Part shown: positions 1 to 64,000 of the stretch, one piece after another | How positions within the stretch are numbered: the first letter of the stretch is position 1 | Layout: the number at the start of each line of letters is the position of its first letter | NCBI GenBank assembly: GCA_002269645.1 | Contig: NIVC01000332.1 | Location: 35,218 to 99,217 of the forward strand | Direction of reading: 5' to 3' | DNA from: Macrostomum lignano | Lineage: Eukaryota | DNA: 64,000 nt | Notes under the pieces: generated by a model | Seen by the model: the letters and a program-made list of their open reading frames with translations, nothing else | Databases searched by the model: none | What the model was told of the DNA's origin: nothing | Made by a program: the position numbers and the translations under genes

Positions 1-524
1 ATGGGAATAACTATAGGAAATAGATTATGATAAGCCATGTGCCCATCAGCTCACAGCTCAAACAGGGTAGGGGGGGGGGGGTAAGGTGCCCCCTGCAGAG
101 ACGGGGTCGAAGAGGAGAGCTCTGTCCGGTGTCGCGTTACAACCCAAGCCGATGAAGGATCGGGCTAAAGGGGGGGGGAGAGAAGCCCCAGATGCTGGAT
201 GAATCGCGACAGACAGTAGCGCCTTACTCTGATTCTCTAAAAAGTAGGAAGGTAGGAAGGAAGCCCATAGCAGAGTGGAACACTTCCGTCATAGCTTAGA
301 AATTGTTACACTGCTTATTAAGTCAGAGTTTTCAATAATGCTACAATTTGTCGGGATCCTTGTGCAGGTAAATACTCTCTACTGACTATAGGTAGGCCGC
401 CTGCTTTCTTGCTTGAATATTTACTGAAGGCATCTCTTTCATCAGTTTGGCACTGATGATTAAAACTGCAGCCAAACACTTTTCATTGTATTTTTCTCCG
501 AGCAGCTGAATAAAAGCATGAATG

Positions 525-830
525 AGGACAACAGAGATTAGACAGAGATGAGAAAAAAGACATCAGAGATTAGACAGATGAGAGGAGAGATAGCGCAGAT
601 TAGACAGAGATGAGAGAAATAAGAGGTTAGACCGAGATAAATATGAGAAGAGAGATAGCAAATATTAGACAGAGATGAGTGAAGAGATAGCAGAGATTAG
701 ATAGAGATGAGAAGAGAGACATCAGAGATTAGACAGAGATGAGAAGAGACATCAGAGATTACACTAAGATGAGAGTGAGACAGCAAAGATTAGACAGATA
801 AGAGACTGAGAACAGACAGAGAAGAGAGTT
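525..830. repeat. Degenerate GA-rich tandem repeat (GAGATTAGACAGAGATGAG core)
   Basis: Core recurs about 9 times. Confidence 0.75.
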
Positions 831-1864
831 GATAAGTTATATACAAAAATGATATTGATGACTAAACAGAGAGATTCTTAGTCAGTAGTCTACGAGCGAG
901 CGCACCGAAGCGCATTAATATGAGAATTACTTTGAAGCCTTCAGCCAGCAGCTCTCTACCGACACTTCCTCTCCCCTCTGGGGCCTCACACCCGAGGCTC
1001 GGGCAAGAGACTAGGGACTTAAGGAGACCGCTCAAATACCAAGCGGCTACCCTGCGGGGGGAACTGTTACCGAAACAAATAGTAAATAAAAAACTCGAGA
1101 CGGAGTTAAGAAATGATTATATATAGAAGAGTCCAAAGAGGCAAGAAATTAGGAGAGAGAAAAGCAGGCGACGCAGCTGGTGACGTAATCTCCCTTTGGT
1201 CTTTGCGGTCGGTTTTTGCCTGGAGGATTACGGCGCAGAGGGGGATAAGAGAAAGGCATCGGACCCGAAATGAAGTGGGAGGAGCGAAGCGGAGAGTAGA
1301 AAGAGAGCGAGAGTTAGGTAAGAAAATCCCTCTCTGGTGGGCTCTTTTCTTTTCCTCATTCTCTTTCATTTTATTCTACGGTAGACAGCCATAGGACTCG
1401 CGCTCGCGGGGGGGGGTGCCCCAGGTGAGTCCACTTTGTGTCTTCGCGCGGCCAAGGCTCGGACTAAGCTTTCACCGGCTTGACTTGAGGAACAGAGCGT
1501 AGACCAGAGCAAACACAATCGAGAATCGGGGGGGGGGGCGGACAAGAGCAAAGGGAAGAAGAAAGAGAGACGGGGTACTAATTAATTGAAGGAGCACGGA
1601 CCGACGGTACTGCTATGGGGCGGCAGGTCGGCTCAGCTGGAGAAATTTATATATTCATTGCGCTTGGGAAGAATTTATGGCAATATGGCTTGGGGGACAT
1701 CCCAGCGATGAAGCATTACAGCATAGATGAGAGAAGGGAGAGCGAGAAGCAACAGTAGAAGCAAGATATACATAGAAATAGCTAGCAACATAGAGGGGGA
1801 GAGGGAGAAGAGAGAGTGGAATAGGTAGAGAGAGGGAGAGGGAGAGAGATAGACAGACAAAAAG

Positions 1865-2742
<878 letters not shown>

Positions 2743-4444
2743 TGACTATCCATAGACAGCACCCAAAGAATGACTCAAATTTCGTGAATATAAAATATGC
2801 AATTCCATCGCATCGCTTGAGTCTGGCAATCTGACTGGGACTGGGGGAGGCCACAGGAGGTAAGCTAAGAAATAAGAGAGCGAATATGCAATCTGCTCCA
2901 AAGAGTGAAACTCGAGACAGCTGTCGCCTTCCCTCGATCCCCTTTCGTTCATCGTCCCGGCATAGCAGCGTCGCGTTCGCACGCCGGAGAAAACCGCCCC
3001 CACCCCACCCGAATCGATCGATATGGGCCAGCAGCATGGCAGCAATAAATCAGCGACTCTGTCCCCCCTCACTTCACTGCCTATAAATCCTTGGGCGGCA
3101 TTCGGGGGGATTCTCGCATTCTTTGGAGTTGCAAATTTTTTTATAACTCCGCTCCAGGCTTTCGGTCCAGTATATCCAGCTTCCCGCACTGCATCCTGGG
3201 CGTGCCAATTAGTCACACCTCACCGATTCCTACAGTCCTAAAGCTCACTATAGTATAAGCAACTCTTCATCTTCAACTTCTCCCGCTAGCCAATATCATA
3301 TAGCTAATCATTATATTAATAATAATGATTATTCTGCTGGCAGGCGAAGGAAAAGAGGATTATGTGGATTTGGGGAGGCGGGTGGGGTCAGAGGTCAGCC
3401 AGGAAACTGTCGTCTATCTCTCTAAGAAGTCGGCCCCGTCAATTGCTGGTACTAAGGTCTCTCTCTCAACCTCCCTCTCGCCCTTCCCTGCGAGCAGCCT
3501 CTTCCCACTGTCTCTCCATCTCCGGCCCCTGGCTGTGGAAGAGTGACCCAGCTAATCAATTATTATTGTCGGGGCCGGAGCTGAAAGGGTCACGGCGGGC
3601 AAGTCGTCTCAACCGTCAAAAGGTGGCCGACTGCACGCACAATTAACCTAGTATATTAGCTACTATACTTACCATCAAGCTAAATATAAAAATATAAATA
3701 TAAATATAAATATAAAAGCAACACACAAAATTTTCATACTCCTTTTCATAATCATCTATTCTGTTTTTTTTTGGCAAATTCCACTCACTTCCATCCCGGA
3801 ATCAATCACGTCAAAGGGTGAAGAGAGGGCTGAGAAATGCCGCGATAAAAAACTCCCAACTTGTCTATCTATCCGCGCAGGCCCCCATCCCTAGAACTCA
3901 CTCTAACAGAAGCCTACTGAAAAAAGCAGAAGACGGATGTTCGCCCACTGATAGGCCTTATCGCAGAGGCAATAATGATTCGGCCCCCGCCCAAGTCTCG
4001 AAATTCCCTTGCAGAAGAGAAAAATTGGAGACAGAAAAGGACCAAGCCGGCCGCTGCACGCAGATAAAGCTACTTGGCTGGCGCATAACAAATAGAAACG
4101 AAAGAAGAAGACGAAGGAAAGAAGCAAAATTCATCGAGGCTATACCAGAAACTTGGCACCTGGCAACTAAACAAAAAAAGCTGAACTGGCGAACTGAAGA
4201 CTAAATCCGATGCTGTCCCCAGCATCCAATGCTGGCTGCCAGGATAACACCTTTAGTCCAGACGGAAAATAATACACTCCTAACCAATCTCTCTGGCCAT
4301 GGTGTCGCCTTACCATCGACTAACCAACTAATTGCATACCGTGACCACATTTGACCTCATATCTGTGATTTGCAAACTTTTACATTCGGCATAAAGTGCA
4401 GTGCATTACAAATGGCAGCATTTTAACGATCTATTGGGCAACCA

Positions 4445-4650
4445 AATAAGACCTAATAAGGGCGCCACAATGGACCTAATAAGGGCGCCACAATGGACCT
4501 AATAAGGGCACCACAATGGACCTAATAATGGCACCACAAAATACATATTAAGGGTACCACAATATATCTAATAAGAGAGCCACAATAGACCTATTAGAGA
4601 CGCCACAATAGAACTAATAGGGCGCCACAATAGAACTAATAGGGCGCCAC
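4445..4650. repeat. ~23-bp minisatellite TAATAAGGGCGCCACAATGGACC
   Basis: About 9 imperfect copies. Confidence 0.85.
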
Positions 4651-5597
4651 AAAATTGAAAAATGGGACATTAACTTTTCAAAGGAGCAGCCTACGTTTGA
4701 AAAAAATGCTATAATATTTTTCTAGTAACAAGCAAGCAATCAAGCAGAAAACCATTGCGCCAGCAGATTAATGACGCGTTGAATACATTAAACTAGGATA
4801 TTTTAAGCAGTTGTATTGTGCACTGAAATATGGAGAAAGAAAAATCATGATTCCATATTGCAGATGACTATCTTGACCGCCTGCACATGAGGATAAATGA
4901 TAGCAAATAGACCAGAACAGACTAACAAGAAGAAAGTTTCCGCCAAAGCTAGCCGCAAGTCGTGCCCAACAAACCGATACCCTGGTGCGAATATGGCATA
5001 GGGGACGGCCTTGCGCACTTGTATACACACTCTCTCTGGCTAAACTGTATCAAGTCAAGGCAAGACAAGAAAAAGAAATTATCCATATGAATAAATTTCT
5101 CTGCACTGACCTGCAGCGCTTTGAAATGGTTGGACAAAATGCAACAATTCAAGGTTTCTTGGTAGCCCCCACCTCCCTAGAATCCCTTAACCAGAAGTCA
5201 ACGATATCAGACAATATTATTCTATTTCTTAGTTATTTTCTGTAAAAAAAAATCAATCAATAAAAATTGAATATTCGCAGAAGCGAAAGCTTGATAAATT
5301 TGCGGCCGATTATTGATTGATTGTGCTGATAAAAAATCACAGATGATCCGAATCTACAAATATGGTACTTACAAGGCCCTCGACTGTTGTAGTCTGTCGC
5401 AGTTAGACAGGAATTCAATTAGAAAAAATACAATACATAATGCATTTTGCAGTATTTGGCAAAGCAATACGGATCTAGGCACAGTTAGACATGCAGATTC
5501 ATGCGGGATAGAGAGGGCGGCAGTGCTTTTCGCTTTTTCAATACTAAATTTTACCATCAGAAATTGGCTGAAGCGAAGAGGCAGAGATTGACATATT

Positions 5598-6294
<697 letters not shown>

Positions 6295-7977
6295 ATGGCA
6301 GGAGGAGCTGGGCCAATGGGTATAAGCTACGATACTATGCAAGTGTTGCGTCACCAGTGGCAGAGTTGGGATCAGGAATGCTCCAATCAAATTGCAAATT
6401 ACCATGACAAAGGGTGGGTGTAAAAATGCAAAATCTACTATAGAGTAATTCACCAAAATGCAGCAGCCATTTCGCTAAACATTAACTAAGGCAAGCGTAT
6501 CAATGGCAAAGGTAGGTCTAAACAGGTTTTGAAGAATTGGGCTCGCTGAAGGGTAATAAAATTCAATTTTTGTTAATGCTTATAAAAAAATGAAGAAAAA
6601 GTCGAATAAATGAAATAAAAAAATAAAACTTGTCCACAAAAAATGAAATTCTACAATAGGGTTGTTTTCGACATCACAGAAAAATGCCGACAGACAGCAG
6701 TTGAGCTCCATAGCAACACCTGCTAAACACAATTCTTTATAAACACATACGTGAGTGCTCTCGAGAAACCGGTGTAAAAATGAATAAGAGACAGAAGAAG
6801 CTCAATGCAATAGATGCAGGCTAAAGAGTGATAGACTAGAGAGTGGATACAACAACCGCAAAGAAATGCTCAAAATGAAAAGCATAGCAGCACCAGACAG
6901 AGATGTGTTTCAAAGATGTGGGTTCGGTTTTTGTGTCTAGTAAAATATAAATAGAGGGCAAAATTATCGATGGGGACGGCCTACCAAAATTCGGCGTTGC
7001 ATTTCTCGACGGCGCTGCGAAAATTAAACAAAAATTGATGATAAAGTAATAAAACAATTAGCTAGTATTGTAAATATTAATGCAACGATGCTAAATATGA
7101 AGATGCCGCGCTAAGCGTTCGAACTGAGGGGTTTGGCAGCCAGAGCGCATGCGATTTTTTTGTTTAAAACAGATCTCCTTTTAAAATGCAAAACGTAATG
7201 ACAAGCATTAATAATAAAAATTTCATGCTATACTATTCATGCGTCAATTTATGAGTTGTTTGCAAAGACTCTTTCGCGATTCTTGCCAAAGTAACATTTT
7301 CAACGGGTTTCTTCAATCAATGTCAAGTTGGTTTCTATTCTACCAACATAGAGTAAAAAAATGCGCTTATCATTGTAAAGAAACAGACGAGCCGCCTACG
7401 CAAATACAGAGATAATACTAATAAACTATATTATATAAGCTGCTACTATTGCACACAGACTAAGCTATTGCCAGAGAAGAGATTAGCTGATAGGTTTTAA
7501 GACGCGCACACACACACAAACGCAAAAAAACTGCACACAACGTCAGAGCCAAGCCGCAGGTCAAATAGTGCCCCGCACCGGTGAATAACAAACGCACACA
7601 CGCACACAGATTAGCAGTTTGAATATAGAGAAAGGCATACAATATTTACCAATACATACATACATATACACATATATTTGAACAAAAGCGGACAACTCAA
7701 AAGGCTGCTGCTTGCTGCTTTTATAGTTCAGCTAGAGCAGTGTTTACCAAGTAAGAGTGTCCAAGGAGTCGCTGTTGTCAGTGATGTTAAGCCTCTCTCT
7801 TGTGTGGCCTAAGCTTAGCTAAACTATTATTACATAGCATCGGAGCGGATATACTTACCTAATAGACAGAGTGATAGAGAGAGAGAGAGCCAAAATAATG
7901 CGGACAACACACACAGAGACACAGGTAGGTTTAAGCATGTACTATACAGGAAACAGTAAAACAATTATAGCGCTCAC

Positions 7978-8515
7978 CAGTTTGAAAATCCAACGAAAAC
8001 ATTTCGCCAACATTGCCGCTCTCAATAGTATAGATTAGCGTGGCAGAGCCGGGCGCCTCGGCTTGCACAGTGAAAATCTCAGAGTTGGGCCGGAGCGACT
8101 CGCTAACTGACACGGTGACTGAGCCGTTGGGAAACACAGGGGTGTTATTAGCTACCACCTGGACTGTGGCCGCCACCGTGCTGAACTGTTGAATTGGCGA
8201 TCCAGCATCGATAGCCCGAAGTTCCAATGTGAACACGGCCGGCTGTTCAATAATCTTCCTGGTGTACACCTGGCCGCCTGTGGCGTTAATCCAGAATTCC
8301 GAATGATGATTGCGCAACTCGTATCGCACTAATCCGTTGGCGCCCGAATCGGCGTCGATAGCGCGCGCGATTAGCGCCACGCTGCCAAGTGGCTGACCAG
8401 CGAACATGATAGTGTTGTAGGGCCGGTTCACAAACACTGGCCGATTGTCGTTCGTGTCGTCTACCTGCACTGTCACCTGGGCGAAACCCAGCTTGGACTC
8501 CGCTGTGGCGCGAAC
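7978..8515 (-). CDS. FAT1: Fat-like cadherin coding exon 10 (next exon not found inside the window)
   Basis: ccccag|GTT; VRATAESK...DDTNDNRP...AIDADSG...FSLDFQTG|GTGAG; 538 nt, phase 0-1. Confidence 0.92.
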
Positions 8516-11500
8516 CTGGGGGACGGGGTTGGTGTGGGGTGACAGGGGATAATTGATTGTAAATGGGGAATAATTGCCTGTATAACTAGGGGATGAGTGC
8601 CTGTAACAGGGGATAATTGAATGTACCTGGGGATTATTCCTGTAACTGTGGATAATTGCCTGTAACTGGGGATAATTGACTGTAACTAGGGGATAATTGC
8701 CTGTAACAGGGAATAATTGCCTGTAACTAGGGAATAATTGACTGTAACTAGGGGACAATTGCCTGTAACAGGGAATAATTGCCTGTAACTAGGGAATAAT
8801 TGACTGTAACTAGGGGACAATTGCCTGTAACTGGGGATAATTAACTGTAACTGTGGATAATTGCCTGTAACTGGGGATAATCGACTGTAACAGGGATTGT
8901 ACTGGTCTGTCTGTCTGTGACAGGGGATAACTGCAGGGGATAACCGAGTTTTTTCCTATAAATTAGTACTTAACACCGGTCATTCTGCAACGCTGACCAG
9001 CCTGTAACCTGGAGGTCCATGATCTATCTCTTATATTTGACAGTGAACTGTAAATGAAGCATCCCTTCCCAAGCACAGACTCTCACCAGCAGAACGTGCC
9101 GCCTAGCCTGCTCCGCGTCCATAGGTCGGCCAGTCGTGGCCAGGACGCCAGTAATAGAGTTAACGCTGAAATACTCGCTAGGTGAGATCAGGCTGAATCT
9201 GTACGGATAGTTCAGCGGAGCCGGGTAGGGCCGGAATTTGGCCAAGGTGGTCACCTCGGCCGAGTTCTCTTGGACGTGGACAGTCAGATTAGCTGGCAGC
9301 AGTTGGAGATTGGCGGTGCGCTGCCTGCAGACATTCGAGGAATTAGAGGACAAATTAAGAATTAAGCTTAATGGGTACGAAATGGCTATTCGTTACAAAA
9401 AATTTAACTAGGACTCTTACAGCTCGATACTTTTAAGGTTAAGGGACGATTCTTAACGCGGGTTAGCGGCGATTTTCAGGGTGTTTTAGGAGCAATTCTC
9501 AAAGGGCGGTTGAGGGCCAGTTTAGGGGCGATTCTCTAAAGGCGGTTTAGGGGCGGTTTAGAGGCGATTCGTAAGGGGCGGTTTGGGGGGCGGTTTGGAG
9601 GCGATTCGTAAGGGGCGGTTTAGGGGCGGTTTGGGGGGCGGTTTGGAGGCGATTCGTAAGGGGCGGTTTGGGGGCGGTTTGGGGGCGGTTTGGGGGCAAT
9701 TCGTAGGGGGCGATTCTGCAAGGCCGGTTTAGGGGCGATTCTGCAAGGCCGGTTTAAAGGCGATTATCTAAGGGCGATTTAGGGCGGTTTGGGGGGCGAT
9801 TCGTAAGGGGCGGCTTATGAGCGGTTTAGGGGCGATTCTCCAAGGACTGTTTAAAGGCGATTTCCAGGGTGCTAAGTGAACTTCGACGGTCTAAAACATG
9901 GCACACTCCAAAGCTTCACAGCTTATTTTATTTTTGGCGTCCCTAAACATAAGGATACATATTCATAATAACACACATCGAGAATATCAAGAACTATATT
10001 ATAGCACACTAAGAACAGTGCACCGAAAATGAACGGAAACCAGGGGGCAGAGGAAAAATTAAAGCAACACACACCCACTGCCGACAGGCTTTATCTATCG
10101 AGCATGAAAATCTTCAGTCAGCTCCATATTTATCTAACATAGAGAGTAGATAAAGCGGCTTACAGACTGAGCAAGTCAAATGTTGAGTTAGATAGGAGCA
10201 GGGAAAGACGGTGTGAGGCACCAGACAGGCTCGAACACCGACAGAGACAGGTATAGCCAGTAACAAAAATATGAAATCAAGCTGCATAACAGCTTGGAAA
10301 CGGCAGAGGTGAACACAGAGTCACTTAAAGAGAACTGTCTATTTCTATAATATAGCAGCGCTTATCAGTTATTTGCGAAATTGTATCACAAACTACAAGC
10401 TTGTTGTTTGTTCATTCTGTCTGTCTGTCTGTAATTTTTTTCTTAACAAGCGGGACCGACGCGGAATGTTATATGCAGGCTTTGATGTTTTTTATCTTAA
10501 TAGTTTATAAAATATTGATAAAAATTGCACTGCTTATAGATAACACTGTGCACTTGGTCATAGCTTAGACTTTGCTGTGTCTTCAAGTGTGCCATGCTAC
10601 GACATCCCTAATTTAGACCCCGGATGACTAATGGCGCTGCCAGATGGCACTGGCGCTGGCACTGCCAAATGGCACTGAAACTGGCACTGACACAAAACAT
10701 TTTACATATCATAGTGGTTAGAAAATAGAAAATAATATAACAAAACTTACCTGGCATTGATAGAAATATTAGTCAAAGACACGTGCACGGAATCCGTAGC
10801 GCTAATAACTAGGAAATAATAGTGCTCCCGAAGCAGTTCCGGCCTGGCCAGGGTGAGCAGTCCACTAACCGGATGCAATTGAAACAGGCCATCGGCATTG
10901 CCGCTAACTATGCTCAAACTGACGCTATTATTTAAATCGCGGTCGTAGGCTCGAATCCTGGCCAGCCTGGCGCCGTCGTAGCTGGGCAACTCCAGCACAG
11001 TGTAGTAGTCCGCCCGGCTGTACTGCGGCGGACAATCGTTAACGTCTAGAATGCGGATTCGAACCCGGGCCGGCTTGGCCGAGCGCAGCCGTTTCGGCGT
11101 GCCGCTGTCGCGCACCCAGACGTCGAATTCGTACAGGTCGCGAGTTTCGCGGTCCAACGGTTGGCTGACGCGAATGGCGCCGGTCACAGGGTCGACGGAG
11201 AAGGCGGCGTCGGCGGCCGGGTCAGCGATCTCGTAGGTGAGCTCCTGGGATGGGTGGCGGAGAGCTCTGTGATCGCGATTCTACCGATATGATTGATAAC
11301 TAACTAAATCCACACAAAACTGCAGTTGGTCACGTGAATCCATCTAGCCATCCTTCGATCGGTCACGTGACTACATCTAACAACCCTTAAATCGGTCACG
11401 TGACTTCATCTAGCAACCTTCAATCGGTCACGTGACTTCATATGGCACCCTTAAATCGGTCACGTGACTACATCTAACAACCCTTAAATCGGTCAGGTGA

Positions 11501-13270
11501 CTCCATCTAGCAACCCTTCAATCGGTCACGTGACTCCATCTAGCAACCCTTCAATCGGTCACGTGACTCCATCTAGCAACCCTTCAATCGGTCACGTGAC
11601 TCCATCTAGCAACCTTCAATCGGTCAGGTGACTCCATCTAGCAACCTTCAATCGGTCACGTGACTCCATCTAGCAACCCTTCTATCGGCCATGTGACTCC
11701 ATCTAGCAACCCTTCTATCGGCCATGTGACTCCATCTAGCAACCCTTCTATCGGTCACGGGACTCCAGTCAGTTAGTCGAACTTCAGTCGGTCACGTGAC
11801 TACAGCTAGCGGCCATAAAGTTTACTCTCGTTACCTGATTCACGCCAAAGTCGGCATCCGCAGCCTTGATGGTCAGCGGCCGCGGTCGGCCAGCTTCGCG
11901 AACAATCTGGCCACGCTGCGCATCCTCGGACACTACGCCGTCGGACAGTCTATCGGACAGGAACGCCGGCCGATTGTCATTAACGTCCAGCACATTGACG
12001 AGAACCTCGGTGAGCACGGCTAGGCGGGTGTCCACCGCCTGCACTTGAACGCCTAGACGGAAGAAATCGCCGTGAGTCTCTCGATCGACGGGATTTTTAA
12101 CGATAAGCACCCCGGTGGATGGCGCGATGTCGAACAGGCCCAGCTCGTTGCCGCTAGTAATGGAATACACAAGCGGCATGTCGTTAGCTTTGGCGTCAAC
12201 TTTAATAACGAAACTGCCCGGCGGTGCCTCTTCCACAATCTTGACGTTGTAGTGGTGCTGGCCGAACACCACGGGCCTGTTGGGCTCGTGGTTGATGATG
12301 CGAATGCTCACTAAGCACAGGCTGGCCTTGGGCGGCGAGCCCAGATCGCTGACGGCCAGACTCAGGCTCAGGTTGTGACCGGCAAAGTCTACGAGCAGCT
12401 TTCCGGTGCTCAGCTGTCCGGTCTCAGAGTCTAGGTCGAACAGGCCCAGATCATTGCCTGTTGTGGGATTCGTTTGCGATTTGTTGAATTCATACTCCAG
12501 TAGTAATGAGATAAAATCAGATAATGCAAATTTTACCGTCCAACATACAGCCTGCTTACTGGTCTTTCTGTGTGCCTGCCTTTATATTTGTCTGTCTACT
12601 TGTCCAATTTTCTACCTGCGGCTTGCACACTTATTTGTTAGTTATTTGCTTGTCTACTTGTGCAGACACTTGTCTGTCTTTCCTTCCGCCTGTCTGTCTG
12701 TCTGCATTAGTGTCTTAGTGTCTGTCTGTAGTAGTGTCTTAGTGTCTGTCTGTATTAGTGTCTTAGTGTCTGTCTGTATTAGTGTCTTAGTGTCTGTCTG
12801 TATTAGTGTCTTAGTGTCTGTCTGTATTAGTGTCTTAGTGTCTGTCTGTATTAGTGTCTTAGTGTCTGTCTGCATTAGTGTCTTAGTGTCTGTCTGTATT
12901 AGTGTCTTAGTGTCTGTCTGTATTAGTGTCTTAGTGTCTGTCTGTATTAGTGTCTTAGTGTCTGTCTGCATTAGTGTCTTAGTGTCTGTCTGTATTAGTG
13001 TCTTAGTGTCTGTCTGTATTAGTGTCTTAGTGTCTGTCTGCATTAGTGTCTTAGTGTCTGTCTGTATTAGTGTCTTAGTGTCTGTCTGTATTAGTGTCTT
13101 AGTGTCTGTCTGTATTAGTGTCTTAGTGTCTGTCTGTATTAGTGTCTTAGTGTCTGTCTGTATTAGTGTCTTAGTGTCTGTCTGTATTAGTGTCTTAGTG
13201 TCTGTCTGTATTAGTGTCATAGTGTCTGTCTGCATTAGTGTCTTAGTGTCTGTCTGTATTAGTGTCTTAG

Positions 13271-13307
<37 letters not shown>

Positions 13308-16300
13308 GCTGCAACCGCAATCAAATTAACCGGTTAAATTATCAGCAAAGCGATTCCTTTCATTTCAAGCGCCGAAAGCGAAGCATTTTCCACTTTCCAA
13401 TATTTACAATTCCCCAAGGGAGACACAGGAATCAGCCCCGTTGCCATCTCCGCTACCCACAATCCTTTTAAAAAGCAGAATTGCGCTGTGTTACGTCATC
13501 AGGATTTTTATCGCTTCAGCTGGCCGAAGCGCCCCTCCCACCCCCAGTCGGCCGGCTTCTCAGCTGCGCGAATTTTTCCCCTCAAAACCCTTTTTTCTAT
13601 TCCGCGATTTCAATCCCCAACCCACCAGGAATTCCCCCCCAGAGACGACGACTTCGATAATTGGAAATTTTCAACTTGGCTCTAAGCTGGGGGAGTTTAA
13701 TAATTTAGAATAGGGAAACTTTGATATTCAGATTCTTTAAACTAGAAGAAGTATCGCTACGAGTGACAGATAGGCGCCTCGGTGTCTTGTCAGATTAGTA
13801 CAAGAAGAGTGCGACAGCTCAGGCGCTAGAGACAGGCTCCAGCTCAAGGATCGATTTTCTTAATTAGCGATTAAGCAATGCCATCCTAGATTTGTCAAAT
13901 TGGAACAGTACAAGCAAGGTCTGCTTAAAAGAGAGCAGGGAAAAACGGCAGAAAGAAAGCAGCGCTCATAAACATTCAGAATAGATAGGGGATAACACTG
14001 CACCAGCGGGGAAGGATTAGTAATAAGTCTCTGAGGGGAACAGGAGAGGGGATAAAAACAAAGATAATCTCAGATGCCCGAGGAAAGCCGCTGTGTTGTG
14101 TGCATGAGTATGATGGTGTGCGCGGCCCGTCTTTGGAGCAGCAAAACAGAATCAATTAAAAAGCTGCCTGAGGCGGCAGCGGCAGCAGCAGCAGTATTCA
14201 GTCAGCTATTTTGGAACGAAGAAAGAAAAAACACAGTGGGAATTCCAGGCATCTGCGGCGTCTATCTGTTGTGCGCGCACTTTATCGACGAGCAAAACCG
14301 CTGATTGATTAGGGAGGGATTTATTTCAAGCCTTCCTCCTTTCCAACCCAACTGCATACAATACAGCCATGGTGTGCAGAATGCAGAATTAAACAAGCTA
14401 AAGAGAGAGAGAGATAGATGAGAACGTTTAATAAGAGGATTAACTGAGGTCACGAGGCCGGATATGCTCATAAATGTTCGATATTGAATTTGACCCGAGA
14501 TTTCAACTCTGTGTTCTTTTGCCGCTTATTATGAAATTAGGCAGCAATTAATCGCGTCAATCAACTGGCTAGTCAATTTATTTACCCATAATTATCGAAG
14601 CAACTACCCAATGCAATTGCGTAGAAATATAGCTAGCAGTCAATATTAGCTGAGATGCAGCAGTGAATGCCGGGAAATGCAGTTTCTTCATTGCCAGAAA
14701 ACGGCACATTCCATCCGGGATCTCTCCTCTCATTATTAAGTGGATGAAAAAAGCAGAACTAGGGTCTCGCATAGAGGCAGAGGCGTAGTGCATTTTTTAA
14801 CTCTTTTGCTTCATCAGGTGCCGCAGCAAAATGACTGTTACGTAATAATGTAGCCAAACCAGCAGAAAGGTTGGAAATGACACACATTTTTATGCAGGCA
14901 TTAGTGGAAGCTGCGCAAAGGAAAAACTAGGAATTAGATCCAGGCTTTTAGGAAGCTAGACTAGAAAAGAGAGATAAGAAGCTATTTTTCTACGTACTAT
15001 GGGGGCATGCAGCCAGGGCGACAAGGTAGTTGAGAATTTTCACCTTGAAAAAAATCAAACTACCCTTCCCGCAATCCACTTTCTCTGACTCCATCTGCCT
15101 CTCGCCCGGCCCCAGCCTCCCCCCCCCTCATCCAGTTTTATTGGCTTCATCGCGTGCTACCCTTGCGCGACGGGTTTTTGCGCAAATGGATCGAGATGGC
15201 GGCCAGATTAATTGAATAGCTAGTAGTGTTAGCAGTAGTGAGAAAAGGGTTAAAAAGCGACCACTGAGGATGCTTTTTTGCTGGGGGGGTGGGGGTTTAT
15301 AAATTGCGAACAAGAGGGCAATGCAATACAGTCTGGTCTCTTCAAGGTCACTGCATGCGCTGAATGGGAGTCTAGCCACCAGCTCCAGGTGTGAAAACGC
15401 AAAATTGAAACCTATTATTTACAACTGGACACAGAGGACACAAAGGATACGCTCGTATGTAGGCACTGTACAATGCACATGTGATGTGATCGCGCATACA
15501 CGAGTAACCACTACTCTGCCCCCCCCAACCCACGAAACCCCAACCTCTCGAAACTATAGGTATCAATCAGATGAAGAGCGAACGCATCTGCCATATATCT
15601 GTACCCCGCATTGATTAAATGATTTTCGGGTCAACTCAGCGCCTAAACTACTATAGGCATGGAGATGATATAGTCTCTGCCAAACTCTGCTGAATACTGA
15701 ATATGTGAAATGAGATTGACAGCAGCCATATTCTGGAGCTGCTGCGCAAAGCGTGCTAAAAATGATATGAAGAGAGACAGGGCGAGAGACAGACAGACAG
15801 AGGCATCAGTATCCACTCAGCGGGAAAACATGCCCTGCAGACGCGTATATTAGCCATCCATTATTACGTAATCTGAGGTTAACCCCGGTCCAGACCGCCA
15901 GCTAAACACTCGCTCTATAAAAAATGTCGCCTCGAGTCATCGACCTCCACCATTCACCCGTTTTTTTACTTCTGTATTGCTCCTACCCCTAATTCACAGC
16001 ATTGGGTAGGTATTGGAGATTATGATAGGATACTCGTTGACTTGCCGATATGTATCGTAAATAACTTTTCATCAAAACAATTCCTAAGCGCCAAGGAAGC
16101 CAAGTAAAACCCGGGTTTCCTGCACTATATAGTTTAGCCAAGTGAAGTATTTCTGTTCGCAAAAAAAAAAAACACACGCCACTCAACTAAGGTTACAAAA
16201 AACTTAAGACATTGAGGGAGCCAGACCTGTTTAGGTGAGACAGCCAGCGCTTCAATCAAATATTATTGACTCGGAAACACTTGCTAAAGCCCCCTTTCAC

Positions 16301-19300
16301 CCTACCTGGATTATCCCGTCGCTACTCAAACTCCTCTCTATTATTTTTTCCACAAAACGTCAAAAGATTGACGACTGCAGCGCCAACTACTCATTCAGAA
16401 ATTATAAATCCTTGATGCGGAAAGTGAATCAAGCATGCAGCCGGTTACTGTATATACGGCAAGTAAAGAGGGAAGAGAGAGGCCAAGCGACTTCCTTCCT
16501 ACTGGGGAAGATTCCCAGCAAACAGCTGACAGTGCGGCCCTCTTGTAGAGAGCTTTCGTGAGCACCTTTACTTTAAAAGCGCCTACTGGATTTGACATGT
16601 CCGTTCTATTGTAAAGCAGTTTGACTTTAGTCAAGTAGGCACCTTCTGAAACCTCCCATTTTGTATGGCTAATCGCTGTAAGCATATATATTCGCTATTT
16701 TTAAGACTACTCTTGTCGGCAAGACTCTCTGATCGCATGTCTTATAAATATTAATCAATAACTATTTTTATCATTAAATTTGTCGGTAGGCACAAAAATA
16801 ACTATGGGTAGAGATACATTGAACCTTGGGGAGAACAGAAGAGAGAAAAAAAAGAGCGGGGGAAGGAAAGGAAAGGGAAAGAAGTCAAGAGCTAAGCAAG
16901 AGAGAGACAGACAGTAATAGAAAATCTAAGGAAATAACAAAACGGTGTGTTATATGTAGACAAGTTCTGAATGCCTAAACACACTGAGGACAAGCAGAGA
17001 GACCAAAGCGGCCGACTTGATTGGCACAAGAGGGAAGAGAGAGAGAGGGGGGTGAGACTTTGAGAGCGCAAATAGATTTCTAATTTTCTTCTAGGTCGCA
17101 AAAGCAATCATCGCCGCTACGGGCCGCATAAATTCTGGGAGAAAAATCCCCCAAAACCCCTTAGATACTGCACTGCTCCGCTCCACCGCTATTCCTTTAA
17201 CGATAAGACAAGCTCGCCCCGCCCAGCCGAACAAATGTTTGTGTCCTCAGAATCCCTCATCTTACCCTTTATCCCCCTGCCGTAGCCTCTGCGGCGAGGG
17301 CGGAGCTGAAACATTCTTTACTTGAAGCGTCAAGGAAGGCGCTATTAAAATAAAAAGGAAGTTAAACAACCCAGCAGTGCCTGACATACAGTTGAACATT
17401 TCTCGTCGGGCAAATATTTCTGGCCCGTAGCCAGTAGCGCAACACCTCTACCACACGAACACTCTCTTTTTCTCGATAAGAAACAGACATCACCGCTTTT
17501 TTATTTTAGAGAGAAAAAATTTCAAATCTTTCACAAAGAGGATTCGAAATTGCGAACCAGCAACAAAAAAGTCCGAATTGCCAGTAATTAGACAGGGGTG
17601 TGGAGAGAGGGGGTAAGTTCGGTGCAGGGGCACTTAAGGGGATTCAGAAGTTGCAAAGATATATACTCTCCCATCAGAGGGTGCGGCACAGAAGCTACGG
17701 TATGGATAGCCAATCCCCAATTGGGCTGACCCGAACGGAGCAGAGCAATTTCAGCTTGAGCAATTTTTGTTGATTTCCGATTTATCCACGAAGACAAACT
17801 TACCAACGCACGCAACACAACAATAATCACGCACACTGTGTAGGAGGGAACGCATCAAAAGAGGATGGAAGTCGTACTAGCCCAACCCAACACAAAACCC
17901 GCTCTGTCCCCAGGGAATTCTGCTTTGAAGTAACAGAACCCACGACCGCTGCTTAGTACGGTACCATATATATAAAACTTTGGTGAGCTTAATATGAACC
18001 TCAATACTCAAGACGCGACTCGTTTTAATAATCGGAGCATAGCATGTCGACATGTCGACCAGGGGACGGCAGACTCCGGCCAGCAAAAAATCTCTTCTCA
18101 GCGCTCTTCTCTCTAATCTTAACTAATCTCTCTTCTCTCATCCTTCTCCTCTCCTCCTATCTCCTATCTTATTCTCTCTATATCCCCTCCTCCGTCCCGC
18201 AGTCATGCTCTAGACTCTCTATCTGGCCCTTGAGGTAAAAAAGTTTGCCGGCCCCTAGTGTAGACTGTATTATTACCGTCTGTTTTTGCACTTTATTATT
18301 GGCCCCGTGTGGGGCATAAGGAAAAGGAGCGGAGGGTAGGAGCGAAGCATCTCTCCGCCTCAATCTCGGGTCATAAATTCTCCGCCCAATTTCTCTCTCT
18401 CTCTCTCTCAGCTCAGCCCACTTCCTCCGGTCCATAATGGTCCAGCAGGGAATTGAGCACTCTTAAAGCTGGAGGTCAGTAGGGAAATTTGGCAGACAGA
18501 GAAACAGAATTGAGAAGGGCAAAAGATTAAGCCCAAGATGAAGTGCACCCAACGGGAAAAGCATTTATAATCTGAGCTTCACATCTGCTAGCCCCACCCG
18601 CCTGCACACGCATACGAATTCTAAAACACACTTAAAAATCAAGAATATAAAATTAGAAAGCTGGAAACACAAAAGGAAACTAATAAAATGGAGGCCAGAC
18701 TCTTTGCATCCTCAAAATTCAAAGAGCAACAGGCAGACAACCTGGCAAAACAGACAGACACCATGATAAAACGGACAAACACCTGGATAGAACAAAAATA
18801 CACTCTGATGGACACGCAGATAGAAAAAACAGACAAGCAGATAGAACAGACAGACACGCAGATAGAACAGACAGACAAGCAGAAAGAACAGACAGACAAG
18901 CAGATAGAACAGACAGACAAGCAGATAGAACAGACAGACACGCAGATAGAACAGACAGACAAGCAGAAAGAACAGACAGACAAGCAGATAGAACAGACAG
19001 ACAAGCAGATAGAACAGAGACACGCACATAGACCAGACGGACACTCAGATAGACCAGACAGACAAGCAGAAAGAACAGACAGACAAGCAGATAGAACAGA
19101 CAGAGACGCAGATAGAACAGACAGACAAGCAGATAGAACAGACAGACAAGCAGAAAGAACAGACAGACAAGCAGATAGAACAGACAGACACGCAGATAGA
19201 ACAGACAGACAAGCAGAAAGAACAGACAGACAAGCAGATAGAACAGACAGACAAGCAGATAGAACAGACAGACAAGCAGATAGAACAGAGACACGCACAT

Positions 19301-22300
19301 AGACCAGACGGACACTCAGATAGACCAGACAGACAAGCAGAAAGAACAGACAGACAAGCAGATAGAACAGACAGAGACGCAGATAGAACAGACAGACAAG
19401 CAGATAGAACAGACAGACAAGCAGAAAGAACAGACAGACAAGCAGATAGAACAGACAGACAAGCAGATAGAACAGACAGACAAGCAGATAGACCAGACGG
19501 ACACTCAGATAGACCAGACGGACACTCAGATAGAACAGACATACAGATAGACCAGACAGACACAGATAGAACAGACAGACACCTAGACAGAACAGACACA
19601 GATAGAACAGACAGACACCTAGACAGAACAGACACAGATAGAACAGACAGACACATAGAAAGAACAGACACAGATAGAACAGACAGACACATAGATAGAA
19701 CAGACACAGATAGAACAGACAGACATACAGATAGACCAGACAGACACAGATAGAACAGACAGACACCGAGACAGAACAGACACAGATAGAACAGACAGAC
19801 ACCTAGACAGAACAGACACAGATAGAACAGACAGACACATAGAAAGAACAGACACAGATAGAACAGACAGACACATAGATAGAACAGACACAGATAGAAC
19901 AGACAGACACCTAGACAGAGCAGACACAGATAGAACAGACAGACACCCAGATAGAACAGAAAGACACAAATAGAACAGACAAAAAACAGACCGATACTCA
20001 CATACAAAAGAACATGCAAAGAAAAACGGACACAGAAGAATCACTCGCAGACAGAAGGTGACCATAAAGTGAATCATAAATATAATTAACCCTGTAGCGA
20101 ACAGCTGGACAGTCCAAAGTAGGGAGTAACAGAAAGACCAAATGGGAAAGTATATCTATGCATACAAACACAAAACTAAAGTGGATTAAGACAGTTCTAA
20201 GCAATTTTTTCTCCAATCCCAGAAGAAAGCAGATTCCGGGCGAGACAGAAGGCGGCCTCTGCATTAAAACAGTGGCACACAGAAGCAACAGAGAAACAGA
20301 TAGATAGACAGATAGCTAGATTTAATTAACTTCCCAATCGCCCGCTGTTTCTTTTTCATTCTCAGGCAATGGTTTCTTTTGATATTATATATAATATGAA
20401 AGTAACGAAAGATTATTATTACAATAAGGCAGAGTCAAAGTCAACCAGAACTGGCAAAAAGTGACAGTGACTGGAGACTGTGGGAACGGCAGAAATAGGA
20501 TAGCACAATATATGTTTATACATACTGTATGTTTGTGTATAGAGAAAAGCACACAGAGAAGCCGACACAGTAGCTGAAAAATAACACTTAGAGAAAATCA
20601 ACATATTCTTTGTATACATCAAACCAGTTAAGTTCATTTGAACCAGTCAGTCAACTGCTGTAACCGAAGCCACCAGATATTGAATGCATTCTAGTTGAAG
20701 TTTTAGCTACTAAAAATTTTACCTACTACTAGAAATAAGTATTGCTATGCAGCTAATAGACTAAATATAACCATCATTAAATGTCGTATAAACGAAGTAC
20801 ATAAATAATAACAATCCTCAGACCCTCAAGTGCCTCAGAGATCAATCTCACAGTTTACCTACAGCTATAGAGCTTACAGACAGTGCAGAACGCAGATCAG
20901 TCAAAACAGCAAACCAGCTCCTGTCTGATTTACCTGTCTGCCTTATTGTTGTCTTGCTGTTTTCATTTGAGTCTCTTTTATTAGTATTATTATTAAACAG
21001 TTCAATCTTAATCGCTGCCAGATTCTCACTATTCTCCTATAAATAGCGACTAACTACAGACACTTTATGAATCACGGGTTGGTAAACTTTTTACTTTAAG
21101 GGCCAGATAAGGAATCTGGATCATTGCTGCAGGCCAGATGAGAGTGGAAAAAAGATGGGATGGGGGAGAGAAGAGAAGAAATGTGAGGAGATGAGATGAG
21201 AGGAGAGAGTAGATGAGAGAAAAGAGAAAAGAGAGAGGAGAGAATTGAAAAGAGACACCAACCTTGAGCGGGCTGGATTGTTATTGTGAAGTTTCAAACG
21301 ACCCAAGGGCTGGATAGAGAGGCTTCGCGGGCCGGGGTTTGCCAACCCCCGCTTTAAATGCGGATAGTTGGCCTAACAGGTTGCAGCTCTATGAACTCGC
21401 CCCCCCCCCCACGGCGCCAATTTTAGTGCGCACGAGGCCCAAAAAGGAATGTGACTGCGCACGAAATCGAACCAGGGGTCGCGGCGCGAGAGCCAGACGC
21501 GTTCACCACTGAGCTTCTCTGTCCTCTTATTATCCCGAATTTTCAGGTTGGTCCAGGATGCCAAGAATGAAGAAAAAACTATTACGGGAGTTCCAAGATT
21601 CCTACATCGGCTCATAGAGCCTGTATGATGCATCAGTAATCTTTAATAACGCATTTTCCTAAGATAAAACACATTTGTCCCGTCTGGATTCTTATCCCAT
21701 ATTATTACAATATCATTTTCTCATATAGCTAACCAATCAATGCGGCTTCAATTCTTCCCAGACCCAGATCTAAAAAGCTAAAGTAGAAGAGCCTTAGTAG
21801 AAGATCTGGAACTAACTAATTCAGACTAGCTGGCTGCCTGCGAGATCGGAGGCTGGAGTATAGCGACTAGCTACACACACTACGCGCGCTGAGCCTGTGC
21901 GCTTTTTGCCCGCTTCTCCCTCTGGATAGACAGAGGAACAGAGAGCGAGAGAGAAAGAGAGCTACTGCTTCTAGGAGAGAGGGCGAGTAGAAGCAGATGG
22001 GACAGAGAGAACAGAGAGAACGGCCCCTGGGTTGGAGATTTGGGATTTGACGGCGGCTGGCAGGGGTTGAGATAGAGAAAGATTCCAGGGAATTGGGAGA
22101 ATAAGGGGAGTGGGGGAGTGCACACGGGACCAAGCGGATGAGCTGGGGCAAGGCGAGACTGCAGCGACGGAGCTCCACCGCTGTCGCTCGCCTAGAAATA
22201 TTTTTGTCCCTGAATTGAGTTGAGCTCCCCGTTAAGCACAGACTATTGCGGTTGGCCGCACGCTTCAATCCAGCTTCAGCTATATCCATACGCATGCTTA

Positions 22301-25300
22301 GTAGCGAATGCAAACACAGTTGCGGCTTTTTACATAAATTTATCTGTAGGCACGCTGCGCGATCAGCAAGCCGGGCCAGACAGAAATTCGGTATGGGCAA
22401 TGGCCTAGCGGCCATATAATAAGTACTTTTAATAGCCATATTATCCTTGCGCCTGTTAACAATGGATCAGTTCTATGGGAAAATTTAAATGGCGATTCCT
22501 CGATGAAAGAAATTAAAAGACAATTTCTTCCGGGGGGGGGATTTGAGAGGCGATTTTTATTTAAGGGAATTTAAGGAGCGATTCTTGTATGGGGGAATTT
22601 AACAGGCGATTTTTTTTTCTAGGGAAATTTAAAGTCGATTATTTCCTAAGGGAATTTAAGGGGCGATTTTTTCCTAGGGAAATTTAAAGCCGATTATTTC
22701 CTAAGGGAATTTAGAGGCGATTTTTTCCTAGGGAAATTTAAAGTCGATTATTTCCCAAGGGAATATAAGGGGCGATTCATGGATGGGGGAATTTAAAGGG
22801 CGATTTTTTCCTAGAGGAATTTATATTTAAGGGGCGATTTTTCCTAGGGAAATTTAAGGGGCGATTTTTCCTAGGGAAATTTAAGGGGTGATTTTCCCTA
22901 GGGAAATTTAGGGGTGATTTTCCCTAGGGAAATTTAAGGGGTGATTTTCCCTAGGGAAATTTAAAGGGGGATTTTTCTCTGAAGAGAATTCAAGGGGCGA
23001 TTACGAACGATTTATCTCTGAGGGAGTTAAAATAACCAGGCGCTCTTTGCATAGGACATTCAAGGTCAATTTTTAAAGAGAATACCCCGATACTAAATCT
23101 TTAATCAACTCACCAGAAATGACCGAGTACGCCAGCTGACCACTCCGTCCCGAGTCCAAATCGAATGCGTAAACCTGCAACAGCGGATAGCCCGGCCGAG
23201 CGTTGGCAAGGACGCTAGCGCTTAGCAACGCCGGCTCCTGAGGCGATCGGGACATTTTATTAAGCGCCTCAGCCTGGTACTGGCGCTGAGCTATGCTAGC
23301 ACCGGCTGGCAGGTCGGGCAGTGACGGCCTGGCAGTCACCACAACAGGATAGTGCTCATTCTCATTTGTCACAGTGACAATCACCCTGGCCAGGCTGAAT
23401 CGCCTATCAGTAGAATAGGAATCCACCGCTCGGACAAGCAGCTCGTGGATGCCGGCCGATTCGTGATTTAGCGGCGGCGACGGCGGCGGCATGGCGGCCA
23501 GGCGGCCGGTGAGCGGCTCGAGGCTGAAATGATCCAAGCTGGCCGACTGAGCGGCGCTAACCAGGCTGTACTGGAGGTGGCCAGTAGGTCCCGGATCCGG
23601 ATCAGTTGCAAACACCTGCAGCAGCTGAAGATTGGCGCCTTCGGTAACGGATGTATCGTACACTGGCTTGCTGAACATTGGCGAATTCCGGTTGGACTGA
23701 GACACTAGCAGTAGCAGCTGTGTGCGGGTGGGTGAGGGTGTACTTTTAGCAATATTAATTTTTACTGTTACTTAGTATAGAAACAGGGGGTTCTTCCACC
23801 CAAATCAGGATAGCCGTTTTTTACACCAGGTACTATTGATGTCTAAAAGTACTCTCAGATCCTCATTTGTAAGGACTCGAAATCCCTATGAGACAGATCC
23901 GGCCTCATTTGTAGGGACTCAAAATCCCTATGAGTCAGATCCTCATTTGTAGGGACTCAAAATTTCAATGAGTCTGAGATCCTCATTTGTAGGTACTCAA
24001 AATCCCTCTGAGCTCTTTATTGGTAGGGACTCGAAATCCCTCTCAGATACTCATTTGTAAGGACTCGAAATCCTTCTGAGATCCTCACTTGTAGGGACTC
24101 GAAATCCCTCTCAGATCCTCATTTTTAAGGCCGTATTTTTTATATGCTTACTGCTCATAGTTTTGGCAATTGAGGAAATTATAATGTTTCCGTTTGGGAT
24201 TAATTCTGTCCAACAGTCCAAAAAGTACTTTTATTTATATAGCATTTATAATTATTAATAGTGGATGACTTAGAAGTACCCAATGAGTGGGACTGAGCTT
24301 CGCCTAAAAAAGCCAGGAAAAAACTACCCCACTGTTGAGTGGCTTCTGCCTTACTCAAAAAGCGAGTACGCGCCCTCTCAGTAGAAATTTATCACCACAA
24401 CAGACGCTGTAAAGTTATCAAGCGCCGGGCACAGTGCATGGCAGCTAAGAGCTGTAGAGCTAATACATAAATTATTAATTAAATTGGCACAGACAAAAAC
24501 GTCTACCGCCGCACTAGCCAGGCTCACCCCCCCTCCAGGAAACTAGCCTTTATAATAGCTAGTATTCACATTTAACTGCGCACAATCAATCAAGCTTTAA
24601 CTGCGAGTCTTTGCGCAAATAAGTACAATTTGATTATATTCAAATTGAATGCTAAATAGAAATTAATTCTGTCAACAGAAATTGTTACTATGTAGAATTG
24701 TAGATCCTTAAAAAATCTATATAACCAGTTCTTTATAATAAGTAATTTTAGACCACAGGCTAATATGGCTAAGAGATTCAGACTAAACCTGTTTTGTTTA
24801 TACAAACTAATATATAATAATTATAGCCTGAGCAAGCATGGGAAACCAATTAGAGATCAAATTGCTAGCGACTCAATCTTCTTTTTCTTTCTCTACAACT
24901 TGTGTTAATAAAAGTACACATATCCACGGTCCCCGCCTCCTGTTGTAGTACTTTAATGTTAAGTTTTCTTTTTTCTGTCTGTCTGTCTGTCTGTCTGTCT
25001 GCCTGTTTGCCCACTCCTCTTCTGTCTGCCTGTCTGTTTCCCTACTTCAATCTGTCTGTATGCCTGTCCTTCTCCCTACTCCAGCTTTTTTGTTTATTCC
25101 TACTAATCTCTCCTTCATCTTTTAGTGTCGCTTTTATCACAAGTTTAGCCTACAGCCCCACTTAGACAGAATGCCTTTCCTTGTAACCAGCGCCGGCAGA
25201 TAGGATACGCCACATAGCTATACAGCTACAATATAAACACACGCACGGAAAAGAAATCGCTACTTAAAATGAAAAAATCGGCAGAGAACTTTCAACCCCC

Positions 25301-28300
25301 CTCTCCACTGGACGCAGCATATATAATGTAGCATTGCACTCAAATTCAATCCATTCCCTATCTGCTTATCCTTACGCCTTATTTAATTGTCCCCCCCCCT
25401 ATCTCTCCACCCATCCTCCCCAGTCTCGCCCTACGCCACCAGACCGCCGCGGCGCAATTCGATTTCACCTTGGGCTGACTAGATTGTATTCCGAATCCAC
25501 TATATCCTAAGCCTATCGAATGCCTTTATAAGGCAGTTCGAGTGCTTTACCTATGCTACCACCTATAGCTGGTCTATAGCACTATCCTGGTCTATAGCTA
25601 AGGCAATGCGGCAACGCTTTCATATAATAAAAAGCAAATATGCGCAGAATAGAGACATTGCGCGCTATTCAGGTCGGACCAACGAAATCCACGAGCAGAA
25701 TGGCACAGGGAAGGGGGTGTCTGACACACTGGGATGACTTTTACTGACTCACTCACTACCTGCAGCTGATAGCACCATGCAGCACTCTTGGATTTCTCCT
25801 GATCTCCTAAAGGTCACTTCCTTCAGTGGGAACTTATCAGTGCCTCAGGTGTTGAAGGTTATCAATGCCTTCAGTGGGACACTATCAGTGGCTCAGGTGT
25901 TAAAGGTTATCAATGCTTTCAGTGGGACACTATCAGTGCCTCAGGTGTTTAAGGTTATCAATGCTTTCAGTGGGACACTATCAGTGCCTCAGGTGTTAAA
26001 GGTTATCAATGCTTTCAGTGGGACACTATCAGTGCCTCAGGCAACATCTAGGTCATCCGGCCAGACCCCAAATTCTCCCATGCCCTTTAGCTGGGAATTT
26101 TCAAACATTCTCAAATAATCAACTCAGGTAACGCATCAATCTCACCGATTTGGTCTGCAAGCGAGCACCGAGTCTGGCGCCAACAGTGAGATTGTAAACC
26201 GCCTGACGGGCGTGGCTGAGCCGCCTGATGAGCTGCAGCCGGCCGCCAGACTGCGGCATGTAGAAATCTTCGCTGCCCCGGCCTGCAAAGCGCGATGGAG
26301 CAGACGAATGAATGAATGGTCTTAGGCTAGCGCATTGGGCAGCTGGCTAAGAAACGGCCACAGCTTTCTATTGTGTAACTGAACGATGAAAATTCGCATA
26401 AAACATAACTTTATGGCTAGCTAGAGTGCTGGATTACCCTAAGCTTGCACATTAAATAACAGCTACTGAAAATACCATACACTGTGATATACTATATAAT
26501 AAAATATAATAGGCGCAAATACGAGTATTTTTGAGTATAATTTCAACTACATATACAGAGTAGAGAATGAATATGAAGCTTTGTTAGACGATGTGGTTGA
26601 ATAAGGGATAGACTATGTGTTGGATTATGGGATAGACTATGCGTTAGAATATGGGATAGACTATGCTTTGGAATATGGGATAGACTTTGCTTTGGAATAT
26701 GGGATAGACTATGCGTTAGATTATGGGATAGACTTTGCTTTGCAATATGGGATAGACTATGCGTTAGAATATGGGATAGACTTTGCTTTGGAATATGGGA
26801 TAGACTATGCGTTAGAATATGGGATAGACTATGCTTTGAAATATGGGATAGACTTTGCTTTGGAATATGGGATAGACTTTGCTTTGGAATATGGGATAGA
26901 CTTTGCTTTGGAATATGGGATAGACTTTGCTTTGAAATATGGAATAGACTATGCTTTGGAATATGGAATAGACTTTGCTTTGGAATATGGGATAGACTTT
27001 GCTTTGGAATATGGGATAGACTTTGCTTTGAAATATGGAATAGACTATGCTTTGGAATATGGAATAGACTTTGCTTTGGAATATGGAATAGACTATGCTT
27101 TGGAATATGGGATAGACTTTGCTTTGAAATATGGAATAGACTATGCTTTGGAATATGGAATAGACTTTGCTTTGGAATATGGAATAGACTTTGCTTTGGA
27201 ATATGGGATAGACTATGCTTTGGAATATGGGATAGACTTTGCTTTGGAATATGGGATAGACTTTGCTTTGAAATATGGAATAGACTATGCTTTGGAATAT
27301 GGGATAGACTTTGCTTTGAAATATGGAATAGACTATGCTTTGGAATATGGGATAGACTTTGCTTTGGAATAAGGGATAGACTTTGCTTTGGAATATGGGA
27401 TAGACTTTGCTTTGGAATATGGGATAGACTTTGCTTTGGAATATGGGATAGACTTTGCTTTGGAATAAGGGATAGACTTTGCTTTGGAATATGGGATAGA
27501 CTTTGCTTTGGAATATGGGATAGACTATGCGTTAGAATATGGGATAGACTTTGCTTTGGAATATGGGATAGACTTTGCTTTGGAATAAGGGATAGACTTT
27601 GCTTTGGAATATGGGATAGACTTTGCTTTGGAATATGGGATAGACTTTGCTTTGGAATATGGGATAGACTATGCTTTGGAATATGGGATAGCCTGTCAGG
27701 TAAAAGATGAATTAGATGTCAGTATAGATAGGTATAAGAAATCTTCACAAACTCACCAGTGAGAGTAAACAGCATTTTAGTTGCCATGGTAACAGCCGGT
27801 GTGACCAACAATCTCGGCACGCTGTCCTCCAGCGCCAGATTGTCGAACAATCGGACAACCGCATCGGCGCCGTCCTCGCCGGAGACATCAATTTGAAACA
27901 AGTCGACAGCCGTGCCAGCGTCGGGCTCCGGCAAAGTCGGCTGCTGCTGCTCGATCGTCAGCTTGACAGAAGCCATCGCTGACAGCTCCAGCCTGCCGGC
28001 GTCCTTAGCAACCACGGTGAATGTCATCATATTGGAACCGACGCCAGTATCTAATCTGAGCAGCCTGCGAGAGATGCTCAATTCGCCTGTAGATTTAGAG
28101 ATTCGAACCCCGGACCCAGACGGCTGCAGCGAGTACAGAATGGTGGCATTTTCTAGCAGGTCCTTGTCGACGGCTGGCAGGCGAGTCAGCAGGACTTGCT
28201 CGTCATCTGAGGGCGGCAGGCAAATGTTTAAAGTACACGTGCACTAATAGGGCCCCATAGAGTGGCATGGAGGCATTCCTTATTAAATTAGCGTATTACC

Positions 28301-31300
28301 ACCGGCTTAGTAGATGTCTCAATGGCAATAAAAGTTGGGCATCAGCTGTTCCAGAGGGAACTAAAAAGCCTTCTAGTGATCAATCATTTCCCAGTCCCAT
28401 CTAAGCATCTGTGACAGATTAAATTAACTTAATCCAATAATTATTAATGCAGTAGGTAGAGTGGAAGGCGCAGGATCGCATTTGAGCCATCATCGGCATC
28501 ATCCAATTAACTCTCACCGTTTGACGTCCCCTCAGCTGAGCTGTCAGCAATAGCCGTGACCTGGAACAGCGGCCGTACAAACTTAGGCGGTGAATCGTTT
28601 AAATCCGATACGGCAATCTCCACTAGCAGGTCGGTGCTGAGAGGCGGCGCGCCCCGGTCAGCGAGGCTGACAGTCAGCAGGAATTGGTCGGCTACTTCGC
28701 GATCAACTGCCAATTCTGTTGTTGTCAACCGGCCTAGAGGTGTGAGAGACACAATAGGACACAATTTAGCTTGACGTCGTGCAAAGTATATACAAACACC
28801 TTATAAAATTATGACAGGTGTTTTATTATTAGCGAAACAATTAGCACCTTTTCAAGCAGCTGCATAGTTATGTGCTAGTTTTCACACTAGTACTAATGAG
28901 ATAAGCTCAGATATTCTCACCTGTCTCAGGTTCGATACGAAAATGTCCCGCAGTATTGCCGTCGGTAATGGCATAAACTATGCTGGCATTGTCGCCCAGA
29001 TCCTGGTCCATAGCCGGTATGCTGCTAAGCAGTACAGTGCCGGCCGGAGCGGCCTCCACCAGCTGCAGCCTGTAGTGCGTCTGCTCAGTTGGCATCGGTC
29101 GATAGTCATTCACATCCTCTAGGTTGATGTACACCTGGCAGATTGAGATCTTCTCCTCGGCGTGGGTGACCACGGTCTGGCCGGCCAGCAGATAGGCGTG
29201 CACTGTGAGCCACAAGCCGGCCGGCTGGCTCTCCCTGTCCAGCGGAATTCTAGTGCGAATCTCGCCTGTTGGTGAGTCGTGACGAAAACATTATGCGGCG
29301 GGGTAAACGGCGGGAGCAACTATGACAAAATTCCACGTCATCTAATTAGATCACAATTTATGTTTATCGATTTATGCAATCAATGAAAAATTGCGCTAAT
29401 AACTGCAGAAAAGGACTTTCTAAACCACGCCCAAAATATGGGACTTGTAGATTATTTTTGCTGCTTTTTCTTTCGTTTTTTGTGCAAAGTACATACAGTA
29501 TACCCGACTAACGAATAAGTGCTGTAGAAATTTCGTTAGTAAAAGTACAAAGCCAGCCGGCTATACGAGGTACAACCTTGCGGAATCCGCAACGGTGTTG
29601 ACTACCCTTTCCCTTGGGCTGCCCCGCCTAACCCACCCGACCCCCCCCCCCCTAAAGACGCCGCAGCGCTAACGTGCAAGATCCAGTCGATCTGATTTCA
29701 TTTGCCATGCAGAGCGACTCGGGCGCTCTTTTGGGGATGAAAAATAGACAATAATCAGCCTTAGCGCCCATTAGCTTTTGCCCTATACCATGGACTATTT
29801 TTATATTTTTAAGGGTAGTCAAGGGAATTACCCCCTAGGAAAATTAAGACCAAAATGGGAATGCACTAGGTGAGAGGTGCTTAGCATTAACAGGAAATTA
29901 AGCGCCATACGTTTCTAATTGACGCACGCGATTCACGCACGTAGCTGGGAGAAACAGATGTGAGGTTGTATAAAGAGAACTTACTTACGTAGGATTTTTC
30001 AAGGTCCAATGAAAACATAACAAATATTTTAGTCGTATTATGAAACTATTGTAGCAAAAGAAACAAAGAACACGGTTTAATTAACTATTACGTAGATTGT
30101 ATCGAAACAGGAGAGCTTACTTATATTAGCTACAAACTGTAGGTAAAATACAGGTGTAAAAGCTCTCTATAGTATTATTATACAGCCTGTTTTTACTAGG
30201 CCTTCCTTCCGGCAACTACCGATAGTTAATTAGTGAAGGCAGAAAGCAGAAGAGACATGCAACACAGTCTTTTTCCAGGCTATTAATGAGAAAGACCCAG
30301 GGGCAAGCAGAGCTGGAAGAGTTTTCCTGCCAACTAGCCTTTAGACACAAAATGAGGGGGCATTACTTTAGTGCTTTTAGAATTAAGAGTTTTTTTTGGT
30401 TTGAAAAAGTAAAGCCTGTCACTCAATATTTGATTTTTAATTAAATTACTAATCGTTTATCTGAATTTTGTGTATGCGAATACGTCTAAATATCCAAGTC
30501 CTTATACGAATATTTCGAATCGTACAGTATTTTCATAAATAGCAGTCGCAGATGAGAGTGAATAGACACCGATTCTGGACACCAACAGCCACCAAAACTC
30601 GCCGCCTCTCTTCAAAATGCACTCTCACGCCATTTTTTCTCTTTGTGGCCTCCTCTATAGGTTGGCTATTGCTGTTCAAGAGAAACTTTTCCGTGGAGTG
30701 GAGTTAGATGAAATTATTGATGAATGATGACGAATTTAACGAAGCATCAGACGTACAGTGAGACTGACTGAGGCAAATTTTTTGCTGACAAAATCGAAAA
30801 AGAAACACAAAAAACACCGGGTACCGGATGATGAAGGATAGATGGCTTAAGAGACCCGCAGAGAGTCGACACGCTGTCCGCGCCCTGTTGCAAATTATTG
30901 AATTCAGAGGGACGAAGGGAGCCCCACTTAATCATGCGCCCAGGCCACCATATCTACACACTGCGGTCACGCTTGCACACGTGTTACATACAGGGCCGTG
31001 GCGAAACAGCCGATAGCAATACACGATTGCTCGCTTAAGCTCGACCCCAAACCCCACCTGCAGACACGATCCGATTCTCTCAGGAGAGCCAAGCAGCAGG
31101 TCTCCGAGAATTAGGATCCCACATTTCATTCAGCTTTCTAAGGTTCTCCGAGACTAACAAGCAAACGCTATTTACTTCGGGCTTAAGCCATCGAGTTGTC
31201 ATATCTGCGTTGGTCCTTCTTACCGATTGTTATATCCAACTAACCCCCGAGGGGGGGACAAAACTGTGTTATTCTAGAGTCAATTCAAGCTATTGTGCCA

Positions 31301-34300
31301 TTAATAGCAGGCGCCACTCGGCAAAGAACAAAAGAGCTGCATTATAGATAAACAAACTAGCGCCACAGCTTTTGTTTGAAGTTAAAACAGGCACGAAGAC
31401 CAAACATTTCAACAAGAAAAACCCGGAAGCGACGCCGATTAGGCCAAGGGAAGAGCTCAGCTAGCCAGCAGCTGTGTATTAAGTCTTTTGCCTGTTTCAG
31501 CCACGCGCAATAATGCCTCATCACTGCCCAGGCTGGACAGCTCGCCTCTCTGCCCCGCTACTCGAGCTGTGCGTTTCTTCGTCTAACAGAGACATCTGGC
31601 AGAGGGGACCATAGGAAAGCAAAAAGGGGGCCGGGGCGACTCTCTAGGAGTGGGGAACAAGAGTTTAGCTAGGCCTAGGGGAACTGGGACTCTCGTGACA
31701 TAAGAGGGCGGCCCGGCTAGCTCTCCTCGCCCATGACTCATGCGGGCTTAGCAGAGCAGGGTCTACGGCAGTCTAAGCAGAAAAGAAAATGAGCAAATAA
31801 CCTGTGGTCCATCTTATCCCACTTTGCCGCACTGGAATGCAATTCCTAGGCCACAAATAACTTCCAATGAAAACTCACCAGTCTGGTCAATAGTGAATCG
31901 TCCAAGTCCACTACCCGACGTGATAACATAGCCAACGGTGATACTGCTGGATGCGGCGATATTAGGATAAATTGTAGTATTAATGCGACCCACCGATGTA
32001 CCAACTCTTACATCTTCACTTAATGAAAATGAGTAGACAGCTTCGGAGAAGATTATATAAACTGGCGGAGGCACCGCTGCAACAACGTTGATGTTTAGAG
32101 AGATTCTGCTCCGCTTCGGCGCTATCGCAGAGTCTCTGGCGTCCACAAACAATTGATAGGGCGACAGCGCTGCCGACAAAGGCTTGGCTAAGTACAGGCA
32201 GCCCGAGTCCTGGTCGATTACAAAGTGCGACAGAACTTTCGGTACGCCAGACAGGCTGTACACAATGCGTCCGTTTTCACCATAGTCGCTGTCAACGGCA
32301 ATGAGTCGAGTCAGAAAAGAATTGACAGGAATGTCCTCGCTGATAGTTAACGCCAGTCTCTCGCTGCTACTTGGACCGGGACTCTTCGTGATGAAAGTAG
32401 GCGCATGATCATTCTCGTCGGCAATGTTTACACGGAAGTGCAGCTCCGAGCTGCGCTCGGGCTGCCCGCTGTCGTGCGCGCGCACTAGAAGATCGTATAC
32501 CGAGACGGACTCACGATCTAGCAGGTCTCGAGATGCTGTGCGCAGGACGCCAGTGTTTGAATTGATTGAAAAGGCGTTCGTATCGCTGACGCTGTATCGG
32601 ACAGTTCCGTTGGAACCGGCGTCAGGATCCGTAGCGGAAAATCGACAAATCTCAGTACCAATCGGCGTGTCCTCGGGAACAGTGACATCAAATACTGGCG
32701 ATTCAAGCAGTGGCGAGTTGTCATTGACGTCTAACACGCGAATCATTACGTGAGATAATGTGGAGCAATAACTTGGCTCGCCCATATCGCACACAGTAAT
32801 GTTAAGCATGTAGGTCTCACGTTTCTCTCTATCTAATTCATTTAGAACAACTAAGCTGACGCGCCTAGAGCCTTCACTGTCGTCTGTTTCATCAGTTGAA
32901 AACTTATCGAGCCTCTGAGTAACATTGAATGCGTAGCCAATGTTCCCAGAATCAATGCGAAACTGCAGACGACCATTGTAAGATCCATAAGGATCCTGAT
33001 CCTCTGCAAAAAAACTGGCCACTGTTTGTCCGATTCCAATATTTTCTGGAACAGAAAACGACGACAGCACGGAGTTCAACAACGGTGGCCGGTTAGGCAA
33101 GTGATCACCAAAAGACCGAGACTGTAATGATTCAAACATTTGAACAGACACTTCGTGACTATTGCGCGCCTTTTTGTTAGCCTCATATAATTCGGTAACA
33201 CTACGTACGTGCTGAACACAGCGCGTTCTTTTGGTAGAAAACTGCAAATTGTCTAAGATGTTGAATCGCACACGCAACTTTGGCGACTCGCGACCCGCAC
33301 GGTCAGTGGCAACTATAGAGAGCACAATTTGATCATTTATCACTCCATTTAGGTCACATACTAGTTTTAAATTGCCAGTTGTGCTACTAATTGTAAAACA
33401 TCTGCCACCAAGAGGATCGTCGAAGATTTTGTAAGTCACCGGTGCAAATGGATAGTCGAGATCCAGAGCTGGAAAATGTCCTGTCTCGAAGCTTTTATCG
33501 CTTCGCAATAGGTCGACAACACAAGAGTCCGACTCGAATTCCGGACGAAACTCGTCTTCTGGATTAATATTGACATAATAGATAGCTAGTGATTCCCTTG
33601 GAATTGGCTGGCCCTGATCAGAGACTCTCACATAGAGAGTATAGTTTGCGGCCATTGTTTCTGAGTCTAGAGACCGACTGACCACAATTCGTTTCCCGAC
33701 AATGCCAAAGGGAACTTCGGGACTTTCAGCAATGCTTACGATCAAGTCGCTCGGTGTGGCGTCTGCATCATCAGCGTCTACCGTTAAAACCGTAGTTCCT
33801 ACCGTTGCCGACTCAGATACGGAATGAACTGTTGCATTGTTCGCGATTGAGGGCGCGAATTCGTTGCAGTCAGTCACATCAACTGTGAGAGTGTGAAATA
33901 TTAGTCGTCTTAGGTTATCTGCATCGCGAATTCGAGCAAATATAGACAGCTTCGGAGCAGATTCAGCGTCTAGTGGCGACTTGATAACAAGGACACCCGT
34001 GTCTTCATCTAGATGTACGTAAGAATTGCCTTGCAGCATGTTGTAGCGATATTTAATGTGCGGCAGCGTCTGATTATAGATAGTAGAATGAAACTGGAAG
34101 ATAATAGACCCAACTGGCATACACTCTGGAACGGATACGAAAAATTCCAAGTTAGTGGGGTCGATTCCAAGAAGACTACGATCGTTAGGATTAACAATGA
34201 AGTTTCCCGTAAAATGCTGGCCCTGATCAACCGGATCAGTAACAGAAAAGTTCACGTTGAATTGCCGCTGGGACACACTGGGAGAAAAACTGAAATCGTT

Positions 34301-35224
34301 GCGCAGCTGCAGTCGATACGCAGAATCGGAGGTGTGCACAAATTCGAAGTAGTTGTTAGCTTCGCTGTTTAGTATCTGAACAGAAGACCTATTGCTTGCT
34401 CCAGTGAGATTAAGCCACGCAAATACACTGCCAGCCTTGCCTAAATTATTCACATGGTTTAGGACGTTCACGGTACCAGTAATTTGTTGCACAGATACCC
34501 TATCCAAATCTTTTACTATGACAGTCACCAGTACATCACTATAGTTCTCTGTAATCGGACAGCTACGCGTCTTCGGATTGACAACAATAGCACGAAGCTT
34601 GTATTCTTTCTGTAGCGGACGGCTGGTGAGTACTAAGGCTCCGGTGTGTGGATTCAGAGTAAACACAGGAGACAAGTCCCGCAGGTAGAGCACGTACGAC
34701 GTTTCGCCTCCGGAGGGTACTTCAACCTGCACGTGACCGATGGTGGAGAACAGACTCTGGGTGGAATCGATGCTAAAGGTGTAAGAGATTGCCGAAATGA
34801 ATGGGCACAGCTCGGTGACTGCCAACACCTTCAAATAGAGAATGCATCGAGGCGAAACTGTTGGAACGCCAGCAATTTCGGCAGAGATTGGAACAGCAAG
34901 GGTGCCAGTGAAATTTCGACTGCTGGCAGCGAGGTTGGTCGTGCGCAAACGCAGGAATGTGACCCCGGCGACATGCTCCGACCATGGCACGAAGAAGTTG
35001 ACGAAATTATCGTCAGCTACTCTGAAAGAGACAGCCTTGTCTGTCTTTAAACTGATGAGCGTCCGCTGCGGCTGGACAGGCGTGTTCTTGAACTTGAACA
35101 CTGTTGCATTGTAGTGCTGCTGAGAGAACTCGTACTCTGATGCAATTTTAATTGCATTGCTGCTAATTAAGGCCTGACAGAACAGCAGAATGAGTAATGC
35201 CAGGAGCCCATCATGTTTCTTCAT
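7978..35224 (-). CDS. FAT1: Fat-like (Fat1/2/3, Drosophila Fat2/kugelei class) giant cadherin, 5' half (~2330 aa); gene continues beyond position 1
   Basis: Signal peptide MKKHDGLLALLILLFCQALISSNA, then repeated cadherin motifs (LDRE, DxND, AxDxD). Ten coding exons: 31879-35224, 28921-29265, 28518-28733, 27757-28206, 26146-26282, 23114-23717, 11835-12457, 10751-11244, 9087-9324, 7978-8515; all GT-AG with matching phases. GSGLGRFTIDQTG|EIRTRIPLDRESQPAGLWLTVHA resembles vertebrate FAT1 as I recall it. The symbol denotes the orthology group only. Confidence 0.9.
8545..8895. repeat. 21-bp minisatellite GGGGATAATTGCCTGTAACTA
   Basis: About 16 copies abutting the exon 10 acceptor; falsely extends ORF 7931-8758. 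Confidence 0.9.
9087..9324 (-). CDS. FAT1: Fat-like cadherin coding exon 9
   Basis: ctgcag|G; QRTANL...VQENS...MDAEQARRHVLL|GTGAG; 238 nt, phase 2-0. Confidence 0.88.
9470..9870. repeat. GC-rich degenerate minisatellite (GGGGCGGTTT/GGGGCGATTC)
   Basis: Recurrent 10-22 bp units; core shared with 22540-23000. Confidence 0.8.
10751..11244 (-). CDS. FAT1: Fat-like cadherin coding exon 8
   Basis: tcccag|GAG; ELTYEI...LDRETRD...DVNDCPP...AYDRD; AG|GTAAG; 494 nt, phase 0-2. Confidence 0.92.
11326..11805. repeat. 32-33-bp minisatellite containing GTCACGTGAC
   Basis: About 15 units (ATCGGTCACGTGACTCCATCTAGCAACCCTTCA) filling Fat intron 7. Confidence 0.92.
11835..12457 (-). CDS. FAT1: Fat-like cadherin coding exon 7
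   Basis: caacag|GC; NDLGLFDLDSETG...PVDRE...DVNDNRP...ADADFGVNQ|GTAAC; 623 nt, phase 1-0. Confidence 0.92.
12690..13310. repeat. 24-bp minisatellite TATTAGTGTCTTAGTGTCTGTCTG ending in (TGTC)n
   Basis: About 24 near-perfect copies. Confidence 0.97.
18815..19985. repeat. 21-bp-based GACA-derived minisatellite (GATAGAACAGACAGACAAGCA) with variant blocks
   Basis: Directly visible; source of the overlapping repetitive ORFs 18639-20077. Confidence 0.95.
21073..21349. mobile_element. Putative hAT-type MITE with GA-rich interior
   Basis: Imperfect terminal inverted repeats CACGGGTTGGTAAAC / GTTTGCCAACCCCCG; subterminal segment 21267-21310 recurs at 42069-42113; no convincing TSD. Confidence 0.45.
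22540..23000. repeat. ~25-bp minisatellite TTTTCCTAGGGAAATTTAAGGGGCGA
   Basis: About 17 imperfect copies near the exon 6 donor. Confidence 0.88.
23114..23717 (-). CDS. FAT1: Fat-like cadherin coding exon 6
   Basis: acacag|CTG; LLLLVSQSNRNSPMF...ATDPD...AFDLDSG...VISG; GTGAG donor; 604 nt, phase 0-1. Confidence 0.9.
23855..24125. repeat. ~35-bp minisatellite GATCCTCATTTGTAGGGACTCGAAATCCCT
   Basis: About 7 imperfect copies. Confidence 0.82.
25820..26042. repeat. 48-bp minisatellite
   Basis: About 4.5 copies of CTTCAGTGGGACACTATCAGTGCCTCAGGTGTTAAAGGTTATCAATGC. Confidence 0.9.
26146..26282 (-). CDS. FAT1: Fat-like cadherin coding exon 5 (absent from ORF track)
   Basis: tttgcag|GC; RGSEDFYMPQSGGRLQLIRRLSHARQAVYNLTVGARLG...TKS|GTGAG; 137 nt, phase 1-0, bridges exons 4 and 6 in frame. 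Confidence 0.82.
26600..27692. repeat. 24-bp minisatellite GAATATGGGATAGACTTTGCTTTG, ~45 copies
   Basis: Directly visible; gives the (ALEYGIDF)n ORF, broken by in-frame TAA variants after 27372. Confidence 0.97.
27757..28206 (-). CDS. FAT1: Fat-like cadherin coding exon 4
   Basis: ctcag|AT; LPAVDKDLLENATILYSL...TVVAKDAG; GTGAG donor; 450 nt, phase 1-1. Confidence 0.88.
28518..28733 (-). CDS. FAT1: Fat-like cadherin coding exon 3
   Basis: ctctag|GC; RLTTTELAVDRE...SDLNDSPPKF; GTGAG donor; 216 nt, phase 1-1. Confidence 0.9.
28921..29265 (-). CDS. FAT1: Fat-like cadherin coding exon 2
   Basis: aacag|GC; EIRTRIPLDRE...LEDVNDYRP...FRIEPETG; GTGAG donor; 345 nt, phase 1-1. Confidence 0.92.
31879..35224 (-). 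CDS. FAT1: Fat-like cadherin coding exon 1 (3346 nt; signal peptide and N-terminal cadherin repeats)
   Basis: 1136-aa ORF. ATG at 35224 preceded 9 nt upstream by an attttag acceptor. Donor G|GTGAG at 31878, phase 1. Confidence 0.95.
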
Positions 35225-37762
35225 GTCTTCACCCTAAAATTTATTAAGATAAAATGACAGTCATGTATAACCAAATATATAAATGAGCAGAAAAAGTGAA
35301 CATTCACAAACAATGTAAAATATAATTCAAATAATTACAAATGTCTAGCTCTAACAAGAAAACTTAAAGACAAAGGCAGACATCACCTTGATAAAAATAT
35401 ATATGATTTTTATCAATTGATATCATATAACCAATTAAAATATTTGGTCAAGCCATCTAAAAAAATCACTATAAATATTGTTCAACAAGTAGACATACAA
35501 ATTTCACTTTTAATTTCTATGTATATATTTGCAAAAAATAAGTTTAATAAGAAAACCTAATATACTATGGGCAATATTATTATGGCTTACAAAAAAGTAA
35601 GAGATAAGAAAAATCACTCTTTGATTTAATTTTTACTATATTGCAAAATTATCTAAAATTTATTAATACTTTCTTATATAGCAAAGGTAAGTTGTTTTTG
35701 GCTATTGGGTTTCCAAAAAATATTGTTTAAATTTAATTTTAAATACTTGTTTAAACTAAAAAAGGAATCAATAAATAAAACTACAAATATAAATCTATCT
35801 AATGGCAATGCTACAAAATGTCTTCATTATATAGGCCTACAGATAGAAATATAGAGTGATTATAAAATTGTGATTTAAATGAATTTAATTGGACTTAGCA
35901 TTAACTATAGATGAAAGAATCCATGGATTACTCATCTAAAACTTGAAATTATCCCTGCTGTAAACCTATAGGTAGATTAAAGTTAAAAATCCCTTGGGCT
36001 ATAAGATTTTATTTGCTATTGAATCAGGTATGTTAGATGCATTTTTGGATTCTTAAAAGCTTAGCAACAAGTTAAGTCCTATCTATTATAGGGCCTATAG
36101 GATTATTTTTTCCTTTCATAGTTTTCATAGGCCAAAGTGACCATAGATTATTTCAGATAAGCAATCCAAAATATTCCTTCACCCATGGTACTAACCAATG
36201 GTCTGCAAGTCTGCAAAACTTTCTGCAAAAAAAGTCTGCAAAAGCAGACTTTTGACCATCACTAGAATCAATTATGACTTATGACATGTAGCTGTAATAG
36301 AATTTCAAAGGCTATCTTGAGCTATACAATGACATTGTACTCAGAAACAGAATTTTAGAAATAATGGTGGCCATGTTTAGGCTTATTCTTTTATTACTAA
36401 CTGGTATGTTAGCTAAAATACACAAATATAAAAATACTTACAGTTTCATATCTTCTTTGCTTCTGTAAGCAAATGATAAATATTCTTACTGAAGCCTTTG
36501 AAGAAACTAGTGAATTGGAGCAATCACTTCATTTTTCTGTTTCGTTGTTACAGAAGAAGTGAAGAAAGAAATTACGTAAAAAGACTAGAACCGGGCTAAA
36601 AAAGAGTATTTTTGCACTGGTTTGAGCTTGTCAATATTGGCGTGCCGATAGTCGATTGTATATAGTCCGAATAGTCCGATGCATGTGGTCATTCAGCGAA
36701 ACCTAACTTTAAATAGTCTTGAGTAGCTTTATATTAATTAAACAAAAAGTCGTTACCAGTCTTACTATTAAGAATAAGTTAAATAATAATTTTAATATTG
36801 AAGCTAACTATAGCAAAAATACAAAGTTCTTGTCATGTTGCATTTAAAAATGATGTTTCATCAAGTTGTGAAATACGCTTTCCTTGATATTTGTAGAAAT
36901 GATGTCAGATTTCGATTGTACGCTAAATTAATCGTAAATTAAGACCCACTGGAAGGAAAGCGTACAAATCCTATTTTAAAAACTACTACTACTGGATTCT
37001 ACTGGATTCAAATTAGATCAGCACCTACTGGAGTATACATACACGTACATGTGTATACGTCAACTTTGGGTTTGGATTTATAAAAAGAAAACAATAGGAA
37101 AAGTTTACTTTCACTACACCACTGTATACAATACAACAGAGTAACCTAATTGTGCATTCTAAATTAAAGGAATGGTCATCTTCGCTGCAATTATAGATTT
37201 TGTCATCAAAAAGTGATTTTCTTATCTCCACTGTCTATATTTTCAGGATATTGCCCCCCCCCCTAAAATTACACGATGTTTACGTTTTAAGACAATTGTA
37301 GTAACAATCTTCCTTCCAAATTTTACATTGTACGACTACTAATTCGCGCAATAAATACTAATACTCTTTTGAATTCTGATATTTCGTCATATAGCAGCTA
37401 CAAATGCATATTGCATGTATATATATCTTCTGCCACCGATCCTGTTTTTGTCATTAGATAAAACTAAACATCAATACGGCATTATGACTACTGAACGGAA
37501 TGAAAATTGATAAAACAGTTAAATTAATGGATTTGTATGCAAGAGACATACATGTACTGCTGCAGTATCTCTTAAGTGGCACTCTTTATAACTGTTTTAC
37601 ACTCACATGTATGTATCGGTATAGACATCGATCGATCATGTGACGCACAAAAATAACGGTTTTTAATTTCGCATACTTCTGTCAAGTTTCATACACATAA
37701 CACGTGTATAATCAAGAGCATATATAATCGAGTATACGATCGATATACGAGACGAGTCGAGG

Positions 37763-37885
37763 GTGAGTGTGGCGACCCCAGTCCTTGGACTGAACAGTCG
37801 TACGCAGCATTATTCAGATGCGCCGCGCAATAGCTGCGGCTGAGCTGTCGGTTGCACATCTAGCTGTAATGAATTATTATTAGTA
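37763..37885 (+). mobile_element. 5'-truncated SINE family A copy
   Basis: GTGGCGACCCCAGTCCTTGGACTGAACAG...GCTGAGCTGTCGGTTGCACATCT is the reverse complement of the family A 3' body, followed by an (att)n tail. Confidence 0.75.
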
Positions 37886-38450
37886 GTATACGAGTATATA
37901 TATGTAACGAAAAGACATCATGCACAAGTTCAGCAGAAAATCCTAAAAGATACAATACAGTATTTATGCATGTACATGTACATGTACTAATGAAAGCATC
38001 GGCTTCTATTTCCGTGAAGTTTAGTCAATCAAAAGGAAAGCAACACAATAATTTGATTTTATTATTTCAAGCTCTTCAAGACCTGCAGTCCAGACCATAG
38101 AATAAGCATTTTTGTATTATGCAGCAGTAGTTTTGTTTCCTTAAAAACTCAAATCAATGGTTGAGGACAGACTGCTCAGCTGAATTATTTTTGGGAATGC
38201 TATTAGATTTAGCATCTCATGTCAGCCAACTCAGATAAGTTCTGCACATATCGTTCCAATCTGAGGACAACAGAAAAACGCGACCGTAACTGTGTAAGTT
38301 ATGAATCCTGCATCAATATAATAATAAACCTTTTACACCTGAGTTAGATTCAGGAACATTTGATTTTGGATTAGCAATCTGAAAAAATCTGGAGCTAAGA
38401 ATCAGATGATTTTTATCACAATAATTTGTACTTCTCGCTAGCCAGGTTAG

Positions 38451-38790
38451 ATGGTGGAGCTGCCCTGGCTGTCAAGTTCCGAGACGCAGCAGGACTGGCA
38501 GTTGCAATCCGCCAAGCGCCATCTGAAGGACAATCGCACCCGATCCCGAAGCCGCAGCCGAAGAAGCCGCTACGAGAGTCGCCGATTTCAGGTGCCGCAA
38601 GCGCAAGTCATCGCGGCTGGGCGGAAACGGCGGGGCGACTCGCCAACCGCTACAGCTACGAGCCTGGAGTTTAGCAATTCAAAAGCTGCAAGCAGGTGCG
38701 TACGGCTTCTGCCGCTCCGGTTCTCAATAGAAGCTGCCGCCGATTCACCGCTCGATTCGGCGCTGATTGTTCGGCCGCTGGCCGATCCCG
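38451..38790 (+). CDS. Triple-CAP gene, putative first coding exon (Arg/Ser-rich)
   Basis: ATG 38451, open to donor G|GTAAG at 38791 (phase 1). AG sites just upstream mean it may be an internal exon. Confidence 0.55.
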
Positions 38791-41700
38791 GTAAGCCGAT
38801 CCCGGAGTTTCCACGGCTTTCAGGTGCATGCAATACGGTAGTTGCAGTTTTCAGGGGATCATAACTTCATCTCCAATACGGTGTTTAAAGTGGCATTTAC
38901 ACTTAATCGTGGATAATGGGGCAGAGAAGTTCAGCGGTAAACGTGTCCGACTCCGCGTCACGACCAAGCTGGTTCGATTCGGTGCGCAACCATGCACATT
39001 CATTGGGGCTTGTGTGTGCACAAAACTTGGCCCACGGGGCTGCCGTGCCATTCGCAACCATGAAGGCCAACATCCAAGGCACACAGAGTGTACATGTCTG
39101 ACGATTAGACAGTCAGGGCCACTGTACACCCGTGTGAGCGTGTGTGTGTGTGCGTACTTGAGTACAGTATTGGAGGGCTTGCATGTGCTCAGGAGTCAGC
39201 GGAATGGCCAGAATTGCCTCAGCTCTGGTTGCGGAACCATTTCGCCGAAGGCGTTGCGCCAGAGTTCCCCAGGGTTCTGTTTTGCGCCAGAGTTCCCCAG
39301 GGTTCTGTTTTGCGCCAGAGTTCCCCAGGGTTCTGTTTTGCGCCAGAGTTCCCCAGGGTTCTGTTTTGCGCCAGAGTTCCCCAGGGTTCTGTTTTGCGCC
39401 AGAGTTCCCCAGGGTTCTGTTTTGCGCCAGAGTTCCCCAGGGTTCTGTTTTGCGCCAGAGTTCCCCAGGGTTCTGTTTTGCGCCAGAGTTCCCCAGGGTT
39501 CTGTTTTGCGCCAGAGTTCCCCAGGTTTCTGTTTTGCGTCAGAACAACCACGAGTCAGAGAGGAGGATTTTATATAGCAAATCTTTGCTAGAAGCATGAA
39601 GACCTGTTGGAGGTTTATGTGTATGCATTGTAAACTAGGAAATTGCTTTTCAAAACTGTTATGATTTATTATAATAAAAAACAATAAGAGCTAGGAAACT
39701 AAGATATAAAGTCGTACTGGGCCAGCTTATGAGTTTTGGCTTGGCGCATTTACGTAAAATGTAATAAAACTTTGCAATAAATGAGCTAAGCAATAAAACA
39801 GGCAAGGTGAATTAAAAGTACAATAATTAGATCTGCTTTGACCAATGACCAATATTTTAATAGTTTCTCTAAAACAAACCAAGATAGCCGTTCTTCTACT
39901 AACATTCGCCCTTGCTGTTGTCACGTGCATCAATCTGAACTGCCTTGAGGTCGAGGAATAATAATGATTTTTTAGGTGGCTCGTGACAGCTTGATTCTGT
40001 TTAATTAAAACTTCAAATTGGCTACACTGTTCTGTTTGACATTTTTATTCTTTTCAGATCATTTCAAAGGCATTTGCCAGCAAGAGGCAACGGCTAGATT
40101 TGTTAATCTGGATTCAGCAAACACTCTGAACAGTGTGAGGGCCTTTTTGATTTCATTGGTTGCATTTTTAAGTTTCTATTTACGCTATGAAATGAGTACC
40201 AGAAGCTGCTTATCAGGGAGGGCCGTAGCCTAGAGGTGCTCTGGTGTGCCAGCAACCCAGGCTCGATTCCAAGTGCAGTTATATAAGTTTGAGGCTAAAT
40301 TGGAATCTCGGCTTGGCTCTGCTCGTGCAGTCAACGCCCTTGAGGGCCAACCTTCAAGGCGCAGTGAAGTGTACATGCCTAACGATAAATAGAGTTAGGG
40401 CTGCTGTACACTCCTGTGTGAGTGTGTGCCTGTGCGTATGACTGCGTACGTATCCGCGTGCTTGAGTGCCTGGGAGTCGGCGGAATGGGCAGTAATGCCT
40501 CTCGCCGGCTGTGACAATGTCGCTTGAAGTGCACCAGGATGCGCAGAGCCCCTGTCTCCAACAAAAAATAAGTTGAATGTCAGAGTAGTTTGCCCTGCTG
40601 CTCCCTCCTGCAGAATGCAACCACGCGCAAGTTCGCCGCAGAGCCCCTGTCTGCAACAAAAAACAAGTTGAATGTCAGCGTAGTTTGCCCTGCTGCTCCC
40701 TCCTGCAGAATGCAACCACGCGCAAGTTCGCCGCAGAGCCCCTGTCTGCAACAAAAAACAAGTTGAATGTCAGAGTAGTTTGCCCTGCTGCTCCCTCCTG
40801 CAGAATGCAACCACGCGCAAGTTCGCCGCAGAGCCCCTGTCTGCAACAAAAAACAAGTTGAATGTCAGCGTAGTTTGCCCTGCTGCTCCCTCCTGCAGAA
40901 TGCAACCACGCGCAAGTTCGCCGCAGAGCCCCTGTCTGCAACAAAAAACAAGTTGAATGTCAGAGTAGTTTGCCCTGCTGCTCCCTCCTGCAGAATGCAA
41001 CCACGCGCAAGTTCGCCGCAGAGCCCCTGTCTGCAACAAAAAACAAGTTGAATGTCAGAGTAGTTTGCCCTGCTGCTCCCTCCTGCAGAATGCAACCACG
41101 CGCAAGTTCGCTGCCCAGATGCTGGCTGCGCACAACGAGTACCGATCGCTGCACCAGTCGCCGCCGCTGCGGTTCAGCGAGGAGCTGACCCGGCAAGCGC
41201 AAGCCTGGGCGGAGCTGCTAGCAAAGCGAGACTCGCTGGCCTACGATTTGAAATGCGACGCAGCTGGCATTGGCGAGAACGTGGCCAGAAAGTGCGACAT
41301 TGGCCATGGGGAAGTGACAGGTAAGAAGGCTTTTGGCGACAATTGAGCAACAAGCCGAGGCGGCAAGCAGCTGACCTTTGAGCAAGCACAGGGTTTACAG
41401 CAGGGTTTGGCTTGATTTTTTACCTAAATGGTTAGATGGCCAGCGCATGACTGCGGACCAGAGGAAGGGAAACAAAAGAGAGAATAGAGGAGAAGAGAAG
41501 AGCGCAAAGAGAATAGAAGGGAGATGAGATAAGGGAGAGGAGAGAAGGTAGAGAAGAGAAGGGAGATGAGAGAAGGGAGATGAGAGAATGGAAAAGAGAG
41601 AAGGGAGATGAGAGAAGGGAGATGAGAGAAGGGAGATGAGAGAGGGGAGATGAGAGAAGGGAGATGAGAGAATGGAAAAGAGAGAAGGGAGATGAGAGAA

Positions 41701-44700
41701 GGGAGATGAGAGAAGGGAGATGAGAGAAGGGAGATGAGAGAAAGGAGATGAGAGAAAGGAGATGAGAGAGGGGAGATAAGAGAAGGGAGATGAGAGAAGG
41801 GAGATGAGAGAAGGGAGATGAGAGAGGGGAGATGAGAGAAGGGAGATGAGAGAAGGGAGATGAGAGAAGGGAGATGAGAGAAGGGAGATGAGAGAAGGGA
41901 GATGAGAGAAGGGAGATGAGAGAAGGGAGATGAGACAAGGTAGAGGAAAGAAGGGAAAGGAGGGAAGAGAGATGAGAGAAGGGAGATATTGAATAAGAGA
42001 GAGATAGGAGAGATAAGAGAAGGCTGAGGAGAGAAGGCTGAGAGCGCTGAGAAGAGGCACAAACCTTAGGCGGGCCGGACTGCTATTGTGAAGTTTCAAA
42101 GGACCCGAGGGCCCCTGGTCTACAGTGTCCCATTGTCAGGCAGGCGCGCACTCTTAAAAATAGGCCTTCATGGTTGGAAGTCGCACGACACGCGACCAGG
42201 CCAAATTTGATATATCAGTCCCAAATTATTGTCAACGCGAGAGGGATTGCTACTGAGTTAAAAATAATAATAACAATAGTTGATTACACCTGCCCTATTG
42301 GGCAGATGTGCAACCGACAGCTCAGCCACAGCTATTGCGCGGTGCATCTGAAGGCTGCGTACGGCTGTTCAGTCCAAGGAATGGGGGGTCGCCACACACA
42401 CCCTCAATTACCCCAGCTAATGCTGGCACCCATTTTACAGCTGGGTGAACTGAAGCAATGCAGAGTTAGTTGTCTTGCTCAAGGACACAAATTGTTCCAG
42501 TTGGATCAAGAATCGAACCCCCGACCTTCAAGTCGTGAGTCTGACGCTCTAACCACTAGGCTACAACCCCCTTACTACCTACAACCCCTTTCTAGGCTAC
42601 AACCCCCCTGCTAGGCTACAACCCCCTTGCTAGGCTACAACCCCCTTGCTAGGCCACAACCCCCTTGCTAGGCTACAACTCCCTTACTAGGCTACAACCC
42701 CCCTGCTAGGCTACAACTCCCTTACTAGGCTACAACCCCCCTGCTAGGCTACAACCCCTTACTAGCTACAACCCCTTACTAGGTTACAACCCCCTTGCTA
42801 GGCTACAACCCCCCTGCTAGGCTACAACCCCCCTGCTAGGCTACAACCCCCCTGCTAGGCTACAACCCCCCTGCTAGGCTACAACCCCCCTGCTAGGCTA
42901 CAACCCCCCTGCTAGGCTACAACCCCCCTGCTAGGCTACAACCCCCCTGCTAGGCTACAACCCCCTGCTAGGCTACAACCCCCCTGCTAGGCTACAACCC
43001 CCCTGCTAGGCTACAACCCCCCTGCTAGGCTACAACCCCCCTGCTAGGCTACAACCCCACTGCTAGGCTAAAACCCTCTTAAGCCTTCTACTGCGGTAGC
43101 TTCTGACTGAGATACTCATACCCATTGTCAGAGTATCCTACAGTACATAATGTATTGCAAAACATTTTTCAAATTTTTTCTATGGCAAGTGTCCATTGAT
43201 AACTTTTTAATGTGCTCATCCGGTACATAATCAGCTCAAGAGTTCGTGGACACCTGGTACGCTGAAGTGCACAATTTCAATTGGCGAAGCTTAGAAGATC
43301 AGTTCGAATGCAGTAAGTTAAATATTTGAAAAACCTAAGAGCAAAAACTTGCTGACAGTCGCGGCAGAGTGAGAAAAGACTCGCTACATTGAATGGCGCT
43401 CACCGATCGATTCCGAAAACCGCAGGTCATTTTGCCCAAGTGGTCTGGCGCGCCAGTCGCGAGGCCGGCTTCGGCAGAGCCATCTCCATGTCCGGCTGCG
43501 TCTACATTGTTGGCCGCTACCGTCCGATGGGAAATAATCCCGGAGAATTTCCAAGAAACGTTTTGCCGCGCGTGTCCAGAGCTCGGGCCTCTGGGAGTGA
43601 GTTTGCTTGCTAAAGACGACTTTGTTGCCGCTCATAAGACATCTCTGCTAGCACTAAGGAAATTCTCACCCCTAGCAAGTAGGTAGCGGCGTGTAAATCT
43701 TGCATTTTACTGGCTTGCTCATCCCTCTGTTACAAACAGACTATCGAGCATCGCGGGTGTCCGGCATAGCAGCTGACAACAGGAAAGGAGAAGCTGCTGC
43801 TCCACTTGCGCCTCGGTCGCCGAAGGCGGAGCGAGAGCCGTCGTCAGACCGAGAGCCCGCCAAACGAGTGCCGACGCCTCCTGCCGTCAAGTCATCTCCG
43901 AGCTCCGCACCAGAAGCCCCGCTATCAACAGCGACTAATGAGGAGCCCGCCCCATCTACTAAGTCTTTGTTCGGCGCTCCTGGTGCCAAGTCTTCGGCTG
44001 GCCCTACTGCCTCGGCGCCTGTATCGGCGATGTCTTTGTTTGGCTCCTTAAAGTCAAAAGCTCAGGGCCCGGCCAATTCAGAGCCTGCCTCGTCTAAGTC
44101 GCTGTTTGGCGCTCTGTCGGGAAAATCTGACGGAGGCGGCGCCAAGGGGCCCCTGACCGCCAACATCCTGCACCAGACGCTGGGCGGCTCGCACACTCGG
44201 CAGAAAAGACCCTCAGCTGAAGATCTAGAGGAGGAGGCAGTTCCGGTATGCTTTGCCATATTGGTTTTTAATTTATAATAGAAGATTGAAGGTTTACTAT
44301 AGGTGGACTAGCACTCGGCCCCCCCAGGGGATGGAAGATTTCCGCCTTTATGCCCTGCCGCATAATCCGATGCAATCATAGTTTTTTACAAATATTTTTT
44401 CATACTCGTACGACCTGCGGCAACTCAAAGATTTCTAGTCTAATAGCTAAAAATGCGAAAAAGCAAACATTATACAAATCAACAAACAGGCTTTCAATAT
44501 GCGCAAATTCGTCACCCAAATGCTGGTCTCGCACAACGAGTACCGGGCCCAGCACAAGGCCGGCCCGCTACGGCTTAATCCCCAGTGAACAGGCTGGCCC
44601 AGGACTGGGCAGACGTGTTAGCGATGCGGGACAAGATGGCGCACGATCCCAACTGCTCAAGTAATAACACCGGAGAGAATATCGCTATGAAGTTCCGCAT

Positions 44701-45212
44701 TGGAGAGACTAACTTCCCAGGTAAGCTCTTTGCTCTATCTCTCTCTTTTTCTCTACTCTATCTCTATATCTCTTTATATACTCAGCAACATCGAAGCGTC
44801 GCAATCACAGAAGATTCTGTCTGTGGTCGCCACTTTTGCGAGTGCGGGTAAAGTCTCTCAATCTTTGCGAGTGACGCAACTCAGCTAAGCCGCGGCAGAC
44901 TTGAGTTGAGGAATGAAGTGGTGGGCGAGCGGTGTGCGAGGGTTGGACGGATTAAAGCTACCCCGATCAGTTTTCTCGTATCTTTTATTTCAGAATAGTC
45001 CAAGAGAAATTGCTCACTGGCGCATAGAGTGGCGACTTTTCAATGTTGCTGAGTATACCTCTCCCTCTCCCTCTCCCTTCTCCCTCTCCCTCTCCCTCTT
45101 CCTCTCCCTCTCCCTCTCCCTCTCCCTCTCCCTCTCCCTCTCCCTCTCCCTCTCCCTCTCCCTCTCCCTCTCCCTCTCCATCTCCCTCTCTCTCTCCCTC
45201 TCCCTCTCCCAC

Positions 45213-45294
<82 letters not shown>

Positions 45295-48200
45295 TCTCTC
45301 TCTTTAATTTTTCTTCTTTGAGAAGCCAATTTGATGCTTCAGACAAACATTGACTGAGGGAAAAACTGCATTTTAAAATGTTTTATACTCTCGCAGCTCT
45401 AAATATATGACCTGTATTCTCTATATAGCCATTGCTGTAAAACGTCAGCGAACTTAATTATAAGTAGTCAATTGTTAACTAAAACGCAACTACGCTATCA
45501 TATGCCCTGTAAAACCCTACCAGGCGACGTATTCACGGACATGTGGTACGAAGAGATCGACTCGTACGATTGGAACAGCAACGAGATGCAACCCGAGTGC
45601 GGTAGGCAAAACTATTGCTTTCTGCTGAGCTTCTAGAAGAAGAAACAAACAGTAATATGTTAAGATTTCCAACCCCCAAACCAGTTAATGAGGACTGAGA
45701 ATTCTAACTGCAAGCTTCAATCTCTTCACTCTCTCCTCACCGGCCAATAATCTAGGCCTTGTGACGCACAAATCGCATAACCCACAGCTGAGTGTTGCTA
45801 AGCGTATCTACAAAGGAGTTCTCCATCCCATCAATTTGATAATCATTGGCAGGCCATTTCACCCAGCTAGTCTGGAAGTCCACTACAGAGGTCGGTTTCG
45901 GCCGGGCCGTGTCCGACACCGGCCGAGTGTACGTTGTAGGCCGCTACAGACCGCCTGGCAACTATAAAGGAGAATTTAGAAAGAACGTTCTACCAAGCGC
46001 TGATGATGGTGAGCGATGCTGGCCGCATTGCAACTTCATACTTGACAAGCTGGAGGGTTGGTTATTAATAAAAAGGCTAATCCAGGACGGGCAACGTAAT
46101 CAATTAAAAATGGATAAGATACGAGGAGGGTTAGAAAGATTTACACTCCATCTTGAGTGTGGGCGGGTCTAATGTACATTGATTGATAATCAGTCGATCG
46201 CGAATAAGTGTACATTAGATAAGTGATGGAAGACGGTCTGAGAGAAGACTGGGAGAGATAAGGATGCACGTGAGAGACGAGTCGCTTAAGTTCAGTAGAG
46301 TGTCCTAAAATATGATTTAGAATGGTCAATCGATATTCTATTCTAAATTCTATTTTCCAAGACAAAACCACCCAGGCACAAAAGCAATTAGTTTTCACCC
46401 TTATTCCACCAGCCGCTCCCCAATATTTACCCAATTTAGAAATTTCATCACGTGACTGCATGCTTTTCAATCTTTATTATCTATCCAGCCGGCCTCCTTA
46501 TCTTTGCATTAGCGTAAAAAAAGTAGCATGGAGTAATGACATCTGTGCTGCATATACTATATGCAATGCACATGTCTACCATTGCACAGATTCAAGCACC
46601 AGTATCATTATCGATTGTAAACTTTTCTATAAATAAATGTACTTTTACATGTCTGTTCGTGTCCAATATAGACTACTAATTAGTAGCTAACAGATTTGTG
46701 TTCAACTAAACAGAATAAAGCACCTGTCACTGCTGCCCAATATCTCTCTCCAGTGGTGAAAGCAGCCGGCGAAGAGATCGTCAAGGAGCCAATGATGATG
46801 CCGTCGCCGATTTCGTTCGCGATGCGCGACTTTGGCGCCGCGAAACGTCGCTCGGTGACGTTCAGCACCGGCGCCGGAGGGGGCGGAGGGAGCGCCGCAA
46901 TGCGCAACCTGACCGACTTTGTGCCGCAGCGCAGCGCCGATGGTGGCGGCGGCAAAGCGGCCTCGAGTCCGGTGGCGGCGCTGCTGCTTCGCCAGACACT
47001 GCAGCAGAGCCACGTGCGAGCGCCGGAGAAAAAGGAGGAGACAAAATCCGATGAGAAAGTGAGCAGCTCAGCTCAGTTGTTTTGCTTTAATACAGTTTTA
47101 GAACACCGGATTCATGTGAACAGCAGACTGACACAGAACTAGTGCCTAAAATAACGATGAAAGAGTCAGGGCAGCTCTTACATCCTGTGCGAGAGTGTGC
47201 CTCCGTACTTATCCGTATGCATGCTCAGGTGTCAACGAAATCAGACAGGCCTTATTGCCTCCTATGGCGGGCTGACTCTGCGGGTCACCTGAATTTGCAC
47301 CTGCATTCCCACTCCCTTCAAAAGTACACATTTACTTGTAACTACCAGGCCCCAAGGCACATCCCGTAACGCTGTTGTTGCTGTTACGTGAAACCCGGGT
47401 AAGGCAATTCTGCCCGTTCCGCTGTACTCCTGAGGGCAGACATGCTCTCACACACACAGCTCACACAGGGTGTACAGCGGCACTGACTTTCTAATCGTCA
47501 GGCATATACAGTCTCTGTGCCTTGGGGTGTTGGCCCTCATGGTTTTGAATGACATGACAAACCCCCTGGGCCAATTTTCGTGCACACACAAGCCCCAAAT
47601 GAATGTGGTTGCGCGGAATCGAACCACGGGTTCGTAGCGAGAGAGTCAGACGCGGTTGCCACCGCGCTGCTCTGCCACATAATCTCAACATATGTGTAGA
47701 CTGATTTTTATAGACACCAAAGCAGAAATTTGCTATCTAAATTCATCCGACCCTCAGATCTTCAGCCAGAAGAAATTCGAGAACCAGCTGTTGGTGTCGC
47801 ACAACGAGTTCCGAGCGTTGCACCGGTCGCCGCCGCTGCGCCTGAACCCTGAGCTGTCCAGGCTGGCCCAGGCCTGGGCGGAGGTCCTGGCCGGCAAGGA
47901 CAAGATGGCGCACGATCCCAAATGCAGCTCGCTCGGACTGGGCGAGAATGTGGCTATGAAGTTTAGAAAAGGATTCACTAATTTTCCAGGTAATGCTCCC
48001 GTTTTGAAAATATCATTTTTGCACCTTGGATCCTGCAATGCTAATCTTCTTCTTCTTGCTCGGCAATTCTCTTTAAAGGCGATCTGTTTTCCGAGTTGTG
48101 GTACCACGAAATTGATCAGTACAAGTGGACAGGCGAGGATCAGCTGGCCTGCGGTGAGCAAATGGCCGAAGAGTTTAGGAATGAAAATGTTTGAGGATGT

Positions 48201-49420
48201 GACAGTTTGGGGATGTGACAGTTTGAGGATGTGACAGTTTGAGGATGTGACAGTTTGAGGATGTGACAGTTTGAGGATGTGACAGTTTGAGGATGTGACA
48301 GTTTGAGGATGTGACAGTTTGAGGATGTGACAGTTTGAGGATGTGACAGTTTGAGGATGTGACAGTTTGAGGATGTGACAGTTTGAGGATGTGACAGTTT
48401 GAGGATGTGACAGTTTGAGGGTGTGACAGTTTGAGGATGTGACAGTTTGAGGATGTGACAGTTTGAGGATGTGACAGTTTAGAGATGTGAACACCAACTG
48501 CTGGACCATCTAGCACAACGCTGACTCGATGTGATCCCGCATCGCAGGCCATTTTACCCAGCTGGTCTGGCGATCTTCAACCGAGGTCGGTTTCGGCCGG
48601 GCGGTGTCCAAATCCGGCCGGGTCTATGTTGTTGGCCGGTACCGCCCACCCGGCAACTACAGCGGACAGTTTGGCCGGAATGTGCTGCCCCCATCCAGGG
48701 GTTTGTTTCTGTTTTTTCGACCCTTTATTATAGAGTACTTCTGCTAACGTACCTGCCTACGCACTACCTATCAATCTCTCTACCTACCTACTGACCTACA
48801 TATCTAGAAAACTTCCTACCTACCTACCTACCAATTTACTTACGTTCCTACCTACCTACCTACCTACCTACCTACCTACCTACCTACCTACCTACCTACC
48901 TACCTACATACCTACCTACCTACCTACCTACCTACCTACATACCTACCTACCTACCTACCTACCTACCTACCTACCTACCTACCTACCTACCTACCTACC
49001 TACCTACCTACCTACCTACCTACCCACCTACCTATCAATCTGTCTATCTCTCTACCTACCTATCTACGTACCTACCTTTCTGCCTACCAATTGCCTTCTA
49101 ATCTGTCTACCTACCCGGGCGGCATTTCAGTGATGCCGAAGTCGCGCAACAACATAATTAACCGGAGCAACCTCCAGGCTGACAAGAAGGCAGCAGCTGC
49201 CAAGGCGGTCAATGCGGCAAATGAGGCGCAAGCGGACGCCAATGTTGAATACGCGGGCTTCGGCACTGCCAGGGTCGTGGAGAGGCGTCAGGGATTGACC
49301 GCGTCAAATCTTCGGGCTTTGCCGTTGGCTTCAACTGTGCAACAGCAGCAGCAACAGCAGCAGCAACAGCAGCAGACACATCAGCCACACAAGCAAGTTT
49401 CGCTAAACCCTTCCAAATAA
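38451..49420 (+). CDS. Triple-CAP-domain (SCP/PR-1, GAPR-1/GLIPR2-like) protein without evident signal peptide, ~994 aa, 14 exons
   Basis: Exons 38451-38790, 40058-40134, 41089-41320, 43235-43312, 43426-43596, 43740-44245, 44490-44720, 45524-45601, 45853-46008, 46694-47058, 47758-47989, 48079-48153, 48548-48700, 49131-49420. Three copies of HNExRxxH..PL, GENxA, WYxE, xHFxQxVW, VYxVGRYRPxGN. Phases are consistent after restoring one missing base near 44585. The true start codon is uncertain. Confidence 0.85.
38921..39230 (+). mobile_element. Probable tRNA-derived SINE, family B copy
   Basis: A-box-like AGTTCAGCGGT, B-box-like GGTTCGATTC; body matches reverse complement of 47395-47670 and, more distantly, 40222-40510. 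Confidence 0.7.
39256..39540. repeat. 28-bp minisatellite GCGCCAGAGTTCCCCAGGGTTCTGTTTT
   Basis: About 10 near-perfect copies. Confidence 0.95.
40058..40134 (+). CDS. Triple-CAP gene, small linker exon
   Basis: cttttcag|AT ... AGT|GTGAG; 77 nt, phase 1-0; connects the previous exon to the CAP1 exon in frame. Confidence 0.6.
40222..40510 (+). mobile_element. Probable SINE family B, diverged copy
   Basis: GTAGCCTAGAGG...GGCTCGATTCC head; shares GAGGGCCAAC..CAAGGC, GTACATG, CTGTACAC, GGAGTC.GCGGAATGG.CAG with 38921-39230. Confidence 0.55.
40545..41112. repeat. 95-bp tandem repeat, 6 copies, spanning the CAP1 exon a splice acceptor
   Basis: CCTCCTGCAG|AATGCAACCACGCGCAAGTTCGC recurs with AG ending at 40613, 40708, 40803, 40898, 40993, 41088. 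Confidence 0.95.
41089..41320 (+). CDS. CAP domain 1, exon a
   Basis: [27 protein letters not shown]...GIGENVA; 232 nt; G|GTAAG. Confidence 0.92.
41389..42115. mobile_element. Related MITE-like element with expanded 14-bp GA-rich array (41520-41940)
   Basis: GCGGGCCGGACTGCTATTGTGAAGTTTCAAAGGACCC shared with 21267-21310; interior (GAGATGAGAGAAGG)n. Confidence 0.4.
42262..42570 (-). mobile_element. tRNA-derived SINE, family A, full-length copy
   Basis: Reverse strand reads GTAGCCTAGTGGTTAGAGCG (A box)...GGTTCGATTC (B box), then TGTGTCCTTGAGCAAGACA...CCCAGCTGTAAAATGGG (SINE core-like) and a (TTA)n-type tail; near-identical copy at 55470-55783. Confidence 0.85.
42556..43075. repeat. 19-bp minisatellite GCTAGGCTACAACCCCCCT
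   Basis: About 27 copies starting at the SINE 5' end. Confidence 0.95.
43235..43312 (+). CDS. CAP domain 1, exon b
   Basis: [16 protein letters not shown]; 78 nt; A|GTAAG. Confidence 0.88.
43426..43596 (+). CDS. CAP domain 1, exon c
   Basis: [19 protein letters not shown]...[12 protein letters not shown]...NVLP; 171 nt. Confidence 0.92.
43740..44245 (+). CDS. Triple-CAP gene, linker 1 exon (Pro/Ala/Ser-rich, 3x SLFG)
   Basis: aaacag|AC ... CCG|GTATG; 506 nt, phase 1-0, stop-free. Confidence 0.8.
44490..44720 (+). CDS. CAP domain 2, exon a (apparent 1-nt deletion at ~44585)
   Basis: [22 protein letters not shown]...LNPQ-/-NRLAQDWA...GENIA; 231 nt versus 232 nt in the two paralogous exons. 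Confidence 0.85.
45058..45302. repeat. (CTCTCC)n and (CT)n microsatellites
   Basis: Directly visible. Confidence 0.95.
45524..45601 (+). CDS. CAP domain 2, exon b
   Basis: [16 protein letters not shown]; 78 nt. Confidence 0.88.
45853..46008 (+). CDS. CAP domain 2, exon c
   Basis: [19 protein letters not shown]...[12 protein letters not shown]; 156 nt. Confidence 0.92.
46694..47058 (+). CDS. Triple-CAP gene, linker 2 exon
   Basis: ctaacag|AT ... AAA|GTGAG; 365 nt, phase 1-0; contains KRRSVTF. Confidence 0.78.
47395..47670 (-). mobile_element. Probable SINE family B copy
   Basis: Reverse complement similar to 38921-39230, including the B box (plus strand GGAATCGAACC). Confidence 0.7.
47758..47989 (+). 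CDS. CAP domain 3, exon a
   Basis: [22 protein letters not shown]...MAHD...GENVA; 232 nt. Confidence 0.92.
48079..48153 (+). CDS. CAP domain 3, exon b
   Basis: [16 protein letters not shown]; 75 nt. Confidence 0.88.
48190..48482. repeat. 16-bp minisatellite GTTTGAGGATGTGACA
   Basis: About 18 copies. Confidence 0.95.
48548..48700 (+). CDS. CAP domain 3, exon c
   Basis: [19 protein letters not shown]...YRPPGN...NVLPP; 153 nt; donor GTTTGT at 48701. Confidence 0.9.
48770..49080. repeat. (CCTA)n microsatellite
   Basis: Directly visible. Confidence 0.95.
49131..49420 (+). CDS. Triple-CAP gene, terminal exon (poly-Gln tract)
   Basis: atttcag|TG phase 1; open to TAA at 49418-49420; AATAAA ~90 nt downstream. 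Confidence 0.75.
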
Positions 49421-49509
49421 GCTCTGGGACAGAGTTGCAGCCGCCAGTTGCACTTATTCAGGATTTGAATTTTTGTTTTCAATTTTCAACATAATTAATT
49501 CTTTCAATT

Positions 49510-49515
49510 AATAAA
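49510..49515 (+). terminator. Putative polyadenylation signal of the triple-CAP gene
   Basis: AATAAA ~90 nt after the stop codon, in AT-rich sequence. Confidence 0.45.
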
Positions 49516-49632
49516 ACAGAATGCTGGCTATGAGCGGTTAAAAGATATTTTGAATTTTTGCCAGAGGCACCAAATTTCCAGTGTCACTTGACATTCATGC
49601 GCTATTTAATAAATATTATATATAACGTAGCG

Positions 49633-53210
<3,578 letters not shown>

Positions 53211-53868
53211 CATACGCTGACACACGATGTACAGCTAGTTAATAAGTTAGTTAGTTTATCAGTTAGTTAGTAAATTTGTTAGTCAGTTAGTTAGTAATGT
53301 AGTTTATTAGTTATTCAGTTGGTAAGTTCGTAACTAATAAAAAAATCGAACAAACGCTGCCAATTTATCACTACTAGATCTTCACCTACGGTATGAGTAG
53401 AGCATGAAGCAACAAAAGGTTCGAAATCGCCAGCATACCATAATAGCTACTCTGCGATAGAATTACAGCACACCGCACCCTGACACAACTGAACTGTCCG
53501 CCCCCACTATTCTTGCGAATGAGATTCCTGCGCCTCTCTAGAGCGAGTCCTCTCTGAAATGAAAGAGAGATTTGTTTCCAAGTCTATCTGGCAAGATTCA
53601 ATGCCAGCAAAGCATCTCTGCGCCAGAGGCTCAAGCATGAATGAATGAATGGCTAAACTGGCCTGCACCCCGGCCCCCCCCCCCCCCAACCTCGCAATGG
53701 GCGCGCCCGTACCCACCCAACTTTTTGTTAATATTGCCGCTGCAGTTGAACCGCCTGTGTCTGTGTGTCTTCTGTTCTCGCGATTGCTGTTCTTAAATAT
53801 CATCTGATCGCAACAGTTGCTGTGACTCAACTCATCGATTCGAGTTTAACTCTGAGTATAGCAGAGAA

Positions 53869-54094
53869 ATGGCCGTCAGTTGGCTGTCTGTGTCTCTGTC
53901 CTTAGTCTTGCTTGCTGTCTTTCGGCCGGCATCGGCAGCATCGTCTCTGGAGGCTGAGGCCTGCGCCGCATCGGCCGCCTATTCGCCTTTCTCGCTAGGC
54001 AGCGGCGGCAGCGCGGCCTCGGTTCGGGTGCCCGTGCTGGCGGCGCTGCGTCGGCCCGGCACCGACGGTTTCGGCTGCTCGCATCTGGTTGAAG
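53869..54094 (+). CDS. Multi-VFT gene exon 1 (signal peptide)
   Basis: ATG, hydrophobic leader; G|GTGAGT, phase 1. Confidence 0.82.
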
Positions 54095-57000
54095 GTGAGT
54101 CAGGGCTTTAGTCAGGATTTTTATTAGGGTACGGCGTCTTTCATGTACACCATCGTGGGGGCGCCAGCACACAAGCGGCGCCAGCACCAAAGCGGCGCCA
54201 GAACCAATACGGCGCTAACACTAAAGCGGCGGCAGCACGAATACGGCGCTAACACTAAAGCGGCGGCAGCACGAATACGGCGCTAACACTAAAGCAGCGC
54301 CAGCACCAATACGGCGTCAGCACCAAAGCGGCGCCAGCACCAAAGCGGCGCCAGCACGAATACGGCGCTAACACTAAAGCAGCGCCAGCACCAATACGGC
54401 GCCAGCACCAAAGCGGCGCCAGCACCAAAGCGGCGCCAGCACGAATACGGCGCTAACACTAAAGCGGCGCCAGCACGAATATGGCGCTAACACTAAAGCG
54501 GCGCTAGCACCAATACGGCGCCAGCACCGGATTGGCGCCAGCGCCAAAGTAGTTGTTGCACAACTGATGAAACCGCGCGCTAAAATTTTCGAATTTTTTG
54601 CTCCCTAGATCTCCTTTGGACCATAGACAATGAAAAGCATGGGTTCAATAGCTTGGTTATTCCAATAAAGATTTACTTTCTGTAAGAACTGTAAACTGTA
54701 AGAAATTAATTACTTGATTCGACTTTCCACTGGAAAAATGTAATGTAATGTAATGTAATGTAAAGTACGAGCTAAAATGAAATGCAATTTCTTTCCACAG
54801 ACGCCTGGCCAAGCATCAAAGCGTTGGAATGGGCGTTCGATCTGTTAAATAAGGATTCTGGAACGGAAGCCGGCTTGGCAATAAATGACAGCTACATTCC
54901 CGGAGTGAAGTTCGGTGAGTAATTGTGGCTTCACGGCGTCTCAAAGTGCATGAGCTTTGAGTAGCAGGGTTGAGTCAGTGGTCTGTAAAAGTGCATGAGC
55001 TTTGAGTAGCAAGGTTGAGTCAGCGGATTGAGAAACATTAAAAATGGGCTTTTGAGAATAATTTCTCAAATGAACACCTGCATCCGCAGTGCTGAGCGTT
55101 CACGACACCTGCGGCAGGCGCCAGGTGACGGACTCACTGCTGGACTCCATCTTCCCCGAGCTGGTGTCCACCGCAGCCTCCTGCTCAGCCAACCAGACCC
55201 TGGTGCCCGGCGTCATCGGCCCAGCTACCACCGACTCGGCCGTGTCGCTCGCGCCGCTGCTCAACGACTTCGGCATCCCGTTGGTCTCCTACTCGGCCAG
55301 CGGGCCCGGCCTGAGCGACCGCTCGGCCTATCCGAACTTCTTCCGAACCATCCCGAGCGACACCGCCCAGTTTGATGTGAGTTCACGGTGCGATGCTTGA
55401 ACTTCATCAATATTCTAAAATTCAACAGGATGCATCGGGTGCCAGTAGTTTATAGGCTGGAATTATTGTTGTAATAATAATACGAGCGTAATTGATTACA
55501 CCTGCCCTATTGGGCACATGTGCAACCGACAGCTCAGCCACAGCTATTGCGCGGCGCATCTGAAGGCTGCGTACGGCTGTTCAGTCCAAGGACTGGGGGG
55601 TCGCCACACACACCCTCAATTACCCCAGCTAATGCTGGCACCCATTTTACAGCTGGGTGGACTGAAGCAATGCAGAGTTAGTTGTCTTTCTCAAGGACAC
55701 AAATTGTTCCAGTTGGATCGGGAATCGAACCCACGACCTTCAAGTCGTGAGTCTGACGCTCTAACCACTAGGCTACGACCCCCTAACTAGGCCACAACCC
55801 CCTTACTAGGCTACAACCCCCTTTGTCACAACTATTACTGCCATGCGAAGACCACTGCCAACACTTTTGCAGGCAATCGGGGCTGTGCTCAAGCAGTACA
55901 ACTGGACTCACATCGGCATCCTGTACACCACGGACGCGTACGGCACCGCCGGTCAGTCTGCCCTGGTCAGCCTCAGCGCCTCCCTGGGCATCTGCGTAGC
56001 CCAGGCGTCAGCCATCAGCGTTGCGCCAAGCGCAGCGGAAATCTCGTCCGCTCTGGGCCGCCTGCGCGACTCCGGCGTTCGAGCCGTGGTGGCCGTCGTT
56101 TCATTGGCCGACTTCGCGCCACTGTTCAACGACCCGGCGTCCAGCGCCTTCCAGTGGATCATGTCCGACTCGTTCGGCAATCCGGCCGCCCTGCTCAGCG
56201 TCAGGAACGCCCGCGGCCTGACCTCCGTGAGTCTCGGCTACCGAACGAACGACGCTTTTGAGACGTTTTACCTGAACGAGCTGTCCAACGTGGCCAGTAG
56301 TGGCAACGCCGCCTTCCAGCAGTGGTTCATGCAGACCCGCAACTGCACCCTGTCCGGCGGCACCAACCTGGCCAATCCCGGAGCTCCCCCCTGTCCGGCC
56401 TTCAACATGGCCACCGCCACCGCCCAGTACCAACAGAACCGCTTGGTCGAGCCGGCCATCGATGCCGCTTTCGCCTACGCCAGGGCGCTGCGCTCACTCT
56501 GGCAGACAAAATGCGCCGGGGCTCGCGGGGTCTGCGCGGCTCTGCGCGGCGCCACCTATGCTGAGCTGAGCGCGGCGGTGGCTGCGACCGATTTTAGCTA
56601 TACGGCCGCTGAGCGGATTGCCAGGTGAGAGGCTCTATGGCTCTCTGAGGTAGCTTTAATGGTCTCGTCTCACATTGAGAGGCTCAAACGGTCTAGTCTC
56701 ACATTGAGATGCTCAAGTGGTCTAGTCTCATTGTTAGATGCTGAAATGGTCTACTGTAAGTCTCACGATGAGATGCTCAAATATTCTAGTCTCACAGTGA
56801 GATTCGCAAATGGTCTAATCTCAATGGGGAGATTCTCAAATGGTCTACATGTAGTCTCACACTGAGATGCCTAAAATGGTCTAGTCTAGTCTCACGGTGA
56901 GATGCTCAAATGGTTTAGTCTCATAGTGAGATGCTCAAACGGTCAAGTCTCACAATGAGATTCTCAAATGGTCTAGTCTCACAATGAGATTCTCAAATGG

Positions 57001-60000
57001 TCTAGTCTCAATGGAGAGATGCTCAAAGGGTCTAGTCTCACAATGAGATTCTCAAATGGTCTAGTCTCACGGTGAGATTCTCAAATGGTCTAGTCTCAAT
57101 GGGGATATGCTCAAATATTCTAGTCTCACGGTGAGATTCTCAAATGGTCTAGTCCCACACTGAGATTCTCAAATGGTCTAGTCTCACACTGAGATGCTCA
57201 AACGGTCCAGTCTTACGAAAATCGAATTCCCCCGGCAGATATTCGACGGCGAGCAGCGAGCCAGACCGGCGGGTGAAGCAGCTGCGGCTCACGGACACCG
57301 GCGAACCCTACGAGACCAACTACTTTGTGCACAACCTGCGGCAGAACGGCACAGCCTTTGCCTACGTCCGTGTGGGGGTTCGTCTGGCTGGTACCTTCTC
57401 TGAATGGCGGTCCGGCAGCGTGAATGTGTACAACTCGGCCAGGTGAGGCTCATAGCGATTCGTTGCAGGCACTGGCAGCTATATTTTATTACTTAGATTG
57501 AATATGGACTGTCTAATTGTCTATACCTGTCTGACTACCCTTATGCTTACTTTGTCTATCAATATTACCTACCTGTCTACCAGTATACCTACCTGTCTAC
57601 CAGTATACCTACCTGTCTACCAGTGTACCTACCTGTCTACCAGTATACCTACCTGTCTACCTGTAATACTTACATGCCTACCAATATACCTACCTGTCTA
57701 CCAGTGTACCTACCTGTCTACCAGTATACCTACCTGTCTACCTGTAATACTTACATGCCTACCAATATACCTACCTGTCTACCAGTTTACCTACCTGTCG
57801 ACCAATATATCTACTGTGTCTACCTACATGCCTCCCGTCGTCTACCTCTATACCCACCTGTCTACTTGTACCTGTCTATTCAACTGCTCCGTAAACGATG
57901 CAAAGGTTTTAATGCAGCTAGCTAATCGAAAAGTCACCACTACTATTAGTAACACTAAGAATTATCGACTCACCATCGCGCAGGGACGCCGTGATCCCGC
58001 TGCCCCAGTTTGCCTGCCCTGCGGCGCCCTGCTCCGGCTGCCTGGCCGCCGCGCCGGATTTCAAATTCGCCCACGTGCCCGGCCAGCTCTACCTGCTGGG
58101 CGTGTTCTCCGTGCACTCGCCCGGCTCCAGTCCGCGCAGCTGCGGCGCCGTCAGCCTCGATGGCAGCAGCGAGCTGGACGCCTTTCTGTACTCCGTGAGC
58201 CAGGCCAACTCCCTGGTGAACGCCACCGACCTCATTGGCGCCGTGGCAATCGACGACTGCGGCAGCTCCGTGCTGGGCCAGGACCTCGTCGACTCCCTGC
58301 TGAGCGGCGCCCGGAGAATCGCCGGCCTCGATCCCAGCCGCATCATCGGCGTGGTCGGCTCCGGCAGCGCCAGCAGCACCGACGGCATCGCCCAGCTGCT
58401 GGCGGCCCAGCGGCGATCGCTGATCTCCTTCAGGCCAGCCGCTCTGACCTCCAGTCCCTATCTCTACCAGACTGTGGCCTCCGCGTCCGCCGAAGCCGAG
58501 GCTCTGCTGTCCACCCTGGCGTCTCTGTCCGTCAACTACGTCCAGCTGGTCTGCTCACCGGACGCCGCCAACCAGGAGATTGCGCGCCTCTTCATTGCCG
58601 GTGCGCGCTCCCGGCGCATCTGCGTCTCGGCCACCTACGTGATCGGCGTCAACGGCACCCACGCCCAGGTGATGGCCCAGGTGAAAACGCGCACCTCGGC
58701 AGCCGTAGTTGTCGCCTTGGTGACGGCTAGCGACGCGGCCCAACTGCTGCCGCAGGTGACGGCGCCAGTCCAGCTGGTCGGCGGTGTCGCCTGGGGCTCC
58801 AGCCAATCGGCGCTGACTGCCACCAGCGTCAGCCAATCGCAGGGCGTCATCACAGTCGGTGAGCCGCGCCCGGCCTCCGCTACGCCTTACCAGACCTGGG
58901 CTGGTCGGACTCGCGAGCTGGCAAACGAGACAGCCGCGAACCCCTGGTACTCGGAGTGGTACGAGTCCCTGAACAGCTGCTCGCTGTCCGCTGCCAGCAT
59001 GCGCGGCTACACAACTCTGTGCTCTGGCGCCGCCTCGCACAGCCTGACAGCCTCGGCCAGGTACACTGAGTCCGCCTACACCTCCTCTGTGCTGCGAGCG
59101 TCGGCCAGCTACGCGCTGGCCGCTTCAACCCGCCTGAGCCGCGTCTGCACAGGCGGCAGCGGCGGCGTCTGCACCGCGTTCTGGTTCGCCTCCCCGGCCG
59201 GAAACGGCACCGGAACTGGGCTGCAGGCCGACCTGATTGCTCAGCTTGGGGACGGCAGGTTCACCGACCCATCGACTGGTTCGACTTTTACCTTTGCTGA
59301 TCGCTCCGTGCCGACCTTCGGCTTGGCTGTGTACAACGTGAAAAACGGCAGCGCCGCCTACGAGGCCGTGGGAGCCACGGTGCCCGCCTTCAGCCTCGAC
59401 ACCGGCCTGCTGCAGCTCGCTCACGGCGTCGCCACGCTTTCCTCTTCGTGCGGCGACACTTCCCGGTGCAGCGAGTGCGCGCCGTACTTCACTGGCACGC
59501 CAAACTACCTGTACCTACCGGGCGACATCCTTGTCGGTGTTCTGGTCAACGTTCGTTCTCCTGGCAGCTCCGGCGGTGCCTGCGGCCCGGTCAAAACTGG
59601 TGAAGGCTTCGGCTACACCGAGGCCGTTAGGTGGACGCTGGACTACATTAACGGCGGGAACAAGTCAGACGTGCGCTTCGGCGGTTCCGTGAAGCTGGGC
59701 GCCCTCATCTTGGATGTCTGCGGCTCCTCATCAGTGGCCATCAGCCTGGTGACGTCCATCTCTCAGGGCACCCTGCTGCTACCCGACAGGTCGACTGGTG
59801 CCAACATCGACGCGTCAAAGATCCGGAGCTGGGTCAGCTACGGCGACGCCGTGACGACAGCGCTGGCTCCGGTGCTGCGTGACCTCGGCGGCGTTCCGCT
59901 GGTCAGCCCGTCGGCCAGCTCCGACGGCCTGACGGCCCTGGGCGTCTTCCGCACCGTACCAGCCAGCCTGTCGCAGGTGTCTGCCATCATCGCCGTCATC

Positions 60001-63000
60001 AACAAGTTCAACTGGAAGTGCGTCCAGCTGGTGTACTCTAACAATGATTATGGAAACCGGCTGGCTACTGAGTTCCGAGTGCAGGCTCTGCGGGAGGGAA
60101 TCTGCGTGCCACGCTGCCTTGAGGTCGGCACAGACGGTTCGGTGGCCTCCATCCTGTCGAACATTATCCGTGAGTTATACTGCAGAGGATTTAATTTCAA
60201 ATTTTGTATAAACTGACTGATGCGTGAGAAGCAAGTTGGTGAAAATCTCAGCTTTTGGCTCAAAATCAATTTTCTATTTAAGACTTGTGAATCACGTTAA
60301 TGTGAATAAAGTGCATTAAAGTGCGCCGATTAACGAGCATAGTAATGGTTTCAAAAGGGTACCCAGCCGAGTGAGTGAAGCAGAGTTAAGCAGAGTCGGT
60401 CGCGGTTAGTTGGCAGCAGCCCTGAGCTGCAGTTGGAAGACAGAGTGAGAGTTGTCAGCGAGTTGCATGTTACAATAGCAGCGCCCCAGTACACAGACAT
60501 TTTTCTTAGTATTTCGATACTTCAAATCTCAATTTCAACCGGCTTCATTTCACAGTCGACATCTCCAAGACCCGAGTAGTGGTGGTGCTGTCGGACAAAT
60601 CGGCCGACCTCGTCCAGCTGACCGCCGACAACAACGGCCTCGTGTTCATCGCCAGCAACTACTGGGGCGAAATGACGCGCGACAGCGCCCTGAGCGGCCT
60701 GGGGCCGGGCGCCAACAACAGCTGGGTGATGCAGGTGAACTCGCCCGACGTTGCCGGAGTGACGGCCCACCTGAGCGGCCTGTCGGCTGACAGCAGCATC
60801 GACAACCCGTGGCTGGTGCCCTACTACGAGGCGCTGTTCAACTGCAGCACCACGGGCAGTTTGGCTTACAGCTCCCGCTGCAACAACAGCTGGCCAATGG
60901 CTGCCTCGCCGCAGTTCTATCCGGGATTGTTCATGATGACAACCACCAATGCGCTGTTCAGCATTGCCAAAGCCTATGCGGATATGCTGGTCGCTGGTTG
61001 CAACAGCTCCTACACCTGTGAGTCACGGAATACGGGCCGATTGTGACGACTGTTTGAGCCGGTAGCAGGTGTTTAAATGGAGAATCATTCAGTGAGGTGG
61101 GGTGTTTAAATGGAGAATCAGTCAGTGAGGTGGGGTGTTTAAATGGAAATCAGTCAGTGAGGTGGTGGTGTTTAAATGGATAATCAGTCAGGGAGGTGGT
61201 GGTGTTTATATGGAGAATCAGTCAGGGGGTGGTGGTGTTTATATGGAGAATCAGTCAGGGAGGTGGTGGTGTTTAAATGGAGAATCATTCAGTGAGGTGG
61301 TGGTGTTTAAATGGATAATCAGTCAGGGAGGTGGTGGTGTTTAAATGGAGAATCATTCAGTGAGGTGGTGGTGTTTAAATGGATAATCAGTCAGGGAGGT
61401 GGTGGTGTTTATATGGAGAATCAGTCAGTGAGGTGGGGTGTTTATATGGAGAATCAGTCAGTGAGGTGGGGTGTTTATATGGAGAATCAGTCAGTGAGGT
61501 GGGGTGTTTATATGGAGAATCAGTCAGGGAGGTGGTGGTGTTTATATGGAGAATCAGTCAGGGAGGTGGGGTGTTTAAATGGAGAATCAGTCAGGGAGGT
61601 GGGGTGTTTATATGGAGAATCAGTCAGTGAGGTGGGGTGTTTATATGGAGAATCAGTCAGGGAGGTGGGGTGTTTATATGGAGAATCAGTCAGGGAGGTG
61701 GGGTGTTTGAATTCCGAAGTTTCAAAATGATCAGCGCAAAGCAACAATTACGATGAATTGGCTACACTTGCACTCGCACTGCACCCCACCTAGCCGTCTG
61801 CCCGAACTTCTGGTTGAACCCCGGACTGAACGGACAGCTGGCAGACAGGCTGTCTGCTGTCAAATTCCTAGCTCTCGGCGGCAGCAGTTTTGAATTCCGT
61901 TCCAATCGCGATGGCAACATGGGCTGGCTGGCGCTAAACCGGGTGGGCCCGGACTACCTTCCAGTAGGCAGGTACATGTTCAGCGTGCTCAGCGATCTGC
62001 CTGCGTTCCCCAGCCGCAGCTCCGTGTACAGCTCAGTGCCAGCCGCCTGTGCCGATTGCACCAACTGTCCGAAATCGCTGGATAGGACGGAGAAGTTTCT
62101 CTATGTGCCCGGCCAGCTGCTGATTGGTGGTGAGTAATTTAGCTAGCGAAAGCATTTGTCTAAAGTCTACTCGTAATAATGAAGGTGCGAGGTGATGCAT
62201 TTTATCTAAACTGAATGGGTGTGAAATCTGTTTGAAAGAGATCTCGTGCTTCCTATCGGAAGCTAGGCTTTCATCCAATAGGGTGAAGCGAATAGAAATG
62301 TAGTGAGGTGGGCGCCCAGTGGCGTAGGAAACCCGCTGACAGCCAATGGGGTGAAGTGAATAGAAATGGAGTGAGGTGGGTGCCCAGTGGGGCAGGAAAG
62401 CTGTTGACAGCCAATGGGGGCAAAATAAATAGAAACGGAGTGAGGTGGGCGCCCAGTAGGTTAAGAAATCAATGAACAAAAAGGACTTATTTGAGAGAGG
62501 ATGAAGAAAAAATAAAGTTAGAGAGAAGATATACTTTCACTCCTCACCCGCAGGCCTCTTCGATGTGCACTATTCCGGCTCTGTGCCGTTCAGCTGCGGC
62601 AGAGTCAACGGCCAGAACGGCTTCCTTCTGACGGAGGTTTTCAAATACGCCATCGAGTCCATCCAAACCAGTCCGATATTCTCTGGAAAACTTCGCGGCG
62701 TTAAGGTTGGCGGCATCGTCATGGACACCTGCTCGTCAGCTGTGCGCACGGACAGCCTGGTGGCCAATCTGCCTCGCGGCGGGCTCATCGTGCTCCGGGA
62801 CTCCAGCTTGAAATTGCCGAAAATTGTCAAAGTCTACTCGTAATAATGAAGGTGCGAGGTGATGCATTTTATCTAAACTGAATGGGTGTGAAATCTGTTT
62901 GAAAGAGATCTCGTGCTTCCTATCGGAAGCTAGGCTTTCATCCAATAGGGTGAAGCGAATAGAAATGTAGTGAGGTGGGCGCCCAGTGGCGTAGGAAACC

Positions 63001-63546
63001 CGCTGACAGCCAATGGGGTGAAGTGAATAGAAATGGAGTGAGGTGGGTGCCCAGTGGGGCAGGAAAGCTGTTGACAGCCAATGGGGCAAAATAAATAGAA
63101 ACGGAGTGAGGTGGGCGCCCAGTAGGTTAAGAAATCAATGAACAAAAAGGACTTATTTGAGAGAGGATGAAGAAAAAAAAAGTTAGAGAGAAGATATACT
63201 TTCACTCCTCACCCGCAGGCCTCTTCGATGTGCACTATTCCGGCTCTGTGCCGTTCAGCTGCGGCAGAGTCAACGGCCAGAACGGCTTCCTTCTGACGGA
63301 GGTTTTCAAATACGCCATCGAGTCCATCCAAACCAGTCCGATATTCTCTGGAAAACTTCGCGGCGTTAAGGTTGGCGGCATCGTCATGGACACCTGCTCG
63401 TCAGCTGTGCGCACGGACAGCCTGGTGGCCAATCTGCACTCGGGCTCCATCGTGCTCAGGGACTCCAGCTTGAACCGAATTGACCGGAAAAGGTCATGGC
63501 TTACGTGGCTGCCTCCACATCCGAGATGGCAGATCAACTGTCTAGG
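53869..63546 (+). CDS. Class C GPCR (mGluR-like) related secreted/receptor protein with at least 4 tandem Venus flytrap (ANF_receptor) domains; 3' end outside window
   Basis: Signal peptide MAVSWLSVSLSLVLLAVFRPASA. Exons 53869-54094, 54801-54914, 55090-55376, 55873-56624, 57239-57442, 57984-60169, 60556-61017, 61794-62129, 63219-63546 (duplicate truncated copy at 62554). mGluR-type motifs VHDTC, VIGPAT, VSYSAS..LSD...YPNFFRTIPSD, NWTHI..LYTTDAYG. The N-terminal VFT signature recurs at 58081, 59521 and 62111. Confidence 0.85.
54160..54545. repeat. 17-bp-based minisatellite GCGGCGCCAGCACCAAA / ACGGCGCTAACACTAAA
   Basis: About 22 alternating imperfect units. Confidence 0.9.
54801..54914 (+). 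CDS. Multi-VFT gene exon 2 (absent from ORF track)
   Basis: ttccacag|AC; AWPSIKALEWAFDLLN...YIPGVKF; 114 nt, phase 1-1. Confidence 0.85.
55090..55376 (+). CDS. Multi-VFT gene exon 3
   Basis: LSVHDTC...VIGPAT...FFRTIPSDTAQFD|GTGAG; phase 1-0. Confidence 0.93.
55470..55783 (-). mobile_element. tRNA-derived SINE, family A, second copy
   Basis: Highly similar to 42262-42570 (the two ORF-track translations [11 protein letters not shown]... nearly match); in intron 3 of the VFT gene. Confidence 0.85.
55873..56624 (+). CDS. Multi-VFT gene exon 4
   Basis: AIGAVLKQYNWTHIGILYTTDAYG...FQWIMSDSF...IDAAFAYARAL; phase 0-2. Confidence 0.93.
56660..57205. repeat. ~29-30-bp minisatellite GGTCTAGTCTCACAATGAGATTCTCAAAT
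   Basis: About 18 imperfect copies filling VFT intron 4. Confidence 0.9.
57239..57442 (+). CDS. Multi-VFT gene exon 5
   Basis: ggcag|A; LRLTDTGEPYETNYFVHNL...YVRVG; AG|GTGAG; 204 nt, phase 2-2. Confidence 0.82.
57565..57810. repeat. ~20-bp minisatellite CTACCTGTCTACCAGTATAC
   Basis: About 11 imperfect copies. Confidence 0.85.
57984..60169 (+). CDS. Multi-VFT gene exon 6 (all of VFT2 and first part of VFT3)
   Basis: 2186 nt inside the 741-aa ORF; cgcag|G ... C|GTGAGT; phase 2-1. Confidence 0.92.
60556..61017 (+). CDS. Multi-VFT gene exon 7
   Basis: KTRVVVVLS...VFIASNYWG...DNPWLVPYYEALFNC; phase 1-1. Confidence 0.9.
61068..61710. repeat. 33/36-bp minisatellite GTTTATATGGAGAATCAGTCAGGGAGGTGGGGT
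   Basis: About 18 copies filling VFT intron 7. Confidence 0.93.
61794..62129 (+). CDS. Multi-VFT gene exon 8
   Basis: VCPNF...FEFRSNRDG...CADCTNC...LYVPGQLLIG|GTGAG; phase 1-1. Confidence 0.9.
62554..62843 (+). pseudogene. Truncated duplicate of multi-VFT exon 9 inside a ~665-bp tandem duplication
   Basis: Near-identical to 63219-63475, degrades after VANL, and runs into re-started intron sequence and a stop. Confidence 0.75.
63219..63546 (+). CDS. Multi-VFT gene exon 9 (start of VFT4; apparent 1-nt deletion in the A-run at 63488-63491)
   Basis: GLFDVHYSG...SCG...VMDTCSSAV; adding one A gives DRKKVMAYVAASTSEMADQLSR ending at donor GTGGGT. Confidence 0.75.
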
Positions 63547-64000
63547 GTGGGTTTTTACTTAGTTAATTACCTGTTCATCCCACGCTTGGCGGTGATAGGG
63601 GAATTGTTAAACCGACAGCCTATTGGTGTTTAGCTGATAAATGCTAAGTACCTGGAGTAGTATGAGTGTGATTTTTCGGGCTATTGCCCGAAAGTATGAG
63701 TATCGAGTTAAGCAATTTTTGGACTTTTGTTAATTGCCTCCCAGGGGGGTCGTAGATTACTTGTCCATATACTAAATTCACTAGCTACTTTATGCTTCTA
63801 GGAACTAGGGACTCCTTAACGGTGTTCATATGTACCGGTATATTAGGTAATCAAGTGAATCATTCAATTTTATTTCGAGACTCGATGCTCTCACAGGCCA
63901 GCCACAGGAATCACTCATATGAGTAGTCTCCAGGAATCGAGCATAGGTCATCCGGCTACGTTGGTACAAAAGTTTTACGACGTGGTTTCTTTACCAACTC

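What the first reader, a model, noticed from the sequence alone, without database searches (positions are those of the whole stretch)
53869..63546. Concatenated mGluR-type receptor ectodomain: at least four Venus flytrap domains in one polypeptide
Seen: one spliced reading frame gives a signal peptide, a VFT (53869-57442), then the VFT N-terminal pattern restarting three more times: 58081 GQLYLLGVFSVH...SCG...DDCGSS, 59521 GDILVGVLVNVR...ACG...LDVCGSS, 62111 GQLLIGGLFDVH...SCG...MDTCSS. That is over 1500 aa of ectodomain with no 9-Cys domain or TM helix yet. Established: class C GPCRs (mGluR, CaSR, T1R, GABA-B) have one VFT per chain and act as dimers. Inference: a chain of VFTs could be a multi-ligand or avidity chemosensor, an intramolecular replacement for dimer partners, or a secreted amino-acid-binding scaffold. 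I cannot tell whether such architectures are already described in other invertebrates.
Basis: partly seen in the sequence, partly recalled or inferred. Interest (0 to 1): 0.88.

Follow-up and report, generated by a model that had tools for sequence, protein, structure and literature searches.

The report
Five-flytrap class C receptor gene
This flatworm gene really does encode one protein chain carrying a string of glutamate-receptor-type "Venus flytrap" ligand-binding domains. It belongs to a widely conserved animal receptor family with two to five such domains per chain, for which I found no description in the searched literature.

Summary
A nine-exon gene on the + strand (53869-63546, all introns GT..AG) encodes a signal peptide, three complete Venus flytrap (VFT) domains and the start of a fourth. 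The VFT2/VFT3 and VFT3/VFT4 junctions lie inside exons 6 and 8.

The window is Macrostomum lignano. Two truncated UniProt models (A0A1I8I1E6, A0A1I8IKL0) match my model with no substitutions. The longer one runs to the end of VFT4 and into a fourth linker.

An exhaustive HMMER search found co-linear relatives of 2700-2900 aa. Pfam scans of four of them gave five ANF_receptor domains plus one C-terminal 7tm_3 and no NCD3G. They occur in nemerteans, molluscs, a brachiopod and amphioxus. Four-VFT forms occur in hemichordates, echinoderms and arthropods, and two-VFT forms also exist. All are labelled "uncharacterized" or "mGluR3-like".

Each VFT is followed by a conserved three-cysteine linker. 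Every VFT keeps the cysteine that in mGluR2 bonds to the cysteine-rich domain.

The gene is therefore most likely a five-VFT mGluR-type GPCR. Its fifth VFT and 7TM lie beyond the window. No paper describing this architecture was found. The window copy also carries a 666-bp exon-9 duplication and a 1-nt frameshift.

The parts
53869..54094 (+). Exon 1: start codon, signal peptide (MAVSWLSVSLSLVLLAVFRPASA) and the N-terminus of VFT1, including Cys32 and the first disulfide Cys70.
   Evidence: ORF and GTGAGT donor. It is the strongest hydrophobic segment of the protein. The N-terminus is identical to UniProt A0A1I8I1E6.
54801..54914 (+). Exon 2, VFT1 lobe 1.
   Evidence: CAG acceptor and GTGAGT donor, phase-consistent. 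Matches P0001 and P0151.
55090..55376 (+). Exon 3, VFT1. It holds the loop Cys145 and the GPATTDS and SYSAS ligand-backbone motifs.
   Evidence: Pfam ANF_receptor E 2.5e-14 for this ORF alone. Site table.
55873..56624 (+). Exon 4, VFT1 lobe 2 and the return to lobe 1. It holds the GIC Cys250, Tyr and Asp motif residues and the Cys367/383 and Cys423/430 pairs.
   Evidence: Pfam ANF_receptor E 9.2e-16. Cysteine positions.
57239..57442 (+). Exon 5, C-terminal strands of VFT1.
   Evidence: Acceptor chosen by phase and by alignment with VFT2 and VFT3. Matches P0001 and P0151.
57984..60169 (+). Exon 6: linker 1-2 (Cys539/544/547, 58015-58041), all of VFT2 (57985-59439), linker 2-3 (Cys1017/1023/1026, 59449-59478) and the N-terminal half of VFT3.
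   Evidence: A single open frame of 764 codons. Two ANF_receptor stretches. AlphaFold mean pLDDT 75.6 and Foldseek match to mGluR2 ectodomain at E ~1e-25, TM 0.73-0.75.
60556..61017 (+). Exon 7, VFT3 lobe 2 and the return.
   Evidence: CAG acceptor and GTGAGT donor. It is part of the VFT3 Pfam hit and of the mGluR2 alignment.
61794..62129 (+). Exon 8: end of VFT3 (to 62035), linker 3-4 (Cys1496/1499/1502, 62048-62068) and the first strand of VFT4 (PGQLLIGG).
   Evidence: Acceptor chosen by homology to VFT2 (VCTAFWF versus VCPNFWL). Matches P0001 and P0151.
63219..63546 (+). Exon 9 (copy B): VFT4 lobe 1 up to ...STSEMADQLSR. The window has CC at 63484-63485 where the public proteins require CCC, so there is a 1-nt frameshift in this copy or assembly.
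   Evidence: Sequence read. P0001 and P0151 read NRIDPEKVMAY.
62162..62828 (+). Tandem duplicate (about 666 bp, 99-100% identical to 62829-63495) of most of intron 8 plus a truncated exon 9 (copy A, exon part 62554-62828). The last ~55 nt of the unit (from about 62773) diverge from copy B. It has no donor site, and including it would break the reading frame.
   Evidence: the repeat finder families D1-D3 and the sequence. It is absent from the public protein models.

Best explanation
The finding is the 5' part of a Macrostomum lignano gene for a multi-VFT class C (mGluR-type) G-protein-coupled receptor. About two-thirds of the gene is inferred to lie in the window.

Shown:
- One spliced reading frame encodes a signal peptide followed by tandem VFT domains. 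VFT1 to VFT3 are complete and VFT4 is begun within the window.
- Each VFT has the class C disulfide pattern.
- Each VFT is followed by a short three-cysteine linker, C-x(2-5)-C-x2-C in M. lignano, instead of a 9-Cys domain.

Shown in relatives, inferred for this gene: the chain goes on to a fifth VFT, a last three-cysteine linker and a single mGluR2/3-like 7TM domain.

Inferred mechanism:
- The protein sits in the plasma membrane as a class C dimer.
- The membrane-proximal VFT5 couples to the 7TM as in ordinary mGluRs.
- The distal VFTs add further binding pockets for small ligands, probably amino acids or related compounds and not glutamate. Their closure would be relayed along the chain.
- The relay would work because lobe 2 of each VFT is disulfide-bonded, through the invariant mGluR2-Cys234 equivalent, to the first cysteine of the following linker.
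- The cysteine in the loop that carries the inter-subunit disulfide of mGluR2 (Cys121) is kept only in VFT1 and, in spiralians, VFT5. This suggests that two chains are tied together at the tip and at the base.
For: Gene model and continuity:
- Canonical splice sites at every junction, and inter-VFT junctions inside exons 6 and 8.
- No amino-acid substitutions against UniProt A0A1I8I1E6 and A0A1I8IKL0.

Domain identity:
- Pfam ANF_receptor for VFT1-3.
- mGluR2/3 are the best PDB matches by sequence (E 5e-24) and by fold.

Family:
- Exhaustive HMMER search gave 799 hits. The top hits are 2700-2870 aa with 5-6 matched stretches.
- Pfam gives 5x ANF_receptor plus one C-terminal 7tm_3 and no NCD3G hit in P0002, P0003, P0004 and amphioxus P0159.
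- 4x ANF plus 7tm_3 in Saccoglossus and Centruroides, and 2x ANF plus 7tm_3 in amphioxus.

One ORF:
- P0155 is a single 8610-nt ORF on a Logan contig.
- Contig L002 carries VFT2 through VFT5 and 7tm_3 in order on 8.7 kb.

Positional orthology:
- M. lignano VFT1-4 score highest, or within a few bits of highest, against the same-numbered VFT of Tubulanus, Babylonia and Argopecten.
- Tubulanus against Babylonia gives a clean diagonal.
- The nine-sequence alignment is co-linear and has invariant linker cysteines.

Cysteine and binding-site table:
- The Cys234 equivalent is present in all 44 units of the five-VFT set.
- A loop cysteine is present in VFT1 and VFT5 only.
- At S145/T168/Y216/D295 the M. 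lignano units read T,S,Y,D (VFT1), A,A,A,V (VFT2), D,S,Y,N (VFT3) and S,T,Y,T (VFT4).
- The glutamate side-chain residues R57, R61 and K377 are not conserved anywhere.

7TM: the Tubulanus 7TM is closest to mGluR3 and mGluR2 (E 1.8e-18).
Against: - VFT5 and the 7TM of the M. lignano gene itself were not seen. The window ends in intron 9 and both public models are truncated.
- Two-VFT relatives with a single transmembrane helix instead of 7TM exist in molluscs and Lingula, so a multi-VFT ectodomain does not by itself guarantee a GPCR.
- The linkers are the low-confidence parts of the AlphaFold model (pLDDT below 50 at residues 1-24 and 482-506). Rigid coupling between VFTs is therefore not supported by the model.
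- The disulfide assignments are inferred from the mGluR2 analogy and were not observed.
- The binding-motif residues vary between species at each VFT position, and VFT2 of M. lignano has lost all four.
- The window copy has a frameshift and an exon duplication.
- No expression or ligand data exist.
Confidence: 0.8

Rival explanations
1. Artefact: several neighbouring single-VFT class C genes or gene fragments were wrongly read as one chain because of a merged gene model or a collapsed or expanded assembly.
For: Such artefacts do exist in the hit list. The Polypterus 'CASR protein, partial' models of 2496-3927 aa show 7-11 partial VFT pieces that repeat the same profile segment. The window itself contains one near-perfect 666-bp tandem duplication.
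Against: The VFT2/VFT3 and VFT3/VFT4 junctions lie inside uninterrupted exons. There is no 7TM, NCD3G domain, stop codon or start signal between units. The units are 17-26% identical, so they are not recent copies. The same co-linear architecture with invariant linker cysteines recurs in several phyla. In one case it is a single 8.6-kb ORF.
Confidence: 0.03
2. The M. lignano protein is not a GPCR. It would be a secreted or single-pass membrane protein made of tandem VFTs, acting as a binding scaffold, a co-receptor or a cell-surface sensor that signals through a cytoplasmic tail.
For: No TM segment is present in the 1610 aa in the window or in the 1919-aa public model. Two-VFT relatives in Patella, Lingula, Nucella and Batillaria have one hydrophobic helix and a long Ser/Pro-rich tail, and the three of them scanned (Patella, Lingula, Nucella) have no 7tm_3 hit.
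Against: M. lignano VFT1-4 match position by position the VFT1-4 of the five-VFT proteins of other spiralians, and the five-VFT members scanned with Pfam end in 7tm_3. P0151 ends in a linker (NCSLAGSCDTVCP) homologous to the VFT4-VFT5 linker, so the chain continues.
Confidence: 0.1
3. The architecture is real, but only one VFT senses a ligand. The other VFTs would be degenerate spacers that form a long stalk or an interaction platform, as the non-binding subunit does in GABA-B. They would not be additional ligand sites.
For: M. lignano VFT2 has lost all four backbone-binding residues (A,A,A,V) and VFT3 has lost two. The motif is patchy across species at VFT2, VFT3 and VFT5. In bacterial BvgS only part of the tandem VFT array behaves as a conventional binding module (PMC4352136, abstract seen).
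Against: VFT1 and VFT4 keep S/T, T/S and Y in most five-VFT relatives, with D at the fourth site mainly in VFT1. Tubulanus keeps S/T, T/S and Y, with D or E at the fourth site, in all five units. All units retain the full two-lobe fold and disulfides over deep divergence.
Confidence: 0.3
4. The copy in this window is a defective allele or paralogue (a pseudogene in the making) of an otherwise functional gene.
For: There is a 1-nt deficit at 63484-63485 relative to both public protein models. The tandem duplication inserts a truncated exon-9 copy that would shift the frame if it were spliced in.
Against: There are no amino-acid substitutions over about 1600 aa, and all splice sites are intact. 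The indel lies in a C run, as expected of a long-read assembly error. One public model (P0001) has its own frame-shifted stretch where the window is clean, which shows that the assemblies differ by such errors.
Confidence: 0.15

Closest known systems
Group II metabotropic glutamate receptors (mGluR2/mGluR3), canonical class C GPCRs
   Same: They are the best sequence and fold matches for the VFTs and, in the relatives, for the 7TM. The same three intradomain disulfide pairs are present. The same lobe-2 cysteine (mGluR2 Cys234) and the S/T-T-Y-D amino-acid backbone motif are kept in some units.
   Different: mGluR2/3 have one VFT plus a 9-Cys NCD3G domain per chain. Here there are four or more (five in relatives) VFTs in tandem. 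Each is followed by only three cysteines, and there is no NCD3G hit. The glutamate side-chain residues R57, R61 and K377 are not conserved.
Uncharacterised five-VFT + 7tm_3 proteins of other animals, for example Tubulanus XP_074641006.1, Babylonia XP_076434694.1, Lymnaea (P0154) and Branchiostoma (P0159)
   Same: They are co-linear over the whole visible length at about 28-31% identity. The linker cysteines are invariant, and VFT-by-VFT correspondence holds within Spiralia.
   Different: They are complete (VFT5 plus 7TM), whereas the M. lignano window and public models are truncated. M. lignano VFT2 is more degenerate than its counterparts. Correspondence with the amphioxus units is clear only for VFT1 and VFT2.
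Bacterial BvgS/EvgS sensor kinases
   Same: They are the only receptors I found described in the literature as having tandem VFT domains in one chain. They work as dimers (PMC4352136 and PMC8174306).
   Different: They have two periplasmic-binding-protein-type VFTs of a different subfamily, a histidine-kinase output and are bacterial. No sequence relationship was detected here.
Ionotropic glutamate receptors (amino-terminal domain plus ligand-binding domain)
   Same: They have two stacked clamshell domains in one chain, the first of which belongs to the same Pfam family (ANF_receptor). This statement rests on established knowledge and was not tested here.
   Different: The second clamshell is of another type and is split by an ion-channel domain. 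No channel or second-type clamshell hit was found here.
Two-VFT single-pass membrane proteins of molluscs and Lingula (P0041, P0047, P0085)
   Same: They have tandem VFTs with the same three-Cys linker. Their VFT1 and VFT2 match VFT1 and VFT2 of the five-VFT proteins.
   Different: They have one transmembrane helix and a long Ser/Pro-rich tail instead of 7TM, and two VFTs rather than five.

Membership tests
Class C (glutamate-family) GPCR, mGluR type | Extracellular Venus flytrap domain (Pfam ANF_receptor, PF01094). | tested here: met
   VFT1 scores E 6.7e-37, VFT2 5.7e-15 and VFT3 2.7e-20. The fold matches the mGluR2 ectodomain with TM 0.73-0.75.
Class C (glutamate-family) GPCR, mGluR type | Conserved VFT disulfide cysteines and the lobe-2 cysteine that bonds to the cysteine-rich domain (mGluR2 Cys234). 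| tested here: met
   Regular cysteine pairs occur in every unit. The Cys234 equivalent is present in all four M. lignano units and in all 44 units of the five-VFT set. The bonds themselves were not observed.
Class C (glutamate-family) GPCR, mGluR type | Nine-cysteine domain (NCD3G, PF07562) between the VFT and the 7TM. | tested here: not met
   There is no NCD3G hit in the window protein or in any relative scanned. Only three cysteines follow each VFT. GABA-B receptors also lack this domain, so its absence does not exclude class C membership (PMC12716839).
Class C (glutamate-family) GPCR, mGluR type | Seven-transmembrane domain of family 3 (7tm_3, PF00003). | not testable with these tools
   The window ends in VFT4 and the public M. 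lignano models are truncated. It is met in co-linear relatives: P0002, P0003, P0004 and P0159.
Class C (glutamate-family) GPCR, mGluR type | One VFT per polypeptide. | tested here: not met
   Four VFTs are visible in one reading frame.
Glutamate-binding mGluR (classes I-III) | Glutamate side-chain contacts (mGluR2 R57, R61, K377). | tested here: not met
   No unit has these residues.
Multi-VFT class C receptors (unnamed; 5x ANF_receptor + 7tm_3) | Co-linear alignment with same-position VFT correspondence. | tested here: met
   See the alignment and the BLAST matrices. In spiralians VFT1, VFT3 and VFT4 score highest on the diagonal in most comparisons, and VFT2 scores at or near the highest.
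Multi-VFT class C receptors (unnamed; 5x ANF_receptor + 7tm_3) | Three-cysteine linker after each VFT. | tested here: met
   The linker cysteines are Cys539/544/547, Cys1017/1023/1026 and Cys1496/1499/1502. The corresponding columns are invariant in nine sequences.
Multi-VFT class C receptors (unnamed; 5x ANF_receptor + 7tm_3) | A fifth VFT followed by 7TM. | not testable with these tools
   This region lies outside the window. P0151 reaches only the fourth linker.
Receptor guanylyl cyclase / natriuretic peptide receptor | One ANF_receptor domain, a single TM, a kinase-homology domain and a cyclase domain. | tested here: inconclusive
   No cyclase or kinase hit was found in the visible part. 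The relatives end in 7tm_3. The C-terminus of this gene was not seen.
Ionotropic glutamate receptor | ANF_receptor amino-terminal domain followed by a Lig_chan ligand-binding/channel domain. | tested here: not met
   No Lig_chan hit was found in the window protein or in the relatives.

The most novel reading that the evidence does not exclude
Bilaterian animals possess an undescribed branch of class C receptors in which two to five VFTs are chained. The distal VFT1 is the unit that most consistently keeps both the dimer-forming loop cysteine and the amino-acid-binding motif. Ligand binding up to four domains away from the membrane must therefore be relayed through disulfide-stapled VFT-linker units to one 7TM. 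This would be a mode of long-range, possibly multi-ligand, integration not known for any GPCR.
Probability: 0.35. Interest if true: 0.85.

Novelty: new variant of a known kind. Interest (0 to 1): 0.72.

Why it matters
Class C GPCRs are textbook examples of receptors that work through one VFT per subunit within a dimer. Recent surveys of the family list only three ectodomain plans: ANF+NCD3G, ANF alone and Cache+EGF (PMC12716839).

A conserved family with up to five VFTs per chain occurs in flatworms, nemerteans, molluscs, brachiopods, arthropods, echinoderms, hemichordates and amphioxus. It raises several concrete and testable questions:
- How is a closure signal passed along a chain of clamshells?
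- Do different units bind different ligands?
- What does such a receptor sense?
- Why is no vertebrate member evident? The only vertebrate hits whose source was looked up appear to be fused gene models.

The family also offers natural building blocks for multi-input biosensors.

For genome annotation, these 8-9-kb coding genes are easily truncated, as both M. lignano models are, or confused with fused tandem genes.

Tried and rejected
1. The word-indexed homologue search with the 741-aa exon-6 ORF found nothing. The exhaustive HMMER search then found 799 relatives, including the gene's own product. The first result was therefore a sensitivity failure and not absence.
I used exon 6 alone instead.
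3. A quick mafft --add of mGluR2 to the VFT units misaligned the motifs and was discarded. It was replaced by an L-INS-i alignment checked at the motifs.
4. I tried to recover the M. lignano VFT5 and 7TM in three ways.
   - I looked for Ala/Ser-rich hits.
   - I tested P0161, which is a different and very divergent protein.
   - I searched with VFT4 of P0151, which returned only non-Macrostomum fragments. One of these led to contig L002 with VFT2-5 plus 7tm_3.
5. The fused-gene artefact was considered and rejected for this gene, but it is accepted for the Polypterus hits.
6. The idea that exon-9 copy A is an alternative exon was rejected. It lacks the 3' part and a donor, and splicing it to copy B would shift the frame.
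7. ARAGORN found no tRNA genes in the window.
8. Eight literature searches and three targeted paper reads found no description of multi-VFT class C receptors. Subscription-only literature was not covered.

Full report
**What is in the window**

The region 53869-63546 on the + strand holds open-frame segments in changing frames. They join through canonical splice sites into one reading frame. The seven introns printed have GTGAGN donors and CAG/TAG acceptors, and the eighth junction (exon 8/9) was read. The exons are:
- 53869-54094
- 54801-54914
- 55090-55376
- 55873-56624
- 57239-57442
- 57984-60169
- 60556-61017
- 61794-62129
- 63219-63546

The product visible in the window is 1610 aa. It begins with a signal peptide. 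Apart from that it has no segment hydrophobic enough for a membrane helix.

**Domain content**

When the protein is cut at the three linkers, each complete unit passes the Pfam ANF_receptor threshold on its own:
- VFT1, aa 1-528: E 6.7e-37.
- VFT2, aa 529-1013: E 5.7e-15.
- VFT3, aa 1014-1491: E 2.7e-20.

The visible ~139 aa of VFT4 score only E 0.046. They nevertheless align with the N-termini of the other units.

VFT3 matches the solved mGluR2 and mGluR3 ectodomains at E ~5e-24. An AlphaFold model of the exon-6 product (VFT2 plus half of VFT3) has mean pLDDT 75.6. Foldseek places it on mGluR2 VFT crystal structures at E ~1e-25 and TM 0.73-0.75.

The units are 17-26% identical to one another, so the repeat is ancient. 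The VFT2/VFT3 boundary lies inside exon 6, and the VFT3/VFT4 boundary inside exon 8. The units therefore cannot be separate genes.

**Source organism and existing records**

An exhaustive HMMER search with exon 6 (collected) returned 799 hits at E <= 1e-3. The top hit, P0001, is UniProt A0A1I8I1E6 from the flatworm Macrostomum lignano. A second model, P0151 (A0A1I8IKL0, 1919 aa), is in the same 90% cluster.

My model has no amino-acid substitutions against either. The differences are gene-model choices.
- P0001 contains a frame-shifted stretch in exon 4 where the window is clean.
- P0151 lacks 12 aa and the first exon.

P0151 extends beyond the window through a complete VFT4. It ends in NCSLAGSCDTVCPNLGRN, which is a fourth three-cysteine linker. 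Both records carry only automatic domain names.

**The family**

The next hits are 2700-2870-aa proteins with 5-6 matched stretches at about 28% identity. Pfam scans of members of each size class gave the following.

| Architecture | Pfam result | Example proteins |
|---|---|---|
| Five VFT | 5x ANF_receptor + one C-terminal 7tm_3, no NCD3G | P0002, P0003, P0004, amphioxus P0159 |
| Four VFT | 4x ANF_receptor + 7tm_3 | Saccoglossus, Centruroides |
| Two VFT | 2x ANF_receptor + 7tm_3 | an amphioxus "mGluR3-like" protein |

A VFT profile built from the family counts domains across all hits. It confirms the five-VFT class in nemerteans (Tubulanus, Lineus), molluscs (Babylonia, Argopecten, Sinanodonta, Physella, Bulinus, Lymnaea, Ruditapes, Octopus), Lingula and amphioxus. 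It confirms a four-VFT class in Saccoglossus, the crinoid Anneissia, the brittle star Amphiura, scorpions, a mite and a crayfish. All of these are named "uncharacterized", "hypothetical" or "mGluR3-like".

The Polypterus "CASR, partial" models, with 7-11 partial repeats of the same half-domain, look like fused tandem genes and are not counted as members.

**Evidence for one chain, independent of eukaryotic gene prediction**

P0155, a gastropod-like member, is one uninterrupted 8610-nt ORF on an 8823-nt Logan contig. Contig L002 comes from another unidentified organism. It carries ORFs for VFT2, VFT3, VFT4, VFT5 and 7tm_3, in that order, on one strand within 8.7 kb. Each matches the same-numbered part of the Tubulanus protein.

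**Age of the arrangement**

In BLAST matrices of single units, M. lignano VFT1-4 score highest, or within a few bits of highest, against the same-numbered unit of Tubulanus, Babylonia and Argopecten. Tubulanus against Babylonia gives a clean five-by-five diagonal. The five-VFT order therefore predates the split of flatworms, nemerteans and molluscs.

Against amphioxus only VFT1 and VFT2 correspond clearly. The internal units may have multiplied separately in deuterostomes.

VFT1 is a distinct type recognisable in Tubulanus, amphioxus, Centruroides and the two-VFT proteins. The two units of the mollusc and Lingula two-VFT proteins match VFT1 and VFT2.

**Anatomy relevant to mechanism**

Each unit has the regular class C cysteine pairs. 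In M. lignano each unit is followed by C-x(2-5)-C-x2-C and then about 10-16 residues before the PG(Q/D) strand of the next VFT. These linker cysteines are invariant in a nine-sequence alignment spanning four phyla.

I recovered the mGluR2 sequence from the PDB alignment and checked that its numbering is consistent with the residue numbers I recall from the mGluR2 literature. I then aligned it to 44 units, with these results:
- The cysteine equivalent to mGluR2 Cys234 is present in every unit. In mGluRs this cysteine bonds to the first cysteine of the cysteine-rich domain. That fact is established knowledge and was not tested here.
- A cysteine in the loop that carries the inter-subunit disulfide of mGluR2 (Cys121) is present in all VFT1 and all spiralian VFT5 units, and in no VFT2-4 unit. 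VFT1 also has it in the four- and two-VFT proteins.
- The backbone-binding residues S145, T168, Y216 and D295 read as follows in M. lignano:

| Unit | S145 | T168 | Y216 | D295 |
|---|---|---|---|---|
| VFT1 | T | S | Y | D |
| VFT2 | A | A | A | V |
| VFT3 | D | S | Y | N |
| VFT4 | S | T | Y | T |

- Tubulanus keeps S/T, T/S and Y, with D or E at the fourth site, in all five units.
- The glutamate side-chain residues R57, R61 and K377 are conserved nowhere.

The Tubulanus 7TM is closest to mGluR3 and mGluR2 (E 1.8e-18). Between VFT5 and the first helix there are again only three cysteines.

**Most likely function**

Shown: the gene encodes tandem mGluR-type VFTs joined by three-cysteine linkers, and it belongs to a family that ends in one mGluR-like 7TM.

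Inferred:
- The M. lignano protein also ends in VFT5 plus 7TM.
- It forms a dimer tied at VFT1 and VFT5.
- Each lobe 2 is stapled to the following linker, so that closure of a distal VFT can be passed on.
- Several units bind small ligands that are amino-acid-like but not glutamate.

The AlphaFold linkers are low-confidence. The geometry is therefore open, and the model neither supports nor contradicts intramolecular VFT pairing.

**Rivals**

- A merged-gene artefact is essentially excluded.
- A non-GPCR ending for the M. lignano protein is possible but unlikely. Two-VFT relatives with one transmembrane helix and a long Ser/Pro-rich tail show that the ectodomain can be attached to other anchors.
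- The distal units may be mere spacers. This is a live alternative for the mechanism, and M. lignano VFT2 favours it.
- The window copy has two defects. One is a 666-bp, 99-100% identical tandem duplication (62162-62828 versus 62829-63495) that adds a truncated exon-9 copy. The other is CC at 63484-63485 where both public proteins need CCC. The protein is otherwise identical, and the public models have frame errors of their own. I therefore rate these as assembly or allele defects rather than evidence of a dead gene.

**Comparison with what is known, and novelty**

The closest characterised relatives are group II mGluRs. The gene meets the VFT and cysteine criteria of class C. It fails the "one VFT" and "NCD3G" criteria. 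Its 7TM could not be tested in the window.

Tandem VFTs are described in the literature I could search only for bacterial BvgS/EvgS. A 2025 survey of glutamate-family architectures lists ANF+NCD3G, ANF alone and Cache+EGF. A 2018 metazoan-wide mGluR phylogeny does not mention multi-VFT forms. Searches for multi-, tandem- or five-VFT terms and for flatworm, mollusc and amphioxus GPCR repertoires found nothing relevant. Subscription journals were not covered.

I therefore class this as a new variant of a known kind. The sequences are public but unnamed, and the architecture appears undescribed.

Noticed in passing
window 62162-63495: A near-perfect (99-100%) tandem duplication of about 666 bp covers most of intron 8 and exon 9. 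The two copies are identical for about 610 bp and then differ at many positions and by indels in the last ~55 nt (62773-62828 versus 63438-63495). That is an odd pattern for a simple duplication.
   Followed up: partly
window 63484-63485: There is a 1-nt difference (CC versus CCC) relative to the coding sequence implied by UniProt A0A1I8I1E6 and A0A1I8IKL0, which shifts the frame in VFT4. Conversely, A0A1I8I1E6 has a frame-shifted 22-aa stretch in exon 4 (about 56750-56820) where the window reads cleanly.
   Followed up: partly
window 50006-53208: A 3.2-kb (AGTT)n microsatellite of about 800 copies, GC 26% with extreme GC skew, ends about 660 bp upstream of the receptor's start codon.
   Followed up: no
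window 55470-55790 and 42260-42620: Two copies, about 97% identical, of a ~300-bp interspersed repeat. Its 3' part is the reverse complement of a tRNA-like sequence (GGTTCGATTCC box), so it is probably a tRNA-derived SINE. One copy sits in intron 3 of the receptor gene. ARAGORN calls no intact tRNA.
   Followed up: partly
window 54160-54549, 56658-57213, 57553-57865, 61068-61712: Introns 1, 4, 5 and 7 of the receptor gene each contain a minisatellite, with periods of 17, 29, 20 and 33 nt and 15-23 copies.
   Followed up: no
window 7931-35224, minus strand: A very large FAT-like cadherin gene. Its first coding exon is 1136 aa (31814-35224) with a signal peptide and at least 5 cadherin repeats (Pfam Cadherin E 1.4e-79, FAT4 N-terminal-like). 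Further cadherin exons lie at 23073-23705, about 10747-12311 and 7931-8758.
   Followed up: partly
window 47692-48234, plus strand: An ORF with a CAP/SCP (cysteine-rich secretory protein) domain hit (E 4e-06) lies between the cadherin gene and the receptor gene.
   Followed up: no
proteins P0041 (Patella), P0047 (Lingula), P0085 (Nucella), P0042 (Batillaria), P0055: These relatives have two tandem VFTs followed by a single hydrophobic helix and a ~270-aa Ser/Pro-rich tail. The three scanned with Pfam (P0041, P0047, P0085) have no 7tm_3 hit. They may be a separate single-pass receptor family built from the same VFT1-VFT2 module.
   Followed up: partly
locus L002 (Logan SRR12548983_10985), 1-8726: A contig from an unidentified organism (GC 41%) carries VFT2-VFT5 and 7tm_3 as five consecutive ORFs separated by very short gaps. 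One pair is only 2 nt apart in different frames. This suggests tiny introns or sequence errors, and the organism was not identified.
   Followed up: partly
proteins P0016, P0018, P0028, P0071, P0077 (Polypterus 'CASR protein, partial' for P0016 and P0018; the sources of the others were not looked up): These very long models contain up to 11 partial VFT pieces, many of which repeat the same profile segment (about 148-470). They are probably fused or mis-assembled tandem OlfC/V2R-type genes. They are a source of false 'multi-VFT' hits in database surveys.
   Followed up: partly
protein P0013 versus P0159 (Branchiostoma): The three-VFT amphioxus protein (1846 aa) matches VFT3-5 of the five-VFT amphioxus protein at 833-946 bits per unit. 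It is therefore an N-terminally shorter isoform, a paralogue or a truncated model, and not a separate three-VFT class.
   Followed up: no
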